DNA from: a virus
Taxonomy: Duplodnaviria; Heunggongvirae; Uroviricota; Caudoviricetes
DNA: 64,000 bases
Strand: one strand, 5' to 3'
IMG/VR virus record: IMGVR_UViG_3300037455_000402
Coordinates: 10,951-74,950 of that record
Below, one piece after another: positions 1 to 64,000 of this stretch. Under the pieces are notes generated by a model, which was not told the origin of the DNA, searched no databases, and saw nothing but the letters and a program-made list of their open reading frames with translations. Made by a program: the position numbers and the translations under genes. Every line of letters starts with the position of its first letter. The first letter of the stretch is position 1.

Positions 1-194
1 AGAATGAAGCCCCTGATATAATACATCTATCCATTCCCCGTTGAATATATCGGGGTCTTCAGGATAAAGATAATCAATTAAGCCAGCTACTGTACTTGGC
101 TCTTCTCTAAGGAGAATGTAGTAAAGCATATCTTCAAGTTTGGTTAACTCTCTGTGAAAGGGAGTATTTTCGATTGTGAGTTCATAGTGTGTCA

Positions 195-521
195 TTAGCA
201 ACACTCTCCCTCGCACTGAGTCTGAAGCTCATTGAGTTCCATCTTTGCTTCAGCCAGTTCTTTAGTGAGTAGTCTTATCTTTTCCTTGAACTGCTTGTTT
301 TCACAAGTGAGCACCTTTATCTGGTCCTCATAAGTTGTACAGTCCTTTTCGTGTTCAGCAGTTTCCTTATCAAGTGCTTCCTGTGCATCGAAGAGCCGCT
401 TTTCAGTCACATTGTACATAGTAAGGAGCTGTCCTTTCTCTTCTTCGCACTTTTTCATTTCATCTTCGAGTTTGAAATAACGAGCCTGAATCTGTAACAA
501 CGCCTGTATTGGATTTGTCAT
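195..521 (-). CDS. hypothetical coiled-coil protein (108 aa)
   Basis: ORF track; heptad-like K/E/L-rich sequence; ATG preceded by GGAGTAAATATG RBS. Confidence 0.55.
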   Translation of the reverse strand: MTNPIQALLQIQARYFKLEDEMKKCEEEKGQLLTMYNVTEKRLFDAQEALDKETAEHEKDCTTYEDQIKVLTCENKQFKEKIRLLTKELAEAKMELNELQTQCEGECC

Positions 522-523
522 AT

Positions 524-880
524 TTACTCCTCACTTTCCTTGTCTGATTCATTGAAGAATACGAGCTTTGTCTCGTAAATCTCGGGATGCTCAACAAAGC
601 CCCATTCAAGAGCTCTCTCACGAATACTCTCAACCAAGTCTGCTTCGAGAATATTCTCATTCGGACGAAGCCAACAAGTCTCAACTATGATAATAGCTGC
701 GCCAGCTTCTGCCGCCATATCTATGAACTGTTCGCTCTGACTGGGGTAATCAGTGTCATCATCAAAAAGGATAAGACCTGCAAGATAACGATTCTTTGTA
801 TCACCTGTTACTTCACGATATTCCTGAATACACCAAGCGTCTTCGCCCCACTTATCACAAGGTAAAAAGTTTATCTGCAT
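524..880 (-). CDS. hypothetical protein
   Basis: ORF track; start moved to ATG (MQINF...) 9 nt downstream of GAGGAGG RBS. Confidence 0.5.
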   Translation of the reverse strand: MQINFLPCDKWGEDAWCIQEYREVTGDTKNRYLAGLILFDDDTDYPSQSEQFIDMAAEAGAAIIIVETCWLRPNENILEADLVESIRERALEWGFVEHPEIYETKLVFFNESDKESEE

Positions 881-881
881 A

Positions 882-1238
882 TTATGCAACCTCCTCAACT
901 ATCATTATCTTAATAAGAGAAAACTCAAAGTCGCCAAAAGCGGCATAGCCATTGCAGTTTTCCTTAAATTCCTTTAACGTATCAGGCAATCTTGAAAGCG
1001 GTTCGCCGCCGCCTGCCTCAAAGTAAAGAGTCTTATTAGTTTCTGAATAGAAAGAAGCAAGCTTTCTTCCGCCGCCATCACACTCTTCACTGTCCCAGAA
1101 AGCATAAAGTAGTTCCTTTCCAAGCAGTTCCATAAAGTAGGCTCTTGCTCTTTCATATGTGGTAAAGATTTTTGTTTCCTGTATATCGAGGTCACTATCA
1201 ATAACAGTGACCAATATCTTTTCGTTTATTCTGTCCAT
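882..1238 (-). CDS. hypothetical protein (118 aa)
   Basis: ORF track; AGGAGAAAATAATG RBS. Confidence 0.55.
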   Translation of the reverse strand: MDRINEKILVTVIDSDLDIQETKIFTTYERARAYFMELLGKELLYAFWDSEECDGGGRKLASFYSETNKTLYFEAGGGEPLSRLPDTLKEFKENCNGYAAFGDFEFSLIKIMIVEEVA

Positions 1239-1462
1239 TATTTTCTCCTTTCAATCTCCATATGGCGGATACTACTACCCGCGGCTTGAGCAGAAGCTTG
1301 AAGCTCCATACTCAGCCATTATCTGATAACCTACATCAACGATGTCTGCATCAGTTGGGTAGAAAGCAAACTTCTCTTCGAAGCACTTCATCTCACCATC
1401 GTTGAATAAAAGATAGTAATTAACTGTATAAGGCATAAATCATTCCTCCGTTCTTTTGGGAA

Positions 1463-1966
1463 TTAATACCATTCCCAGTAGTCAACCTCATCTTCGTCCC
1501 AGTTGATTTCGTTGTAAACTTCCTTGAATTTTTCAAGGTTCACAAAAAGGTCTCTGATGTACCAAGCGTCATAATCTGTGCCGCCGAAGAAGAAACCGCT
1601 TGAAGAAGGGAACTTCTCATTTGCAACCTCGCAGAACTGTTCATATTTTCTGCCGCCGTCCTTTACGAACTTTTCCCAGCTATCAAAGAGTTCTATCCAG
1701 CTCTTTCTACGAGTCTCTTCGTCCTCTTCGTTTTCAATCTGTTCATCGAGCTTCTTGTAGTCAATGTAAAGACCTGTAAGACCGCCGTCTCTTATAACGG
1801 ACTCCATTGTGGAGATTATACCCTCGAAGTTTTCCTGTGTGATTGGGGTAAGTCCGTTATCCTCAAAGTTTTCGAGGTTGTCTGCAAACCATTTACGAAC
1901 TGCGTTTGCCTTTCTCATATAGATTACGTCAACACCGTTAACTCTTATTTCCATATCAAGTCCCAT
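1463..1966 (-). CDS. hypothetical acidic protein (167 aa)
   Basis: ORF track; AGGAGGAAATAATATG RBS. Confidence 0.55.
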   Translation of the reverse strand: MGLDMEIRVNGVDVIYMRKANAVRKWFADNLENFEDNGLTPITQENFEGIISTMESVIRDGGLTGLYIDYKKLDEQIENEEDEETRRKSWIELFDSWEKFVKDGGRKYEQFCEVANEKFPSSSGFFFGGTDYDAWYIRDLFVNLEKFKEVYNEINWDEDEVDYWEWY

Positions 1967-1978
1967 ATTATTTCCTCC

Positions 1979-2359
1979 TTAATTTCTGTAAAAAACATTA
2001 TTGAATGAATAAACTGAATCATTGCTTAGCCCGTTGCTGAGAACAAAACTCAGGACATATACGTCCAAGCCGGGGCTATCAAATACATTATCAGACTCCC
2101 AGTCATCAATCTGATATTCATATTTGTCGCAGAGTGCCCACGCAAAATCTTCGGTGGATATTTCTACGCCCATATCTAAGTCCCAATCATGCTTTTTGAG
2201 ATAGTCTTTGAAGACTTCAACACAGACTTTCGACAAATCTGGAAACATTCTACCAAAGGCATCGTCCCAAGACTCATTGATAGCTCTATCAAGACAAAGA
2301 TAATCGCCACACTCTGAATATATTTCTTCGATGATTTCTTTTACTTCATTAATGTCCAT
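1979..2359 (-). CDS. hypothetical protein
   Basis: ORF track; start set at MDINEVK with AAGGAGAAACAATG RBS. Confidence 0.5.
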   Translation of the reverse strand: MDINEVKEIIEEIYSECGDYLCLDRAINESWDDAFGRMFPDLSKVCVEVFKDYLKKHDWDLDMGVEISTEDFAWALCDKYEYQIDDWESDNVFDSPGLDVYVLSFVLSNGLSNDSVYSFNNVFYRN

Positions 2360-2372
2360 TGTTTCTCCTTTC

Positions 2373-2639
2373 TTAGTGGTCAACACCGTAACCGCTTAAA
2401 ACTATTGTGCCGTCGTCTGTTGCGAACTCGATTAAGCACATCGGCTGCCAGCCTACATAGTGAATGTGTACGACCTTACCGAACTCTGTTACATCATAAA
2501 TGTCATAAGACTCTGAGCAGTAGTCCTGCATATCAATGTAATGAACTAACTCGTCAGGAGTCATTAATGTTGATGTTCTGTACTCGTCCTCAGTGTCGAT
2601 ATCGACAATTCTCTGAACAAGGAATAATCTCTCTTTCAT
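2373..2639 (-). CDS. hypothetical protein (88 aa)
   Basis: ORF track; consensus promoter at 2666-2704 and AGGAAG RBS immediately upstream. Confidence 0.55.
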   Translation of the reverse strand: MKERLFLVQRIVDIDTEDEYRTSTLMTPDELVHYIDMQDYCSESYDIYDVTEFGKVVHIHYVGWQPMCLIEFATDDGTIVLSGYGVDH

Positions 2640-2665
2640 TTTTTAACTTCCTTTCTTAACCTTTT

Positions 2666-2704
2666 CTATATATATTATAACAAAAATTTCTTAAAAAGTA
2701 AATA
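2666..2704 (-). promoter_or_regulatory. sigma70-type consensus promoter (TTTACT-N18-TATAAT), repeat family
   Basis: minus-strand reading TTTACTTTTTAAGAAATTTTTGTTATAATATATAGAAAAGG; member of ~30-copy family. Confidence 0.7.
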
Positions 2705-2773
2705 AGCCGCAAGAATAAAAATTTTAATCTTGCGGCTTACTTTGAAAGAAAGGAAATATTATAGTGAAACTAT

Positions 2774-2850
2774 TGGAGCTCCCGACAGGAATCGAACCTG
2801 CAACCTTCCGCTTACAAGGCGGACGCACTACCTATTGTGCTACAAGAGCA
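2774..2850 (-). tRNA. tRNA-Thr(UGU)
   Basis: cloverleaf by hand; anticodon loop CTTGTAA; T-arm GGTTCGATTCC; G1-C72,C2-G71; CCA encoded. Confidence 0.8.
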
Positions 2851-2952
2851 TCACAAGACGGGGATTTTGATACGGAATTGAACCGTTTGATTTTTTCGGA
2901 ATAGAAATTATTTACCTTAAACTATCAAGTATAGATTGCTGAACCGTCTTAT
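2851..2952 (-). ncRNA. Y-RNA-like structured RNA, short variant (family member a)
   Basis: 5' AAUAAGACGG..CAGCAAUCUAUA box, 3' CCGUCUUGU complementary 7-bp terminal stem; internal T-arm-like ACGGTTCAATTCCGT; flanked by tRNA-Phe and tRNA-Thr. Confidence 0.45.
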
Positions 2953-3028
2953 TGGTGCCGAGGGGGAGAGTCGAACTCCCTACGCCAAGCTCTTCAGGCT
3001 TGCGCTCTACCAGTTGAGCTACCTCGGC
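2953..3028 (-). tRNA. tRNA-Phe(GAA)
   Basis: anticodon loop CTGAAGA; D-arm TAGCTCAACTGGTAGAGC; CCA encoded. Confidence 0.8.
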
Positions 3029-3169
3029 ATTGGTGTCAGTTTTACTTCGCTTTCTTATTTTTTATAGAGGCGTTATCCGCTAAGCCACATATCTGACGCT
3101 CATTGATAAATCGCTGATTGTCTGTCGGTGGTAGTTGAAACTGACAAAATCCGTGTTAACCCCTCTTAA

Positions 3170-3246
3170 TGGTCGGAGATGCGGGACTCGAACCCACAGC
3201 CTCTGCGTCCCAAGCGCAGCCGTCTACCAAATTGGCGTAATCCCCG
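3170..3246 (-). tRNA. tRNA-Pro(UGG)
   Basis: anticodon loop CTTGGGA; C1-G72 typical of bacterial Pro; CCA encoded. Confidence 0.8.
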
Positions 3247-3316
3247 AGGAGTGCGGCATTACCCAGCCGCATGGGTGAATGAAAACATTCCTTTTAATGA
3301 GAACCTTTCGGTTCTT

Positions 3317-3395
3317 TGGTGGAGAAGACGAGCCTCGAACTCGCGACCTCCTGCTTGCAAGGCAGGCGCTCTCCCAGCTGAGCTACAACCCCATT
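3317..3395 (-). tRNA. tRNA-Ala(UGC)-like with imperfect acceptor stem
   Basis: anticodon loop CTTGCAA; G3:U70 present; U5-U68 and U6-U67 mismatches in acceptor (GGGGTTG / CTTCTCC); CCA encoded. Confidence 0.55.
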
Positions 3396-4013
3396 TGACT
3401 TGAAAACTTCATAAAAAATATGATTGCCAGTTTTTATCCTGTACTCATACAACGCTACGCATTATTCAGCCACAGTGACGATAAGTCTGAGCCCCATCCC
3501 CGTCGAGATGAAACTTCTTACCGCAGTTTCCGAAGAAACCCAAGCACTAAGGGGACTCTGTTTACCCCCAACTTTCACCCGTCATTCAGAATATTTGATT
3601 ACTATAAATCTTCTTTAAAGTTTTCAAACCAAACTGAGCCTTGGGCTACTCGCACCACCGTCAGGTTCTTACACGTTTCCGTGTAAGTGTAGGCTCAACT
3701 CCATTATTTTGCGTTCCCTGTATTTGCTCACGTCTTGCGGACGTGGTCTGCAGGGTTATTCCTCACTGAGGCGTCTATTGTTGGAGCAACCAGTTTAGGT
3801 GTGCCATTGCTCACGTTGCACCTGTGCCACGACTTCTCTCTTGATGGCTGGTATACCATCTTGTTCCGCCGCCTTTCGACTTCGGAAAAGAAACCTTATC
3901 AAGGTATCCCTTGACCTGACCTCTCAGCAGTTTCACCGTGCCCTTGCAGAGCTGACTAAGCCCTCATTTTAACACAAGGTTACAACATACTTTTTATGAA
4001 GTTTTCAAGTTTC
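3396..4013 (-). ncRNA. candidate large structured ncRNA (~620 nt; ROOL/GOLLD-like placement)
   Basis: no ORF >90 aa on either strand; 5' ACUUGAAAACUUCAUA and 3' UAUGAAGUUUUCAAGU form a perfect 15-bp terminal stem; sits between tRNA-Ile and tRNA-Ala. Confidence 0.45.
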
Positions 4014-4090
4014 TGGTGCCGCCGAGAAGATTCGAACTTCCGACCTCTCGGTTATCAGCCGAGTGCTCTAACCAACTGAGCTACGACGGC
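4014..4090 (-). tRNA. tRNA-Ile(GAU)
   Basis: anticodon loop CTGATAA; T-arm GGAAGTTCGAATCTTCT; CCA encoded. Confidence 0.8.
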
Positions 4091-4177
4091 ATTTGGTGAA
4101 CCATAAAGTCGGCTCATACTACACATCTATCACCTTTTTTTATAGTAGGAGTCTCATTTGTTCTTAAAACCTACTTG

Positions 4178-4253
4178 ATGGAGCGAGATAAGGGAATCGA
4201 ACCCTCACCCTCTGCATGGCAAGCAGAGATTCTAACCGTTAAACTAATCCCGC
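4178..4253 (-). tRNA. tRNA-Gly(GCC)
   Basis: anticodon loop TTGCCAT; acceptor GCGGGAT/ATCTCGC; CCA encoded. Confidence 0.75.
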
Positions 4254-4321
4254 ATTAATTCCAACTATTAACCGAAGTTGGCACGAGATTGTGAGCAATC
4301 ACCTTGAAAATGCCCGAAGGC

Positions 4322-4410
4322 TGGCGGGAGCGACAGGGTTCGAACCTGCATAGGAAATAAATTTCCGACGGTTAACAGCCGCCTGCCTGAGACCGTTAGG
4401 CTACACTCCC
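4322..4410 (-). tRNA. type-II (long variable arm) tRNA with GUU anticodon, G73 discriminator (Ser-like body, Asn anticodon)
   Basis: acceptor GGGAGTG/CGCTCCC, anticodon stem GGCGG/CCGTC loop CTGTTAA, 13-nt variable hairpin GGAAATTTATTTCC, T-arm GCAGGTTCGAACCCTGT, GCCA end. Confidence 0.5.
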
Positions 4411-4419
4411 ATTTTAAAT

Positions 4420-4495
4420 TGGCGACTCCAACGGGACTCGAACCCGTAACTCCAGCGTGACAGGCTGGTGACTTAACCAGTTAATCGACAGAGCC
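4420..4495 (-). tRNA. tRNA-Asp(GUC)
   Basis: anticodon loop CTGTCAC; T-arm ACGGGTTCGAGTCCCGT; CCA encoded. Confidence 0.75.
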
Positions 4496-4504
4496 ATTAA
4501 TAAT

Positions 4505-4589
4505 TGGTCGGTAGAGAGGGACTCGAACCCCCAACGCCATAGGCAACTGTTTTACAGACAGCTCGCTTAACCAGTTTGCATACCTACCG
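4505..4589 (-). tRNA. tRNA-Tyr(GUA)
   Basis: type II; anticodon loop CTGTAAA; variable arm TGCCTATGGCGTT; C1-G72; CCA encoded. Confidence 0.75.
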
Positions 4590-4686
4590 ATTTGGTTGAC
4601 GTTTAAGTCCGCCGCGCTGCTCATACCCGTTTTTGTTTCTACCGTGAGAACTACATTTGCTCCAAAACTCACTATAAACTTGTCAT

Positions 4687-4763
4687 TGGCGATACCGACG
4701 GGACTCGAACCCGCAACCTCTGGAGTGACAGTCCAGTGCTCTACTCTATTGAACTACGGCACC
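4687..4763 (-). tRNA. tRNA-Asp(GUC), second copy
   Basis: anticodon stem CTGGA/TCCAG loop CTGTCAC; CCA encoded. Confidence 0.75.
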
Positions 4764-5339
4764 ATTAAATAAGCAGGTCATCAAGAGCAGTTGGCTTCGA
4801 ACCAACATCACAGCTTTAACGCTGCATCTTGTCCAGTTAGAAGATACTCTCTATCTGCACAACTTATTTTAACGTGTAGTTGCCAAACACGGTTCTATCT
4901 AACGTAGGTTGTCTCCTCGTTTGTACAAATAAATTCAACTCCAGTAAGTATTCCATTGATTACGTCATTCAGACGTAGAGGGCGTCGAACCCACGACTTA
5001 TCTTTCGTTAAGGCTTTACCTTTCGACTTCTCGTTAGAATTACCCGAACAGCACCACGGGGAGGTGAGAGTCATCGCTGTTCATTGATTGGAAATCATAT
5101 CAGTACGGACGTCCAATCTGGAATACCGATATTCTTTCTACGCCATCAATCAGTGGCGGCTTGTTTTAAGAGCTAATTCAAGTTGTGCTTTCCAACCTTT
5201 TTCACTCAGGTAGTATCTTCACTTGCGAACCTCAGGTTTTCCGAACTTGAAACCTTAGTAAAGCGGGAGGATTTACCTCTTGAAACCCTTCAAAGTCAGA
5301 CATTTTATTTAAAGCTAAGCAAAAATGCCAAAACTTCTC
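4764..5339 (-). ncRNA. ~575-nt non-coding spacer with tRNA-fragment-like hairpins (candidate structured RNA or tRNA pseudogene debris)
   Basis: no credible ORF; contains T-arm-like GGTTCGAAGCCAAC and GGGTTCGACGCCC without complete cloverleaves. Confidence 0.3.
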
Positions 5340-5415
5340 TGGCTGACAAGGTGGGACTCGAACCCACAACCCCGCGGTTAACAGCCGCGTGCTCTGCCAG
5401 TTGAGCTACTCGCCA
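5340..5415 (-). tRNA. tRNA-Asn(GUU)
   Basis: anticodon stem CGCGG/CCGCG loop CTGTTAA; U1-A72 acceptor TGGCGAG/CTTGTCA; CCA encoded. Confidence 0.75.
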
Positions 5416-5455
5416 ATCTGTATTGTAATTATTATGTAGGTTTTCTCAACCTTTT

Positions 5456-5493
5456 CTATAATAATTATATCATAAATTTTCTAAAAAGTCAAT
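5456..5493 (-). promoter_or_regulatory. consensus promoter TTGACT-N17-TATAAT
   Basis: minus strand TTGACTTTTTAGAAAATTTATGATATAAT; drives tRNA-Asn cluster. Confidence 0.7.
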
Positions 5494-5531
5494 TTCTCAA
5501 CTTCTTAAAAATTTTATAATCGAAAGGAATC

Positions 5532-5557
5532 TGGCGGAGTTCAAATCGGTGCCGCCA
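5532..5557. terminator. GC-rich hairpin H1 (GGCGG-N14-CCGCC), terminator-like
   Basis: TGGCGGAGTTCAAATCGGTGCCGCCA; related hairpins at 5584-5608 and 5790-5812 all with TTCAA in loop. Confidence 0.45.
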
Positions 5558-5583
5558 GCCACCAGTTATTTTAGAACGGAGGT

Positions 5584-5608
5584 GGGCGGATTTCAAACAG
5601 CGCCGCCC
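5584..5608. terminator. GC-rich hairpin H2
   Basis: GGGCGGATTTCAAACAGCGCCGCCC followed by T-run on plus strand. Confidence 0.45.
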
Positions 5609-5641
5609 CGCCAGTTGTTTTTGTTTCTTTCTTAACCTTTT

Positions 5642-5679
5642 CTATAAATATTATATCATAGTTTTTAGAAGAAGTCAAG
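5642..5679 (-). promoter_or_regulatory. consensus promoter TTGACT-N17-TATAAT
   Basis: TTGACTTCTTCTAAAAACTATGATATAAT; transcript runs into hairpins H2/H1 with no ORF (possible ~120-nt sRNA). Confidence 0.65.
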
Positions 5680-5708
5680 ATTTTTTAAACTCAAATTTTT
5701 GAAATTAT

Positions 5709-5782
5709 TGGTTGCGGACCGTAGACTCGAACTACGAACTCAAGCTTATGAGGCTTGTATTATGCCATTTCACTAATCCGCA
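5709..5782 (-). tRNA. tRNA-Met/Ile2(CAU)
   Basis: anticodon stem CAAGC/GCTTG loop CTCATAA; U1-A72; CCA encoded. Confidence 0.7.
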
Positions 5783-5789
5783 ATATACT

Positions 5790-5812
5790 GGGGCGGCAGT
5801 TTCAACCGCCCC
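5790..5812 (-). terminator. GC hairpin H3 downstream of CDS 5827-6246
   Basis: GGGGCGGCAGTTTCAACCGCCCC. Confidence 0.45.
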
Positions 5813-5826
5813 GTTTGAGTTCAGAA

Positions 5827-6246
5827 TCAGTCCTCAGCCTCAGCCTTTTCCTTACGCTTAGCCTCGTCCTTAGCAATCTTCTCTGCCTTTGCCTTAGCCT
5901 TCTCTGCGTCCTTAGTTGCCTTTTCAGCTACATAAGTCTCATACTCAGCCTTAGCTGCTGCAAAATCGAAAGCTGTATAAGTCTTCTTATCAGTCTTTCT
6001 GTTTGCGAACTCCTTGACAGTAGGATTGATTGTTACGACGATAGGATTTGTTTCGCCCTCAACCTCGGCAGTATCAACGATAACTGCGATTTCGTTTGTC
6101 TTTGAAGTATTGCCTGTTCTTACCATTGCTACGGCATCTTCGCCATACTCGCCTGCAAGAAAAGCTGTTATCTTCTCGATAACCTCAGTCTTCTTGTCAG
6201 CCTTTACCTTTGTGATTGTGTTTTCCTTAGTAATAACTGTTGCCAT
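5827..6246 (-). CDS. hypothetical protein with Lys/Ala/Glu-rich C-terminal tail (139 aa)
   Basis: ORF track; start at MATVITK with AGAGG RBS; C-terminus KATKDAEKAKAKAEKIAKDEAKRKEKAEAED. Confidence 0.55.
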   Translation of the reverse strand: MATVITKENTITKVKADKKTEVIEKITAFLAGEYGEDAVAMVRTGNTSKTNEIAVIVDTAEVEGETNPIVVTINPTVKEFANRKTDKKTYTAFDFAAAKAEYETYVAEKATKDAEKAKAKAEKIAKDEAKRKEKAEAED

Positions 6247-6319
6247 TTTGTACCTCTTTCTCTCACTTAAGGTCGTGAGCACCATTTAGATTATTTTTGA
6301 AAGGCTTTCTCAACCTTTT

Positions 6320-6357
6320 CTATATATATTATAACAAAGATTTTTGAAAAAGTCAAG
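6320..6357 (-). promoter_or_regulatory. consensus promoter TTGACT-N17-TATAAT
   Basis: TTGACTTTTTCAAAAATCTTTGTTATAAT. Confidence 0.7.
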
Positions 6358-6382
6358 ATTTTATTTTCTTGAAATTTTCAAT

Positions 6383-6458
6383 TGGTGCCGCGGGGCGGAA
6401 TTGAACCGCCGACACGAGGATTTTCAGTCCTCTGCTCTACCTACTGAGCTACCGCGGC
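6383..6458 (-). tRNA. tRNA-Phe(GAA), second copy
   Basis: anticodon stem GAGGA/TCCTC loop CTGAAAA; acceptor GCCGCGG/CCGCGGC; CCA encoded. Confidence 0.75.
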
Positions 6459-6462
6459 ATTT

Positions 6463-6540
6463 TGGTCGGGCATCAGGGACTCGAACCCTGAACTTGCTGA
6501 TTAAGAGTCAGCTACTCTGAACCAATTGAGTTAATGCCCG
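6463..6540 (-). tRNA. tRNA-Lys(CUU)
   Basis: anticodon stem GCTGA/TCAGC loop CTCTTAA; C1-G72; CCA encoded. Confidence 0.7.
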
Positions 6541-6735
6541 ATTATTACTGTTTGACTGACTTGTGTCTTATTCCTAACAGCTTAGGAAGGATATTGTTGA
6601 CCAGTAAATATCCAGAACTGCTGGGGGCTTCTCGCACCGCAGGCACGCCAGTTTTTCATCAGTCAAATGAGGCACTGGAATCTTCCTCAGTCGTTTTCTC
6701 CAAACGGTATGGAGCAGGATAATCGACCAAATCCT

Positions 6736-6812
6736 TGGTCACGGCAACGAGGTTCGAACTCGTATTTCCACCTTGAAAGGGTGGTGTCCTCGACCATTTA
6801 GACGATGCCGCG
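6736..6812 (-). tRNA. tRNA-Glu(UUC)
   Basis: Glu-type D-arm TCGTCTAAATGGTCGAGGAC; anticodon loop CTTTCAA; CCA encoded. Confidence 0.75.
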
Positions 6813-6925
6813 TTCTTAGAAGAGGTTGACCTTGGTATTGCAACCAGCCAGTCGATTTGACAACTCACCCCAGAATCGAACTGAGGCTTCACAAGTGTTT
6901 TGAAATAATCTTTTCTCAACCTTTT

Positions 6926-6963
6926 CTATAATAATTATATCATATTTTTTAGTAAAAGTCAAG
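6926..6963 (-). promoter_or_regulatory. consensus promoter TTGACT-N17-TATAAT
   Basis: TTGACTTTTACTAAAAAATATGATATAAT. Confidence 0.7.
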
Positions 6964-6982
6964 ATTTTTTAAATCTTAATTT

Positions 6983-7330
6983 TTACCATTCTGTGATGTC
7001 GGGGATTCTTTCTACATCTACGTCCCAGTTGTAAAGGTCGTCCTCAGTTGCTTCAGTAACAGTAAAGCCACAGTCAGCAACGAAGTTCTCATACTCACCA
7101 GAATCGTAGAAGCAAGCCTCGCCGCACTCTTCACCACGCTCTTCGTACTCGTCTTCGTCCATATCCTCTGGAGACCACTGAACGAGGTGCTCCCAAGTCT
7201 GAATATAGTCAGGGAGACCTTCGTCTGCCCAAACCTCAGCCTGTTCCTTGCACTTTGCGATTACGAAGTCAGTTTCATCGGTTCCAGCATAGCCGCAACC
7301 GTAAGTTACCTTAAAGATTTTTCCTTCCAT
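6983..7330 (-). CDS. hypothetical acidic protein (115 aa)
   Basis: ORF track; AGAGGAATTAAAAATG RBS. Confidence 0.55.
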   Translation of the reverse strand: MEGKIFKVTYGCGYAGTDETDFVIAKCKEQAEVWADEGLPDYIQTWEHLVQWSPEDMDEDEYEERGEECGEACFYDSGEYENFVADCGFTVTEATEDDLYNWDVDVERIPDITEW

Positions 7331-7355
7331 TTTTAATTCCTCTCTTTCATCTTTT

Positions 7356-7393
7356 CTATAATAATTATATCATAACTTTTTAGAAAAGTCAAG
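7356..7393 (-). promoter_or_regulatory. consensus promoter TTGACT-N17-TATAAT
   Basis: TTGACTTTTCTAAAAAGTTATGATATAAT. Confidence 0.7.
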
Positions 7394-7422
7394 ATTTCTT
7401 TCTTTTTAATTTTTTATTTGAT

Positions 7423-7497
7423 TGGTACCCCCAGAAGGAATCGAACCTTCGTCCCACGCTTAGAAGGCGCGTGCACTATCCGCTGTGCTATGGGGGC
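7423..7497 (-). tRNA. tRNA-Arg(UCU)
   Basis: anticodon stem CGCGC/GCGTG loop CTTCTAA; CCA encoded. Confidence 0.75.
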
Positions 7498-7686
7498 ATT
7501 TATGTGGCAGGTTTAATGTACCTGCCAAGCATTGATGACGAGATTCTTCCAGCCATCAGCTTCATATTTTGGTATGTCTACCTCTGCCGCTTCATGAGAG
7601 CTATAAACCCCGAATTATCTTTGGAGCATTTACATTAATGAAAAGCTCACATTTTGTAATTCCCGTAAGAATGTAAACAGTTTCCA

Positions 7687-7956
7687 TTACTTTTCCTCCC
7701 TCTCAAAATAATCCGCAGGATAACACCAGAAATAGTCGTCGATGTAGAAGTGGTCAAAAGCAAGAAGACCATACTTCTGTTCTCTCTGCTCCTTGATGTT
7801 TGCTTCAAGTTCTGCAAGCAGTTCCTTAGCATCTTCTTCGTTATGATTTTCCTTGATATACTCAACGACATAATCATAAGCAAGATTAATGTCTGAGAAT
7901 ATCTTATAGTTACAGTCGTGGTCTTCAAGAATGAAGAGTTCTCTTACAGGTTTCAT
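7687..7956 (-). CDS. hypothetical protein (89 aa)
   Basis: ORF track; AAGGAAGTAAAACATATG RBS. Confidence 0.55.
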   Translation of the reverse strand: MKPVRELFILEDHDCNYKIFSDINLAYDYVVEYIKENHNEEDAKELLAELEANIKEQREQKYGLLAFDHFYIDDYFWCYPADYFEREEK

Positions 7957-7983
7957 ATGTTTTACTTCCTTTCTCTTAACTTT

Positions 7984-8021
7984 CTATATATATTATATCA
8001 AAAGTTTTCTAAAAAGTAAAG
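7984..8021 (-). promoter_or_regulatory. consensus promoter TTTACT-N17-TATAAT
   Basis: CTTTACTTTTTAGAAAACTTTTGATATAAT. Confidence 0.65.
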
Positions 8022-8044
8022 ATTTTAAAAGCTTTAAATTTTAA

Positions 8045-8118
8045 TTGGCAGGGGCTAAAGGAATCGAACCCTTATCTTGCGGGTTGGAGCCGCTTATAAT
8101 ACCATTATACGAAACCCC
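8045..8118 (-). tRNA. tRNA-Trp(CCA)
   Basis: A1-U72, discriminator G, anticodon loop CTCCAAC; CCA encoded. Confidence 0.75.
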
Positions 8119-8480
8119 TATTACTGAGGACTTATAATGCCTACTCATGTCCACCCGCCACAGCAGATGTCCTTCTTTCAGCGTTAAATCGCCCTCAACT
8201 TAAAGCTTTAAGTGAATGTTCCGCCGCCACCCGTCGACTGATGGCGTTGTCCTCTCTCTGGAAGTTTTCAGGTTACCACCCCACTACTCTTCGTTGTAAT
8301 GATACGGAAGGTCCAACCTCGCCATGGACCTACAGCTACTACCCTTTGTCTTCTACTAAGGTATAGTTAGTATTCAAGTTTTAGTACCAGAACTAACAAA
8401 GGTACACTTAAGCCCGAACTAAGTTTAACGTCTTGTCGGTAAGACCACAGGAAAGGGGATAGGGATATTCTGTGCTGTTT
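8119..8480 (-). ncRNA. ~360-nt non-coding spacer of unknown function
   Basis: no ORF; between tRNA-Trp and Ala-like pseudo-tRNA. Confidence 0.2.
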
Positions 8481-8552
8481 CTGAAGCTGAGGAGACTCGA
8501 ACTCCTAACCTACGGCTTCCCGCCGCTGCTCTCCCTATTGAGCTACAACCCC
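8481..8552 (-). pseudogene. tRNA-Ala-like pseudo-tRNA or tRNA-like element (no canonical anticodon loop, no CCA)
   Basis: 5' half GGGGTTGTAGCTCAATAGGGAGAGC nearly identical to tRNA-Ala at 3317-3395; G3:U70 kept; anticodon arm GCGGC-GGGAA-GCCGT has a 5-nt loop. Confidence 0.4.
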
Positions 8553-8580
8553 TAACAGGATGGAATCTTTCCCGAACCCT

Positions 8581-8657
8581 TGGTACCAGCGGTGGGACTC
8601 GAACCCGCAACCCCCTGCGTATGAAGCAGGTGCTCTCACCAATTGAGCTACGCTGGC
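8581..8657 (-). tRNA. tRNA-Met/Ile2(CAU), second
   Basis: anticodon stem CCTGC/GCAGG loop TTCATAC; CCA encoded. Confidence 0.65.
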
Positions 8658-8817
8658 ATATTCACAAGATACACTTAAAAAAACCACTCCGCTGTGTTTG
8701 TCTACTTCACTACTCGCCCATAATGGTGGGCGAGGATAGGATTTGCACCTACGAAGCCTTTCGGCGGCGGATTTACTTTGGGTTAAATTAACAATAGATT
8801 GCTGTATGTATCTTAAT
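8658..8817 (-). ncRNA. Y-RNA-like RNA with permuted tRNA-like domain (family member b)
   Basis: 5' AUUAAGAUACAU-ACAGCAAUCUAUU box; 3' GUGUAUCUU pairs with 5' end; internal order T-arm (GTAGGTGCAAATCCTAT) - acceptor 3' strand CTCGCCC-A-CCA - loop - acceptor 5' strand GGGCGAG - D-arm-like; U8 run. Confidence 0.5.
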
Positions 8818-8896
8818 TGGTGGACGATACGGGAATCGAACCCGTCTGATTTCCTGTTTGCAGGACAGGTGACCACCCCTTGCAGTCCCATCGCCC
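8818..8896 (-). tRNA. tRNA-Ala(UGC) variant with C33
   Basis: G3:U70; anticodon stem CCTGT/ACAGG loop CCTGCAA (C at position 33); CCA encoded. Confidence 0.55.
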
Positions 8897-9105
8897 ATTA
8901 ATTGAGGTAGTCGTACGCACTACTTTCATATTCCAGAAGCCGCTCAATCGGCTCGGTTAAGTCTGGCTTACGTGGACTTCCATTCACGCTACATAATTTC
9001 TCGAATCCAGTAGGGGAACGCCGCCGTTATGGTAGACGATTAATATACCTCGGCTCCTTACAGCCGCCGTGACCGACAGGTTTGTACGAACACCCTGCAA
9101 ACGAT

Positions 9106-9180
9106 TGGTACTCACGAGTGGGATTGAACCACCGACCTTTTCCACGTCAAGGAACTGCTCTCCCGCTGAGCTACGCGAGT
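9106..9180 (-). tRNA. tRNA-Val(GAC)
   Basis: A1-U72; anticodon loop TTGACGT; T-arm GGTGGTTCAATCCCACT; CCA encoded. Confidence 0.7.
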
Positions 9181-9327
9181 ATATAAAGAGTAAGTAGGTG
9201 CGGTGACATAAAGTTCTTCCGCAACACCCAAAAGCCAATGCTGACAGTCATACGACTTTCTTTCCAAAACCTCAATCTCATTGTCAGCGCTAACACCAAG
9301 ATATTTTGATTTTGCTACTTACTATAT

Positions 9328-9401
9328 TGGTTGCCGTTGAGAGATTCGAACTCCCGATTACTGGGTCAGAGCCAGCTGTGTTACCACTTCACTAAACGGC
9401 A
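9328..9401 (-). tRNA. tRNA-Gln(CUG)
   Basis: U1-A72; anticodon stem GCTGG/CCAGT loop CTCTGAC; CCA encoded. Confidence 0.75.
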
Positions 9402-9797
9402 ATAAATTAACAAAATTGACCAAGAAAAACTTCAACTGTTCATTTACTCTATGCCAGACACTCGGTAGTTGGTCTACATAGCCAACAGAACTCGCTAAAG
9501 CGTTCTTTCCACTTCCACTCCTCAAATCCGAGAAGAAGTTTCTCTTAGTTTCTTTCGGAGGTCTTGAGGGATGCTCTCAATTCCTCTTGGGAGGTTATAA
9601 CCAACAAGCTGACTGTTTCTCTTTACGTTGAGAGGTTATCTTACGCCGCCTAACGCTGCGGAGCGAAGCGAACAATGGCAAGGGACCTTCAGCATAGGGA
9701 GCAGTCCCCGCGGAGTGAACTTCGACGATTTTGTCGCTTGTAGATAAGCTGCATGAAAGTATACGCCGCCCTATTTCGCATCTGCCACCATTCAAAT
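9402..9797 (-). ncRNA. ~390-nt non-coding spacer (unknown structured RNA?)
   Basis: no ORF; GC-rich hairpins (GGGACTGCTCCC); between two tRNA-Gln genes. Confidence 0.2.
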
Positions 9798-9871
9798 TGG
9801 TTTCCGCTGAGAGACTCGAACTCCCATTCTTGGCTTCAGAGACCAGTGTCCTACCATTAGACGAAACGGAA
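9798..9871 (-). tRNA. tRNA-Gln(CUG), second copy
   Basis: U1-A72, D-arm TCGTCTAATGGTAGGAC, anticodon loop CTCTGAA; CCA encoded. Confidence 0.7.
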
Positions 9872-9877
9872 TTAAAT

Positions 9878-9966
9878 TGGTCGGCAGGGTAGGACTCGAA
9901 CCTACAAGACTCCTAAGAGCAACGGGGTTACAGCCCGCGACGCTACCAATTACGCTCTACCTGCCG
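9878..9966 (-). tRNA. tRNA-Tyr(GUA), second copy
   Basis: type II; anticodon stem GCGGG/CCCGT loop CTGTAAC; long variable arm; C1-G72; CCA encoded. Confidence 0.75.
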
Positions 9967-10190
9967 ATTAATAAGTGAGTAGCGGATAGTTACCTCACTT
10001 TCCAAGTTATGTACTTGGTCTAACACTCGCTTTACAGCTGATGGCGAATGTCTTGAGCAGCCGTGGCTCTCCGTAACAACTTAAAACTATTCGCAGACTC
10101 GAACTGCACCTTACTCCCTGAAGGAATTGAACCTTCTTACCTTGATAAATCAAGGTCACGACGTCACGTCTCTAATAGTTTAAGATTTAA

Positions 10191-10266
10191 TGGTGACGGC
10201 AACGGGATTCGAACCCGTATTTCTACCTTGAGAGGGTAACGACCTAAGCCATTAGTCGATGCCGCC
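10191..10266 (-). tRNA. tRNA-Glu(CUC)
   Basis: Glu-type D-arm TCGACTAATGGCTTAGGTC; anticodon loop CTCTCAA; CCA encoded. Confidence 0.7.
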
Positions 10267-10385
10267 ATTAATATCAAATATTCCTTTCGGCTACTCGACG
10301 CAAAGAGTGCCGAGGTGGACCGTTAACCCACATCCATCTCCGAAGGTGCTGACGGCGGAATATTTAATACTTTTCTCAACCTTTT

Positions 10386-10423
10386 CTATATATATTATAC
10401 TATAATTTTTAAGAAAAGTCAAG
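10386..10423 (-). promoter_or_regulatory. consensus promoter TTGACT-N17-TATAAT
   Basis: TTGACTTTTCTTAAAAATTATAGTATAAT. Confidence 0.7.
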
Positions 10424-10443
10424 ATTTTTTAATTTGAAATTTT

Positions 10444-10519
10444 TGGTCGGAGTGACAGGACTCGAACCTGCGGCATCATGGTCCCAAACCACGCATTCTA
10501 CCAACTGAATTACACCCCG
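10444..10519 (-). tRNA. tRNA-Pro(UGG), second copy
   Basis: C1-G72; anticodon stem CGTGG/CCATG loop TTTGGGA; CCA encoded. Confidence 0.7.
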
Positions 10520-10786
10520 ATTTATGGAAGCTTTCCCCGTAGGGAGGTTTACCAACCCCTTAGCTAAGTATTGCTTAACTGTCTTCACGCATACAGTCAT
10601 AGCTCTGTAAACTATCGCGGCTATGTTGCTCACATTTAATCGTTTTCTCATTGAAACGGAGTTGTCATACATAACAAAAACACTATCTGAAAGTCACCTG
10701 TTTTACCGACAGGTCGAGCAAGTTATCCAGTGCTTGCCACTGTGGAAGCTTTGCACGTATACCAGCAGGCTTACCAGCCGAAATGT

Positions 10787-11179
10787 TTATGCGAAGTAAA
10801 GTCCTTCAGACCAAGAAGGAAAATCAGGTTCAATTACCTGAGCCGCAGACTCTCCTGCCATTTTTCCGTCTTCCCACCAGTGCATCCACCAGTCCTTGCT
10901 GTCTTCACCCTCGCCCTCAAGAGCGAACTTGAACTCAGGGAATTTTGCAGCGAACGCAGTCATATCCTCATCGTGTTCATACCATTTCCAGTCAGAAGAG
11001 TATTCAACAAGACTGTTGAGAAGCTCTATATTACTATCAAGCTCATCTTCCTTGAAATAAGAGCCATTGAAGATACGAGCAAACTCAGTTGCAAGTTTCG
11101 GAAATGCAGAATGTTCTGCAGTTATAGGGTTATTCTCTTTATCGACGATTGTCATTTTGAAATTGGTTATGTATCCCAT
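10787..11179 (-). CDS. hypothetical Trp-rich acidic protein (130 aa)
   Basis: ORF track; AAGGAAGTTAAAAATATG RBS. Confidence 0.55.
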   Translation of the reverse strand: MGYITNFKMTIVDKENNPITAEHSAFPKLATEFARIFNGSYFKEDELDSNIELLNSLVEYSSDWKWYEHDEDMTAFAAKFPEFKFALEGEGEDSKDWWMHWWEDGKMAGESAAQVIEPDFPSWSEGLYFA

Positions 11180-11206
11180 ATTTTTAACTTCCTTTCTTCA
11201 CCTTTT

Positions 11207-11244
11207 CTATAATAATTATAACATAATTTTTTAGAAAAGTCAAG
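11207..11244 (-). promoter_or_regulatory. consensus promoter TTGACT-N17-TATAAT
   Basis: TTGACTTTTCTAAAAAATTATGTTATAAT. Confidence 0.7.
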
Positions 11245-11267
11245 TTTTATTTTTCATAAATTTTTAA

Positions 11268-11343
11268 TGGAGCTAACGGAGGGACTCGAACCCTCAGCCT
11301 ATTGATTACTAATCAATTGCACCACCGATTGTGCTACGTCAGC
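11268..11343 (-). tRNA. tRNA-Thr(AGU) (A34)
   Basis: G1-C72,C2-G71 Thr-like; anticodon stem ATTGA/TCAAT loop TTAGTAA gives A34-G35-U36; CCA encoded. Confidence 0.55.
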
Positions 11344-11345
11344 AT

Positions 11346-11420
11346 TGGCACCCTCGGAAAGAATCGAACTTTCATCTTGTGGTTCGTAGCCACATATCCT
11401 ATCCGTTGAACGACGAGGGT
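11346..11420 (-). tRNA. tRNA-Arg(ACG)
   Basis: anticodon stem TGTGG/CCACA loop CTACGAA; CCA encoded. Confidence 0.75.
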
Positions 11421-11635
11421 ATATAGGAATGAGAGTACGCGTCCTCTCTACGACAATCCTGTGCCGCCTTGTCTCTCCTCACGTGAAGACTTGGATACGG
11501 ACGCTCCTTACAGTTTAGGAGTAACTCAACGCAACTTATACGGCGTTTCGGCAGTAAGGCGTTTAACGAAAAAGCCTTATCCCAACGTCCCTTACTTTGA
11601 GGTCGAAGGGCTAACCTAAGGGGATTGAACCCTGT

Positions 11636-11725
11636 TGGAGGTGATGGTCGGATTCGAACCGACGAGAAGGGGATTGCCCTGTTCACGGAGTTGCAGTCCG
11701 CCGCCTTACCACTTGGCTACATCAC
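11636..11725 (-). tRNA. type-II tRNA with GCA (Cys) anticodon, irregular acceptor end
   Basis: 3-bp D-stem GCC/GGC (Ser/Leu-like), anticodon stem GCGGA/TCCGT loop CTGCAAC, ~21-nt variable arm, T-arm GTCGGTTCGAATCCGAC; 3' end CATCACU-CCA with G1-U72 and no clear discriminator. Confidence 0.45.
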
Positions 11726-11763
11726 CATTTGTGAGAGAGATTTTAAATGTCTCTCTCAACTTT

Positions 11764-11802
11764 TCTATATATATTATAGCATATTTTTTTTTAAATTGTA
11801 AA
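11764..11802 (-). promoter_or_regulatory. consensus promoter TTTACA-N18-TATAAT
   Basis: CTTTACAATTTAAAAAAAAATATGCTATAAT. Confidence 0.65.
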
Positions 11803-11813
11803 GATTTCTTTTT

Positions 11814-12347
11814 TTAGTAAGAATTATAAAATCGAAGTGTTATCTTCCAGTCTTCAAGATGAAGAAGAATATCGCAAAGCTCTTCACGGGAAAGACTACA
11901 ATCCCTATCCTCTACAATATTCTCAATAGCATCGCTGCAATTAATATATTGTATATAACAGCTTCTTGCAACAGAGTTCTTCTCATTAAGTATATCAGGA
12001 AGTCTTATGAAAAGATTATCCCAATTAGACATTCTTTGAAGCTGTCTAAGGACAATACTTCTGCCACACACTTCATTCCAGATACTATCTTCAAAGAAGA
12101 TATGATTGCGGTCCTTGCAAGCCTCAAGAAGACAGTCTATAACACGAGGAAGTACATCGGGAGTCGTTTCAATAAGAAAGTCGTCCTGTGTATCGAGAAT
12201 TTCGTCCTTATTTTTGCTTGCAACATTCATTATTTCAGAACGAAGCTCCCAAAACTTACGGAAGTAACCTATCTCAATGTCAAAGTCATCGACCTTATTA
12301 TCTTTTTCCCTGTGGAAATGAGCTTCTATGGAAAAATCAAGTCCCAT
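11814..12347 (-). CDS. hypothetical protein (177 aa)
   Basis: ORF track; start at MGLDFS with AAGGAGAG RBS; overlaps stop of upstream small ORF. Confidence 0.55.
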   Translation of the reverse strand: MGLDFSIEAHFHREKDNKVDDFDIEIGYFRKFWELRSEIMNVASKNKDEILDTQDDFLIETTPDVLPRVIDCLLEACKDRNHIFFEDSIWNEVCGRSIVLRQLQRMSNWDNLFIRLPDILNEKNSVARSCYIQYINCSDAIENIVEDRDCSLSREELCDILLHLEDWKITLRFYNSY

Positions 12348-12471
12348 CTTCGTCTCTCCTTTCCATATAATCATCGGCATCGCTCGCCGCCTTACAGAAA
12401 GTCAATGGAATTAATACGAGAATTGCATAGACTGTAAGTGCGCCCGTAAAGAGTAACATTGCTTTAATCAT
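12337..12471 (-). CDS. small hydrophobic membrane peptide (44 aa)
   Basis: MIKAMLLFTGALTVYAILVLIPLTFCK...; GGAGGCATAAGATG RBS; below ORF-track size cutoff. Confidence 0.4.
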   Translation of the reverse strand: MIKAMLLFTGALTVYAILVLIPLTFCKAASDADDYMERRDEDGT

Positions 12472-12472
12472 C

Positions 12473-12640
12473 TTATGCCTCCTTTACAACAGTTACGTTG
12501 TCAAGCTGTACGTTGTACTTAAGTGCGAAGGCTATTCTTGCTCTTTCAAGTTCGCCCTCATTCTTGACTGTTACGGTCTCAGTGTAGAAATCCTCTCCGC
12601 CAAGACCTTCTGCTGTAATTGCTTTTAAAGTAATGCTCAT
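12473..12640 (-). CDS. small hypothetical protein (55 aa)
   Basis: MSITLKAITAEGLGGEDFYTE...; GAAAGGAAGTAAAAGATATG RBS; downstream of promoter 12665-12702. Confidence 0.45.
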   Translation of the reverse strand: MSITLKAITAEGLGGEDFYTETVTVKNEGELERARIAFALKYNVQLDNVTVVKEA

Positions 12641-12664
12641 ATCTTTTACTTCCTTTCTGATTTT

Positions 12665-12702
12665 CTATATATATTATAACAAAAATTTCTTTAAAAGTAA
12701 AG
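12665..12702 (-). promoter_or_regulatory. consensus promoter TTTACT-N17-TATAAT
   Basis: CTTTACTTTTAAAGAAATTTTTGTTATAAT. Confidence 0.65.
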
Positions 12703-12770
12703 ATTTTATTTGCTATAAAATTAAGAAAAGGCGATAGCTTATGCAGCTACCGCCCTTATTTTACGTTTAA

Positions 12771-13265
12771 TTAGCCTTCTACCTTATTGACAATTTCACT
12801 ATCACAAAGCAAGTAACGGTCAGAGAGCTGTGCTATCTGGTTATACCAAACATCACCTGCATATGCCATTACCCTGTCATAAAGGTTTGTATAACAAGCT
12901 AAGTAAAAACCTACAAACTGTCTATATGCTTTACGATATGCTATCGCCTTAGCAAATTCAATATCATTAGCGTCGCCGACTCTAAGTACAGCTGTGCCGT
13001 GATATTCATAGTCAGTAGGGTCGTAAATATAAGAGTTTGAGCCGCTTATCTTCTCGGGACGGCACCAAGGTTCGTGCGCCCACTTAAACTGAGGAGTAGC
13101 TGCAATATTCATACCAATCATCTGTGCTGTACGCATAAGGATATAGTAAGGGTCTCTCGCTTCAAAGCCCTCAAAAGTAACAAAGCAGTGAACCTAACTT
13201 CCTGCATAACCATATCTAACGTCCTTAACACGAATCTTCACATTAGGACAAGAATACTGAATTTC
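12771..13265 (-). CDS. hypothetical protein, reading frame contains one in-frame TAG (codon 26)
   Basis: MNEIQYSCPNVKIRVKDVRYGYAGS-TAG-VHCFVTFEGFEARDPYYILMRTAQMIG...; strong GAGGAGG RBS only at the upstream ATG (13265). Confidence 0.5.
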
Positions 13266-13301
13266 GTTCATTTTTAAATCCTCCTCAGAATTGATTTTAT
13301 T

Positions 13302-13652
13302 TGGTGGAGATGACGGGAATCGGACCCGTGTCCAAACCTCTTAGTATCTATCGTCTACAAGTTTAGGATTCCCGAGCCTGTTCTCTTCTTGCCGCGCTCT
13401 TTCGGGACCACGAATGGCGGTAGCGTATTGGTCATTAATACGACTTACTGTCACCAAGCCAGTAAGAAGAATAAAGAATAAAATCGAAAGGGATGATAGA
13501 GTTCTTCTTTATTAGTAAACTACGATAACCCTTATGAGCTGCGATTAGGCAGCAAATGCAAAATCGTTTGCGTTTAAGTTTAAGTTGGCTATAAGGTTGC
13601 CGACCACTTGCAGATAGGGAACGCCAAAGCCTGTCGAAACCTAAACATCCCC
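13302..13652 (-). ncRNA. ssrA: tmRNA (SsrA), tag reading frame ...ANDFAFAA-stop
   Basis: 5' GGGGAUGUUUAGGUUUCGACAGG matches tmRNA 5' consensus; 3' GGACACGGGUCCGAUUCCCGUCAUCUCCACCA tRNA-like end; internal GCAAACGATTTTGCATTTGCTGCCTAA = ANDFAFAA*. Confidence 0.8.
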
Positions 13653-13748
13653 ATTTTAAATTCATAATTAATGTAGAGCAAGACAGATTAATTTACAAAA
13701 AATTCATAATGGCTTGTAATTTTTATAGATTGCTGTGTCTGTCTTTGT
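13653..13748 (-). ncRNA. minimal member (c) of the CAGCAAUCUAUA-box RNA family (terminal stem + hairpin, no tRNA-like domain)
   Basis: 5' AAAGACAGACACAGCAAUCUAUA, 3' CUGUCUUGC complementary; between suppressor tRNA and tmRNA. Confidence 0.35.
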
Positions 13749-13825
13749 TGGTTTCTCCGCTGCGATTCGAACGCAGGAATGGCAGTTTTAGAGACTGCTG
13801 TCTTGAGCCACTTGACGACGGAGAA
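13749..13825 (-). tRNA. amber suppressor tRNA(CUA), Gln-like
   Basis: U1-A72 acceptor TTCTCCG/CGGAGAA, D-arm TCGTCAAGTGGCTCAAGAC, anticodon stem GCAGT/ACTGC loop CTCTAAA (C34-U35-A36); CCA encoded. Confidence 0.75.
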
Positions 13826-13936
13826 TCAAAACACGATAGGTCTTTTGAGGACCGTCCTCGGTTTTAAGGCGGGAGTCGAACCCTACCCAGCAAAAATGGC
13901 TGCTTTAAATTGTATGGATTGCTGTAACTATCGTTA
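13826..13936 (-). ncRNA. CAGCAAUCCAUA-box RNA family member (d)
   Basis: 5' AAUAACGAUAG..CAGCAAUCCAUA, 3' CUAUCGUGU terminal stem; internal T-arm-like TAGGGTTCGACTCCCGC and hairpin GAGGACGGTCCTC. Confidence 0.35.
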
Positions 13937-14028
13937 TTGGCGCTGAAGTGAGGTGTCGAGCCCCATACCGCTCATCACGGTACCGCCCGTTTTCAAGACG
14001 GGGTTGCGAGCCGTCGCAATTACTCCAG
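13937..14028 (-). tRNA. tRNA-Ser(UGA)
   Basis: type II; anticodon stem CCCGT/ACGGG loop CTTGAAA; variable hairpin TACCGTGATGAGCGGTA; G73; atypical T-loop CTCGACA; CCA encoded. Confidence 0.65.
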
Positions 14029-14032
14029 CATT

Positions 14033-14126
14033 ATGGCGGCAGGGGAGGGATTCGAACCCTCGGACCACCTCATCGGCGGTCGGTTCCTTAGCAGGGAACT
14101 GGTTTCAGCCAACTCACCCACCCTGT
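14033..14126 (-). tRNA. tRNA-Ser(GCU)
   Basis: type II; anticodon stem GTTCC/GGAAC loop CTGCTAA; long variable arm; G73; A2-C71 mismatch; CCA encoded. Confidence 0.7.
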
Positions 14127-14269
14127 CATTACAAGACACCTTTTCGATAAAATCGTCGTTCTGCTAACTGAACTATCCCCCTATATAATTGGCAGGGGGA
14201 GACGGAATTGCACACGTCGTTTACGGCTTGGATTGCATATCATAATATAGATTGCTGATGTGTCTTAAT
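14127..14269 (-). ncRNA. Y-RNA-like RNA with permuted tRNA-like domain (family member e)
   Basis: 5' AUUAAGACACAU-CAGCAAUCUAUA; 3' GGUGUCUUGU pairs with 5'; T-arm-like GACGTGTGCAATTCCGTC - TCCCCCT-G-CCA - loop - AGGGGGA-TA-GTTC AGTTAGCA GAAC (D-arm). Confidence 0.5.
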
Positions 14270-14344
14270 TGGTTGCCGCGCAAGGAATCGAACCTTGGTA
14301 CGAAGGGTTAGAGCCTTCAGTCCTGCCACTTAGACGACGCGGCA
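14270..14344 (-). tRNA. amber suppressor tRNA(CUA), second, Gln-like
   Basis: U1-A72 TGCCGCG/CGCGGCA, D-arm TCGTCTAAGTGGCAGGAC, anticodon stem GAAGG/CCTTC loop CTCTAAC; CCA encoded. Confidence 0.75.
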
Positions 14345-14349
14345 ATATT

Positions 14350-14427
14350 TGGTGTGCCTGATGGGACTCGAACCCATGACCCCCTGCTTAAAAGGCAGGT
14401 GTTCTAAGCCGACTGAACTACAGGCAC
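14350..14427 (-). tRNA. tRNA-Lys(UUU)
   Basis: anticodon stem CCTGC/GCAGG loop CTTTTAA; acceptor GTGCCTG/CAGGCAC; CCA encoded. Confidence 0.75.
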
Positions 14428-14500
14428 ATTATTAAATATAAGGATGCCACCCTTACTGTTGGGTGTTCTACCCAGCTTTAATCACTTTCCTCTCAACTTT

Positions 14501-14538
14501 CTATAAATATTATATCATAAATTTTTATAAAAGTCAAG
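14501..14538 (-). promoter_or_regulatory. consensus promoter TTGACT-N17-TATAAT
   Basis: TTGACTTTTATAAAAATTTATGATATAAT. Confidence 0.7.
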
Positions 14539-14556
14539 TTTTTATGTGGTGGGACT

Positions 14557-14630
14557 ACCCAGATTCGAACTGAGATACGACGGTTATGAGCCGTCAGTCC
14601 TACCATTAGACGATAGTCCCATAACTACAA
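14557..14630 (-). tRNA. tRNA-Met/Ile2(CAU), third
   Basis: anticodon stem GACGG/CCGTC loop CTCATAA; acceptor GGGACTA/TAGTCCC; CCA encoded. Confidence 0.7.
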
Positions 14631-14976
14631 AAGGTAAGAGCCAAGCGCGACCGCACCGTACTACTTACACGCCCGAATCAAGTTCGACGTTGCCAACAGA
14701 ACTCTGCCCTACGCGCGAATAGCAGGCAGTTCTCTCCTACATCCACTCCTCGTAACAGCACTGGCATTTGGCTCTCGTTCCTTTTGCGGGTGACACCGTA
14801 ATCGTCACCTATCAACCGCATTACCTACTGCTTCCACGTCATCTACTATCGGACTCCACAATAAGCAGGTCAATATGCAAATAATTAGCTCCCCTTACGG
14901 CAGGTTTGCTCACTTTATCGTATGAGCTGCTAAGTTACGCCTTGTAGTTTCGTAAGCGCCTACTACACGCTACAAT
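14631..14976 (-). ncRNA. ~345-nt non-coding spacer (unknown)
   Basis: no ORF; no complete cloverleaf found by eye. Confidence 0.2.
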
Positions 14977-15052
14977 TGGTAGGGGATATGGGACTCGAAC
15001 CCATGACTTCTTGCTTGTAAGGCAAGCACTCTCGCCGCTGAGTTAATCCCCT
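14977..15052 (-). tRNA. tRNA-Val(UAC)
   Basis: A1-U72 AGGGGAT/ATCCCCT; anticodon stem CTTGC/GCAAG loop CTTACAA; CCA encoded. Confidence 0.75.
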
Positions 15053-15192
15053 ATAAAACAAGATACGTTGTTTGATTTATCGCGCGTCTGCTAATTCCGC
15101 CACTCCCCGATGATGGTCGAGGAGGTAGGATTTGCACCTACAATGTACGAGCTCCCTAAGCCTATCAGTTATAGATTGCTGCACGTATCTTA
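15053..15192 (-). ncRNA. Y-RNA-like RNA with permuted tRNA-like domain (family member f)
   Basis: 5' AUUUAAGAUACGUG-CAGCAAUCUAUA; 3' ACGUAUCU pairs with 5'; T-arm GTAGGTGCAAATCCTAC - CTCCTCG-A-CCA - UCAU - CGGGGAG - D-arm-like. Confidence 0.5.
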
Positions 15193-15318
15193 AATTGGTA
15201 CGGGTGGGTTCTATCAGCATCAAGTACTACCCGTTTAGCTTTCGCTATTTTCTTTTTCAGAAGAAAGAACTTAAAACCTGCATAGTTTCTCGTTTCTAAT
15301 TCCTAAGCTGAAACCCGT

Positions 15319-15401
15319 TGGTCGGAGATAAGGGACTCGAACCCTTACGAATTAACATATGCTCCTAAGGCATACGCGTCTACCAATTCCGCCAATCTCC
15401 G
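15319..15401 (-). tRNA. tRNA-Leu(UAG)
   Basis: Leu-type D-arm TGGCGGAATTGGTAGACGCG; anticodon stem TATGC/GCATA loop CTTAGGA; C1-G72; CCA encoded. Confidence 0.75.
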
Positions 15402-23735: not shown

Positions 23736-23977
23736 ATATCAGTTCTGCAACAGAAGAAATTGCTACCCTCTGCTACTCGCTTAAAGCTGTTATTAAGGAA
23801 AGTAATTGCAGCCTCGAGGTCTTTATGCTTCCAATCCTCGTCTTCGCCGTATTCCTTAAATATCTCTTCAAGATATTCCTGAATAGATGCCCTCGCTCCT
23901 TCGGCAGTTCTATGAACATTAGGACTATCCCATTCCGTACAGTCAATTACCCATACAAATTCTAATTCTTTATCCAT
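23693..23977 (-). CDS. hypothetical protein (94 aa)
   Basis: ORF track; AGGAGGAAATATAAAATG RBS. Confidence 0.5.
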   Translation of the reverse strand: MDKELEFVWVIDCTEWDSPNVHRTAEGARASIQEYLEEIFKEYGEDEDWKHKDLEAAITFLNNSFKRVAEGSNFFCCRTDIWGDFYVYMMMVED

Positions 23978-23991
23978 TTTATATTTCCTCC

Positions 23992-24186
23992 TTATTCAAG
24001 GTCCAGCTCTATTTTCATCTTACCAGCAAGGTCGAAAACTGCATCAACAGTGTAGTCATAGTCATCATTATCTACAGCGCCCACACGATAATCACTACGA
24101 GTTGTTGCCAGATAATGGTTTAAAGCTATTGAGATAAGCTCAACCTCTTTATCGTTAAAGACGTATGTGTGTAATTTTTCAGCCAT
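23992..24186 (-). CDS. hypothetical protein (64 aa)
   Basis: ORF track; GAGGAGGAAGTATAATG RBS. Confidence 0.5.
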   Translation of the reverse strand: MAEKLHTYVFNDKEVELISIALNHYLATTRSDYRVGAVDNDDYDYTVDAVFDLAGKMKIELDLE

Positions 24187-24425
24187 TATACTTCCTCCTC
24201 GAGGTCGACTTCCATTACATCAGCGAACTTCTGAGCAATTACATCTGTCACACAGACATACGCATCAAGACTACTTTCAAGAGCAACCTTCTTGAAGATA
24301 CTATCAGTATGATTAATCTCGTCCATAAACATTGCCTGTCTCGCCGCAATAGCCTCGGTTATAAGAAGAATCTCTTCTCCTGTAAGAGTTAAATTGTATT
24401 CCTCTTTAAACATATTCTCGTCCAT
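24186..24425 (-). CDS. hypothetical protein (79 aa)
   Basis: ORF track; AAGGGAGGATTATTATG RBS. Confidence 0.5.
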   Translation of the reverse strand: MDENMFKEEYNLTLTGEEILLITEAIAARQAMFMDEINHTDSIFKKVALESSLDAYVCVTDVIAQKFADVMEVDLEEEV

Positions 24426-24437
24426 AATAATCCTCCC

Positions 24438-24701
24438 TTATTCACCCATAATTTCTTTTGCGATATTGAAAACCCTTTCGGTTTCATAATCAATTTTTTC
24501 AAGTGCTGAACCAATAGTTTCTACCTCTCTACGTATAACTTCAGCTTCTTTTTCATTTGAGAGGGGAAGAGCTAAATACATCTTGAGTTCTTCCACTAAA
24601 TCAGCATTACGCTCACCTAACAGCATAGTAATTTCTTTCATCTCTCTGATAGAGAGGTGGATAGTGAAAAGGGGCGCATCCAGTCTTTCATTTATATCCA
24701 T
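24438..24701 (-). CDS. hypothetical protein (87 aa)
   Basis: ORF track; GGAGGAAGAATAATG RBS. Confidence 0.5.
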   Translation of the reverse strand: MDINERLDAPLFTIHLSIREMKEITMLLGERNADLVEELKMYLALPLSNEKEAEVIRREVETIGSALEKIDYETERVFNIAKEIMGE

Positions 24702-25072
24702 TATTCTTCCTCCTTAAAAAGTTCAAAACGAGTATCTGATATTGTATTTTCAATGCTTACGAACATGGAAATAGTGTTTGCATATTCCCAAACGCTGATT
24801 TTGCCGTTATCAAATTCTTCGTGTGCAGCATTTACGAAATACTGAAGAACATTGCAAAGGTTATCCATTTCATCATCAGTAAATGTCATACCCTTTTCGT
24901 CTGTATCTTTTTCAAATTTTATTGCCAGCTTATTAATTTCTCCTACGAAATCAGTCCATTCTTTTCTGGACAAATTCTTTTCGACAGTTTTCTCTTCTAA
25001 TCCCTCAGAGATTGTTTTGAGAATACTTGTAATAAAGCGTTTATCTGTCTGATTAAACTTTATTCTTCTCAT
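24701..25072 (-). CDS. hypothetical protein (123 aa)
   Basis: ORF track. Confidence 0.5.
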   Translation of the reverse strand: MRRIKFNQTDKRFITSILKTISEGLEEKTVEKNLSRKEWTDFVGEINKLAIKFEKDTDEKGMTFTDDEMDNLCNVLQYFVNAAHEEFDNGKISVWEYANTISMFVSIENTISDTRFELFKEEE

Positions 25073-25473
25073 TCGTTCTCCTCCCTAACAAACCCAACGA
25101 ACTCATTGGGACAGCCGTGACAATCACTATTGGTGCACTCGCCACACCAGTGACCAAATGGATTCCAGCCCATACCGTCTTCGTGACAGCCGTAAGATAT
25201 TGTTGCCTGTAAACAGCCGTCGTAAATCTTTGAATAAAGTTCGCCATCGGTGTCGTCAAAACGAACAGTGTTACCAACAACATTCTCGTACTTATGAGCC
25301 TCCTCGCTAAAATGACGAAGGAAGGTTATGTCCTCCCAGTCTTCAGCCCACGACTCATCATTGGGAAACTCTTTTACCTTTTCAGCGAGATACTCTTCTG
25401 CTTTCATAAAAGCATCTCTCCAAGAGGGAAAGAGCATACAAAACTTATCTCGAAGAAATGTTATTTGTATCAT
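25069..25473 (-). CDS. hypothetical Cys/His-rich protein (134 aa)
   Basis: ORF track; AAGGAGTTTGTAAATG RBS; C-terminal HWCGECTNSDCHGCP. Confidence 0.5.
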   Translation of the reverse strand: MIQITFLRDKFCMLFPSWRDAFMKAEEYLAEKVKEFPNDESWAEDWEDITFLRHFSEEAHKYENVVGNTVRFDDTDGELYSKIYDGCLQATISYGCHEDGMGWNPFGHWCGECTNSDCHGCPNEFVGFVREENE

Positions 25474-25496
25474 TTACAAACTCCTTTCTTAACTTT

Positions 25497-25534
25497 CTAT
25501 ATATATTATAGCATAATTTTTATAAAAAGTAAAG
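25497..25534 (-). promoter_or_regulatory. consensus promoter TTTACT-N17-TATAAT
   Basis: CTTTACTTTTTATAAAAATTATGCTATAAT. Confidence 0.65.
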
Positions 25535-25539
25535 AATTA

Positions 25540-25588
25540 AAATAATAAAATTCGCCGCCATACCTATAATCTATGGGCATAGCGGCAA
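25540..25588 (-). terminator. rho-independent terminator
   Basis: stem GCCGCTATGCCCATAGATTATAGGTATGGCGGCG then TTTTATTATTTT on minus strand. Confidence 0.5.
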
Positions 25589-25591
25589 CGA

Positions 25592-25969
25592 TTACATATA
25601 AGATGCTCTTTCTGCTTTCTCTGCTTCTTTGATTTTCGCCCAGTCTGTTTCAATGACAGTGTGTGTCGGACCGCCATAGCTCTTTTCTATTTGTTCGCTC
25701 TTTTTTTGCTCAAAATGATTTAATTTCTTACAATTAGGGCAATAAATATCATAGCAATGATAAAAATGTATCTTATAGTAAAAAGTGCCTCTAAGTCCTC
25801 CATAGAAAGAAGCAGAATCAACAACATCTTTTCGTACAGTACTGTAATGACATTCACTTTCAGTAAATTCAAATACACAGTCGCAACGTTCGCATTTAAT
25901 TTCAAGAACAGGCTCGCAAGTGAAATCAGCTTCCATTACGACGTGCTTGCCAGGCTTAATTATCTTCAT
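25592..25969 (-). CDS. zinc-ribbon protein (125 aa)
   Basis: CxxC...CxxC pairs (CERCDC, CPNCKK). Confidence 0.5.
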   Translation of the reverse strand: MKIIKPGKHVVMEADFTCEPVLEIKCERCDCVFEFTESECHYSTVRKDVVDSASFYGGLRGTFYYKIHFYHCYDIYCPNCKKLNHFEQKKSEQIEKSYGGPTHTVIETDWAKIKEAEKAERASYM

Positions 25970-26083
25970 TCATAAGCTCCTCTCTGTAAGGGCAGCCCTC
26001 ACACGTATCCGTATTACATTCGCCGCAAGGTGCGTTTGCAGGGATTGGGTTGGCTACTGGCATTATACCTTTAATTTCGTCCA

Positions 26084-26392
26084 TTATAATTCCTCCATTT
26101 CCTTTTCAAGAAGTCTCTTAAACTCCATTACTCTCTGAATGTATGCGGGTGACTCTATTTTCTCCTTAACGATGTCCTGATGGGTTGCAATCCAGTCCAG
26201 ACACTTCTGACGTGTATCCTGAACTGTGTAGTATGTTCCTGTATAAAGGTCAGTTGCAGCCCATCTCTTATTCTTGTAAACCTTGTGGAAGCCGATTGTG
26301 TAGTCTTCGTTTGCCCAACCAGTTACGACCTTAATGGGCTCCCCAGTTGCTTCGATTTGTCTGATTGGAAAAGTGTACTTGTGAAAACCCAT
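26084..26392 (-). CDS. hypothetical protein (102 aa)
   Basis: ORF track; AGGAGGAATTTTAATG RBS. Confidence 0.5.
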   Translation of the reverse strand: MGFHKYTFPIRQIEATGEPIKVVTGWANEDYTIGFHKVYKNKRWAATDLYTGTYYTVQDTRQKCLDWIATHQDIVKEKIESPAYIQRVMEFKRLLEKEMEEL

Positions 26393-26405
26393 TAAAATTC
26401 CTCCT

Positions 26406-26717
26406 TTAATCTGAAAGATGTAAAAGAAACTGCCGAGGAAGAAAACCTGCCGCTATTACGTAGTTAATAGAATCAAAAACTGTAATAAACTTTGCATATA
26501 TTGTCATAGGATATGGCTTTGATAATGCTTCTTCCTGACACTTCCTCCAAGCTCTTATAAAAGTCTTTATTACTGAGCGATTATAAAGTGTATATTCACC
26601 ATCTCTTACTGCTTCAAGTGCATTTTTAGCAACAAGAGGGTCAATATCGTGCTCCTTGCGAAGAAAGTTTATAAGCTCTTCAGCCTCAACAACGGGCATT
26701 GATTCATAAGGTATCAT
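26406..26717 (-). CDS. hypothetical protein (103 aa)
   Basis: ORF track; promoter 26748-26785 upstream. Confidence 0.5.
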   Translation of the reverse strand: MIPYESMPVVEAEELINFLRKEHDIDPLVAKNALEAVRDGEYTLYNRSVIKTFIRAWRKCQEEALSKPYPMTIYAKFITVFDSINYVIAAGFLPRQFLLHLSD

Positions 26718-26747
26718 TAAATCATTCCTTTCTCTTTTTCATTTTCT

Positions 26748-26785
26748 ATATATATTATAATATAAATTTTTTAAAAAGTAAAGAA
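26748..26785 (-). promoter_or_regulatory. consensus promoter TTTACT-N17-TATAAT
   Basis: CTTTACTTTTTAAAAAATTTATATTATAAT. Confidence 0.65.
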
Positions 26786-26810
26786 AAAAGGTAGAATAAA
26801 ATTCTACCTT

Positions 26811-28082
26811 TTAATAGCCGCCCAAAGGTTTATGACTAAACCTAAAGGTCTTATATTCAATTTCTTGACCGATTTCAAGGTCCGTCCATTCGGAGTATGA
26901 AACTGGAGCGCTACGAATATCCTCTCGGTCATCGACGATTACAGCAAAATAGTGCTCGGTTCTGTCGCCAAGACGCTTGTCGCCATAATCTGGGTTAGAA
27001 ACGTCTTCGGGTATTGTTGTTTCTTTCCAGTATGGTTTACGGTCTGAGCCAGAGGTATGTAGGTCGCTATGATGTTTCCAACGGTCTATGTCATAATGAT
27101 AATACGTTTTATAAACTGGTACGTCTTTATATACAGGGTCTTGATATGTTTCTGTACGATATTCTGTGCGATAAACAGGTGTATGTGTCTCATGTTTTGT
27201 TGCCTGTCCATTACCATTATCAGAGTAGTAAACGTGAGTATCATAATGGTCAAGGACCTGATATGAGACCTGACGCGTCTTAGTTTCATAATGGTCTATA
27301 ACGTGGTCAGTGTGATGCAATCGTTCCTCTTGTGACGTTATCCTGCCGCCAGCGGGTACTGACCAATCTTCTTCGTGACAAAGAGTAAATTCTTCTACTT
27401 CAATGGTACGGTCCCACTCAAAACCAGTTACCTTACCGACTCTGGTTATAGGGAAGAAAAGCCATATAAGAAAAATTAAAGCAAGGACCCCTGCTGTTAT
27501 CTTAGCCGCAAGAGGGAATACGTCTGAATGAAGAAAGTCACTTATACCGTCTTTAGCCTTAGTTAAAAAACTTTCTTTAGGCTCTGATTCTGGTTCAGTT
27601 TCGCCGCTGTCCTTATTGGGAAAGTCTACGACGGAAGGTTCCTCTATTTCCTTGATGAAATCGTCATAGGAATATCCCTTACGAGTTTCAAATTCTTCCT
27701 TGTTCTCTTCGTCAAATGTAGGCTTATTACCAAAGTAGTCCTCTTCCGCTTCCTCTTTTCCTGCTCCGCAGTTTACACAAGATGTGTTTTCATAAGCGTT
27801 CTGATAACCGCAGTAGATACAGTTCCAGTTCGGCTTATCACTTTCAAGTTCTGTAGGTACGATTTCTTCAACAATACCCGTAGAACTTATTTCTTTCTTA
27901 TAGTCTTTCTCGCCCGTGATTATTTCGCCGCGGTCCATAGCACTGATAACTTCGGGGTTATCAGGCATCATATACTTAACCCCATTGGGTATGGAGGCTC
28001 CACAGCACGGACAAGATTTATTGTCTCCTCGAATTATATTTTTACAGGATATACAACGCCAATAAGTCCATACATTACTCAT
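26811..28082 (-). CDS. membrane protein with two N-terminal zinc ribbons and one TM segment (423 aa)
   Basis: CISCKN...CPCCGA and CIYCGY...CVNCGA; hydrophobic LAAKITAGVLALIFLIWLFF. Confidence 0.55.
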   Translation of the reverse strand: MSNVWTYWRCISCKNIIRGDNKSCPCCGASIPNGVKYMMPDNPEVISAMDRGEIITGEKDYKKEISSTGIVEEIVPTELESDKPNWNCIYCGYQNAYENTSCVNCGAGKEEAEEDYFGNKPTFDEENKEEFETRKGYSYDDFIKEIEEPSVVDFPNKDSGETEPESEPKESFLTKAKDGISDFLHSDVFPLAAKITAGVLALIFLIWLFFPITRVGKVTGFEWDRTIEVEEFTLCHEEDWSVPAGGRITSQEERLHHTDHVIDHYETKTRQVSYQVLDHYDTHVYYSDNGNGQATKHETHTPVYRTEYRTETYQDPVYKDVPVYKTYYHYDIDRWKHHSDLHTSGSDRKPYWKETTIPEDVSNPDYGDKRLGDRTEHYFAVIVDDREDIRSAPVSYSEWTDLEIGQEIEYKTFRFSHKPLGGY

Positions 28083-28097
28083 TTAACATTTCCTTTC

Positions 28098-28436
28098 TTA
28101 GTCTTTAAGAGTCCAGTTACCTATTGATACAGAAACTTCTGTACCATCACTAAGTGTAAAAGTTACTGTATCCGCTTCATAAGAGCGAGTGATAAGGTCT
28201 ATCTCCTTAATTTTATCCGTCTCATAATCAACGCCATTAAGAGTTATAGTTTTATAAGAATGAACCTTATTTCTTATCTCATCTTCTTCCCTGTGTTCCC
28301 ATGCTTTACAAGCCACTACAACGCCAACTATAACTGCACCAGTAAGAAGTATTGCAACTATTGCTGTTTTAATTTCAAAGATTAAATCTTCTTTCTCTGA
28401 ATTAGTCATATAAACCTCCTTAATAAACAAGCCCAC
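28098..28436 (-). CDS. membrane-anchored hypothetical protein (112 aa)
   Basis: TM helix AIVAILLTGAVIVGVVVAC. Confidence 0.5.
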   Translation of the reverse strand: MGLFIKEVYMTNSEKEDLIFEIKTAIVAILLTGAVIVGVVVACKAWEHREEDEIRNKVHSYKTITLNGVDYETDKIKEIDLITRSYEADTVTFTLSDGTEVSVSIGNWTLKD

Positions 28437-28839
28437 TATGGAGCATTACATATACATATTCCTCTGGATTGCCAGTAAACATTCTTGTATAATGTTTCTT
28501 AGTCATTAACTCGTCAATAAATCTTGCCGCTGCACGTCCATCTTTTCCAAGAATAGTTCTCTTTAAGATAGTAGTCGGTGCACTATACGGTGGCGCGACA
28601 GTTTCTTCTACTGACTCAAAAAGTTCTCCAAGATTGAAAATTGCCATAGATACCCGAGCATCTGCGATTAAATCACAAATACCTGTTATAGTATCCCAAC
28701 AATCATTTAAATCTTCCCAGCCGAGGTCGATTGTTATTCCCTTGTTCTTTTCTGTATCGAGCGGAAGAACGAACTTCTTTTTATATTCATCAATATAACG
28801 AAGCTCAAACGCCGCAAGCTCTCGTACCACAAACTGCAC
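28420..28839 (-). CDS. hypothetical protein (139 aa)
   Basis: ORF track. Confidence 0.5.
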   Translation of the reverse strand: MQFVVRELAAFELRYIDEYKKKFVLPLDTEKNKGITIDLGWEDLNDCWDTITGICDLIADARVSMAIFNLGELFESVEETVAPPYSAPTTILKRTILGKDGRAAARFIDELMTKKHYTRMFTGNPEEYVYVMLHSGLVY

Positions 28840-28841
28840 AT

Positions 28842-29138
28842 TTATCCCTCCATATTCATTTCAAGGTCCATAAGTTTATCATTAAGAAGTTTGCACATCT
28901 TCTGACACGCCGCCTTATCCTTGAAGTATCCATAACAGTATCCCTGCTTACCCTTTAACGTTGCGCCGCGAGACTGAAGGAAACGAAGATATTCAGGATA
29001 GGTTAAACCAAGCAAACGTGAAGCGATAACTTGGAAAGAGCCGTGAAAGATTATTTCATTGTCTCTGATTACATCGATGTCGTCAAGTGCCGCCATCCAC
29101 TTATTGCCGTCGGGCATTTCAAAGCATATATATTTCAT
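28842..29138 (-). CDS. hypothetical protein (98 aa)
   Basis: ORF track. Confidence 0.5.
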   Translation of the reverse strand: MKYICFEMPDGNKWMAALDDIDVIRDNEIIFHGSFQVIASRLLGLTYPEYLRFLQSRGATLKGKQGYCYGYFKDKAACQKMCKLLNDKLMDLEMNMEG

Positions 29139-29456
29139 TTAACTTCGTCTCCTTCTTTTTACTCCAATAAATTCTTCTCCCCAAAGGTCTTGGGGCTCTA
29201 AGTCTCCCACGAAATATTTCTCGCCACATTGACAAGAAATTCCATGTCTTACTATAACATCTGCATCTACTTCTACTATATAGGTAAGAGGAACTTTCTT
29301 GTTTAAAATTAACTTCATTATTTCACAACCATATCTTTCTCCATGAAGCTCTGCCCACCGATTTAATTCAGCAAGGTCATCATCATCAAAATTTACATCT
29401 TCACGACTCCAAATCATATCATTACCTCTTTCTGTATTTCTCTCATATCTTTCCAC
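29139..29456 (-). CDS. hypothetical protein (105 aa)
   Basis: ORF track. Confidence 0.5.
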   Translation of the reverse strand: MERYERNTERGNDMIWSREDVNFDDDDLAELNRWAELHGERYGCEIMKLILNKKVPLTYIVEVDADVIVRHGISCQCGEKYFVGDLEPQDLWGEEFIGVKRRRRS

Positions 29457-29701
29457 TCTTCCTCGGTAAGAACACAGTTATCAAAAAACTCTGCCCAGTC
29501 TTTATAGTGTCTCGGACCAATAATTTTGCTCTCATCGAATGGCGGCAGCTCTGCCTTATCTTTCTGAGAAACGTAGCCCTCAATGATATATTTAGAAACA
29601 GTTGAAGGAGAGCAGCCGACTATCTCAGCTACTCTCTTCTTAACGCCGAGTTCGAGATATAATTCATTTATCTGAATTTTGATTTCGTCTGTTATTTTCA
29701 T
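29414..29701 (-). CDS. helix-turn-helix DNA-binding protein (putative transcriptional regulator)
   Basis: KKRVAEIVGCSPSTVSKYI helix-turn-helix segment. Confidence 0.55.
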   Translation of the reverse strand: MKITDEIKIQINELYLELGVKKRVAEIVGCSPSTVSKYIIEGYVSQKDKAELPPFDESKIIGPRHYKDWAEFFDNCVLTEEEWKDMREIQKEVMI

Positions 29702-29852
29702 CTTTACCTCCTAAATCTACAACCCTTCCGTGTAACCACTGACCTTTTGTTGCAACAGGAACTCGAATAATAGGATTGTCTTTATCTTCAGCTATGACTA
29801 TCTTATCGCCATAAATGGTTTTGAAGAAATCAATCAGCATATCCTCAATCAT
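29664..29852 (-). CDS. hypothetical protein (62 aa)
   Basis: ORF track. Confidence 0.4.
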   Translation of the reverse strand: MIEDMLIDFFKTIYGDKIVIAEDKDNPIIRVPVATKGQWLHGRVVDLGGKDENNRRNQNSDK

Positions 29853-30010
29853 AAAAACATTCCTCCAAACATTGTTTGTCTGTATTCACTCGCCTTATAT
29901 CGAAGCTTCTCATTTTCTTCTTGTAAATCGAAGTATTTCTGTTCAAGTTCCTGATACTTTTTAAGTAACTTAAAGTAGGCATCTATCATTTCAACTAAAT
30001 TTTCGTCCAT

Positions 30011-30385
30011 TTAATCCCTCTCCTTAAAGAAATAATCCTCGTCAAAAGGCGGAAAATATCTGTTGTAAAGAGCAAGAATATTTGCCTTACCAACAGGGTT
30101 CATAGAGTGGCACTGAACTACATAGTTCTTAGTGTTTCTCTCAGTCTCGATAAGCCACTTAACAAGCTCATAGCCATCACCGCCGTCAAAAGCGAAGTCG
30201 CCAAGGTCATGGTCAAGGTCGATTATAAAGCGGTCACAGCCCATCTTCTCCCCATTCTCGATTGCTCTTTTAGCCTGATTAACAGACTTAACGGAGTTGC
30301 AGTTATAGTCGTGAAGCATTTGGATGCAGAAATTCATAGGACGAATATCATCAACCCAAAGGCAAAATACTCTTTCATTGTACAT
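30011..30385 (-). CDS. hypothetical protein (124 aa)
   Basis: ORF track; AAGGAGGAAAGGAAATG RBS. Confidence 0.5.
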   Translation of the reverse strand: MYNERVFCLWVDDIRPMNFCIQMLHDYNCNSVKSVNQAKRAIENGEKMGCDRFIIDLDHDLGDFAFDGGDGYELVKWLIETERNTKNYVVQCHSMNPVGKANILALYNRYFPPFDEDYFFKERD

Positions 30386-30407
30386 TTCCTTTCCTCCTTT
30401 TCATTTT

Positions 30408-30445
30408 CTATATATATTATATCATAAAATTTTAAAAAAGTCAAT
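30408..30445 (-). promoter_or_regulatory. consensus promoter TTGACT-N17-TATAAT
   Basis: TTGACTTTTTTAAAATTTTATGATATAAT. Confidence 0.7.
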
Positions 30446-30746
30446 AAAAAAAGGACGTAAAATTTAATACGTCCTTATAATTCTACCTTTATTGAAATAT
30501 ATATCTTTCCCAGTCATTAAACCTCTTGTTTTTATAACTGAAATCTTTTCTCCTTCTTCTTCTGTGTAGTAACAGAAAAGAAAAGGCGGAAAAGTGTATT
30601 TATGAAAAAGCATTAAATGATTATACATAAGATTGCGGCGGAAGAAGAGAGCATCTTCTTCATCTGCAAAAAGGAAGAAGAAGTCATCTGCATCACTGGG
30701 GAATAGAATTACTCCACCATCAAAGAAAAGTGCGCCGCCGATTTGA

Positions 30747-31073
30747 TTATGTCTGAACGTCATTCTCCTGTTCCTCTTCCCAAACGGGCGCCTCATCAGG
30801 TATAGTAAGCCACTTATTAGCTAAGAAATGACCTACAGCTTCAAGCTTAGGCTTACCTTCGCCGTCCTGTCCAAGACGAATTCTTATAGGTGAGCCAACG
30901 AGCTGCTCCCATACTTCCTTATTGGCAATATCAAGAACCTGCTGAATATTGTCAGTGTTAAGTTCAAGTGCAAATACTGCCGTGCCTGACTGTTCATTTA
31001 CAACTACTCCACATACAATCTGAAATGCGGTAGCATTAAGTAAAGTCTGCTGAATTACGCCATTAGTTTCCAT
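30747..31073 (-). CDS. hypothetical protein (108 aa)
   Basis: ORF track. Confidence 0.5.
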   Translation of the reverse strand: METNGVIQQTLLNATAFQIVCGVVVNEQSGTAVFALELNTDNIQQVLDIANKEVWEQLVGSPIRIRLGQDGEGKPKLEAVGHFLANKWLTIPDEAPVWEEEQENDVQT

Positions 31074-31306
31074 TACTGATTACCCTCCTGTGTTATATTA
31101 AGTTCTGAATTATCTGAAACTGTGGTAATTTTACCCCAGTTCATTATCTTTGGTTCTTCTCCTTTTGCTTTTTCAAGGGTGAGCAATACCTGTGCCATTT
31201 CATTAATTTTTGAATAACTATAATCACTTGCGCCAAGTGTGTCTTCAATGTCGCAGATTATTGCTGATTGAATTACATCAACACTTTGTTTATTTTTCTC
31301 GGTCAT
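31073..31306 (-). CDS. hypothetical protein (77 aa)
   Basis: ORF track; GAGGAGGAAACCTATG RBS. Confidence 0.5.
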   Translation of the reverse strand: MTEKNKQSVDVIQSAIICDIEDTLGASDYSYSKINEMAQVLLTLEKAKGEEPKIMNWGKITTVSDNSELNITQEGNQ

Positions 31307-31317
31307 AGGTTTCCTCC

Positions 31318-31542
31318 TCAGCCATCACAATGGTCTGGAAAATTCTTTGTTTGTTTCTCTTCGAGTAAATCTGTGATAATACGAGACTGTCTTTCAATAA
31401 GACGGCTCTGACTTGCATTTTCATCTTCCGCCCAATGGAGTCGTTTCTGGAGGTCTTTGATATAAGCAAAGACCTCAGTTGGACGTGTCTGTATCATAAG
31501 TTTAAGTTCGTGGTCGCTTATTGATTTCATAATATACCTCAC
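31318..31542 (-). CDS. hypothetical protein (74 aa)
   Basis: ORF track. Confidence 0.45.
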   Translation of the reverse strand: MRYIMKSISDHELKLMIQTRPTEVFAYIKDLQKRLHWAEDENASQSRLIERQSRIITDLLEEKQTKNFPDHCDG

Positions 31543-32420
31543 TTTGCATCAACAATGATAGCACCTGAATCGCCACTAACGACGTTAGGCTGCTGACCAT
31601 TCCACTTTTCAATCTTATTGTAGTCGATAAGTTCCTGAGTAATAGACTCATTTACTTTCTTGTTGGCTTCTGCCTCAGCTTCAGCCTTTACCTTAATAGC
31701 CTCAGCCTCAGCTTCAGCCTTGGTAAGAGCTGCCTTAGCTTCACCTTCTGCACGAGCCTCTGCCTCAGCTGCATCTGCCTGTGCTGCCGCAACTCTCTGC
31801 TCGTTTTCTGTAGCCGCCTTTATCTTATTCTGCTCTGCAACAAGCTTCTGTTCAATGGCGTCGTCAAAAGCCTGAGAGAAACCGAAGTTGGTAATATTGA
31901 ACTCGTCAATAACCAAACCATAATCGGCAACCTTCTTTGAAATCTCGTCCATTATAGCAATAGATACTTCGCCACGACGCTGAATAAGCTCTTCCGCTCT
32001 GTACTGGGCCATAACGCTCTTTGTAGCTTCCTGTATTGCAGGCTGTAAGATTGTATCTTCGTAGCTAAGACCTATGTTCTTGTACATAGTTACAGAACTT
32101 TCCTTAGCAAGATGATAGTTTATTGCCAGAGTTGAATTGACAGACTGAAGGTCCTTAGATGTAGAAGCTGCATCTACCTCAACCTTCTGAACCTTATTGT
32201 TTACATCAACAACGGTCTCAACAAATGGAACCTTTAAATGGAAGCCCGGTTCATAAGTCCCTTCCTGTACAGAACCCATAAATACTCTTACGCCAGTACA
32301 ACCCGTATCAACTTTTGTACAAGAGCTGCAACCACTTATAAGAAGTGCAAGAGCAAGCACGCCTGTGGCAACTGATGAACCGATTTTAATTTCTCCGTCC
32401 TTATTTACAAAAAATCCCAT
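31539..32420 (-). CDS. SPFH/band-7 (prohibitin/HflC-like) domain lipoprotein
   Basis: lipobox LLISGCSSC; central ...QPAIQEATKSVMAQYRAEELI... band-7 region; Ala/Glu coiled-coil tail. Confidence 0.55.
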   Translation of the reverse strand: MGFFVNKDGEIKIGSSVATGVLALALLISGCSSCTKVDTGCTGVRVFMGSVQEGTYEPGFHLKVPFVETVVDVNNKVQKVEVDAASTSKDLQSVNSTLAINYHLAKESSVTMYKNIGLSYEDTILQPAIQEATKSVMAQYRAEELIQRRGEVSIAIMDEISKKVADYGLVIDEFNITNFGFSQAFDDAIEQKLVAEQNKIKAATENEQRVAAAQADAAEAEARAEGEAKAALTKAEAEAEAIKVKAEAEAEANKKVNESITQELIDYNKIEKWNGQQPNVVSGDSGAIIVDAK

Positions 32421-32459
32421 TAATGTTTTCCTCCTTAAAATTGTAACAGTGTAATTATA

Positions 32460-33173
32460 TTAAAATACCCCAAGGGTACTTTCTTCAAAAGCAATCATTC
32501 TAAGGTCGTCATAAAGAATACGAGTAGTTGGAGTAAGTATATCCTTATGATAATGACCGCAGAAATGTTCCTTGTATATAACATCGTCCAAAATGCGAGT
32601 TAGTCTCTTGTCAGAAATGGTTGGCTTATAACCAAGAAAGTTACAAGTATCCACGCCGCCAGTATGACTAAATACAAAATCGACAGTATTATTATATTTC
32701 TGAAGGTTAATCTTTGCTACCTCTACGTCCTCTTCGGTGATTTGCTCCTGCTCCCACCAAGAAACGTGAGGTGTACGATAACGCTTACCATCAATAAATA
32801 TGTCGTGAGAGTCTGCACCATTTACTACAAGGCAGTTCTTACCACAAAGATTATAAACCTTGCCGCTCATAGCATAGTAAATTGAATCACTGACTTTCCA
32901 ACACATTTCGCCGCCAAAAGTTGTAGTAGGGAGCTGCTCAATGGCATCATAATTTTCGTGATTTCCAAGTACACAAAATGTAGTCCAAGGCTTATCATTT
33001 AAAAACTTCTGCCAGAATCTTTCAGTTGCAGAATCGCACCATACAAAACCTGCATCTCCCATAATAACGAGAATGTCGTCTTTGGTAAGACCATCGCACT
33101 TAAAATGGCGGCTATTCAATTTTGACATATCGAGACCACCGTGAGTGTCTCCAGTAACGAAAAGTCTTCCCAT
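32460..33173 (-). CDS. calcineurin-like metallophosphoesterase
   Basis: GDTHGG, GDAGF, GNHE, GHxH motif order. Confidence 0.6.
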   Translation of the reverse strand: MGRLFVTGDTHGGLDMSKLNSRHFKCDGLTKDDILVIMGDAGFVWCDSATERFWQKFLNDKPWTTFCVLGNHENYDAIEQLPTTTFGGEMCWKVSDSIYYAMSGKVYNLCGKNCLVVNGADSHDIFIDGKRYRTPHVSWWEQEQITEEDVEVAKINLQKYNNTVDFVFSHTGGVDTCNFLGYKPTISDKRLTRILDDVIYKEHFCGHYHKDILTPTTRILYDDLRMIAFEESTLGVF

Positions 33174-33182
33174 AGTTCCTCC

Positions 33183-33665
33183 TTATAACTTATAACAAAT
33201 GAAGAGAAAATGCTCTTCTGTTTCAAGTTTTATAAAAAGCTGATACATAGTATCCCAGTCGCCGCCAGCTAAACCGCAACCAAAACCATATGGAATTGCT
33301 ACAGTTATTTGGCTGTCTTCTGTGAAGATGTTGTCTGCGATAAGCTCTTCTTTAAGCTCGACAAAGCCCCTATAAACAGCTTCATAATTTGTGTAATTAC
33401 CATTTCTACCATACCCTTCCTGTCCAAATATATTAACGATAATATGGTCGCATATGTCGTGAGTATAATGACAGAGACAATGCCCTAAAAGGGTATCGAC
33501 AATATCACTATTATCCTGTATAAATGTTACATAGTCTTCATATAAACGAGGATACTGGTCCCGCATTTGTTTCGCAAGACCAGCTCCCATAACGCCCTTG
33601 CAATTTACCTGATGTGCAAGGTATTGAACAGGAGAGGTAAGTAAATCTCCTTTAACGAAAATCAT
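33183..33665 (-). CDS. macro domain (ADP-ribose binding/processing) protein
   Basis: GDLLTSPVQYLAHQVNCKGVMGAGLAKQ N-terminal macro signature. Confidence 0.55.
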   Translation of the reverse strand: MIFVKGDLLTSPVQYLAHQVNCKGVMGAGLAKQMRDQYPRLYEDYVTFIQDNSDIVDTLLGHCLCHYTHDICDHIIVNIFGQEGYGRNGNYTNYEAVYRGFVELKEELIADNIFTEDSQITVAIPYGFGCGLAGGDWDTMYQLFIKLETEEHFLFICYKL

Positions 33666-34504
33666 ACCTTATCCTCCCAAAGTTCTGCTTCGAGTGCTCT
33701 CTTGATGATAAGAAACTTCTGCTCGTCCATTGACTTGATAGTCTCTTCGTCAAACTTAAAACCAGACTTCTTGTACTCTTCAAGCCAAGCGTCAGCTTCG
33801 TTGACGATTCTCTTACCAAGCTTCATAGCGTAATCCTTTTCGTAGTTGATTGTTCTATCCTTAACTCCGAGAATCTCCTTCCAGTACTTCTGAATCTCTT
33901 CATTGCCTGCGCCCTTGAAAGGATTAAGGACAACTCCGTAATCCTTCTTGTTGTACTGAGAAATCATAGCGAGAAGTCTCATTTCGTGAGAGAGCTGCTT
34001 TGATGCGTAACCAAACTCATTAACCTCTTCAATCTGAACAGGGTATGGGTGGTCAAGCGCATTAAACTTTTCCTTAATCATACCGACCATTGCCTTGACC
34101 GCAGACTCTTCATTAGCGTGAGCAATTGCATCACGGTTAAGTCTAAACCAAAGCATCGGGCTGTAGTCTGGGTGAACCCAAAACCAATCTGTGTAAAGAA
34201 GCTCCATAAAGTTTGTTGCACCCTTCTTCCACTGGTCAACCATAAGACGAACGTCCTTGATGTCAACCTTACCGTCGAAAGGGAGGTCCTCATCATGAGA
34301 AGTTGGCTTTGTGTTAAAAACAATATCCTTAAGACTTGGAACAACAACAGCCTTGTAGTCATAGTCGCTCTTTGCTCTCTGGAGATTGTAGTTCTGTGCG
34401 CCGTAAAGAGCACAATAAATTACTCTGTAGCCCTTATCCTGAAGGAACTTAACTGCTTCGAGACAGTGCTTACCCTCAGGCATTGAAGCAAATCTATCTT
34501 CCAT
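33662..34504 (-). CDS. nucleotidyltransferase-fold protein (Pol-beta superfamily-like)
   Basis: YCALYGAQNYNL...SDYDY (G-S and D-x-D motifs). Confidence 0.45.
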   Translation of the reverse strand: MEDRFASMPEGKHCLEAVKFLQDKGYRVIYCALYGAQNYNLQRAKSDYDYKAVVVPSLKDIVFNTKPTSHDEDLPFDGKVDIKDVRLMVDQWKKGATNFMELLYTDWFWVHPDYSPMLWFRLNRDAIAHANEESAVKAMVGMIKEKFNALDHPYPVQIEEVNEFGYASKQLSHEMRLLAMISQYNKKDYGVVLNPFKGAGNEEIQKYWKEILGVKDRTINYEKDYAMKLGKRIVNEADAWLEEYKKSGFKFDEETIKSMDEQKFLIIKRALEAELWEDKV

Positions 34505-34529
34505 TCTATCTACTCCTTTCTTAACTTTT

Positions 34530-34567
34530 CTATATATATTATATCAAAAAATTAGAAAAAAGTAAAG
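34530..34567 (-). promoter_or_regulatory. consensus promoter TTTACT-N17-TATAAT
   Basis: CTTTACTTTTTTCTAATTTTTTGATATAAT. Confidence 0.65.
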
Positions 34568-34580
34568 ATTTTGATTACCA

Positions 34581-34850
34581 AGAAATTCCTTCTATTTTAA
34601 ATGGTGGGAATATTTCTTCTTCTGACGACTCTTCAACTTTTGCATTTCGTATTACAGTAGCATTAGTAGCATAAAACTTTACTTCAATCTCAGGAAGACC
34701 CCAGCAAGTATCTCCACGTTGAGACCATACTGGAACGCCTCCCTTAACATCATATTCTACCTACGCCTTTTCGCCGCCGTCCAGAGTTACATTGAGAATT
34801 ATTTTATCAACTGATATAATCTTATCATTATTCGCTAACGGCACCTTCAT
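34581..34850 (-). CDS. small protein with one in-frame TAG (MKVPLANNDKIISVDKIILNVTLDGGEKA-TAG-VEYDVKGGVPVW...)
   Basis: TAAGGAGAATG RBS; frame continues through TAG to TAA at 34581. Confidence 0.45.
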
Positions 34851-35391
34851 TCTCCTTATCCTCCTTTAATTTTAACAAAACTTCACCAACAATGAAGTCA
34901 TAAAATTTTTCTTCACCCAAACCAAGAGTATAGTGAATATCATTATCTTCAAGGAAGAACTGTATTCTATCTCCTATTGCATCTGACTCTTCCTGTGTCT
35001 GATTTCTGCCGATAGGATTATAAGGTTTGTTTCTTAAAAGTGCATAGTTCATATTCTCATAAGTGTTAAACACATCGAGAACAAGATTCTCATAATGCTC
35101 TCCAAGAACAGGATTGGTATTATAAAAGATACCAAGAGGAAGAGGACTATCAGTTATAATTACATCGACCTTATCGCGGCAACGCTTCATTCTGAAAGAC
35201 TGTTTGCCAAAGATGTATTCCTGACAACTCAAAGCTTCCATGTTCTTTTCCCAAGTCTTGTCCTTCGCATACTCAGTAATCAGCTCACAATTTACTCCCC
35301 TCATCTTAAGCTGTGAAAAAATGAAAGCTGCGCCTGTGGATTTTCCGCTGCCTGGGGCGCCAAATAGATTAACTACGATTGGTTTCTTCAT
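34828..35391 (-). CDS. P-loop polynucleotide-kinase-like protein (T4 Pnk kinase-domain-like)
   Basis: MKKPIVVNLFGAPGSGKSTGAAFI Walker A closely resembles T4 Pnk N-terminus; 187 aa, kinase domain only. Confidence 0.5.
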   Translation of the reverse strand: MKKPIVVNLFGAPGSGKSTGAAFIFSQLKMRGVNCELITEYAKDKTWEKNMEALSCQEYIFGKQSFRMKRCRDKVDVIITDSPLPLGIFYNTNPVLGEHYENLVLDVFNTYENMNYALLRNKPYNPIGRNQTQEESDAIGDRIQFFLEDNDIHYTLGLGEEKFYDFIVGEVLLKLKEDKENEGAVSE

Positions 35392-35791
35392 TCTGCGCCT
35401 CCATAGAAATTTTATTCATTACATTGTTCTTATTGTAAATAACTTCGGCAAGAGCAACATTAACTTCACTCTGTTCTTTCTGTTTCTTTGCTCTTTCTAA
35501 TCTGTACTCATTCTCAAAGAGTTTAATGAAATCCTTATCATTAGGCAATGGATTCTTATATGGTGGCGGAAAGTCCTCATGAATCTTTTCAAACCACTTC
35601 TTTATGGTTTCACAACTTTCATCCTCTACTGGCTCAATTGAACCAATATGATAACAATGACATTTACCTGCTGACAGAGCTGGACATTCCCAACAAGGAA
35701 GAGGATTCTCTAAAAGGTATTTTAAATACCATTTATAAAGACTATATTCTTCCTTCGTTAGAACAAAACGTTTCTCTTCAATTACTTTCAT
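35369..35791 (-). CDS. hypothetical protein (140 aa)
   Basis: ORF track. Confidence 0.5.
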   Translation of the reverse strand: MKVIEEKRFVLTKEEYSLYKWYLKYLLENPLPCWECPALSAGKCHCYHIGSIEPVEDESCETIKKWFEKIHEDFPPPYKNPLPNDKDFIKLFENEYRLERAKKQKEQSEVNVALAEVIYNKNNVMNKISMEAQNEETNRS

Positions 35792-36275
35792 TTTGAACCT
35801 CCCCGATAAACTTCTTTAATTCTTTGTTTACCGTTTCCCAAAATTCTGGAACTTCTATTTCATCAAATTCCTCTTTAAAATGTGCAAGAGCATCTTCACT
35901 GGTATGACAACGAGAATAAACTGTATCCCTTTCGAGTTCAGGACAAAGTTTTGAATCCCAACCATCACTATCCCAATTTAATTTAAGCACAGGAATTTGA
36001 TATGGATTAAAGCTACGAGTGCCGCTTTGAGTATAAGTCATTCTTGGTACCGCATAAACAAAAAAGACCTTATCGTGATTATGTTTATAGGCAAAGGCAC
36101 GACCGACAAGTGGCTTCAATCTTTCTTGAATGAGCTGCGTTTCTTCTTGTTCAAGACGAAACATTTCATTCTTAATTGCAATACTCCTTTCATTCAAAAC
36201 GTGAAGAGTTTCTCTGATTGGAGTAAGTTTTTCCTCAATTGTGTATTCAATTAAACCCAATTCGTTTACTTCCAT
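35778..36275 (-). CDS. hypothetical protein (165 aa)
   Basis: ORF track. Confidence 0.5.
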   Translation of the reverse strand: MEVNELGLIEYTIEEKLTPIRETLHVLNERSIAIKNEMFRLEQEETQLIQERLKPLVGRAFAYKHNHDKVFFVYAVPRMTYTQSGTRSFNPYQIPVLKLNWDSDGWDSKLCPELERDTVYSRCHTSEDALAHFKEEFDEIEVPEFWETVNKELKKFIGEVQNESN

Positions 36276-36837
36276 CCTTCTTCTCCTTAAGTTTATTTAT
36301 TTCCTCGTATATTTCGCACCAATCATAGCAGCCGATTATCTCAGGAATATCTTTAATTCTATCGCAATTCCACGGATATACATAACAGATGCTTGTATAT
36401 TGTCTTTCTCCCCAAAGATTATCAAAACAATCATCTATGAGAACATCAAGATTAAGGAGCTGTTTACGATGAATGTTAATAGTATGTTTCCACACATAAT
36501 CCTGTGGCAAGAAATCAAGATTGCGACCGAGATGTTTAATCTTCTTCCTTAAATTCTCAGGTAAAGAGCTGGTAACGAAATAGAGTTCATGACCGTCCTC
36601 ATAAAGTTTCTTGATGTATTTCCTTGCGCCCTTAATCATTCTAACCTTTTTCCACATTTCTTTTGATTCAAAGGCTTCTTTGATTAAGAGAGAATACTCT
36701 GGCGGATAGTTCTTTTCTATCCAGTAGCTACGAATATCTTTTAAATCTCTTCTTGGTGCGCCGCGTTCTGCAAGATATTCAAGAACAGCCACGGTTGTAG
36801 TGACACATACATTATCTAAGTCTATTCCTATACGCAT
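36247..36837 (-). CDS. 5'(3')-deoxyribonucleotidase-like HAD phosphatase
   Basis: MRIGIDLDNV (DxDxV HAD motif I) and overall similarity to YorS/YqfW-type nucleotidases. Confidence 0.55.
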   Translation of the reverse strand: MRIGIDLDNVCVTTTVAVLEYLAERGAPRRDLKDIRSYWIEKNYPPEYSLLIKEAFESKEMWKKVRMIKGARKYIKKLYEDGHELYFVTSSLPENLRKKIKHLGRNLDFLPQDYVWKHTINIHRKQLLNLDVLIDDCFDNLWGERQYTSICYVYPWNCDRIKDIPEIIGCYDWCEIYEEINKLKEKKDGSKRIGFN

Positions 36838-37407
36838 TTAATCCTCCTTCAGTGTCCAGCCATTCTTCACCAGAATTTGGTAAAATTCATTTTCTTCTTC
36901 TAAGTATTTAGAAAACTCTTTTTTAGTCAGAATTTTATTAGCGCCGCCTTTCCAGCAGAGGTCTGTTTTAAGAATCTCAAATATAACAGTATCACAAATT
37001 TTCCTATTCTGTGGCGCTCCATTACGACGGAGAGTTCCCACTTCTACGCCGCCGTATTCTTTAATGATACGACGATAAAGCTTCAAGGCTTCAATGTTGT
37101 TAGCATAACAACGCCATTCTGCACTTTCGACACCGAACTTTTCAAACATATCTTTGAACATCTGAATAGCATCTCGCATAAAGATACGACTCTTTTTTCT
37201 GAAAGCTATCAAACCAAAGTTCATTGCACGTTTTGACGGCTCATAAACCCAATAGGAAAAATAGCCTAAGACTTCTCCATTTTCATCGACTGAAACAAAC
37301 TGATACTGATTATCTGGCTTGTCCGCAATATCAGGTATGCCTGGCGTTGTATCATAGTAGTACATATAATCAGGGTCATACCAAGTCTCTGCCATTTTTA
37401 ATTTCAA
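36838..37407 (-). CDS. GNAT-family N-acetyltransferase-like protein
   Basis: central ...FGLIAFRKKSRIF...NNIEALKLYRRI..GG acetyl-CoA binding-like region. Confidence 0.4.
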   Translation of the reverse strand: MKLKMAETWYDPDYMYYYDTTPGIPDIADKPDNQYQFVSVDENGEVLGYFSYWVYEPSKRAMNFGLIAFRKKSRIFMRDAIQMFKDMFEKFGVESAEWRCYANNIEALKLYRRIIKEYGGVEVGTLRRNGAPQNRKICDTVIFEILKTDLCWKGGANKILTKKEFSKYLEEENEFYQILVKNGWTLKED

Positions 37408-37432
37408 CTGCTATTCAAAAAGTATTGCAGGT

Positions 37433-37729
37433 TTAATCATTGTTCTCCTCCTTATTATCTGCGTTTCTACCGATATGGTACTTGCCGCAGTAAAGACATT
37501 TGTAATAGCTGAAATGTACGCCTTTCTTTTCACCCATTTTCTCAGCACATTTCTTAGCTGTTTCTACGGTATTATACGCTACTTTTGGCTGACCAGAGTG
37601 CTGATTAATATGAGAGTTGATACTAAATAAACCCAATGAGTTATGGGTAATAAAGAAATTCTTAAACCATTGCGGCTTGCTTAACTCAAATCTCAAGGCT
37701 TCAAAAAAATATTTAATCTTAATTTTCAT
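37433..37729 (-). CDS. hypothetical protein, C-terminal CxxC
   Basis: start at MKIKIKYFF with AGGAGAAAGTAATG RBS. Confidence 0.45.
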   Translation of the reverse strand: MKIKIKYFFEALRFELSKPQWFKNFFITHNSLGLFSINSHINQHSGQPKVAYNTVETAKKCAEKMGEKKGVHFSYYKCLYCGKYHIGRNADNKEENND

Positions 37730-37740
37730 TACTTTCTCCT

Positions 37741-37937
37741 TAAATAAAATTGATAGCCGCAAGCACATTCATATCCTTTATAGCAACACCCTGCACGTGG
37801 CGGTGCAAATATCACCATCTTCATCCAATGCTTGGGCACTTTATATCTTCCGCTGTTGCCGCCGTGCTATTTAACGTGTTGCTAAAAATCTTTTGATAGA
37901 ACTGCAAGTTCTTCTTTTGTAAAAGAATAAACATCAT
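37741..37937 (-). CDS. small Cys-rich protein with two in-frame TAG codons
   Basis: AAAGGAGGAAGGAAAATG RBS; MLDDVYSFTKEELAVLSKDF-TAG-QHVK-TAG-HGGNSGRYKVPKHWMKMVIFAPPRAGCCYKGYECACGYQFYLRRK. Confidence 0.4.
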
Positions 37938-37968
37938 CAAGCATTTTCCTTCCTCCTTTTATCTTTAT

Positions 37969-38006
37969 CTAATTATATTATATCATAAATAATAAAAAAA
38001 GTCAAG
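37969..38006 (-). promoter_or_regulatory. consensus promoter TTGACT-N17-TATAAT
   Basis: TTGACTTTTTTTATTATTTATGATATAAT. Confidence 0.7.
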
Positions 38007-38111
38007 ACTTTACAGCCTTGACTTTTACCAGACGCAATCTATATACACAATTAACAGGAGGGAAAACCATGCTTTTTCATTTTTCTATCATAGAGAAAAT
38101 GCAGTTACGCG

Positions 38112-38283
38112 TCTGTTATTCATAATCGTCGTCGTCGTCATCGTCGTAATAATTATCTCTCTTACGCTTAGAACGACGGCGGTCAGATTCTTTCTTTCTC
38201 TTATCCTTTTCTGAGTCTTTAGAAAAACTTGTGTTATCTTTCTTATCCCAATCGTTTTTACGACTATTCTGCTTGTATGCCAT
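38112..38283 (-). CDS. small highly charged protein (57 aa; K/R-rich then poly-Asp)
   Basis: AATCGGAGGATTTATG RBS; MAYKQNSRKNDWDKKDNTSF...DDDDDDDYE. Confidence 0.4.
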
Positions 38284-38295
38284 AAATCCTCCGAT

Positions 38296-38679
38296 TAATA
38301 ACCGAAAGCGGAACGAATAACGTTGCTGAGGTCGCCGTCCTCAGTTATGTTCAGCCAAGGATTCTCAGCAACTGGCTTAACTCTCTGAAGCTTTGAGGTG
38401 TAAGAGCAATCCAAGATTGCCGCCTTATCAGCATAAGCTGAATTATACTTCTGAGCCGCAGTATTGTAAGCTGTTACCTTATTCTTAAGGGTTGCATAAG
38501 CTGTATCAACTTCCTTACGAAGAGCTGCAAGCTTATCCTTATCCTCGATTCTCTGCTTCTCAAGAAGCTACTTACCATTCTCTGCCTTAGCATCTGCTGC
38601 AACGCAATCAGCAAGGTCGTTTACATTATACCAAATCTTACCACATACAGGACAAGTATACTTTGCCATAATAAAATCA
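38296..38679 (-). CDS. zinc-ribbon/coiled-coil protein with one in-frame TAG (codon 34)
   Basis: AAGGAG RBS; MAKYTCPVCGKIWYNVNDLADCVAADAKAENGK-TAG-LLEKQRIEDKDKLAALRKEV... Confidence 0.5.
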
Positions 38680-38802
38680 CTCCTTATTTATATTGCAGAC
38701 AATTTGTCTGTTATAATCCATATTAATATACCTACATAATCGGGTAACATTGGGCATACAGAGTATGCCCTTGTTAACCTTTCACCTATGTTAAACATAG
38801 CG

Positions 38803-40281
38803 TCACTTCCAGCAGAACTGTGGACGTGTAAGTATCTGTGTCATAGCCTCAACAGAGTCCATTGTAATAAGAGTTGTAAGCTCCTTAAATGTTGCTGCTG
38901 AGCTACCAGAAACATATGCGATGCCAGGGTTGCCACACTTACTAATGAAACGATTACCACGAGAGCATACGTTCCACATAATAAGCTTAGGAGCAACAAG
39001 ACCAGCCTTAGCATAAGCCTTCTGCCACTTCTCAACGATAGTATCAACGTTGCCGCGTGAAGCGAAAGCGTCAATCTCACCGTCTGAGATTATAACAAGT
39101 GCCTCAGGTGCCTCGCCTGCCTTTATAGCAGTACGATAAATAGCATCGAAAGCGCCGTCGAGGTTAGTGTTGTAACCTACGTGCTTCATTACCTCGTTTA
39201 CACGAGAAGCAACGGTATCAGTTGGGTTAAGCTCATAAAGAGAAGGTCTGTCAGTGAATGTAAGGAAGAGGTTCTTGTAAGGACCTGAGTTACGCTCAGC
39301 AAAGTAAATACCAAGAGATACAGAAGTAGCAATTGGCTTATTACCCTCGCAGTACATAGAACCAGATACGTCTGACATTACAATGACATTGTGCTCACCC
39401 TCGACATAGTCAGGAAGAGCCTTCCACTGAGCCTCAAGAACCTTATCAACCTCAAGGTTGTAACGTGAATACCAACCTGAAGTCTGGTTAATGTAAGGCA
39501 TAATAAGGTCATATGGGTAAGATACACTTGCGTTAATCTTAGCCTCGCCCTTAGTAACAGCGTTAATGAACTTGTCAAAACGCTCATAGTCGTGACGACC
39601 GAAAGCAGAACGGTATCTTGTCATAGCGACAGATGGAACTGCCTGATAGTCGATAGCACCGAACTGGTTAGAAGACATCTTCTTCTCAACGACATCAAGG
39701 TACTTACGAAGAGCTGCGAGAGTCTTACGATATGTACGCTCGGTTATGCCGAAGTAAGTGTAGACCTTACGAGCAAGTCTACGAGTCTCCTTAGAGCTGG
39801 TGTTTGGAGAAGGAAGCCACTTAGCAAGAAGAGATATGCTCTCGTTCTTGGTCATGTCCTTAATATCCTTAGTAAACTGAGCCTTCATAAACTCAAGAGC
39901 CTCTGTCTCGACAGAAGTTCCCTCAAGGACGAACAAGTCGTCCCAACGACCTGCAGATACGATAGTATCAAGATTGCGAGCAACCTTTGCAGGGTCCTTA
40001 AGTGCAAGAGTCTTCAAAAGAGTTCTTGCAATTCTACGCTCACCGATACCACCCTCACGGATGTTACGAGCATAAAGTATCATATTGTCAGCAAGCTCCT
40101 TGTCAGAGTTGCGGGCATCAAGATACATACGGTTAAGCTCAGCCTCAGTAGCCTTACGCATACCACCAATTCTTGCAAAAAGGTTTAATACAGGGTTACC
40201 AGTAGTAGAGCAAACCTTAGCACCGTTCTCGGTGTAAGCTACATTTGTCTGATTTCTGAATGAGTTTGCGAAATTACTCAT
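38803..40281 (-). CDS. Ro60 ortholog (TROVE domain + C-terminal vWA; Rsr-like)
   Basis: 492 aa; N-terminal TROVE-like region (…NPVLNLFARIGGMR…); C-terminal vWA MIDAS VIVMSDVSGSM and ...PKLIMWNV... pattern comparable to Ro60 LLAVDVSASM...LIVCGMT. Confidence 0.6.
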   Translation of the reverse strand: MSNFANSFRNQTNVAYTENGAKVCSTTGNPVLNLFARIGGMRKATEAELNRMYLDARNSDKELADNMILYARNIREGGIGERRIARTLLKTLALKDPAKVARNLDTIVSAGRWDDLFVLEGTSVETEALEFMKAQFTKDIKDMTKNESISLLAKWLPSPNTSSKETRRLARKVYTYFGITERTYRKTLAALRKYLDVVEKKMSSNQFGAIDYQAVPSVAMTRYRSAFGRHDYERFDKFINAVTKGEAKINASVSYPYDLIMPYINQTSGWYSRYNLEVDKVLEAQWKALPDYVEGEHNVIVMSDVSGSMYCEGNKPIATSVSLGIYFAERNSGPYKNLFLTFTDRPSLYELNPTDTVASRVNEVMKHVGYNTNLDGAFDAIYRTAIKAGEAPEALVIISDGEIDAFASRGNVDTIVEKWQKAYAKAGLVAPKLIMWNVCSRGNRFISKCGNPGIAYVSGSSAATFKELTTLITMDSVEAMTQILTRPQFCWK

Positions 40282-40446
40282 ACTCTTTTCCTCCTTTAGA
40301 AAAACAAGATTCGATAAATGGTTTCGGGTTATTCATACCTGAAAAAAATTTTAGCTGTGTGAATCTTCAACTCGCCGCCTTAAGTGCTTTGTTTTCAATA
40401 CAAATCTATTCATAAGTTGCTGCAAGCGGCTATAATCAATAATCAC

Positions 40447-40532
40447 TGGTCGGGGTAGCGGGACTCGAACCCGCAAGCCACAAGGGCACCTGATTTTGAG
40501 TCAGGCGTGTTTACCAATTTCACCACACCCCG
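40447..40532 (-). tRNA. tRNA-Leu(CAA)
   Basis: type II; D-arm TGGTGAAATTGGTAAACAC; anticodon stem CCTGA/TCAGG loop CTCAAAA; C1-G72; CCA encoded. Confidence 0.75.
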
Positions 40533-40761
40533 ATAATGGGCGAACCCCACAAGTTGCCCACTACTCTTTGCAAAGAAATTAAATGGTCTACCGTGGTACG
40601 CTTATCTGGCTACTCGACGTTGCTGCGCTACAATCTCTCTTTGGCTCTGACATAGGCGCGATAGGCACTGTTCCAATTCACAAGACGCATAAATTTTAAG
40701 ACAATTTTTCACCAAATCAAAAATTTTCTTTTAAATTTATAATTGCTGGGTGCGTCTTTAA

Positions 40762-40836
40762 TGGTGTGGGATAGGAGAATCGAACTCCCATCTCCTGCTT
40801 GGAAGGCAGGCATCATGACCATTAGACCAATCCCAC
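40762..40836 (-). tRNA. tRNA-Gly(UCC)
   Basis: anticodon stem CCTGC/GCAGG loop CTTCCAA; acceptor GTGGGAT/ATCCCAC; CCA encoded. Confidence 0.75.
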
Positions 40837-41243
40837 ATTAAAGGTGGTTTGATAAAGCTGTCCACCTACTACAGCTTGTCACATTATACCGTGGTCTTAG
40901 CTAATACGGAGAGGAGCTACCTCTGGTGACACCGTCGCTTTCTTCCCACATTCCGCAAAGGAACTTGGCGATTCTTGAAGTGTTAAGGCTCACGTCCTTA
41001 ATTTCATTTTTCACTCTCGCCATACACTCCCTACTTATCTTCGGGCTATTGTATTAGGGCTGACCCCTAAATTTTAAGGAAGTAGATGTTATAACACTAC
41101 ACGACAAGAAATTTTAGCCAGTTTATTCTGGTGTCTTTCCTTTAGGCTCAGACTGCCATTGTGGAGCTGAAAATATCCAGCAATATACTTTTATTAAACC
41201 CAATTGTTTTGTTCAATAAGATTGCTGACTCTTGTCGTTTATT

Positions 41244-41281
41244 ATATTTATATTATATCATAACTTTTTTAAAAAGTCAAG
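41244..41281 (-). promoter_or_regulatory. consensus promoter TTGACT-N17-TATAAT (drives tRNA-Gly/Leu segment)
   Basis: TTGACTTTTTAAAAAAGTTATGATATAAT. Confidence 0.65.
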
Positions 41282-41284
41282 ATT

Positions 41285-41470
41285 TTAACTTGCAAAAGTT
41301 GCCCAACCTGCAAGTTTAGAAATCCATAAAAGAATCATTACGGCATTTGCACCTGCAAGAAATCCCCAGCCATAAGAGGATTTACCCCTTTTCTCAAGAC
41401 TGGACTTGTTAAGAATGGATATAATTATCCAAAGGGTATCCAAGATTATATAAAATATCCCAGTTGCCAT
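41285..41470 (-). CDS. small membrane protein (61 aa)
   Basis: GAAAGGAGATTTAATG RBS; two hydrophobic segments. Confidence 0.45.
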   Translation of the reverse strand: MATGIFYIILDTLWIIISILNKSSLEKRGKSSYGWGFLAGANAVMILLWISKLAGWATFAS

Positions 41471-41483
41471 TAAATCTCCTTTC

Positions 41484-41705
41484 TTAATCGTGATATGGAA
41501 TACGAACATCATCCCAGTTTTCTTCTGGCACTTCTTCTGTTGCCGCCGTACGGTACCATGATATTTCATAGTGACCACACTTTTTGCAGCGGGTTAATTC
41601 AACTGTACAGTTAGTTAAAACTTTTTCTGTTTCATAAAGGCAGGGGTCAACAGGTATATCACCTATTTTAAGCTCCATACCTTCGCGATATTTACACTTA
41701 CACAT
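41484..41705 (-). CDS. zinc-ribbon protein (73 aa)
   Basis: CKCK...CTVELTRCKKCGHY. Confidence 0.45.
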   Translation of the reverse strand: MCKCKYREGMELKIGDIPVDPCLYETEKVLTNCTVELTRCKKCGHYEISWYRTAATEEVPEENWDDVRIPYHD

Positions 41706-41714
41706 AACTCCTCC

Positions 41715-42626
41715 TTAATGAGCTGCCATATCAGCTTCATGAAGAAGCTCATAAACTGCTCTCATTTCGCCGCCGTAAAGACGCTCAAACTCATCAATGA
41801 AATTGTCTCTGAAATAATACTCCATATGCCACTGAATAAGGACAATAAGTGCTGCATAAAAGTCGTACTGCTTAGAAGCAAACTGACCAACACAACAAGC
41901 TACCATATAGGCTCCCACTTCGTGGTGATTATAGAAATGTGAATGGTCATCTTCCTTGCCGTTATACTTCATACGGGACTTAACGACAGGCTTACCAATA
42001 TCGTGGAATAATGCGGCAGTACGTGCAAGATGCTTAAGGTTCTTATCCAAACCCTTCTCTGCCGCGTGGTCAGAAGCGTACTTACTTGCCTCTAACATAT
42101 GATGAAATATATCAAGCTGATGATGAGGATTATCGTGGTCTACACCACAAGCATCAAAAAGATACTCACCGAGCGTCTTCTTGTTCTTAGGATTTGGAAT
42201 CATACGGATAGAGTCCCAGCCCTCATCAAGACGAGGAAGAGACATTTCTCTATACATACGCCAGATAACCTCTTCAGGAACGTGACGCATACGATTAGCG
42301 TTCTGCTCTAAGATAACGTCGATTTCCGTAGCTGCTACTACAGCAATCTTCTTAACGTCCTTAGGAAGTTCCTTTAAAAAATTCTTTCTACGCTTACGAG
42401 ATAAGTTCGTTGCGTCATAAACACAAGACTGTCCATTTGCAAGGTAGTTCTTTATACGCTTATGAAGCTCGTTGAATACCTCGCCGTTATGAGACTGGTC
42501 GTCCTCAGAACCGAATAACTCTGCTCGGATAGCATCTGAGGAGACAATAGGACAGCCAAGGTCACGAGCAATGAATGACTTACCAGAGCCAGCTACGCCG
42601 ACCATCATATAAAATACAGCACTCAT
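41715..42626 (-). CDS. P-loop NTPase/kinase fused to HD-domain phosphohydrolase (candidate polynucleotide kinase-phosphatase or dNTP hydrolase)
   Basis: N-terminal MMVGVAGSGKSF Walker A; C-terminal HD motifs (LFHDIGK, HHEVGAY, H..D). Confidence 0.55.
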   Translation of the reverse strand: MSAVFYMMVGVAGSGKSFIARDLGCPIVSSDAIRAELFGSEDDQSHNGEVFNELHKRIKNYLANGQSCVYDATNLSRKRRKNFLKELPKDVKKIAVVAATEIDVILEQNANRMRHVPEEVIWRMYREMSLPRLDEGWDSIRMIPNPKNKKTLGEYLFDACGVDHDNPHHQLDIFHHMLEASKYASDHAAEKGLDKNLKHLARTAALFHDIGKPVVKSRMKYNGKEDDHSHFYNHHEVGAYMVACCVGQFASKQYDFYAALIVLIQWHMEYYFRDNFIDEFERLYGGEMRAVYELLHEADMAAH

Positions 42627-42652
42627 ATTTAATGTCTCCTTTCTCTTAACTT

Positions 42653-42689
42653 TCTATAATAATTATATCAAAAAATTAAGAAAAAGTCA
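42653..42689 (-). promoter_or_regulatory. consensus promoter TTGACT-N16-TATAAT
   Basis: TTGACTTTTTCTTAATTTTTTGATATAAT. Confidence 0.65.
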
Positions 42690-42696
42690 AGATTTT

Positions 42697-43848
42697 TTAT
42701 TTAAAAGATTTTATTGTTGACTCATTATCAGAAGTGTAAAGGTTAATCTTTCCTTCCGCCGCCGTAAGTATCTCTGTTCCTGCAAACTCATTAGTATGAG
42801 TTACCACAAGAGAAGGCTTAGCTTTAATACCCTTCATTTCAAAATACTTAGAGTCACGAATAGCTCTTGCTACTGCGGCGTTAGCTTCTCTTTGGTCAAA
42901 TTTACCATAACGAAGAGTTCCCTGATTAGGGTTAGGCACATTCGTAGCATCAAACATATCGGCATTGATTGCCGCCTTATCGCACTCAAGGTTAGAAGTC
43001 TGTCCTATCTGTCCCTTGCCGTGACGAGTAAGGTATGTACGAGTTACATAGAGGGTTTCAATATCTACTTCCCCCTTGTCAAAGTTCTGGGCGATTATCT
43101 GAGAAGGCACTTTCGCGCCGACATAGGCAGGAGTATTATGCTCGAAGTCATAATTGTGGTCATCCGCAAGAAGAAGTCCCTGACCATTCTCAAAGACGAG
43201 AAGAGGATAAGAATGGAGAAGCGCCTTCTCTTCTGTATCATTCTTAATCAAGGTAATATGGTCATAAAACCACTGGAAGTCCTCGTCAATATTTGGTTCG
43301 AGATATTCTCCGTGAAGAAAGTTAGTAACATCTTCAGGAAGTGTACCGTCCTTATCTCTAAGGACATCCTCATAATACTTGATTATAGTATCAAGATGAT
43401 AATGAGGTGTACCTGCCATTTCAGTACAAACCCTATGACGATTTAATGACTCCCAAACGCCGCATCCCGTAGATGAATGAGACTTATCGCCGCGGCGCTC
43501 TTCTACGTTTACATTTGCAAACATATCAACGGGAGATACCATAACGCCGCCTATTTTTGCATAGACCTTGGGCGTAATTCCCATAGCTTCAAGTTCTTCC
43601 CACTCACGTCTGAACATAGCGGGATTTACCATAAACTCTTCGGAAAAGTAAGTAGCGGCACCTTTGAGAGTACCGCTACCAAAGTGGCGGAAAACTCTCC
43701 TTACGCCGTTTTCTACTACCGTATGCGCCCTCTGACAAGAGTTTGAGGGCAGGATATTGAGACAGGTTGGTGTAGATACCGCATTGGCAACGAGTCCTTT
43801 CGACTCGTCACCATAGTTAAGTCCAGTTACGATTTTAATTTCCGCCAT
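42697..43848 (-). CDS. adenylosuccinate synthetase homolog (PurA/PurZ family)
   Basis: GLNYGDESKG (PurA GDEGKGK P-loop), AHTVV (GHT), STGCG (TTGRGIGP), YVTRTYLTRHGKG; 383 aa. Confidence 0.55.
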   Translation of the reverse strand: MAEIKIVTGLNYGDESKGLVANAVSTPTCLNILPSNSCQRAHTVVENGVRRVFRHFGSGTLKGAATYFSEEFMVNPAMFRREWEELEAMGITPKVYAKIGGVMVSPVDMFANVNVEERRGDKSHSSTGCGVWESLNRHRVCTEMAGTPHYHLDTIIKYYEDVLRDKDGTLPEDVTNFLHGEYLEPNIDEDFQWFYDHITLIKNDTEEKALLHSYPLLVFENGQGLLLADDHNYDFEHNTPAYVGAKVPSQIIAQNFDKGEVDIETLYVTRTYLTRHGKGQIGQTSNLECDKAAINADMFDATNVPNPNQGTLRYGKFDQREANAAVARAIRDSKYFEMKGIKAKPSLVVTHTNEFAGTEILTAAEGKINLYTSDNESTIKSFK

Positions 43849-43860
43849 TTATATTCTCCT

Positions 43861-44739
43861 TTACCAGCTAATCTTTCCGTCAGCGTCAAACTTTACTTCG
43901 CTTCTTGGAACATCGTCGAGGTTCACAAGAGTGCTCTTGATAATCTGAACGATTGTCTGAGGAACAGCCTTTACCTCACAAGTGAAGTAATTGCCGTGAC
44001 CAAGAACCTTTGTCCAAGTAGATGCGTCTACTCTGTCTCCCCATCTGTCGTGAACGACATTGATGTGGAATACGTCATACTTATTCTTAACTTCGTCGTA
44101 AAGAGCAGGAGTCTCGATAGCCTGATATGAGTAATCAGTTACAGCCTTGTATCTATCGGCATTAATATATGGGTTGAGGTTCTCGTCACCCATAGTGATA
44201 ATAATGCCCTTCTTTCCTCTCTTCCAGCAGTCGAGCTTAGTCTGAGTATTTGCAAATGCCCAAGCCGCACTGTAAGACTCGAAGTTATTTCCGCCGCCTC
44301 CGAACTCAAAGTAAACCTTATCAAGCTGTTCAGCGATACGTATATCAGACTCGAACTGAGATACCTGAAGCGGACAGTCATCGTATGCAAAGTCACCGAT
44401 ACCCATAATCATAAACTCGATGTCCTTGATAGACTCGTCCTTATAAAGCTCTTCCATAAGGTTGCCAAGCTCTGCCGCAACTTCGTTAGCCGCAGAACCC
44501 ATAGAGCCAGTTACATCAAGAGCAAGAATGACAGGTACAGTATTAGGATGCTCTTCGGAATCGCAACACTCTCTTATAACGCCCTTCGGGTTAAGAGCCG
44601 CATCAATGTCTCTTGCCTTATAAATCTGACTTGTTGCACACATTTTTATGTCAAGAGAGCCGTCCGCACAGGAACGGACTCCCTTTGAACGATATGAGTA
44701 ATCATCGAAATCTGCTCTTGTAAATCCACCGCTACCCAT
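43861..44739 (-). CDS. von Willebrand factor A domain protein
   Basis: MIDAS motif ILALDVTGSMG. Confidence 0.55.
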   Translation of the reverse strand: MGSGGFTRADFDDYSYRSKGVRSCADGSLDIKMCATSQIYKARDIDAALNPKGVIRECCDSEEHPNTVPVILALDVTGSMGSAANEVAAELGNLMEELYKDESIKDIEFMIMGIGDFAYDDCPLQVSQFESDIRIAEQLDKVYFEFGGGGNNFESYSAAWAFANTQTKLDCWKRGKKGIIITMGDENLNPYINADRYKAVTDYSYQAIETPALYDEVKNKYDVFHINVVHDRWGDRVDASTWTKVLGHGNYFTCEVKAVPQTIVQIIKSTLVNLDDVPRSEVKFDADGKISW

Positions 44740-44860
44740 TAGTCATTTACCTCCTCATCATCGTCAGTTGTGAACTCGACCTCAACGTCAATGTTCTCGT
44801 CGCCAAAAGATGGCTTAGTTGCATAATCGTTAGGATTAATATTTGCAGGTGCTCCCATTA

Positions 44861-45970
44861 TTACTTCGCCTCCTCTGTAGGTACTACAGGTGTTACTGGT
44901 GTTGCAGTTGCAGGTGTTACTGGTGTAGGTGCAACAGGTGCAGGTGCAGGTGTTGAAGGAGCTGCACCGAAGATGTTATCAAAGATGTTGCCGAAGCCGC
45001 CGCCTCCCATCATCATCATCATCATCATAGGATTCATACCGTCGTTACCCTTACCGTTAGAACCATTCATCATCTGGCTCATCATCATAACACGCATTAT
45101 CTTGTTCATGCCGTCAGGACCGCTGAGATTATCAGCATTACCGAACATAGATACAATCTTACCGTAGAAGTAAGTGTTACCCATAAACATATGACGCTCA
45201 GGAAGCATCTGCTCTACTGCGCCGTTTTCATAGTTTACGACTGTAAGGATATTAGTGTCCATCTTAAGGACGTACTTCGGCTTACCGTTAGCGAAGATTA
45301 TATCGCCAGCAGCTACTGTGTTTGTAGGAACTACGAAGAACATTTCATCGAAGCCGCTGAATACGAAATTATCGCAGTTGATAAATGTGCCCTGTACCGC
45401 ATTATAGCTCTTATAGCCATTAGAAGTCTTTACAGCTATGCCGCCATCCATAGTAATTTTGCACATACCGTTGCTTATCGGTCCGAACATTCCCTTAAGA
45501 AAATTATTATCCATCATTGTATTACCCTCCATATAATTTTTATCTGTTATTGTGAAACTGAGTATAGATACCCAGCTACCTGCTTCATCAATGACTTCCA
45601 GCTCATCGGGGAAGTCTTCATCAAGATAGGCTATGATTGTCTTTACAACTTCAACAACACTATCTCCATATGGGTCTTTCTTTATAGACGACTGAGTCAC
45701 TACCCACGGCTCGTCGCTACGTCTATATTCAATAAGGGTGCTGTCAATGTGAAACCTATCACCCTTTTTGACACTCTTATCGTTTGGAAAACGATACCAA
45801 TATTGCTTTCCGTGATTACTTGGTGTGCCGTCAGGACGGAGAAAACATACAGAAACGAATGTAGCTTTATTCTTATTTCGTGAGAATCCTAAAGCATCGA
45901 ATACAGTTTCTTCAAACTTTTTATCCCTATCACTATCCCAAGTACAATACGGTGCAAAAGCACCAAACAT
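44861..45970 (-). CDS. hypothetical protein with Met/Gly-rich and Pro/Thr/Val-rich C-terminal tail
   Basis: start set at MFGAFAPYC (GAAGGTG RBS); tail ...NPMMMMMMMGGGGFGNIF...PAPAPVAPTPVTPATATPVTP. Confidence 0.5.
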   Translation of the reverse strand: MFGAFAPYCTWDSDRDKKFEETVFDALGFSRNKNKATFVSVCFLRPDGTPSNHGKQYWYRFPNDKSVKKGDRFHIDSTLIEYRRSDEPWVVTQSSIKKDPYGDSVVEVVKTIIAYLDEDFPDELEVIDEAGSWVSILSFTITDKNYMEGNTMMDNNFLKGMFGPISNGMCKITMDGGIAVKTSNGYKSYNAVQGTFINCDNFVFSGFDEMFFVVPTNTVAAGDIIFANGKPKYVLKMDTNILTVVNYENGAVEQMLPERHMFMGNTYFYGKIVSMFGNADNLSGPDGMNKIMRVMMMSQMMNGSNGKGNDGMNPMMMMMMMGGGGFGNIFDNIFGAAPSTPAPAPVAPTPVTPATATPVTPVVPTEEAK

Positions 45971-46044
45971 ACTTACACCTTCTGGTTCCACTCTCGCTAT
46001 CCTCCTTTTCAAATTTCTCTTTATACGCCTTTTAGGAGGTCTCA

Positions 46045-46950
46045 TTACTTAATGAGACCTCTTGCAAGCTTCATTGAAAGTGAGCCACAAATCTTACCGA
46101 AGTTCTCAATCTGAGCTACAGTCTCGGGCTCCTCCTTTACACAGTCATTGTAAATTGCTCTTGGAAGATTCTTAGCGATTGTACCAAGGTCCTTCTCGTC
46201 CCAGTTCTCTGGAACAATGCCGTCCTCAACGAACTTCTGAATTGCCTTCTCAACTCTTCTTGGAGTTACGATAGTCTCTGCAAGAGCCTCTGCAGCCTGT
46301 CTTGCTGCAATCTTTGCAGGGTCAATGTCCTTCTGAGGCTTTGACTGATGAACCTCAGAGAACTCCTTTGCAACAATCTTTACATATGCAGGAGTACCGC
46401 TGAACTTATTGTCAAGTCTGTCCTGAGACTTAATAACTACACCCTCACCTGTAGGCTCACCGCCCATCTCTGTCTTACCAACAAAAGAGTAAACGTGCTC
46501 CCAAGAGATGAAAGGACCGTCGTAAAATACAGGAACCATCTTAAGACCGCAGAACTCTGCCATCTGCTTGGTCTGCTCCCATGGAATGTACTGCTCAATC
46601 TCAGTATCCCATACGTCGAAAACATAGAACTGCTTCATCTTCTCCTGTGGGTACTTAATAGTGTGCTTAACGAGCCACTCACCGAAGAAAATGTATCTTG
46701 TACCAAGTACACAAGAAATCATAGTAGGGTCAAGTGACTGAACATACTCGTAGAAACCCTGAAGGTTGCTCTCAGGAGTAAGCTCATTTCTTCTTGAAAA
46801 AGCAATAAGCTTACCGTCCTCGCCAACTGCGATTGATGCGTTTGCACCGTCTATCTTCTCTGTAATTGTAATATGCTCTCCCACCTTGAAAGCCTCAGCG
46901 AACTTGTCCTTGAGTCTCTCAATATCAACATACTTTTTCATTAACATCAT
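46045..46950 (-). CDS. RNA ligase, T4 Rnl2-like (nick-sealing family)
   Basis: motif I EKIDGANASI (T4 Rnl2 EKIHGTNFSL), FGEW, YVFDVWDTE, EGVVIK, KIVAKEF align with Rnl2 motifs. Confidence 0.65.
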   Translation of the reverse strand: MMLMKKYVDIERLKDKFAEAFKVGEHITITEKIDGANASIAVGEDGKLIAFSRRNELTPESNLQGFYEYVQSLDPTMISCVLGTRYIFFGEWLVKHTIKYPQEKMKQFYVFDVWDTEIEQYIPWEQTKQMAEFCGLKMVPVFYDGPFISWEHVYSFVGKTEMGGEPTGEGVVIKSQDRLDNKFSGTPAYVKIVAKEFSEVHQSKPQKDIDPAKIAARQAAEALAETIVTPRRVEKAIQKFVEDGIVPENWDEKDLGTIAKNLPRAIYNDCVKEEPETVAQIENFGKICGSLSMKLARGLIK

Positions 46951-46965
46951 TCCTCTCTTTTAACT

Positions 46966-47003
46966 TTCTATAAATATTATAGCATAATTTTTATTTAAAG
47001 TCA
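46966..47003 (-). promoter_or_regulatory. consensus promoter TTGACT-N17-TATAAT
   Basis: TTGACTTTAAATAAAAATTATGCTATAAT. Confidence 0.7.
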
Positions 47004-47219
47004 AGATTTCTTATTTTTAAAATTAACCGAAAAGCTTATCCCAAGGTATCATACCCCAAGTCATGCCAGCTACGAAGCAACCCCCGCCGAACCAGTCAAT
47101 TTTTCGTCCTTTCTCTGCGTCAATCTTATAGGCTATATGGCTCATAAGAGTAAAGATTATAACGCAGACAACAATTTCAATTATTGTACTTGCCATAAAA
47201 TCTTTCCTTTCGTTTTATT

Positions 47220-47257
47220 ATGTATATATTATATCAAAAATTTTAGAAAAAGTCAAG
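47220..47257 (-). promoter_or_regulatory. consensus promoter TTGACT-N17-TATAAT
   Basis: TTGACTTTTTCTAAAATTTTTGATATAAT; drives a ~50-aa membrane peptide ORF at ~47040-47197. Confidence 0.6.
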
Positions 47258-47768
47258 AATTTTCATCGGTCATAAATTCATAACAATCTATAACCTTCTG
47301 AGTTACCTTTAATTCATAAAACTCATTGACGTAATAATCATTCTCGCCCCAAGAGCCTCGCTGTATCGGAATACCATAAAGCTTGCCTGTAACAGGGTGC
47401 TTGAAAACTCTTGTGATATATTCCCAGCCTTTATAAATATCGAAATCGTCTGTTACTTCATCATCAGAGTTACAGATAAAATCTCCGCCGTCAATCATAT
47501 CACGGATAAAATCAGTATCATAAGGACACTCTTCCTTATCTTTATCCTTCTTCTTGTTATTTTCTGCTGTCCAAACGATGAAGTCCCAGATATAAGCGTC
47601 CCAAGCATCTACGAAATCCTGCTCGTCATCTCCTACGCCGAATGGATAATTACCACTCTTCTGAAATGCCTTAATCTCTTCTATACTGGTCATAGAAACA
47701 AGTGACCCGTCTTTTCCTGTAAAAGTAAAAGGGATATAAACTGTATTTTCCATATTAACTCCTTTCAA
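47253..47768 (-). CDS. hypothetical protein (171 aa)
   Basis: ORF track. Confidence 0.5.
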   Translation of the reverse strand: MKGVNMENTVYIPFTFTGKDGSLVSMTSIEEIKAFQKSGNYPFGVGDDEQDFVDAWDAYIWDFIVWTAENNKKKDKDKEECPYDTDFIRDMIDGGDFICNSDDEVTDDFDIYKGWEYITRVFKHPVTGKLYGIPIQRGSWGENDYYVNEFYELKVTQKVIDCYEFMTDENS

Positions 47769-48100
47769 ACTTCGTCGTACATAGGTGCATATTTACGAAT
47801 GTGATTGTGAATGACAACGCCAAGCAACTTTTCTTCGCCGCCTTGCGTTATAACATAAATGTAGCCTCTATCGGTGGTAACTGAACCTCTACCCCTTGGG
47901 TAAGTGAACTTCTTTGCCGCAGTCTCTACAGCCGCGAGGTCAATAGTATTCAGTTCCATTCTGCCGCTATTTGTAATAATAACAAATGTTGACATACCAT
48001 TTTTAAGAACGGGATTGGTATCAATAAGACGACCGCACCATTTAACATCATACTCTTCCCACTGTCCAGTGACAATAAGGTGAGTTTTAATCATAGGCAT
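47765..48100 (-). CDS. hypothetical protein (111 aa)
   Basis: ORF track. Confidence 0.5.
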   Translation of the reverse strand: MPMIKTHLIVTGQWEEYDVKWCGRLIDTNPVLKNGMSTFVIITNSGRMELNTIDLAAVETAAKKFTYPRGRGSVTTDRGYIYVITQGGEEKLLGVVIHNHIRKYAPMYDEV

Positions 48101-48438
48101 TTCAATCCCTCTCTTTCTGCGTCAATAATTGGGAGTGAGCAATAACGCTCGTCATGAATGATTTCTTCATCACTCATTACTTCATACCAGCCGCGTTCGT
48201 TTTTCTTTGTAAGCATATACTTTTTAATAGCAACCTTACCGCAAACAGTACAACGCTTACCGAGCATAAGATGCTTCCAAGTCTCTCCATTTGAAAGAAT
48301 ATAATTAGTAATAAGAATATCTTCGTAAAGATGTTTATGATTTGACCTCTTAGGAGCAACTCTTTTTGAAATAGACTTACCAGTACAAGCACCATCATTC
48401 TGTGGCTTATTTGTCTTTTTGAAATCTGCTTTACCCAT
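48091..48438 (-). CDS. hypothetical protein (115 aa)
   Basis: ORF track; AAGGAAGTGAGCGTATG RBS. Confidence 0.5.
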   Translation of the reverse strand: MGKADFKKTNKPQNDGACTGKSISKRVAPKRSNHKHLYEDILITNYILSNGETWKHLMLGKRCTVCGKVAIKKYMLTKKNERGWYEVMSDEEIIHDERYCSLPIIDAEREGLKCL

Positions 48439-48460
48439 ACGCTCACTTCCTTTTCTTAAT

Positions 48461-48498
48461 TTCTATATATATTATACTAAAAAATTAAATAAAAGTAA
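48461..48498 (-). promoter_or_regulatory. consensus promoter TTTACT-N17-TATAAT
   Basis: CTTTACTTTTATTTAATTTTTTAGTATAAT. Confidence 0.65.
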
Positions 48499-48507
48499 AG
48501 ATTTCAA

Positions 48508-48536
48508 CAAATAAAAATGCCGCCAAAGTAAGGCGG
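48508..48536 (-). terminator. rho-independent terminator
   Basis: TCGCCGCC-TTACTTT-GGCGGCA then TTTTT on minus strand. Confidence 0.55.
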
Positions 48537-48570
48537 CGAAATATACTATTTAAATATACGCGCACGGGCG

Positions 48571-48606
48571 CACGTGATTTTAACATAAATTTTTATAAAA
48601 GTAAAG
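48571..48606 (-). promoter_or_regulatory. promoter-like element TTTACT-N17-TAAAAT immediately upstream of a GC-rich palindrome
   Basis: CTTTACTTTTATAAAAATTTATGTTAAAAT; followed by CACGTGCGCCCGTGCGCG inverted repeat then terminator. Confidence 0.35.
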
Positions 48607-48608
48607 AT

Positions 48609-49016
48609 TTAATCAAACGCTAAAGGTTTAACTTCATTAACTTTATTTTTTAAATGTTCTCTGAGTTCGTCCTCGCTCATCATGTCCTCATAATACTGAT
48701 TGACAGTCTGAGGCATTTCATCTTCACTTGGAAAATCCCAGCTTATGACAAAAGCATCCTTCTTAAGTGGAGAGCCTTTTATATTAAAGCCCTTCTCTTT
48801 AAGAAATTTCAAAACCTGAAATTCACATTTAAGTTTTCTAACCGTAAAACAATGATTTCCAAGTCTTACAGCATCAAGCATAAGGTAATAGCAAAGAGCA
48901 ACCTCATACTCGAAGATAGCCGCCTCTAAATTTTCTGAATTAATTTTATCAGCTTCAGGAAATTTATTTATATCAAACTCGTTCATCTTACTGCTCCTTA
49001 TAAATCCATACGACAT
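48609..49016 (-). CDS. hypothetical protein (135 aa)
   Basis: ORF track. Confidence 0.5.
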   Translation of the reverse strand: MSYGFIRSSKMNEFDINKFPEADKINSENLEAAIFEYEVALCYYLMLDAVRLGNHCFTVRKLKCEFQVLKFLKEKGFNIKGSPLKKDAFVISWDFPSEDEMPQTVNQYYEDMMSEDELREHLKNKVNEVKPLAFD

Positions 49017-49296
49017 CTCTGGTTCTTAGCATATAAATCTGATTAATCTTAAACTTCTTGGGCTCCTCATTAACAATTTCAATTGTTCTGGTCTTGCCCT
49101 CAGCAATTTCAGCTCTAACGCTCTCTCTCAACTGCTTAGCGTTACCCTTAACCCACTCAGAATTAAGCACCTTATATGCAGGACCGTCCTCAGTTTCCTG
49201 CTTTTCAAGTGTAGTAACCTTCATTCTGAACTTTGCCTTTGGATAGATGTTCTCGTCCTTAAGCTCATTGAGTGTACTTGTGTTTGGTAATTTCAT
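48988..49296 (-). CDS. hypothetical protein (102 aa)
   Basis: ORF track; AAGGAGGAATAGAGTATG RBS. Confidence 0.5.
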   Translation of the reverse strand: MKLPNTSTLNELKDENIYPKAKFRMKVTTLEKQETEDGPAYKVLNSEWVKGNAKQLRESVRAEIAEGKTRTIEIVNEEPKKFKINQIYMLRTRDVVWIYKEQ

Positions 49297-49311
49297 ACTC
49301 TATTCCTCCTT

Positions 49312-49701
49312 TTAATCCCAAAGGAAACCATGCCATTCGGCAAACAGTTTAAACCCTTTGTCAATAATCTTTTGCTGTTTTTCGTCGGGCATAAATTCTG
49401 TACAATACAAATAAAATGCCCTAATCATTTTATCAACGATATTATCCCAAGCCCTTTTAGCTTTGGCATCATTTTTATCATAACGCCAATAAATAACCCC
49501 AGGGATGCCGCCTGCTGCTTCACGATAATGAACAAGTCTTACTAAAGTAAAGTAAGCAATTTCAAAATCTAAATTCCAAATGTCCTCATAGTGGAAGCCC
49601 CACTTCTCGAAGAACTCCTAAGAATGATAGCCAGCGCTGGTCTACCAACAAGGCTTGGCACAGTTAATTGCTCTTCTTAAAGTAATTTTATTCTTCTTCA
49701 T
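49312..49701 (-). CDS. hypothetical protein with two in-frame TAG codons (129 codons)
   Basis: GGAGTGAGGGAATG RBS; MKKNKITLRRAINCAKPCW-TAG-TSAGYHS-TAG-EFFEKWGFHYEDIWNLDFEIAYFTLVRLVHYREAAGG...; ends TAA. Confidence 0.45.
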
Positions 49702-49788
49702 TCCCTCACTCCTTTACAAGATAACGCAAATCTCTTAGGAGCATTCCTAAAAGAAATAAAATTATAGCAAAATATTTAAGCATATTTA

Positions 49789-50043
49789 TCACTTGTGAAT
49801 AAAGTTTCCGTCGTCTGCTGCAGTCTCAATCCAAGTCTCAAGCTGTGAGTAGCAATCCTTCTCAGTCTCAACCCAAATCTCCTGCCACTCTGTCATAGCG
49901 AGCATACAGCCCATTATAGATTTTCCATTAACACACTGACGTCTGGACCCATCAGTGAGATATACGTCTCCTACACATTTTGATGCCGCCAAACAGAAGG
50001 CGAGTGCGTCCTGCTCTCCAATTAATAAAAGTCTATTTCTCAT
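49789..50043 (-). CDS. hypothetical protein (84 aa)
   Basis: ORF track. Confidence 0.45.
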   Translation of the reverse strand: MRNRLLLIGEQDALAFCLAASKCVGDVYLTDGSRRQCVNGKSIMGCMLAMTEWQEIWVETEKDCYSQLETWIETAADDGNFIHK

Positions 50044-50160
50044 AAAAATAACACTCCTTTTTTATAATTTTCTTTTTTTTCATACGATTTTTTTCATTTT
50101 TTTCAAATGAGCTGCAAAATGAGCTACGAAATGAGCTGCGTTTTGCCGCAGGAGCTGCGT

Positions 50161-50427
50161 TTAGAAGTCTTGAACTTTGAGCCACACAGACCTGCCATCT
50201 CTCTTAACATAGTAAGTGTTAAGTTCCATTTCTCTTGGAGGATAGTCGTCAACCAATTTTACTCGGAAGCCGTCAATTGTTGTCTCCTTGAAAAACTTCT
50301 TCTTTGATTTCTTGAATATAGTCTCTTTCTCTTCGCCATATTCGTTGACAACGCATAGCATTAGATGAAAGGATGACTTTACAGTATTTTCAAATATAAC
50401 TCTTGCAGGACTAATCATTCTATTCAT
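50161..50427 (-). CDS. hypothetical protein (88 aa)
   Basis: ORF track; promoter 50437-50474 upstream. Confidence 0.5.
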   Translation of the reverse strand: MNRMISPARVIFENTVKSSFHLMLCVVNEYGEEKETIFKKSKKKFFKETTIDGFRVKLVDDYPPREMELNTYYVKRDGRSVWLKVQDF

Positions 50428-50436
50428 CTCCTTTAC

Positions 50437-50474
50437 TATAATATAATTATATCAAAACTTAAAAGAAAAGTCAA
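50437..50474 (-). promoter_or_regulatory. consensus promoter TTGACT-N17-TATAAT
   Basis: TTGACTTTTCTTTTAAGTTTTGATATAAT. Confidence 0.7.
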
Positions 50475-50524
50475 GATATAAACAAAAAGAGGGACTAAAG
50501 CGCCCCTCTTTAAATTATTACAAA

Positions 50525-51250
50525 TTAGTGTTCGTCTGTACCAGGAATAGCAGCGTTAGGTGTAGGTGTATCACCAGAAACCTCGTCATAGAGAGCGGCT
50601 GTTACAAGCTCAATCTCCTTACGTACTCTTGCAAGCTCAGACTGTAAGAAGTCTACAGGGTTCTTAAGAGCAACACGAGTATTAGTATCATCTACAGTGT
50701 AATCTGCAGGGTCAAGTGCCTCAATTGGGTCTCCACAAATAAGATTTGCATACATTCCCTTAGCTGGGTCACCTGCGAAGTCAGTAATCATTTCAGTACC
50801 AAACTGATAACTGTTATTACCAACTGTAAGGATAGCTGGCTTATTCTTCTGCTCGAAGTCCTTAATCATCTGTACAAGTACCTTAGTCTTCTGAGTGAGT
50901 TTAGCGAGTCTCTTAGAGCACTCATCAACCTTCTCAGGCTTTGGTGGTACTGGATAAGGAGGACATGGAGGAGGACATGGAGGGATTGGATGCGGATGTG
51001 GAGGAGGAGGACATGGAGGAATTGGTCCAGGTCCAGGTCTACCAGGAATTGGAGGAGTTGGTACGGGTTCTACATCCCACTCTGGATAAGGTGGGTAGAA
51101 TGGGTAGCCACCCCAATCAATTGGTGGAGGAGGAGGACATGGAGGTACAGGTGGTACTGGCTTTGGTGGTGGTGGAAGAATAGGCTTGCTTGGTACAGCG
51201 TAGTCTACTCCGTCGAAACCAGTTCTCTTGTAAGTACTCATATAATTCAC
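50525..51250 (-). CDS. proline-rich protein (241 aa; PPxP/CPPPP repeats) with globular C-terminal domain
   Basis: ...PPPPKPVPPVPPCPPPPPIDWGGYPFYPPYPEW...PPCPPPPHPHPIPPCPPPCPPYPVPP... Confidence 0.55.
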   Translation of the reverse strand: MNYMSTYKRTGFDGVDYAVPSKPILPPPPKPVPPVPPCPPPPPIDWGGYPFYPPYPEWDVEPVPTPPIPGRPGPGPIPPCPPPPHPHPIPPCPPPCPPYPVPPKPEKVDECSKRLAKLTQKTKVLVQMIKDFEQKNKPAILTVGNNSYQFGTEMITDFAGDPAKGMYANLICGDPIEALDPADYTVDDTNTRVALKNPVDFLQSELARVRKEIELVTAALYDEVSGDTPTPNAAIPGTDEH

Positions 51251-51428
51251 CTCATTTTTGCAAAAATAAATTGGGTCTTAAGCCGCCCAATCGGAGAATT
51301 ATCTTCTCTTAATAGAGGTAGAATTAGAGATAGAAAGGTCTAAATTTTCAGGTATGGGAAAATCTTTTGCTAAAGTTTCGCCGCCATGCGGTAGAAAAAT
51401 CTTTATATAAAAAAAGAAACTTACCCCA

Positions 51429-51770
51429 TTAAAGGGCAGGTCTTAATTCAAGGAAAGGTACCCCGTCAAAATCTGTGACGACATAATAAATCTTTTTACC
51501 ATATTCTTCTGCAATAAGATGTTCTACTTGACATCCACGAGACTTAGCCCAGTCCGTATCAAATACAACTACATCTGCTTTTGACATAATGGTAATAGCA
51601 TGACCGAGACATACCAACGGGTCAACATCCTTTGCTCCTTCTATAAAGGAGTCAAGAATAATCGGTCCATTAAAGGTATCTCCAATTAAGTCGGTAATAA
51701 ATTCACGACGTGCAAGAATCTCTCCCTGAGTTTTGCCATTCATTGGCTGAGAAATAAAATATTTAGTCAT
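51429..51770 (-). CDS. hypothetical protein (113 aa)
   Basis: ORF track; weak resemblance to nucleoside 2-deoxyribosyltransferase-like fold (unverified). Confidence 0.45.
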   Translation of the reverse strand: MTKYFISQPMNGKTQGEILARREFITDLIGDTFNGPIILDSFIEGAKDVDPLVCLGHAITIMSKADVVVFDTDWAKSRGCQVEHLIAEEYGKKIYYVVTDFDGVPFLELRPAL

Positions 51771-52075
51771 TATTCCACCTTCATTTCATATTCTTTACCA
51801 GTTTCTTTGTCTTTAAAAATTACTTTTGTAGTTTTATCGCCTTCTTTTTCTTCAATAATTGTATACTGGTCCCAATCAATTTTATCTGCTTTTGTTGCTT
51901 TAATAAGGTCATGGTCTGTAGTACAACAAATAATAATTATGATTGCTACACCTATTACCATACAACTTAAAATGGTAGTCGCAACTCCATCTTCTTCATC
52001 AAGAGTTAGCATTGCAAATACCGTACAAACTATCATTATAAATAATAAAAATGCTAACAAAGCTATTCCCATCAT
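51770..52075 (-). CDS. membrane protein (101 aa)
   Basis: two hydrophobic segments. Confidence 0.5.
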   Translation of the reverse strand: MMGIALLAFLLFIMIVCTVFAMLTLDEEDGVATTILSCMVIGVAIIIIICCTTDHDLIKATKADKIDWDQYTIIEEKEGDKTTKVIFKDKETGKEYEMKVE

Positions 52076-52626
52076 TCTCCCTCCTCATAATAAAACTCAG
52101 TCTTACAGTATTCACACTTCAAAGTTTCCAAATTAATCTTGCCGCCGCACTGTGGACAAGTTGGAACAGGACGAAGCTTACCGAGAGGTGGCTTAGGCTT
52201 TGGCTCTTCCTTCGGCTTATGTAGCTCCTCTAATTCTTCATATATCCAGACAAGAGCTTCATAATTTAATCCTCTATGACGCATTGAGAGCATATCTACA
52301 AAACAGATATGAATAGGAGTTCCTTCATTCCACTCAAATATACCAATTTTTGTTCTAAGATAATAAAAATCCTCATAAAGAGAAAAAGTTATTACCCTAT
52401 TGTATTTCTGTTCTATAAAAGATTCAGCTTTTATTATTTCATCAATTGGAGAAAAATCTTCATTATACTGGTAATACCAATGCTCACTAAAAGAAAACAT
52501 AGGATAGCCGTGAAATGTTGATATTTGTGGACTATAGTCAGGTTTTGGCTGATGACACTGCGGCATAGGAACATCTACTCTTACATCGGGAATAAAATCA
52601 CTAATCATTTCTTCTTCTCCTTCCAT
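52072..52626 (-). CDS. hypothetical protein with C-terminal zinc ribbon (184 aa)
   Basis: CPQCGGKINLETLKCEYCKTEF. Confidence 0.5.
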   Translation of the reverse strand: MEGEEEMISDFIPDVRVDVPMPQCHQPKPDYSPQISTFHGYPMFSFSEHWYYQYNEDFSPIDEIIKAESFIEQKYNRVITFSLYEDFYYLRTKIGIFEWNEGTPIHICFVDMLSMRHRGLNYEALVWIYEELEELHKPKEEPKPKPPLGKLRPVPTCPQCGGKINLETLKCEYCKTEFYYEEGE

Positions 52627-52835
52627 TTAATAAATCCGCCTACATTTATAATAAAGTAAGCTATATACATAAGCACCATTGGAACATTCATAGGCCCCAA
52701 TAAATTGACACCAATCCATGCGACGTTGCCGCCTATCCAAGCAACCCAGCCGCTACGCTTTTTAAGCATTATTAAAATATTGCCACCTAAGCTAAGGATT
52801 GCTCCAACTATTGAGAGAATTAAAATCCAATTCAT
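52605..52835 (-). CDS. small polytopic membrane protein (76 aa)
   Basis: three hydrophobic segments; promoter 52847-52886 upstream. Confidence 0.5.
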   Translation of the reverse strand: MNWILILSIVGAILSLGGNILIMLKKRSGWVAWIGGNVAWIGVNLLGPMNVPMVLMYIAYFIINVGGFIKWKEKKK

Positions 52836-52846
52836 CTTATCACCTT

Positions 52847-52886
52847 CTATATATTTATTATATCATAAATAATGTAAAAAGTAAAG
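52847..52886 (-). promoter_or_regulatory. consensus promoter TTTACT-N17/19-TATAAT
   Basis: CTTTACTTTTTACATTATTTATGATATAAT. Confidence 0.6.
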
Positions 52887-52897
52887 AGGTTTACTCT

Positions 52898-53257
52898 TTA
52901 AATTCTAAAAGAGTAAACCTCATCTGACTTTGCTGCAATTAGTTGTGTATCTATTGGTGAAATAAATTCATCGACTACCGCCATATCCCAGCGGTCTCCA
53001 CGAGGCATATGGTCTGAGACAATTAAAACTTTAATTATATTACGTTTCTCTTTATCAATCAATTTAACTGTTGTAGAAGAAATAGTACAATCATAGCTTT
53101 TATTCATAGACAAAACTCTGTGGTCTTTTACCATAAAGGCAAGTATCCTATCCCTTGCCCATGTAAAATGTTTCTCATTAGCAACAGCAATACAAGCGGT
53201 AAAATTGTCTTCTGTTAAAAATCTATGAAGTAAAAAATTAATTTCTATATCGTTCAT
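52898..53257 (-). CDS. hypothetical protein (119 aa)
   Basis: ORF track; ATG overlaps TAA of upstream GIY-YIG gene. Confidence 0.5.
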   Translation of the reverse strand: MNDIEINFLLHRFLTEDNFTACIAVANEKHFTWARDRILAFMVKDHRVLSMNKSYDCTISSTTVKLIDKEKRNIIKVLIVSDHMPRGDRWDMAVVDEFISPIDTQLIAAKSDEVYSFRI

Positions 53258-54270
53258 TATGAATTACCTGCCGTACTATTGTATCCCCATGTATTTGCAT
53301 GGTAGAATGAAATGTACTCCTTTTCCTTTCCATTTAATTCGTCAGTATCACATTCAGCAAGAACTTCAAAAGTGAAATTCTCTGCACCCTCTTCCCACAT
53401 TGCATTATAAAGCTTATTAGAAGTACCTGGCTCTGCTTTTACACCACGCTTTAAGTGAGTACGCCAACGTTCCTTAAAAGCCTATTTTGTTTGTCCGATA
53501 TAAACTTTGCCGTTTTCGAGATTGGTGATTTTATAGATACCAGTATTGCCACGTCCAGTAACAACTCGTCCTACCATTTCATTGAATGGACGCTCATAAT
53601 AGTTCTTATAAATTAATTTGTAAAGAACAGAAGGGTCGTGAAGTTCGTCGGCAATTTTGCGAAGCTTCTTAACATCTTCAATATCATTTTCAGAAAGAAC
53701 AATACGATAGAAATTTTTATCTTCTTTAATCTTTTCTGCTCTTTTATATTCCTCAATGATTTCTTGCTATTTAGCTTCAGCAGCCTTGACTTCTTTTTCA
53801 AGTTGAGCCTTTTTAGCTTTCATTTCAACAGAGAAATTCTAAAATTCTTCTGATATGTTAATCTTCTACTGGTCATAATAATCCATTACAGATTGAAGTT
53901 GTAGAGCCCCTTCTTTTGATTTGTTCTGTACCTCAGTAGCAAGTTCTGCCGCCAAAGCTTGGAGCTAATCGTCTCTTCGCTTACGAGCTGCCGCAAGGTC
54001 CATATCTAAATTCTTTATAGATTCTTCAATGGAACGACGCTTTCTCGCTGCTTCTTCTATAGCATTACCGAGTTCAAGTTTAATAGCTAATTCTTCTTCA
54101 CTAATTCTTTTCTTACGCTTAGCTTCGAGAGCCTTAAGAGCTTCCTATTTGGCTGTTTCAAAATCTTTAACTGCCTTTTCAGAAACAGATATCTGCTGGT
54201 GAACGGCTAAACAATAGCCGCCCCAGCCCGCAAAAAGACAACAGATTATAGCAATAAAAATATATCCCAC
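53257..54270 (-). CDS. GIY-YIG nuclease-domain protein (N-terminal TM helix + coiled coil), six in-frame TAG codons
   Basis: single frame from GTG (GAGGTGG RBS) to TAA; C-terminal GIYKITNLENGKVYIGQTK-TAG-AFKERWRTHL...KLYNAMWEEG...NFTFEVL GIY-YIG signature lies downstream of the TAGs. Confidence 0.6.
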
Positions 54271-54281
54271 TATAATCCACC

Positions 54282-54860
54282 TCAGTTTATAAGAAGTTCC
54301 TTTGCCATTGGAAGTGTTTCAATCCAAGCGCAGAACTCTCTCCATTCAGGAAGCCTATGGTTTTTACGCTGTTTATAGATATTTCTAAGACAACGATAGT
54401 TAGTTGTCATTCGAGCAGTAATTCTAAAGCCGCATGGATTGCTGTAGAGAACTCTTAAATAGTTCTCAGGCGTAGGATTTTCAAGATACTCTGCTACAAG
54501 TTCTTTCATTATTACAATCATACGAGGGTCTACATATTCGATATATGCGTCATCAAGTTCAAACTTGGTAATACGATGCATTGTAGACTATGATGATACA
54601 AATTCGAGAAAACGATAACGTTCTGCTTCAACCCAAGCCTTATTGGTAAAAGTTAAGTCAAAGTTGACACGAATACCAGTTAAGAACTATCCGTGTGCCT
54701 AATTATCATTATCAACCGCCTTGATTAAATTCTCTATACGCTTTAAATCTTTGTCGCTTAATATCCTATTATAATCCTACAGTTCAGTTCTCATAGGATA
54801 ACCAGATGCAATTATAGAATTGGTAAGGTCATATACTTCTGCATTATTTACTATACTCAT
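54282..54860 (-). CDS. hypothetical protein with four in-frame TAG codons
   Basis: ATG 54860 overlaps TGA of upstream gene; frame MSIVNNAEVYDLTNSIIASGYPMRTEL-TAG-DYNRILSDKDLKRIENLIKAVDNDN-TAG-AHG-TAG-FLTGIRVNF...FVSS-TAG-STMHRITKFELDD... runs uninterrupted to TGA at 54282. Confidence 0.5.
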
Positions 54861-55180
54861 TTTTCCAAGTGTCCCTCCCTTTTATAATAACCATACTTTT
54901 TGTTTAAAGTAATAATATAACACTTTTGAGTTGAACCCATGCCGCCTTTGCGTCCAGAGTCAGAATAGATATGGTATCCAGCCAACTCAATTTTATCTAA
55001 AAATTCATCTATGCCGTCAAACCAATCTTCTTCCCATAATGTTATACTATCAATTAACCATAGTCTATTTATTTGACTTATAATTTTTTCTTTATATTCT
55101 GCAATGCGTTTAAGCTCCATATCTTTTCTAAGGGCTGGAGCTTTCGCACGTTGCTCTGCGGCAGGCATAATTATACCCAT
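54857..55180 (-). CDS. hypothetical protein (107 aa)
   Basis: ORF track. Confidence 0.5.
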   Translation of the reverse strand: MGIIMPAAEQRAKAPALRKDMELKRIAEYKEKIISQINRLWLIDSITLWEEDWFDGIDEFLDKIELAGYHIYSDSGRKGGMGSTQKCYIITLNKKYGYYKREGHLEK

Positions 55181-55190
55181 TTTACCCTCC

Positions 55191-55433
55191 TTAGGAGTCA
55201 GCTTGCAACCCCTTATAAAAATCTTTTAATTCTTCAAACTCATCGTCGGTTAAACCGAAAACTTCAAAGTAAGAATAGTAATCACAGACGTCAATAGTAA
55301 GCCCGTCTTCGTCATAAATGGTTTCCATTGGGTCTCCTACAAGATTACGGCTATTGAATAGCCCGCAATCATAAGAATTAAAATTTTCCTTAATAATCTC
55401 TTTAGCCTTAGCTAATCTTTCACTTTCGCCCAT
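55191..55433 (-). CDS. hypothetical protein (80 aa)
   Basis: ORF track. Confidence 0.5.
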   Translation of the reverse strand: MGESERLAKAKEIIKENFNSYDCGLFNSRNLVGDPMETIYDEDGLTIDVCDYYSYFEVFGLTDDEFEELKDFYKGLQADS

Positions 55434-55714
55434 TATTCTTCTCCTTTCATTGAAGTAAATACTTCATCCATATTAGTTGCGATTGCATATGTTGATGACT
55501 CACTCCTTGCCATAGGAAGATAAATCATTGCAACGACTGATGCCGGCCACTTCTCAGCTAATGAAAAATCATTAAATGAAATAGCGTCCATATAAAAGTC
55601 CTGTTCAAGTTTATTCGGATAATTTTCAAGAAATTTAACAAATTCCTCTTTAGTACAGGGCTCCCTTTTAGGCTTAATAGTATACTTCTCACCACAATCC
55701 CAATCTTGCATCAT
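55433..55714 (-). CDS. hypothetical protein (93 aa)
   Basis: ORF track. Confidence 0.5.
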   Translation of the reverse strand: MMQDWDCGEKYTIKPKREPCTKEEFVKFLENYPNKLEQDFYMDAISFNDFSLAEKWPASVVAMIYLPMARSESSTYAIATNMDEVFTSMKGEE

Positions 55715-56289
55715 TCTTCTCCTTCTTCCTTAATCTCAGAACGGGTTTCTTTGCCGTCTTCCATAGCATCCCACTCTTTTAATCTGTCAAGTGTGTCAAT
55801 AAGTTCATCTGTATTAAGAGGATTATAACTCCATTTCGCCGCGTCAGCAGAGAGCATAATACCATTATATAATCCGTCAAAAGGATTTTCACTATCTGTT
55901 ACAAGTAAAGTATATGTCTTTGCATAATCAGACTGAGCCTCTACCTTCTTAATTACATAGAGAACCTCTCTACCATCAGGATATGTATGGAACATAGATA
56001 CGCCCCAGAAATGTTTAAAGCCTATCTCTCTCCATTCCTTCTTGGTAAATTTATCATTTAAATGTCTTGAAGTTGCTATCTTTTCTCCGTTTAATTGAGA
56101 AATAACTTCCTTCATTTCTTCTAATTTGCCGCTGCCTATATTTCCCATTATAATAACAGAGTCTTCAGGCTTGACAACTTTGTTCCAAGAACGAACAATC
56201 CAGTTATTCATTGCGGCAAAAGAGGGAAAGCCAAGCTTATCCCTCTACTCATTATCAAATAGCCTTAAATCTGCTATGATATATGTTGC
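55711..56289 (-). CDS. hypothetical protein; probable TTG start with one in-frame TAG upstream of the first ATG
   Basis: GAGGT RBS + TTG at ~56289; LATYIIADLRLFDNE-TAG-RDKLGFPSFAAMNNWIVRSWNK...; ATG at 56211 has no RBS. Confidence 0.35.
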
Positions 56290-56306
56290 CAATTACCTCA
56301 CCTCAA

Positions 56307-56600
56307 TTAATCCTTTGACTTAGTAGTAGTAACTGAGTTCTTGAAAAGCATACCGCAAAGAATATCAAGTCCAGCAAACTGCCAGAAAGTTAAATGGAGT
56401 GCGGTAAATCCCCATACGGTGCAAAGGATATAATTCCAAAGAAGCATACCAATCCACCAACCGAGACAAGCCAAGCCGAAACAGATACCAAGAACAAGAA
56501 GAATTATCAGGAATATACCAAATGCTCCTATAGACTCGTCCTTTGCCTTACTAAGTTCCTTTTCTAAACTACCTAATGCGCTCTGAATTAACATATTCAA
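56307..56600 (-). CDS. membrane protein with 3 TM segments (holin-like)
   Basis: GIFLIILLVLGICFGLACLGWWIGMLLWNYILCTVWGFTALHL; consensus promoter 56632-56669. Confidence 0.45.
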   Translation of the reverse strand: MNMLIQSALGSLEKELSKAKDESIGAFGIFLIILLVLGICFGLACLGWWIGMLLWNYILCTVWGFTALHLTFWQFAGLDILCGMLFKNSVTTTKSKD

Positions 56601-56631
56601 AGTCCTCCTTTTATTTATTTTCTATAATTAT

Positions 56632-56669
56632 TATATCATAATTGTAATCAAATGTCAAGTTTTTAATAA
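56632..56669 (-). promoter_or_regulatory. consensus promoter TTGACA-N17-TATAAT
   Basis: TTGACATTTGATTACAATTATGATATAAT. Confidence 0.7.
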
Positions 56670-56803
56670 TAAAAAAGAGTAGTCAATGACTACTCCTTTC
56701 GTTTGCGTGTTCCCATTTCGATATTTTCTGTTTTTGCCTTTTTACTTTTCTCGCTTACGCAATTGAGTTGCCAAGTCAATCACATATCTTTTCTAATGGG
56801 GTA

Positions 56804-57667
56804 TTAGATAGTACGGAAATAGTTTCTTTGACCATCACCGGACCATTGATTGCAAGTCCAGCCTGCAAATGCTTGTGGGTTATTAAAGTAATAATCCACC
56901 GCGTCAGACATTGCCGAATAATGAACTGAGCCGCCGCAGTAGTATTCTGCATATTTATTGAATCCCCAAGGTGCGCAAGTCTGGTCCAGTACGCCCTCGA
57001 CTGTGCCAGGCCAACGTGAGTCATTCACCATATTCATTACAGATGCTACTATCTTAGCTCTCTCATATGTATCTGCCATGCCGCCATACTCACTTGCGAC
57101 AATCTTGCAAAGCAATGTATAATCGTACTCGCTAACTGAAGGAGTAACATTGCTTATTGGTTCTACATATTCATTAATAACTTTTAAATCGGGTTTACAT
57201 TCGCTACAAATTCTACACTCAATATTCTCTGTATTCTCAATCTCAATAACTTCGCCCTGCTTTGCCCAGTGACAAGTAGAGCGGTGTATATAGTGTGTGT
57301 TTGGTTTAAACACAACAAATTCTCTTTCAGGTTCTGCCGTCTCTGGAGCCGCAACAGTAGTCTCGGCATCTGCTACTGTAGTCGAAACCTCTTCTGTTAC
57401 CACTGTTGTAGTAGTAGAAGAAAGTGTAGTTGATGTGCTTGTGGTTGTAGAAGTTGTGGATGTGCTTGTGGATGTTGAAGTAGTACCTGTTGTTACTGTG
57501 GTAGAAGTTTCTAATGTAGTAACTACTGCCGCCTTAACAGGAAAATCTACTCCGTGTGCTGTCCCACCGTCCGTATGTACAGTATGCGGTGTGGCAAAAC
57601 AAATTACGACAGCAGATGCGAATACTGCTGCCGCAATCTTAATTGATGTTTTAAGCTTCTTATTCAT
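56804..57667 (-). CDS. secreted cell-wall hydrolase, SleB/hydrolase_2-like C-terminal domain, Ser/Thr-rich linker
   Basis: signal peptide MNKKLKTSIKIAAAVFASAVVICFA; linker TTSTSTSTSTTSTTT; C-terminal ...LLCKIVASEYGGMADTYERAKIVASVMNMVNDSRWPGTVEGVLDQ...APWGF. Confidence 0.55.
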   Translation of the reverse strand: MNKKLKTSIKIAAAVFASAVVICFATPHTVHTDGGTAHGVDFPVKAAVVTTLETSTTVTTGTTSTSTSTSTTSTTTSTSTTLSSTTTTVVTEEVSTTVADAETTVAAPETAEPEREFVVFKPNTHYIHRSTCHWAKQGEVIEIENTENIECRICSECKPDLKVINEYVEPISNVTPSVSEYDYTLLCKIVASEYGGMADTYERAKIVASVMNMVNDSRWPGTVEGVLDQTCAPWGFNKYAEYYCGGSVHYSAMSDAVDYYFNNPQAFAGWTCNQWSGDGQRNYFRTI

Positions 57668-57764
57668 TAAAATTCCTCCTTTTCGTCCTTATGGACTATG
57701 AGGGGAACACGCATTTGTGTAGCGAAAACGCTACAATTATATGTAGAAATTACTAAGGAAAAGT

Positions 57765-58274
57765 CTAAAATTTATCATCTTCATTAAGATAGATATAATG
57801 AATAATAATTAAATCGTTCTTAATGATAGCCATAAATCCAGACACTCCCAAATAATTCTCATCAAATAAATGAACAATACAAGTTGTATTGTAAGATAAA
57901 GAATAATGATAACGTATAAGACCTTCAATTTGAAATTTCCAGTCTAAAGTCAATTTGCCTTTGGTTTTGTCAAAATATTCGCTTAATAGAAGCACAGCGT
58001 CTTCAAAAAGAATACCATAATTACTTAATTCAAAAATCTTGCCGCGACTTAATATGGGAACATCAGAGCTTGTAATTGCATTTTTGCCCCTTAAATTCTC
58101 TCTATGCCGAGGACTTATTGAACTAATGTAATCAAAACATCTATCAAGGACTTTCTCCATATCTGATTTAGATAAAGAGAAATAGTCATTTATCATTTTA
58201 TTAAATACTTTGACAAGTTTTTCAGGCATTGCTACTTTCTTATTATCATCTTCATAAATAGTAACGAGGCCCAT
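57765..58274 (-). CDS. hypothetical protein (169 aa)
   Basis: ORF track; AGGGGTGATAAGATG RBS. Confidence 0.5.
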   Translation of the reverse strand: MGLVTIYEDDNKKVAMPEKLVKVFNKMINDYFSLSKSDMEKVLDRCFDYISSISPRHRENLRGKNAITSSDVPILSRGKIFELSNYGILFEDAVLLLSEYFDKTKGKLTLDWKFQIEGLIRYHYSLSYNTTCIVHLFDENYLGVSGFMAIIKNDLIIIHYIYLNEDDKF

Positions 58275-58285
58275 CTTATCACCCC

Positions 58286-59383
58286 TTAGAAGGTAATTAC
58301 TTTCTTACTTGACTTACTGAAAACATTACCAGCCTTGGTATTATTGCTATTTGATTTGCCGCGATGAGTCTTAATAGTTGGACACCAGTATAAAGAATCC
58401 TTTGAACGGGTGGCGGCAACATAACAAATTCGTCTCTCTTCCTGACTAAATGTCTTTGCGCCAACGACAACTACATAAGGAAATTCAAGTCCCTTAGCAG
58501 AATGAATTGTCATTATTTTAACCTTATTTTCTTCGAGCAAATGCCCCATCTGTTCAAGGTCAAGGTCTCCACGTTTAACAATTACATTCGGAACTCCGAT
58601 TTTATTTAAATACCTTTCAGCTTCTTCAATTTCAGAATTGGCTCTACAAAGTACGGCCCAACCTGTCCAATCTTTTGTCCAAGTCATCTCTTCTGCCGCA
58701 TCAGCAAAAGAACAATTCTTATCTAAGAATCCCTGCTTTGTAAGTGTTGGTATTGCACAAGGTGAAATCTTAGGCATTGAATTTAAATAGTCATCGGCAT
58801 AACGAATAATGTTTGGTGGGTTACGATAGTTTTCTACAAGAAAATACTTTTTAAATGTAGGGTCTTCTGCAACTTCTCTGATAAATTTATCAGAAGCGCC
58901 GCGGAAGGAGTAGATAAACTGTCTTTCATCACCAACATAGAAACGATTTTCCGCTGGTATGCGAAGTATAAAATTGTATTGTAAAGGGTCTGTATCTTGG
59001 AACTCATCTACAAATAAGTAAGCAACCTTTGGATAAATTGAAGGCGGAACTGTTACAGCCTTTGATATAATTTTATCAAACTGCTCTTCCGCAATATCTC
59101 CATAAGTAGGAATGTTTGCAAGATTACAAATTTTATTTGCATAAGAGTGAATTGTTCCGATGAACATTCCTTCACATTTTTCACCAAGTCTCTTTCTCAT
59201 TTCCTCCGCCGCCTGATTGGTGAAAGTAAAAGCGACAATAGAAGAGGGCTCAACGCCCTCATCTAATAGTCTATTAACTCTTGCAATTAAGGTAGCAGTT
59301 TTACCACCAGCCGCACACGCAAGACAGAGGATATTTTTTTCTTTTGAATTTATAATGTTCTACTGTCGAATGTTGTATTCCAT
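58286..59383 (-). CDS. UvrD/Rep-family helicase-like protein (compact, ~365 aa) with in-frame TAG at codon 8
   Basis: GGAGGACTGCGTATG RBS; MEYNIRQ-TAG-NIINSKEKNILCLACAAGGKTATL (Walker A) ... VDEFQDTDPLQ (motif II) ... TIHSAKGLEF (V) ... VAATRSK (VI). Confidence 0.6.
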
Positions 59384-59407
59384 ACGCAGTCCTCCTTTTC
59401 TTTCGAA

Positions 59408-59445
59408 CTACATATATTATATCATAAAATTTTGAAAAAGTCAAT
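59408..59445 (-). promoter_or_regulatory. consensus promoter TTGACT-N17-TATAAT
   Basis: TTGACTTTTTCAAAATTTTATGATATAAT. Confidence 0.7.
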
Positions 59446-59447
59446 AA

Positions 59448-62400
59448 TTAAACGATATATTTACAAGTATCACTCGTAGGCCAATATAATGGTGTTGAAC
59501 CATGGAAATGTGCAGCGTGCTAATTTTCACAGTTAGCTATTTTGCTCATAATATTATCTGGTGATTCAGAATAAGTGTGTGTCTAATCATTATATACAAC
59601 TGGCTATTGGAAACCAGTACAGCTATGAAGATAGGCAATATTTGCCCTGTTATTAAATGTATCTACCGCAGCTGTACTATCTGTTTGTACAATTTTACCA
59701 TGCACGCTGGTATCTTGTCTATAGCCATTTGTCATATCAATACTAATACGAGCATCAGAAACCTAAGAAGATGTTGAGTTAAATATTTCACCAGTACAAT
59801 TATCATGATTAAATCTATTTACATCAAAATACTTAATATTGCCTATGAATTTAGCAATAAAGGTTGCAGTATAACGAGACATACCATCCGGTTGAGAAGC
59901 GCCTCCATTAATATCAATACGGTAACAAGAGTTTCCACTCTTATCATTTATAACGTAAAACTGTCTCCAACGACCACCATCAGTGACATAGTATAAAGTT
60001 GGGCTATCTCCATAATTGTAGAAATAACCTTCATATCTTCCTATCGGTGCGCACATTACAATTTTACCGAGTACAGTATCTCCAACTTTAACTTCGGGGT
60101 CTCCATCTGCTGTTTCGCCAGGGGATAACTATCCTGCCTATGGAGATATAGAACTCATGTTAATATTGTTATAAGCATTTATATATCCAGACAAATCATT
60201 CTTATCATCAGAGGCATCTAATCCAGTTAAACTTTTAACTGACGGAATATAGAAATACATTGCATGAACTAATGAGCTATCCCAATAAACGTCGCCCCAA
60301 CCTGTAGAACCTTCATTTGTTCTTCCGCCGCCTTGCCAAGGAGTCAAACCAACTGTTGTAACAAAAAAGGCTGGGTTCTTGGAAATATCCTTATTTGTGC
60401 CATAATAAGCTTTAATGAAATTCTTTACTGCTACAAGTCCATCATAGTTCAATGTTGCAGTAGTAGGATATTTACAAGATTTTTCTACTGGAGGCTAACT
60501 GTAACAAATATTATTGCCTAATCCACTTGGGCAATTATCTTTTTCACTACCATCGTAAGCTTTATTATAGGTATCCCATCTGAAACGATAATATCTGGTG
60601 TTTGTATTTGCAGAGTTATATACTCTTGTTTTAGTAACATTGCCTCTCATTGAAGTAAATTTATAAGTTGAACCAGCTTTTACAGAAGACATTGTAAAAG
60701 CAGTATCGCCGCCGTTATCTGTTGGTAAATAGTTTCCTATCTTTAATACATAAGCGTTATCAGTAAATAGGTTTTCAGAAGATGTTTCTTCTGCAGTTTT
60801 CTTCTTCCATGAAACTGTTTCACCCATATAGTATCCCTATCTATTTATGCCATAGTCACAAACATGAATTCCCTAATCATAAACAAGAGGTACATCTAAA
60901 TCAGTGGTAAAGCCAAAAGTGCTTGTTCTCTATGTCTAATTATTGTAAGTATAATAACCGAGAGGAGTAGTTGGCTGTCCAGCCATACCACTATCATCAA
61001 CAAGTTTTCTTGCGGCATCTTCAATAATAAAATAATTACCTTGAGAACTTCCAGTTGAAATTGTTATTTTTCCTTCATCGTCACGACTAAATGAATTAAA
61101 GAAAGGAGTAATTCTTAAATTACCATAACAAGTTTTCTTTTTTCCATCGGGACTTACTACAACCTAAGCTTTATCAAAAGGTCTTAGCCACATTATTCTT
61201 CCATTATAGTCCTGATTTGTACCATAAATAAAAGGAGAAAATCTCTTCTGTCCATTTTTTATGTGTTCATTACGTAATGAAATAACAAAAGCATATTCGT
61301 CTTCGCCATTTCTCTCGCAGACTTCTTTAAATTCCCAAGTCTGAGTTTTCTGATAATAAATAAAGAAGCCGGGGTAATAAACGCTACCATAATAATTATG
61401 TTTGTAATTATCAAAACGTAAATAAGGCATTACAACTAAATCCTATTCAGAATACTAATCACAAAGATAACTTAAACGCTTTTCAACGGTTTCTATAAAA
61501 TCATTTTTACTACCAACAAAAGTAACGGTATAGAAACCAGAAGCATCTACAGACCAATGAATTAATTCATCCCATTTATCAAACTTGTCATAATGACGAC
61601 AGTTCTCACTTTCACGTGGCGGCAAAGGAATATGAACAAAACGAATGTCACTCTTTGCTGTTTGATTTATTACGGCAATTTCAGTCCAAAGATAAAGAAC
61701 ATTCTCCCATAACTCTGAGACTTCTCTTGTTAATCCCTAAAGAGTCTTAGGAATTGGACCGTCAGTTCCAAATAGATAATTGCTAATAGCAGAAATAACT
61801 TGTGCGATTACCCAAAAGTTACGGTCTAAATCTTCTATCTCTACTCTGCGGCCGTACTGCGGCATTAAAAGCCTTAACCATTTTTCAATTAAGTCTTCTC
61901 CCTCTGCCTAATCATAAGCTTCACGGGTATATTGCATTGCAGTATCATTCTTTAATATCTCTAAAACTTCGTCTTTCTTTCTTACTTCATCATAGTTTTT
62001 ATCATCAATATTCCACCAAGGGTGAACCCATTCTTCTTCATTAGCTCTTTCTCCAATAGGGAAATTATATCCAGCATCAGAATTTTTAAGGTCAGCTATT
62101 GTAATACTATGTTCCTTAGTATCAAGAGGTAAAAGAATATTATCATTATTATTATCAAAATTATCAATTATATATTGAATAAGTTTCTAAACTGATTCAT
62201 TCCAATATTCATCTTCGCCGCCTTCTATTAAATCAACAATTCCGTCATATAATTTACTAACGAAAATTGGGTCGGTAGAACTACCATGGTCACGATGTAC
62301 GCAATCACAATTCTTTTCAATATAGTCCATTAAAGAATCCTAAGTCATTCCAGTTAAGGGAGAAGGCTCGCCATGGAGTGTGGCGAGCATATTCTTCCAA

Positions 62401-64000
62401 AAATCCTTCTATGTCTCAGGTGTTAAACCAATGGTCTATATTAACACACTTATATCAATAATTGTTTTTAAAGGTGTTAACCAGTTTTCCATTTAATCAC
62501 CTCATCTTGTATATCCATTATAAGGATATGCGTCATAATCAGGATATGTTGCTATTATCATATTATTATTAGGTCCTGCAGGATTGGTATTTGGAGTATA
62601 ATAGTTAATTCCAAGAATCTAATTCTTTTCTCCCTACTGCTAAACACTATAGCCTTTTTGAACCTAACAATAAGGAAAGTCTGTAAGATTAATGTCTAAT
62701 GTTCCCTCTGGAGTTGAACGAACTAAATCGCCACTTGTAGTAGGGTCATCTTTTTCTATCTTATAGCTATATAAACGTGGAATAGTATTGCTTCCACTCT
62801 TCTATAAATAAGCATAGTCAAAAAATGTTCTCATTATTAATTGTTTAGGATTTCTTCCACTATGCCAAATTGTTGACCCAGGGAATCTTTTATCTTTATC
62901 TCTCCAAGAGTGATAAAAGGCATCGGGATGACTTATTAAATCTGAATGGTCTCCTTCGATATTAGCCATAGTGATAATTTTTAAATACCAATCATCAACT
63001 TCCTAAACTAAACCTAAACCATGTTTAGTATAAAGTTCAAATCTATATGCTGAGGCGCCATTAGCTTCTGAATTTTCTGCCCATGCGCCAGGAACATTAT
63101 ATTCACTATATGTCCACATTGCTCCATTATTTGCGCCAGTACCAAATACATAAGGAGTATTACTTCCAGGCATATAAATAACCAATCCTAAATCAATACC
63201 TTGAGAACCTCTAATACCCTAATGAGGAACTAAAGTTGAATTTTCAACAGTATAATAAGTATATGTTCCGTGTGTTGGGTTATCTGTTCCTGCGTAGTAA
63301 TAATGACTTATCATTACGTAGAATTTAGATATATCTCGTTTTCCTTTTGCAACTATTTCTTCCTCAAAATATTTCTAAAGGACTTCATTTGCAGTTGCAA
63401 TTCTCGCTGCCTGATTAGTCTCTGCGGTCGCGCGGTCGCCATCTTGATATGGGAACATTTCAACACATTCAACTTCAATATGATGATTAAGTACAGCATC
63501 ATCATAAGTGCTAAGTAATTCTCCCTGATAATATCCTTTACTAATATTAATACTTCTTATACCCGGGTCTGCAGGAAACGGTACTGAATTTATTTCAGTT
63601 ACATAATCTACATAATCTTGACCTGAATAATTAATGTACTAAAAAGTAGAATAAATAAGAGTAGGTGTTCGTCCAATTAATCCCGCGCCTATATCGTGAA
63701 ATTCTATTTTTACTGTAATATAATGAGTATCATCAACTTCTCCAGCTATTTGAATATTATCTCTAAGAAGTCCATAGAATCTTGTTTCATCAGTAGTCTA
63801 TTCACTATCAGCATTAGATAAGAATGTTACGTATTTATATACATCTTCCTACTCCTATATTCCTACAATATAGTCTTTATAATCATTAACAGAGATTATT
63901 AATGGCTAAGTCATTTCCTCATCTTTATATAAAGGATGTATATCCCATGCTGCATTTTCTTTATTTCTGTCGTAAATCCAAACGCCTGGAAGCCATACAG
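59448..64000 (-). CDS. very large structural (tail-fibre/receptor-binding-like) protein, many in-frame TAG codons, continues beyond window
   Basis: ORF-track pieces 59763-60056, 60138-60452, 60495-60827, 61164-61430, 63003-63185 are all in one frame; checked junctions contain only TAG; Gly/Asn/Tyr/Thr-rich beta-type composition; TAA at 59448. Confidence 0.5.

Follow-up and report, generated by a model that had tools for sequence, protein, structure and literature searches.

The gene found at positions 58286-59383 of the 64,000-nucleotide stretch of phage DNA considered here (the window), as read on the minus strand, is very probably an intact helicase gene of a phage that translates TAG as glutamine (code 15), with the TAG that is its eighth codon serving as an ordinary glutamine codon by way of suppressor tRNAs which the phage itself encodes. 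The insertion of glutamine at this TAG is suggested by comparative data along with the resemblance of these tRNAs to tRNA-Gln. The window is part of a large, uncultured, tRNA-rich phage, one possessing 43 tRNAs, a tmRNA and a ROOL RNA, and which uses code 15.

The first-pass annotation had described a UvrD-like helicase with a TAG as codon 8, ahead of its Walker A motif, and this is what is seen, with the TAG at 59362-59360 and Walker A at 59320-59297. Absent from that description was the cause, which is the use of code 15 throughout the window together with the presence of two suppressor tRNA(CUA) genes. As the window both uses code 15 and carries two tRNA(CUA) genes, a TAG within this helicase is what would be expected of such a phage.

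Layout of the helicase gene and its 5' end

The coding sequence consists of 365 codons, extending from an ATG at 59383-59381 (minus strand) to a TAA at 58288-58286, with a single in-frame TAG. As had been claimed previously, the gene is opened by an ATG that possesses a Shine-Dalgarno sequence, AAGGAGG (59391-59397, minus strand, as read from the sequence), with a spacer of 7 nt. This sequence is kept in L001, a relative which is 96% identical to the window in nucleotides, and also in L002-L005, which are four independent assemblies of one relative having 81% protein identity. Relatives were obtained from an IMG/VR scan, which supplied five that are close, and from a metagenome scan, which supplied four, with 70-odd distant UvrD-like loci per scan left out. 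Further upstream is a predicted sigma-70-type promoter (59416-59444, minus strand), consisting of TTGACT, a 17-nt spacer, an extended -10 TG and TATAAT. It matches consensus at 11 of 12 positions, is the top-ranking promoter-like site within 57600-59800 and is retained in L001 and L002. Based on that match to consensus, it may act as the promoter of the helicase gene.

Translated using code 15, the frame reads MEYNIRQ-TAG-NIINSKEKNILCLACAAGGKTATL..., over 365 codons. The TAG (59360-59362, minus strand) follows directly upon a CAG (codon 7; 59363-59365, minus strand), with the glutamine of that CAG invariant among 73 family members. Walker A, i.e., motif I as ACAAGGKT (residues 22-29; 59297-59320, minus strand), is located 3' of the TAG and 5' of the start of the standard-code open reading frame. 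The Pfam UvrD-helicase alignment begins at residue 4 (profile position 2), this being the outcome of the UvrD-profile alignment of the code-15 translation which the first-pass annotation had proposed as a check. The alignment with E. coli UvrD similarly spans the TAG, residue 4 of the query corresponding to residue 11 of UvrD and N-I-R-Q-[TAG] standing opposite N-D-K-Q-R, so that codon 7 specifies the Q-motif glutamine, with the TAG then specifying the next residue. The Q-motif glutamine of SF1 helicases is the one that recognizes adenine. PcrA and Rep, presumably, have QQ at the place that matches residues 7 and 8 of the helicase.

Under the standard code, the longest open reading frame is listed instead as 58286-59200, that is, as beginning with Met62 (59198-59200, minus strand), and GGAGG is found 2 nt upstream of that ATG (gcg GAG GAa ATG). 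It could be supposed from these two points that initiation occurs downstream of the TAG, whether at Met62 or at the non-canonical ATT/ATA codons found at positions 10 and 11, with an N-terminally truncated protein as the result. A gap of 2 nt, however, is below the normal range for initiation and is too short, by usual spacing, for a working Shine-Dalgarno sequence; this GGAGG is merely the codons for Ala-Glu-Glu (A-E-E). No in-frame ATG, GTG or TTG is present between the TAG and Met62. A product beginning with Met62 would be missing the Q motif, Walker A and motif Ia, and therefore would be unable to bind ATP. The earlier assertion that this start lacks Walker A consequently stands, though the accompanying assertion that it lacks a ribosome-binding site does not quite, as the GGAGG exists, yet 2 nt away.

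Conservation of what would be lost points in the same direction. Full-length homologs of about 365 aa number more than 100, and the best of the homologs, 120 out of 120, begin M-x-[FYL]-N-[IV]-R-Q; codons 1 through 7 are conserved in these 120, and across the family alignment of 73 sequences Q7 is invariant while position 8 is variable. From codon 9 through Met62, the differences between the window and L001 are all synonymous, third-position changes, and codons 9-61 thus are translated in the helicase frame. With a strong Shine-Dalgarno sequence as well as a predicted promoter preceding the ATG at 59383, both of them kept in relatives, a start downstream of the TAG is very unlikely. The native protein rather requires that the TAG be read through, as had been argued earlier, with the Pfam and E. 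coli UvrD alignments both beginning at residue 4 and with Q7 invariant.

A stop at codon 8 is premature under the standard code, and from this it might instead be concluded that the gene is a pseudogene or that the TAG is an error of sequencing or assembly. The codon-8 TAG recurs, though, in the four independent assemblies of the diverged relative (L002-L005) and so is not an assembly error. Over the whole of the gene there are 45 nucleotide differences from L001, of which 37 are synonymous, i.e., purifying selection, and the catalytic motifs are all intact. Dozens more in-frame TAGs are found in conserved neighbouring genes, with the two suppressor tRNAs encoded within the same window. The possibility of a pseudogene or an error, the least credible of those considered here, effectively is already refuted.

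A shortened UvrD-like motor

The protein matches four Pfam domains, each above its curated cut-off: PF00580 (E=1.8e-36, 126.6 bits versus a cut-off of 23), PF13361 (69.8 bits versus 25.6), PF13245 (66.8 bits versus 25.1) and PF13538 (45.5 bits versus 27.4). It also matches PHROG 1967, 'DNA helicase', with E=1e-69. As in E. coli UvrD and Rep and Geobacillus PcrA (PDB 2is1, 3lfu, 1uaa, 1pjr), motifs Q, I, Ia and II through VI are all present: Q as YNIRQ (residues 3-7), I as AAGGKT (24-29), Ia as TFTNQAA (53-59), II as DEFQD (126-130), III as GDERQFIYSFRGA (151-163), IV as ENYRN (184-188), V as TIHSAKGLEF (292-301) and VI as YVAATRS (321-327). Invariant in the 73-sequence alignment are, in addition to Q7, the Walker A residues G27 and K28 along with D126, E127, Q129, D130, D152, Q155, R187, H294, K297, G298, Y321 and R326.

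By sequence, the protein is closest to UvrD, Rep and PcrA (E about 1e-24 to 1e-27), at an identity of only about 19%. The spacing from Q motif to GKT is the same as that of UvrD. Where the proteins differ is in length, 365 aa versus roughly 670-730 aa, and the helicase is without a C-terminal extension. Segments that align with UvrD, using phmmer, are residues 4-88 (with UvrD 11-100), 119-198 (with 213-295) and 286-331 (with 552-610). Residues 89-118, about 30 in number, occupy the place of UvrD domain 1B, while residues ~270-285, about 16, occupy the place of domain 2B, with the boundaries of the UvrD domains taken here to be those of Lee and Yang (2006). That is, the 1A and 2A segments alone align, rather than a four-subdomain 1A/1B/2A/2B architecture.

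Structure was modelled, using AlphaFold2, on P0001, a protein 98% identical to the helicase of the window. In the model (pLDDT 89.4, pTM 0.85), two domains form a compact fold, and disorder is confined to the ~24 C-terminal residues (342-365). Its best PDB matches by Foldseek are UvrD, Rep and PcrA (E ~1e-18 to 1e-20), with TM-scores of 0.70-0.80 per query and 0.41-0.47 per target over ~600 alignment columns. The protein is a minimal SF1A core, made up of RecA-like domains 1A plus 2A that carry all of the motifs, without 1B or 2B, and presumably works as a motor. The protein, a predicted enzyme, is a member of the SF1A superfamily, though it is not an ortholog of UvrD, Rep or PcrA. The first-pass description of a compact UvrD/Rep-type enzyme is borne out by the four Pfam domains, by the full set of SF1A motifs and by a confident model that is closest to UvrD, Rep and PcrA.

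GajB of the Gabija system (PDB 8tk1, 8sm3) likewise is a shortened, UvrD-like SF1A protein (E ~1e-23). GajB is ~494 aa, however, and works with GajA, and the fold match with it is weaker (TMq 0.41-0.48). The helicase has no GajA-like neighbour, and its context is that of a conserved phage module.

Glutamine as the probable meaning of TAG

The codon which is TAG at position 8 in the window is CAG in the 96%-identical L001, while L002-L005 have TAGs at both codon 8 and codon 285. The phage of L001 is recoded too: four in-frame TAGs of its gene upstream of the helicase are also present in that of the window, and at a fifth site in that gene it is instead the window that has CAG and L001 that has TAG. 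Of two near-identical genomes, then, either may have TAG where the other has CAG, which is how synonymous codons behave.

A codon alignment of 14 related helicase genes contains nine TAGs distributed over five columns (7, 8, 57, 129 and 285). At position 7, of the Q motif, TAG is found in L007 and glutamine in the remaining 13 of 13. At position 57, found within motif Ia (TFTNQAA), TAG is present in L006, L007 and L168, with glutamine in the remaining 11 of 11. At position 129, within the DEFQD of motif II, L169 has TAG, and again all of the remaining 13 have glutamine. The other two columns are more permissive, the sequences without TAG having Q (5), K (6) or R (1) at position 8 and Q (4), R (5) or E (2) at position 285. 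The gene calls of databases, in these relatives, translate correctly only with TAG as glutamine. In these alignments, TAG behaves as a low-frequency synonymous codon for glutamine, one that exchanges with both CAG and CAA among close relatives.

Using ARAGORN, 43 tRNA genes plus the tmRNA gene are identified in the window, nearly all of them gathered in a single array (2.7-19 kb, minus strand). A CUA anticodon is found in two of these tRNAs, both of them tRNA-Gln-like: 'A' (13749-13825, minus strand; Rfam tRNA, 54.3 bits) and 'B' (14270-14344, minus strand; 52.2 bits). The possibility that A is a doubtful call was considered and set aside, given its 54.3 bits under permissive settings. Both have ordinary, 5-bp anticodon stems and variable regions of 4-5 nt. 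In tRNA-Gln, a U1-A72 pair serves as an identity element, both with GlnRS and in the GatCAB route. Among the 43 tRNAs, the combination of U1-A72 with A73 is found only in three tRNA-Gln, the two CUA tRNAs and one CAU tRNA.

Comparison with individual tRNA-Gln(CUG) genes is also instructive. With respect to the one at 9798-9871, tRNA A has identical acceptor ends (UUC.../...GAA) and an anticodon loop of CUCUAAA versus CUCUGAA; with respect to the one at 9328-9401, tRNA B has an identical acceptor (UGCCG/CGGCA) and a loop of CUCUAAC versus CUCUGAC. The CUA tRNAs thereby look like derivatives, via an anticodon change of G36 to A, of the tRNA-Gln(CUG) genes that the phage itself carries. Taken overall, they are just ~65-68% identical to the tRNA-Gln genes of the phage and therefore are not recent duplicates.

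A change at anticodon position 36 is the defining feature of a supE-type suppressor, with supE (glnV) of E. coli being a tRNA-Gln that, through such a change, has a CUA anticodon and inserts glutamine at UAG. As with supE, the anticodon loop of each of the phage CUA tRNAs differs from that of its tRNA-Gln(CUG) partner only at position 36. Unlike supE, these suppressors are phage encoded and are present as two copies, and their charging with glutamine is predicted. Theta or HDV-like ribozymes beside suppressor tRNAs are an idea that comes from PMC10879173. None was found beside the CUA tRNAs of the window, there being one weak, sub-threshold HDV-like match (5013-5084), which is not adjacent to them.

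ARAGORN by default labels both CUA tRNAs as 'Pyl', and one could suppose on this basis that TAG is read as some amino acid other than glutamine, such as pyrrolysine. This is not the picture that is obtained from the helicase genes, however, in which TAG aligns with invariant glutamines at three catalytic-motif positions and TAG and CAG exchange between near-identical genomes. Nor is it suggested by the tRNAs, as both agree with the general tRNA model, have stems of the usual kind and share with phage tRNA-Gln both U1-A72 and A73. Among 27 proteins of the 64-kb window that were scanned against Pfam, no Pyl-synthesis or PylRS domain was found. A reading as other than glutamine is highly improbable. 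The same scan of 27 proteins also found no release-factor gene and no aminoacyl-tRNA-synthetase (GlnRS) gene.

With TAG as glutamine, expression of the helicase may be pictured as follows. Transcription probably is from the gene's own sigma-70-like promoter. Ribosomes would start at the ATG at 59383, one of the two phage tRNA(CUA) would put glutamine at codon 8, and translation would then run on to the TAA at 58286. The predicted product begins with MEYNIRQQNII, with Q7 as the Q-motif glutamine and Q8 making QQ. Presumably no functional helicase could be produced before the infected cell has begun to suppress amber codons, while release factor 1, were it to win at codon 8, would give rise to a 7-residue peptide.

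Recoding elsewhere in the window, and whether codon 8 is a gate

Stop-to-stop coverage of the window by open reading frames is 0.61 using the standard code and rises to 0.77 with TAG as sense. Over 63 minus-strand open reading frames, glutamine codons consist of 67 CAA, 238 CAG and 58 TAG, i.e., 58 TAG versus 305 CAA or CAG. About 12-15 of the window's genes use TAG as sense, while ~50 genes are free of it. In-frame TAGs cluster at 53.2-64 kb, where in several genes they make up 38-80% of glutamine codons. TAG use thus is strongly gene specific across the window.

Directly upstream of the helicase, based on a code-15 census of open reading frames, is one of 1014 codons (59448-62492, minus strand) that has 20 in-frame TAGs, or 54% of its glutamine codons, and next upstream is a gene of 470 codons (62502-63914, minus strand) with 13. 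Neither for 59448-62492 nor for the TAG-dense giant genes was a Pfam or PHROG match found. The 1014-codon neighbour is probably structural, on the basis of its size and of the GH25 lysozyme that adjoins the giant genes in relatives. Syntenic genes in relatives, encoding 962-1624 aa, have 4-26 TAGs each, and in each of five related loci the giant genes have many TAGs while the helicase has few (0-2). On the other side of the helicase, the frame 57750-58274 ends with ...KF-TAG-TFP-TAG-TAA.

TAG-free genes of the window are ones of tRNA/RNA repair and nucleotide metabolism: Thg1, two RNA ligases, a kinase/HD protein, NT5C, a metallophosphoesterase and a PurA-like gene. An identity as PurZ was considered for the last of these and set aside, as it has weak matches to cellular PurA only and no PurZ structure above threshold.

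Related contigs reach about 180-188 kb. Synteny, on contigs of up to 188 kb, consists of the giant proteins, the helicase, a ~168-aa protein, a cell-wall hydrolase/binding protein, ThyX and a GIY-YIG endonuclease. Megablast of 52000-64000 against 50,697 deposited phage genomes yielded no match, and with tblastn the best match of the helicase among deposited phage genomes is in Clostridium phage Amboise, at 34% identity.

Recoding has been described as concentrated in structural and lysis genes and as variable in replication genes (Borges et al., 10.1101/2021.08.26.457843), and metaproteomic work on crAss-like phages has verified their use of code 15 (PMC9523058). What is seen in the window resembles such TAG-recoded gut phages (crAss-like, Lak and the clades of Borges et al., 10.1101/2021.08.26.457843; also phAss-1, PMC10607447) in having in-frame TAGs within conserved genes, in encoding tRNA(CUA), in the alignment of TAG with glutamine, and in TAG being dense in some modules and absent from others, with replication genes variably recoded. 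Unlike the known TAG-recoded gut phages, this lineage joins recoding with a 43-tRNA array, tmRNA and ROOL RNA.

A TAG placed so close to a start codon could be seen as something more than an ordinary codon, i.e., as a position-specific gate that has been selected to keep the helicase off until suppressor tRNAs have built up, and thus as a timer of replication or repair. The cost of aborted translation would then be merely a 7-residue peptide. Three lineages, those of the window, of L002-L005 and of L007, have a TAG at one of codons 7 and 8, regulation of late genes by recoded stops has been proposed (Borges et al., 10.1101/2021.08.26.457843), and the helicase is located at the edge of a TAG-dense module with its own predicted promoter. 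In-frame TAGs also are less often followed directly by T (41 of 258) than are CAA or CAG (236 of 930; chi-square ~10, as calculated by hand), possibly because contexts that strongly favour termination are avoided. Among glutamine codons, TAG is slightly biased toward the 5' end (0.458 versus 0.481), a marginal difference (one-sided P ~0.05) by a permutation test that used 256 TAGs from the window and five related loci, and one that for being marginal is not counted as support.

Other observations go against a gate. Seven of the 14 related helicase genes are free of TAG, L001 has CAG at codon 8 despite its being 96% identical and also from a recoded phage, and half of close relatives have K or R as residue 8. 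The sites of TAG furthermore shift among lineages (codons 7, 8, 57, 129 and 285). TAG use by the helicase, as 1 of 10 glutamine codons, is below that of the window overall (58 of 363). A selected gate at codon 8 accordingly is unlikely, and codon 8 of the helicase, which is not conserved as a gate, probably is not special.

A broader suggestion, no less tentative, joins two ideas: that sparse ambers, one or two per gene and often found at extreme 5' ends or in catalytic motifs, deliberately time the expression of TAG-poor replication or repair genes, and that helicases of the 365-aa class are widespread and functionally distinct, minimal motors. If this unlikely combination were true, then sparse ambers would tie helicase synthesis to the expression of suppressor tRNAs. 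The 365-aa class, being without the regulatory, duplex-binding 1B and 2B, would then represent an unregulated translocase or a protein-stripping motor rather than a UvrD-type helicase.

TAG-recoded phages are a known phenomenon of which the window is an unusually clear case, and the current picture of phage recoding is left unchanged by these findings. The helicase family supplies an unusually clean comparative case for TAG as glutamine, given TAGs at the essential glutamines of the Q motif, motif Ia and DEFQD. What newly surfaces is an uncultured phage lineage that has no close deposited relative, along with a minimal, UvrD-like helicase which is found in hundreds of metagenomic contigs. Using the standard code, that helicase is called as a 304-aa fragment without an ATP-binding site and the giant genes neighbouring it shatter. 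With code 15 recognized, the helicase and the giant genes are whole again.

RNA elements of the tRNA array

Two RNA-family matches, both on the minus strand, are embedded within the phage tRNA array. The first is a ROOL RNA (3408-4003; RF03087, 264 bits), which is full-length, i.e., it covers model positions 1-574 of 574. The second is a weak candidate only, that is, an HDV-like ribozyme at 5013-5084 whose match to RF02682 (30 bits, E=0.035) lies below that model's gathering score of 44. Theta ribozymes are reported to adjoin tRNAs in recoded gut phages (PMC10879173), and it is these ribozymes which the weak HDV-like match recalls.

Placed between the two CUA tRNAs, and also on the minus strand, is a tRNA-Sec-like RNA (13942-14029) that is absent from the ARAGORN calls and which scores 42.8 bits (E=3.8e-7) against the tRNA-Sec model, i.e., below the gathering score of 47. 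This RNA possesses an extra arm along with a long acceptor stem. Its anticodon, despite the match to the tRNA-Sec model, is UGA, corresponding to the serine codon UCA. Possibly, then, this is a tRNA-Ser of an unusual, allo-tRNA-like kind.

A phage-encoded tmRNA (13302-13652, minus strand; Rfam, 107.8 bits), with tag peptide ANDFAFAA, is found approximately 100 nt from suppressor tRNA 'A', one of those same CUA tRNAs. It might be speculated, though strictly as speculation, that a demand for ribosome rescue is linked with amber suppression of host stop codons.

Protein-coding genes and helicase inteins

Four minus-strand loci together make up a TAG-free set of tRNA/RNA-repair type: a Thg1-like tRNA-His guanylyltransferase (17996-18820), a T4 Rnl1-like RNA ligase (21388-22512), a second RNA ligase (41715-42626), and an AAA_33 kinase plus HD protein (46045-46950). 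A GIY-YIG homing-endonuclease-like gene (53257-54270, minus strand) carries six in-frame TAGs, with the N-terminal part of its product a long coiled coil. It adjoins ThyX, a placement which is kept in relatives. A further minus-strand gene (42697-43848) encodes a 383-aa protein that resembles adenylosuccinate synthetase but is divergent (PF00709, E=6e-13). A PurZ identity was considered for it and rejected, as structure matches were only weak and to cellular PurA, with no PurZ structure above threshold.

Some members of the helicase family (L008 1822-4011; P0040, P0041, P0050, P0070) harbor an intein of about 360 aa within the Walker A motif, with ...AAAGK preceding the intein, the intein itself ending ...VTHN, and TRTL... 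following. The L008 intein has an in-frame TAG of its own.

TAG context and termination

Across the window plus related loci L002 and L166-L169, the base immediately 3' of an in-frame TAG is less often T than is the base after CAA/CAG (41/258 versus 236/930). This depletion may reflect an avoidance of strong RF1 termination context. Downstream of the helicase, the minus-strand gene at 57750-58274 has a 3' end reading ...DDKF-TAG-TFP-TAG-TAA. Its protein may stop at the first of these TAGs or may continue as far as TAA, and TAG may accordingly serve this phage as a terminator in some genes or in none.

Follow-up and report, generated by a model that had tools for sequence, protein, structure and literature searches.

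[quoted passage not shown]

At the right end of a 64,000-nucleotide stretch of viral DNA (the window, by which we mean that whole stretch), a region of more than 4.5 kb (59448-64000) is so crowded with TAG codons that standard-code annotation reduces it, together with its 25- to 30-kb module, to debris. What does this region encode, how are its TAGs read, and why are there so many of them? An initial annotation of the window had described a single tail-fibre-like gene, with TAG density acting as a timing gate for late functions. The region is best explained as the 3' end of an operon, rich in TAG and low in GC3, that belongs to a large phage with many tRNA genes. Our reading as a whole, which we regard as quite probable, is that the operon ends here in two paralogous genes written in genetic code 15, that these have a putative role in host recognition, and that their TAG content reflects "constraint plus tolerance," as set out below. 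Read in code 15, the region yields two long, conserved genes and, with them, an unannotated protein family of considerable size that probably bears on host range.

Two genes in one TAG-interrupted frame

A single minus-strand frame running from 59448 to 63998 contains 33 TAG, 2 TAA, and 1 TGA codons, compared with 73 to 210 stops in each remaining frame. The initial annotation had stated, without naming a strand, that the whole region shares one TAG-interrupted frame. This is correct for the minus strand, on which the five junctions that it named are all TAG (59585-59583, 59606-59604, 59522-59520, 60131-60129, and 60140-60138). All 33 TAGs are internal to genes, 20 in the gene that we call B and 13 in the fragment of gene A, and neither gene has an internal TAA or TGA. 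When the region was shuffled 2,000 times, TAA plus TGA in this frame had a mean of 89 and a minimum of 54, and TAG had a mean of 32. From these shuffles, TAG is therefore present at its random frequency, while TAA and TGA have been purged. An open frame arising by chance is excluded.

Gene A is represented in the window by its 3' part (62502-64000, minus strand), which is the last 498 of 976 codons and ends at a TGA (62504-62502); the gene extends past the right end of the window. Its full length of 976 aa, with 22 TAGs, is found in a relative that is 95% identical (contig L001, 7061-9991). The junction that follows (62493-62504, minus strand) reads TGA, GGT, GAT, TAA, with the TAA at 62495-62493, and is overlapped by the Shine-Dalgarno (SD) sequence of gene B, GAGGTGA, at 62503-62497. 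Gene B (59448-62492, minus strand) begins with the ATG at 62492, ends with a TAA at 59450-59448, and encodes 1,014 aa at a density of 1.97 TAGs per 100 codons. It is matched at 99% identity over 1,014 aa, with an identical start, by protein P0001.

A and B can be read as one because both share one reading frame, and this shared frame is the evidence in favor of a single continuous gene of more than 4.5 kb coding for a giant tail fibre, as the initial annotation had proposed. Such a gene is nevertheless extremely improbable. The in-frame TGA and TAA at 62504-62493 are followed by an SD sequence and an ATG, and no tRNA reading TGA or TAA is found within the window. The approximately 50 full-length homologues of gene B are about 1,000 aa long and start at the methionine of B (MENWL). 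Related contigs have distinct genes of 976 and 1,014 aa, as in a near-identical contig with two separate gene calls of these lengths, and they keep the layout of a paralogue trio in which A is the middle member and B is the third. Gene A matches the middle paralogues of contigs L003 and L005 at 30% identity over ~500 aa (E values of 1e-52 and 5e-41), and A and B are 37% identical to each other over 225 aa (E value of 1e-45). The count of in-frame stops thus bears out the initial annotation inside the genes, where only TAG occurs, and contradicts it on the single gene, which the TGA and TAA split into two genes that share a frame by coincidence. We conclude that A and B are adjacent paralogous genes 9 nt apart and that B has its own SD sequence. 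They are probably co-transcribed.

It could also be argued that the TAGs are real stops and that the region is a pseudogene undergoing decay or a collection of short ORFs in the standard code, since calling in the standard code yields only fragments, the longest ORF within 59300-64000 being 110 aa. We give this practically no weight. Zero internal TAA or TGA codons were found where 89 are expected, and synonymous differences from the close relative far outnumber nonsynonymous ones in both gene B (91 versus 14) and gene A (51 versus 11), with most changes at third codon positions (8/4/53 by codon position in gene A). The homologues are full length, conservation continues across the TAG positions, and the phage has its own tRNA-CUA genes. 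Many in-frame TAGs, no TAA or TGA, and intact conserved genes are what is expected of code-15 phage genes. These data show that the TAGs of A and B act as sense codons that are subject to purifying selection and can be exchanged for CAA and CAG; the two genes are translatable only with TAG read as sense.

Assignment of TAG to glutamine

Codon differences that involve TAG, in comparisons with L001 and L002, are to glutamine codons in 7 of 7 cases (4 CAG and 3 CAA), and three of these require two base changes. In the comparison with the relative that is 95% identical in DNA, 7 TAG positions have changed and 35 have been kept, which is a turnover like that of synonymous sites. Two near-invariant glutamine columns in the conserved core of 13 paralogues and orthologues mix CAA, CAG, and TAG, with TAG in 5/13 and 4/13 sequences. 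Over the homologues generally, the residue most enriched opposite TAG is glutamine encoded by CAA or CAG (2.4-fold), followed by K, E, and R. TAG is also unused as a terminator; the stops of the 66 minus-strand genes of at least 100 aa are 46 TAA and 20 TGA. One candidate for termination at TAG, a gene at 57750-58274 that would end there in an "early mode," was rejected, as the TAGs at codons 170 and 174 align within the C-terminal tail of its homologues.

The window contains 44 tRNAs and a tmRNA, and two of the tRNAs are suppressors with a CUA anticodon (14270-14344 and 13749-13825, both minus strand). The pair U1:A72 is a classical feature of tRNA-Gln. Both tRNA-CUA genes have U1:A72 and A73, as do the three tRNA-Gln genes of the window, and this combination is absent from its Glu, Lys, Tyr, Trp, Leu, and Ser tRNAs. 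In addition, the first five acceptor-stem bases of the copy at 14270-14344 (UGCCG) are the same as those of tRNA-Gln(CUG) at 9328-9401. The two copies have diverged and are 67% identical. They resemble derivatives of tRNA-Gln, and we infer that they decode TAG and that the host system would charge both with glutamine. If they were missing, host RF1 would be expected to cut short the product of gene B at its first in-frame TAG, codon 19, and that of gene A at about codon 42, where its first TAG lies.

ARAGORN labels both CUA tRNAs "Pyl," and K and E are frequent opposite TAG in the homologues, so that another amino acid (pyrrolysine, Tyr, Trp, Leu, Glu, or Lys) might be considered. We think this very unlikely, if a shade less so than a single giant gene, given that all seven recent exchanges are with CAG or CAA, that three of them need two base changes, that TAG sits in near-invariant glutamine columns, and that the acceptor ends of the tRNA-CUA genes agree with those of the phage tRNA-Gln genes. 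Pfam scans of 20 window proteins, which are not an exhaustive set, gave no pyl-type gene. TAG matches glutamine in homologues, tRNA-CUA genes are present in the genome, and TAG is not used as a stop; judged by these sequence comparisons, TAG encodes glutamine (genetic code 15) in this phage.

A modular protein family beside the lysis genes

Scans of A, B, and their paralogues against Pfam, PHROGs, and NCBIfam gave no match, and a profile of 35 homologues run against all PDB sequences gave nothing at an E value of ≤1. Searches of 50,697 deposited phage records by blastn and, with gene B, by tblastn were likewise without a match, and fold searches against PDB and BFVD found no known fibre, spike, or receptor-binding protein (RBP) fold. 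Neither sequence homology nor fold similarity therefore connects A and B to a known fibre or RBP. What they do have in common with RBPs is a conserved N-terminal region with exchangeable C-terminal modules. The A/B family comprises 463 clusters at 50% identity, most of which have in common only profile positions ~30 to 550. The N-terminal half of gene B is helical and conserved family-wide. Residues 281 to 1014 are modular and, in the AF2 model of gene B (pLDDT 76.6), are predicted with high confidence to be beta-rich. The best-conserved segment, residues 174 to 280, is yet the least confident portion of the AF2 model. Other family members have GDPD, Cna_B, or M23-like C-termini. The C-terminal half of gene B shares 41% identity with the C-terminal half of the first L003 paralogue, and alignments of this kind indicate that C-terminal modules are swapped between paralogue positions. 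By eye, neither a signal peptide at the N-terminus nor a transmembrane segment is evident in the sequence of gene B.

The paralogue trio follows an endolysin gene and a holin-like gene in each of five related contigs (L001, L003, L004, L005, and L006). In relatives, terminator hairpins directly adjoin the ribosome-binding sites of lysis and trio genes. The context upstream on a related contig was reached by a search with a GT2 protein. The TAG-rich block that contains the trio also has collagen-like tail-fibre genes farther upstream, at a distance of 2.5 kb in L005 and ~12 kb in L006, their PHROG matches being largely through collagen repeats. Genes for a baseplate, sheath, or tube were not observed, no capsid or terminase gene was found within the window, and Rfam detected no RNA family in 50-64 kb. 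An adenylosuccinate-synthetase-like gene was considered as a possible PurZ; its PDB sequence matches are only to entries named adenylosuccinate synthetase. The phage genome is probably larger than 160 kb, and the host is probably Gram positive. Samples in which the phage occurs include SRR14597531 and ERR14035571.

The initial annotation had called the region Gly/Asn/Tyr/Thr-rich and beta-strand-like, as is typical of receptor-binding proteins. A and B are indeed rich in D, T, G, N, S, and Y, and beta structure is predicted for residues 281 to 1014 of B; the N-terminal half is helical. The tail-fibre-like identity, for which the searches of the code-15 translation returned no match and which is suggested by architecture and neighbourhood, is plausible but unproven. 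We lean slightly toward the interpretation that A and B are virion-associated proteins for host-surface recognition, of the tail-fibre or receptor-binding type, with exchangeable beta-rich C-terminal modules and a conserved N-terminal anchor. The anchor would span ~350 to 550 aa and would probably oligomerise through long helices. Less likely, although it deserves consideration, is that they are other late proteins tied to the lysis cassette, either envelope-acting, secreted, or non-virion modifiers of the host surface that act with the neighbouring GT2, GH113, and LRR genes. The position of the trio, always directly after the endolysin and holin-like genes, is consistent with such a role, as are the glycosyltransferases, GH113, and BspA-like LRR proteins among the neighbours, the GDPD or M23-like enzymatic domains of some family members, and the failure to match known fibre folds. 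However, the combination of tandem paralogues, C-termini shuffled behind a conserved N-terminus, and sizes that vary between near-identical phages is typical of receptor-binding loci, the same module holds collagen-like fibre genes, and our own reading of B, made with no prediction tool, gives no obvious signal peptide or membrane segment.

A more specific proposal, which we advance tentatively, is that A and B belong to an undescribed family of host-recognition virion proteins, with ~460 clusters and no detectable similarity to solved or predicted viral structures, always encoded as a trio directly behind an endolysin gene and a holin-like gene in large, tRNA-rich, code-15 phages that form an abundant lineage. 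The lytic enzyme of this lineage would be kept in the standard code and most TAGs would fall in the host-recognition module, with the block edge within 4 nt of a conserved strong promoter. If this is true, the locus would be a clean natural system for distinguishing recoding that times expression from recoding that accumulates where it is tolerated.

TAG density, promoters, and known recoded phages

TAG use is tracked by codon-usage class. In A and B together, TAG makes up 56% of glutamine-type codons, while about 9,500 codons of other genes of at least 100 aa contain none. TAG-free genes have 0 TAG against 240 CAA or CAG codons, of which 85% are CAG, and a GC3 of 0.378. In TAG-rich genes, TAG accounts for 53% of glutamine-type codons, GC3 is 0.19 to 0.29, and codon use is shifted toward A/T-ending codons for every amino acid tested. 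The UvrD-type helicase gene next to gene B (58286-59383, minus strand; 365 aa), which is preceded by the ribosome-binding site AAGGAGG at 59397-59391, has exactly one TAG, as the initial annotation had noted; this is codon 8 (59362-59360) counted from the ATG at 59383, and the relative has CAG there. The initial annotation had further described TAG density as rising toward the right end and the left-end genes as early and mostly TAG-free. The right-hand block is TAG-rich and the left-end genes are TAG-free, but the density changes in a step near 53-59 kb rather than along a gradient, and "early" is a guess because all genes run right to left.

A near-consensus extended -10 promoter (TTGACT-N17-TG-n-TATAAT; 59416-59444, minus strand) starts 4 nt after the stop of gene B. 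It is the rightmost of 24 near-consensus promoters of the sigma-70 type on this strand in 5-59.4 kb, the TAG-free part of the window, where 2 are expected, and 59448-64000 has none. In L001, the 10 kb that follow upstream do not contain the full form, and the TAG-free and TAG-rich parts differ about tenfold in promoter density. A promoter is placed likewise after the gene B orthologue in L001, L003, and L004. Another copy of the same type (14509-14537, minus strand) is upstream of the cluster tRNA-Lys, tRNA-CUA, tRNA-Ser, tRNA-CUA, and tmRNA, and the tRNA and RNA-repair region is TAG-free. These observations support the promoter at the gene B stop as a boundary between expression classes, although the relatives show exceptions and the endolysin gene is TAG-free. 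A strict rule by which an early promoter implies TAG-free genes was rejected, as full promoter copies precede TAG-rich genes at L005 19231 (a gene with 15 TAGs) and L006 5567 (a gene with 13 TAGs).

The TAG content could represent an adaptive, graded timing gate, in which more TAGs mean later or tighter translation and are selected to delay structural and lytic functions. This hypothesis, which Borges et al. (bioRxiv 10.1101/2021.08.26.457843) had put forward before, is unproven here, and we judge it rather unlikely as the explanation. It agrees with the sharp segregation of TAG-free and TAG-rich genes, with the location of the suppressor tRNAs in the TAG-free, promoter-dense region, with the early position of the first TAG in B and A (codons 19 and 42), and with the TAG-rich GIY-YIG homing endonuclease gene, as reported for Agate phages. 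However, a single TAG would suffice for a gate and gene B has 20, the turnover of TAG positions resembles that of synonymous sites, and the shift to A/T-ending codons in TAG-rich genes is indicative of mutation pressure and weak selection on codons. The density changes in a step, and promoters of the same type are also found upstream of TAG-rich genes in L005 and L006. The genes that would be costliest if mistimed are essentially free of TAG in five relatives: the GH25 or Amidase_2 endolysin gene has 0 TAG in 4 of 5 and 1 in L001, and the holin-like gene has 0 or 1. Lysis itself would therefore not be gated here, in contrast to the crAss-like case of Borges et al.

Under "constraint plus tolerance," genes that are needed before the suppressors accumulate could not carry TAG, while genes expressed later would drift to TAG under AT pressure until it becomes their commonest glutamine codon. 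We do not read individual TAGs as selected timers, and the drift and timer views are not mutually exclusive. The locus complicates the published view that recoding gates lysis, in that the endolysin gene lacks TAG, whereas over half of the glutamines in the putative host-recognition genes are encoded by it. With a boundary this sharp, marked by a promoter, the timing hypothesis can be put to the test in this lineage.

The supE-type tRNA-Gln(CUA) of Escherichia coli has a tRNA-Gln body with a CUA anticodon and inserts glutamine at UAG in competition with RF1. The phage tRNAs are similar in combining tRNA-Gln-like features, and hence predicted charging, with a CUA anticodon; they differ in being phage encoded, in being present as two copies that have diverged from each other, and in having A73 rather than G73. 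Fibre and RBP loci of large phages, such as those for the T-even distal fibres and the Herelleviridae baseplate RBPs with GDPD, combine a conserved N-terminal anchor with exchangeable C-terminal binding or enzymatic modules. The A/B family resembles them in its tandem paralogues, conserved N-terminal half, shuffled beta-rich C-termini, occasional GDPD, M23, and Cna_B modules, and position beside fibre and lysis genes. As putative virion proteins, A and B have no detectable sequence or fold homology to any of these.

The human-gut phages of the phAss-1 type (proposed Phassvirus) have 136-kb genomes in which 41 ORFs contain TAG and three genes encode suppressor tRNAs (PMC10607447). Like phAss-1, the present phage is a large gut phage in which characteristic phage ORFs are partially recoded with TAG and more than one suppressor tRNA is encoded. 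Both GenBank genomes of this group lack a homologue of gene B, provided that they are among the records that we searched by tblastn, and the present window also carries its 44 tRNAs and tmRNA.

Known code-15 gut phages include the crAss-like, Lak, Garnet, Amethyst, Sapphire, Agate, and Topaz clades, in which code-15 recoding of late and structural genes has been documented (Borges et al., bioRxiv 10.1101/2021.08.26.457843), and such recoding has been confirmed by proteomics (Peters et al., PMC9523058). As in those clades, in-frame TAGs are concentrated here in some modules while many genes are kept in the standard code, tRNA-CUA is phage encoded and TAG aligns with glutamine, strong recoding affects both a protein of tail type (putative in this case) beside the lysis cassette and a homing endonuclease, and recoded modules are scattered over a large genome. 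In contrast with crAss-like phages, in which the amidase and spanin genes are preferentially recoded (Borges et al.), the endolysin and holin-like genes are essentially TAG-free, and, unlike in the Borges clades, the main TAG carriers are an unannotated paralogue trio. The recoded block has a conserved promoter at its edge here, and promoters are not mentioned in the Borges preprint. The principle of recoding has already been described and is unchanged by these findings; genes A and B are a further instance of the known code-15 phage phenomenon.

Two adjacent genes in a shared frame

The minus-strand frame over positions 59448 to 63998 contains 33 TAG, 2 TAA and 1 TGA codons, and the remaining five frames each contain 73 to 210 stops. 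Shuffling of this region (n = 2000) gives means of 32 TAG and 89 TAA plus TGA per frame, with a TAA plus TGA minimum of 54. TAG is therefore as frequent as in the background but TAA and TGA have been removed, the pattern typical of a frame that reads TAG, alone among the stops, as a sense codon. The longest standard-code ORF within the region is 110 aa. The initial annotation presented this region as one tail-fibre-like gene of more than 4.5 kb with many TAG codons, and only TAG at the junctions it checked. The five junctions that it named are all TAG codons, but the frame is not free of other stops: at one point the minus strand reads ...AGA TGA GGT GAT TAA ATG GAA AAC..., with TGA at 62504-62502, TAA at 62495-62493, the motif GAGGTGA at 62503-62497 and an ATG at 62492. 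We therefore divide the region into two genes that share one frame by chance, both with large products that have homologues and neither a small ORF. Gene A (62502-64000, minus strand) enters from past the window's right end and has 498 codons, 13 of them TAG, inside the window. Gene B (62492 to 59448, minus strand) encodes 1014 aa with 20 TAG codons and ends in TAA.

One database protein is 99% identical to B, is exactly 1014 aa long and has the same MENWL start, and there are about 50 full-length relatives of 913 to 1022 aa. In L001, a 95%-identical 115-kb contig, A and B are called as separate genes of 976 and 1014 aa. Compared with L001, B has 91 synonymous and 14 nonsynonymous codon differences (14/8/92 by codon position) and the A fragment has 51 and 11 (8/4/53). 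In the homologue alignment, conservation is uninterrupted across the TAG positions. As judged from these sequence comparisons, both frames are really coding and genes A and B are intact.

Sequence evidence for TAG as a glutamine codon

Four lines of sequence evidence concur on glutamine as the meaning of TAG. When the window is compared with L001 and a further related contig, L002, codon differences involving TAG are found at seven sites in A, B and the UvrD-type helicase gene directly downstream of B (58286-59383, minus strand); the partner is CAG at four and CAA at three, and each TAG/CAA exchange requires two substitutions. Thirteen paralogues and orthologues were aligned together with their DNA; in the conserved core, two Gln columns are almost invariant and mix CAA, CAG and TAG codons, with TAG in 5/13 and 4/13 sequences. 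Across 97 TAG-containing columns, CAA/CAG-coded Gln is the most enriched partner (2.4-fold), followed by K, E and R. Finally, ARAGORN detects two tRNA genes with the anticodon CUA (13749-13825 and 14270-14344). Both have U1, paired with A72, and A73, as do the window's three tRNA-Gln genes; this combination is not a feature of its Glu, Lys, Tyr, Trp, Leu or Ser tRNAs. One tRNA-CUA also has its first five acceptor-stem bases in common with tRNA-Gln(CUG). The "Pyl" label that ARAGORN attaches to these tRNAs reflects the anticodon only. The assignment corresponds to genetic code 15, which is known from gut phages (bioRxiv 10.1101/2021.08.26.457843; PMC9523058).

TAG has disappeared as a terminator: it ends none of the 66 window genes of at least 100 aa, which end in TAA (46 genes) or TGA (20 genes). 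The candidate exception, a 174-aa gene at 57750-58274 (minus strand), has TAGs at codons 170 and 174 only, with TAA next. These are probably sense codons, as the alignment places them within the C-terminal tail of its homologues. Under the standard code this protein would lose only 5 residues, and it would function in either code.

Most amino acids are served by the window's 44 tRNA genes (2774-19238 and 40447-40836, minus strand), between which lie small ORFs and promoters, and a tmRNA is on the same strand as all of them (13302-13652, minus strand; tag ANDFAFAA). A minus-strand RNA repair and maturation set (17996-18760, 21388-22512, 38803-40281, 41715-42626 and 46045-46950) includes a Thg1-like tRNA-His guanylyltransferase, a T4 Rnl1-type RNA ligase, a second RNA ligase (PF09414), an AAA_33 plus HD protein that is polynucleotide-kinase/phosphatase-like, and a DUF2828/DUF7788 protein named "RNA-binding protein" in some Listeria phage records. 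The probable role of this set is to counter host nucleases that cleave tRNA. The 383-aa product of 42697-43848 (minus strand), a divergent adenylosuccinate-synthetase-like protein (Pfam E = 6e-13) whose PDB sequence matches are to adenylosuccinate synthetase entries only (best E = 3e-8), is a candidate PurZ-type enzyme for 2-aminoadenine DNA. The 238-aa product of 50525-51241 (minus strand), with no Pfam match, is extremely proline-rich in its first ~100 residues (PPPPKPVPPVPPCPPPPP...).

Codon-usage classes and the promoter at the block edge

The window's real genes, which all lie on the minus strand, fall into two codon-usage classes. The 51 TAG-free genes of at least 100 aa (9,502 codons) contain 0 TAG versus 240 CAA/CAG codons, of which CAG makes up 85% (205 CAG, 35 CAA); they prefer AAG and have a GC3 of 0.378. 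Five genes of at least 100 aa have four or more TAGs, and TAG accounts for 53% of their Gln-type codons (46/86). Four of these, with GC3 of 0.19 to 0.29, are A and B (in which TAG is 56% of Gln-type codons, 33/59), a GIY-YIG (SegE-like) homing endonuclease (53257-54003, minus strand; 5 TAG) and the adjoining 192-aa gene (54282-54860, minus strand; 4 TAG). In the fifth (29414-29812; GC3 of 0.47), every TAG lies within codons 5 to 34, probably upstream of the true start. The TAG-rich set uses CAA more than CAG and favours A/T-ending codons for every two-fold amino acid. For example, the gene at 31539-32420 has 0 CAA and 15 CAG, versus 10 CAA, 7 CAG and 20 TAG in gene B (59448-62492). The endonuclease and its neighbour form an isolated TAG-rich islet amid an otherwise TAG-free stretch; an intron endonuclease is similarly recoded in Borges et al. 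(bioRxiv 10.1101/2021.08.26.457843). In two related contigs, L003 and L004, a ThyX (Thy1) gene lies immediately upstream of the endonuclease.

TAG density had been described as rising toward the right end. Since crude ORF calling accounts, as an artefact, for the small ORFs that overlap tRNAs or have TAGs close to the 5' end, what remains is a step at about 53 to 59 kb rather than a gradient. The helicase does have a single TAG, as first described, at codon 8; this codon is CAG in L001, and the gene has 0 TAG in L001, L003 and L004. Four more relatives (L003 to L006) have the same partition, with 8 to 20 TAG apiece in the big paralogues and an endolysin gene with 0 TAG and mostly CAG; the L001 endolysin has 1 TAG.

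A promoter, TTGACT-N17-TG-n-TATAAT (59444-59416, minus strand), starts 4 nt past the TAA of B, and downstream of it are AAGGAGG and the helicase ATG at 59383. It is the rightmost of 24 near-consensus sigma-70-type promoters (at least 11/12 matches to consensus) on the minus strand over 5464-59444, against 2 in shuffles and 2 on the plus strand. An extended consensus, aAAatCTTGACTTTT...TaTGaTATAATat.TATAgAAaa, is common to 22/24. Copies are usually found ahead of tRNA clusters or 20 to 45 nt before an ORF begins. They include 56658-56630, 50474-50446, 47004-46976, 42690-42662, 30444-30416, 7392-7364 and 14537-14509 (all minus strand), the last of these upstream of tRNA-Lys, tRNA-CUA, tRNA-Ser, tRNA-CUA and the tmRNA. 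The set resembles a phage early-promoter family such as those of T5- or SPO1-like phages. There are no promoter matches in 59448-64000 and no full-form promoter in the next 10 kb upstream in L001, and a promoter directly past the stop of the B orthologue is again found in L001, L003 and L004. This evidence is independent, though circumstantial, and points to the locus as the edge of a different expression class. That a promoter strictly predicts a TAG-free gene is ruled out by L005, where full copies stand ahead of an 85-aa gene and also of a 997-aa gene carrying 15 TAG, and by L006, with a full copy before a 775-aa gene with 13 TAG.

Conserved GC-rich terminator-like hairpins with T-runs (L001 3700-3760 and 5027-5078; L003 310-375 and 1625-1680; L004 540-600 and 1865-1920) sit directly 5' of the RBS of the 55-aa/GH25 genes, and likewise of the gene that follows GH25, which is holin-like in L001 and L004 and GT2 in L003. 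Because they abut the RBS and leave no room for a promoter, they suggest control of the lysis and trio genes by read-through/antitermination, or may be RNA-processing or stabilising elements.

Candidate function, TAG abundance and known systems

A and B are paralogues (37% identity over a 225-residue core, E = 1e-45) and form a trio with a third paralogue, which in L001 is the 554-aa gene preceding A. Each of the five related loci has the trio directly downstream of an endolysin (GH25 in four, Amidase_2 in L005) and a small membrane protein of ~105 aa, which matches phrog_18218 and has a weak holin match. A 35-homologue profile matched 463 clusters among 1.84 billion representatives, most of which cover only profile positions from about 30 to 550, so what defines the family is its N-terminal half, and the C-termini are variable. 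GDPD, Cna_B or M23-like domains form the C-terminus of some members, the C-terminal half of B (476-1012) shares 41% identity with its counterpart in the first L003 paralogue, and the third L004 paralogue has an insertion of about 430 aa. Even relatives with a 98% identical neighbouring GT2 have trio members that differ in size. The GT2 of L001 (1521-2495, just outside the window) has >5,000 database clusters (90% identity) at E<=1e-80 and ~65 to 77% identity, so this lineage, or the GT2 gene, is extremely widespread in metagenomes.

Homology and fold searches with A and B (Pfam, PHROGs, NCBIfam, PDB, BFVD and 50,697 deposited phage records) were all negative. In the AF2 model of B (pLDDT 76.6), residues 1 to 280 are helical and poorly predicted, including two long helices, and the remainder is beta-rich and confident. 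In the TAG-rich, low-GC3 block of L005 and L006, collagen-like proteins match PHROG tail-fibre families (E = 6e-29 and 3e-40), although these matches are largely repeat-driven; the block also encodes BspA-type LRR proteins, GT2 and GH113. The modular build, the model and the neighbourhood are consistent with A and B being putative fibre or receptor-binding proteins in which an oligomeric anchor carries swappable tips, a reading toward which we lean slightly. A different late function, associated with lysis or the envelope, is a less probable, though serious, alternative. At 56804-57667 (minus strand), the product of a TAG-free gene (287 aa) combines a hydrophobic segment at its N terminus with a long linker rich in Thr and Ser and a C-terminal domain; it has no Pfam match, the gene at its position in L003 and L004 has a CW_7 cell-wall-binding domain, and it may itself act on the cell wall, as a second such protein. 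A Gram-positive host is suggested by the extended -10 promoters, by strong AGGAGG sites, by the GH25, CW_7 and Amidase_2 domains with GDPD and Cna_B modules, and by the DUF2828 protein, whose nearest cultured relatives are in Listeria phages (37% identity).

We infer that a host-type promoter would drive transcription of the tRNA-CUA species, and that these would be charged with Gln and outcompete RF1. Before suppression, translation would stop at codon 19 in B and at about codon 42 in A. The two genes would be co-transcribed, since they are 9 nt apart. The initial annotation saw the TAG density as consistent with a timing gate for late and structural functions. An adaptive gate graded by density is weakened by the facts that TAGs far exceed the one needed, that TAG sites turn over and that the endolysin and holin-like genes are TAG-free. 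We favour constraint plus tolerance, in which selection would keep TAG out of genes required before suppression is established, and elsewhere TAG would build up through AT-biased mutation and weak codon selection. CAG to TAG is one transition, and two tRNA-CUA genes would then turn TAG into the commonest Gln codon of those genes.

The phenomenon itself has already been described by Borges et al. (bioRxiv 10.1101/2021.08.26.457843) and validated by Peters et al. (PMC9523058). The window lacks the hallmark structural genes by which a phage would be placed in a clade such as Sapphire or Agate. Particular to this locus are that most TAGs reside in the unannotated trio family, that TAG use is tightly coupled to GC3 class and that the lytic enzyme is not recoded. 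In crAss-like phages, in contrast, the amidase and spanin are preferentially recoded (bioRxiv 10.1101/2021.08.26.457843), whereas here the endolysin and holin-like genes are TAG-free. The Borges et al. preprint (bioRxiv 10.1101/2021.08.26.457843) does not discuss promoters, while here a promoter marks the boundary.
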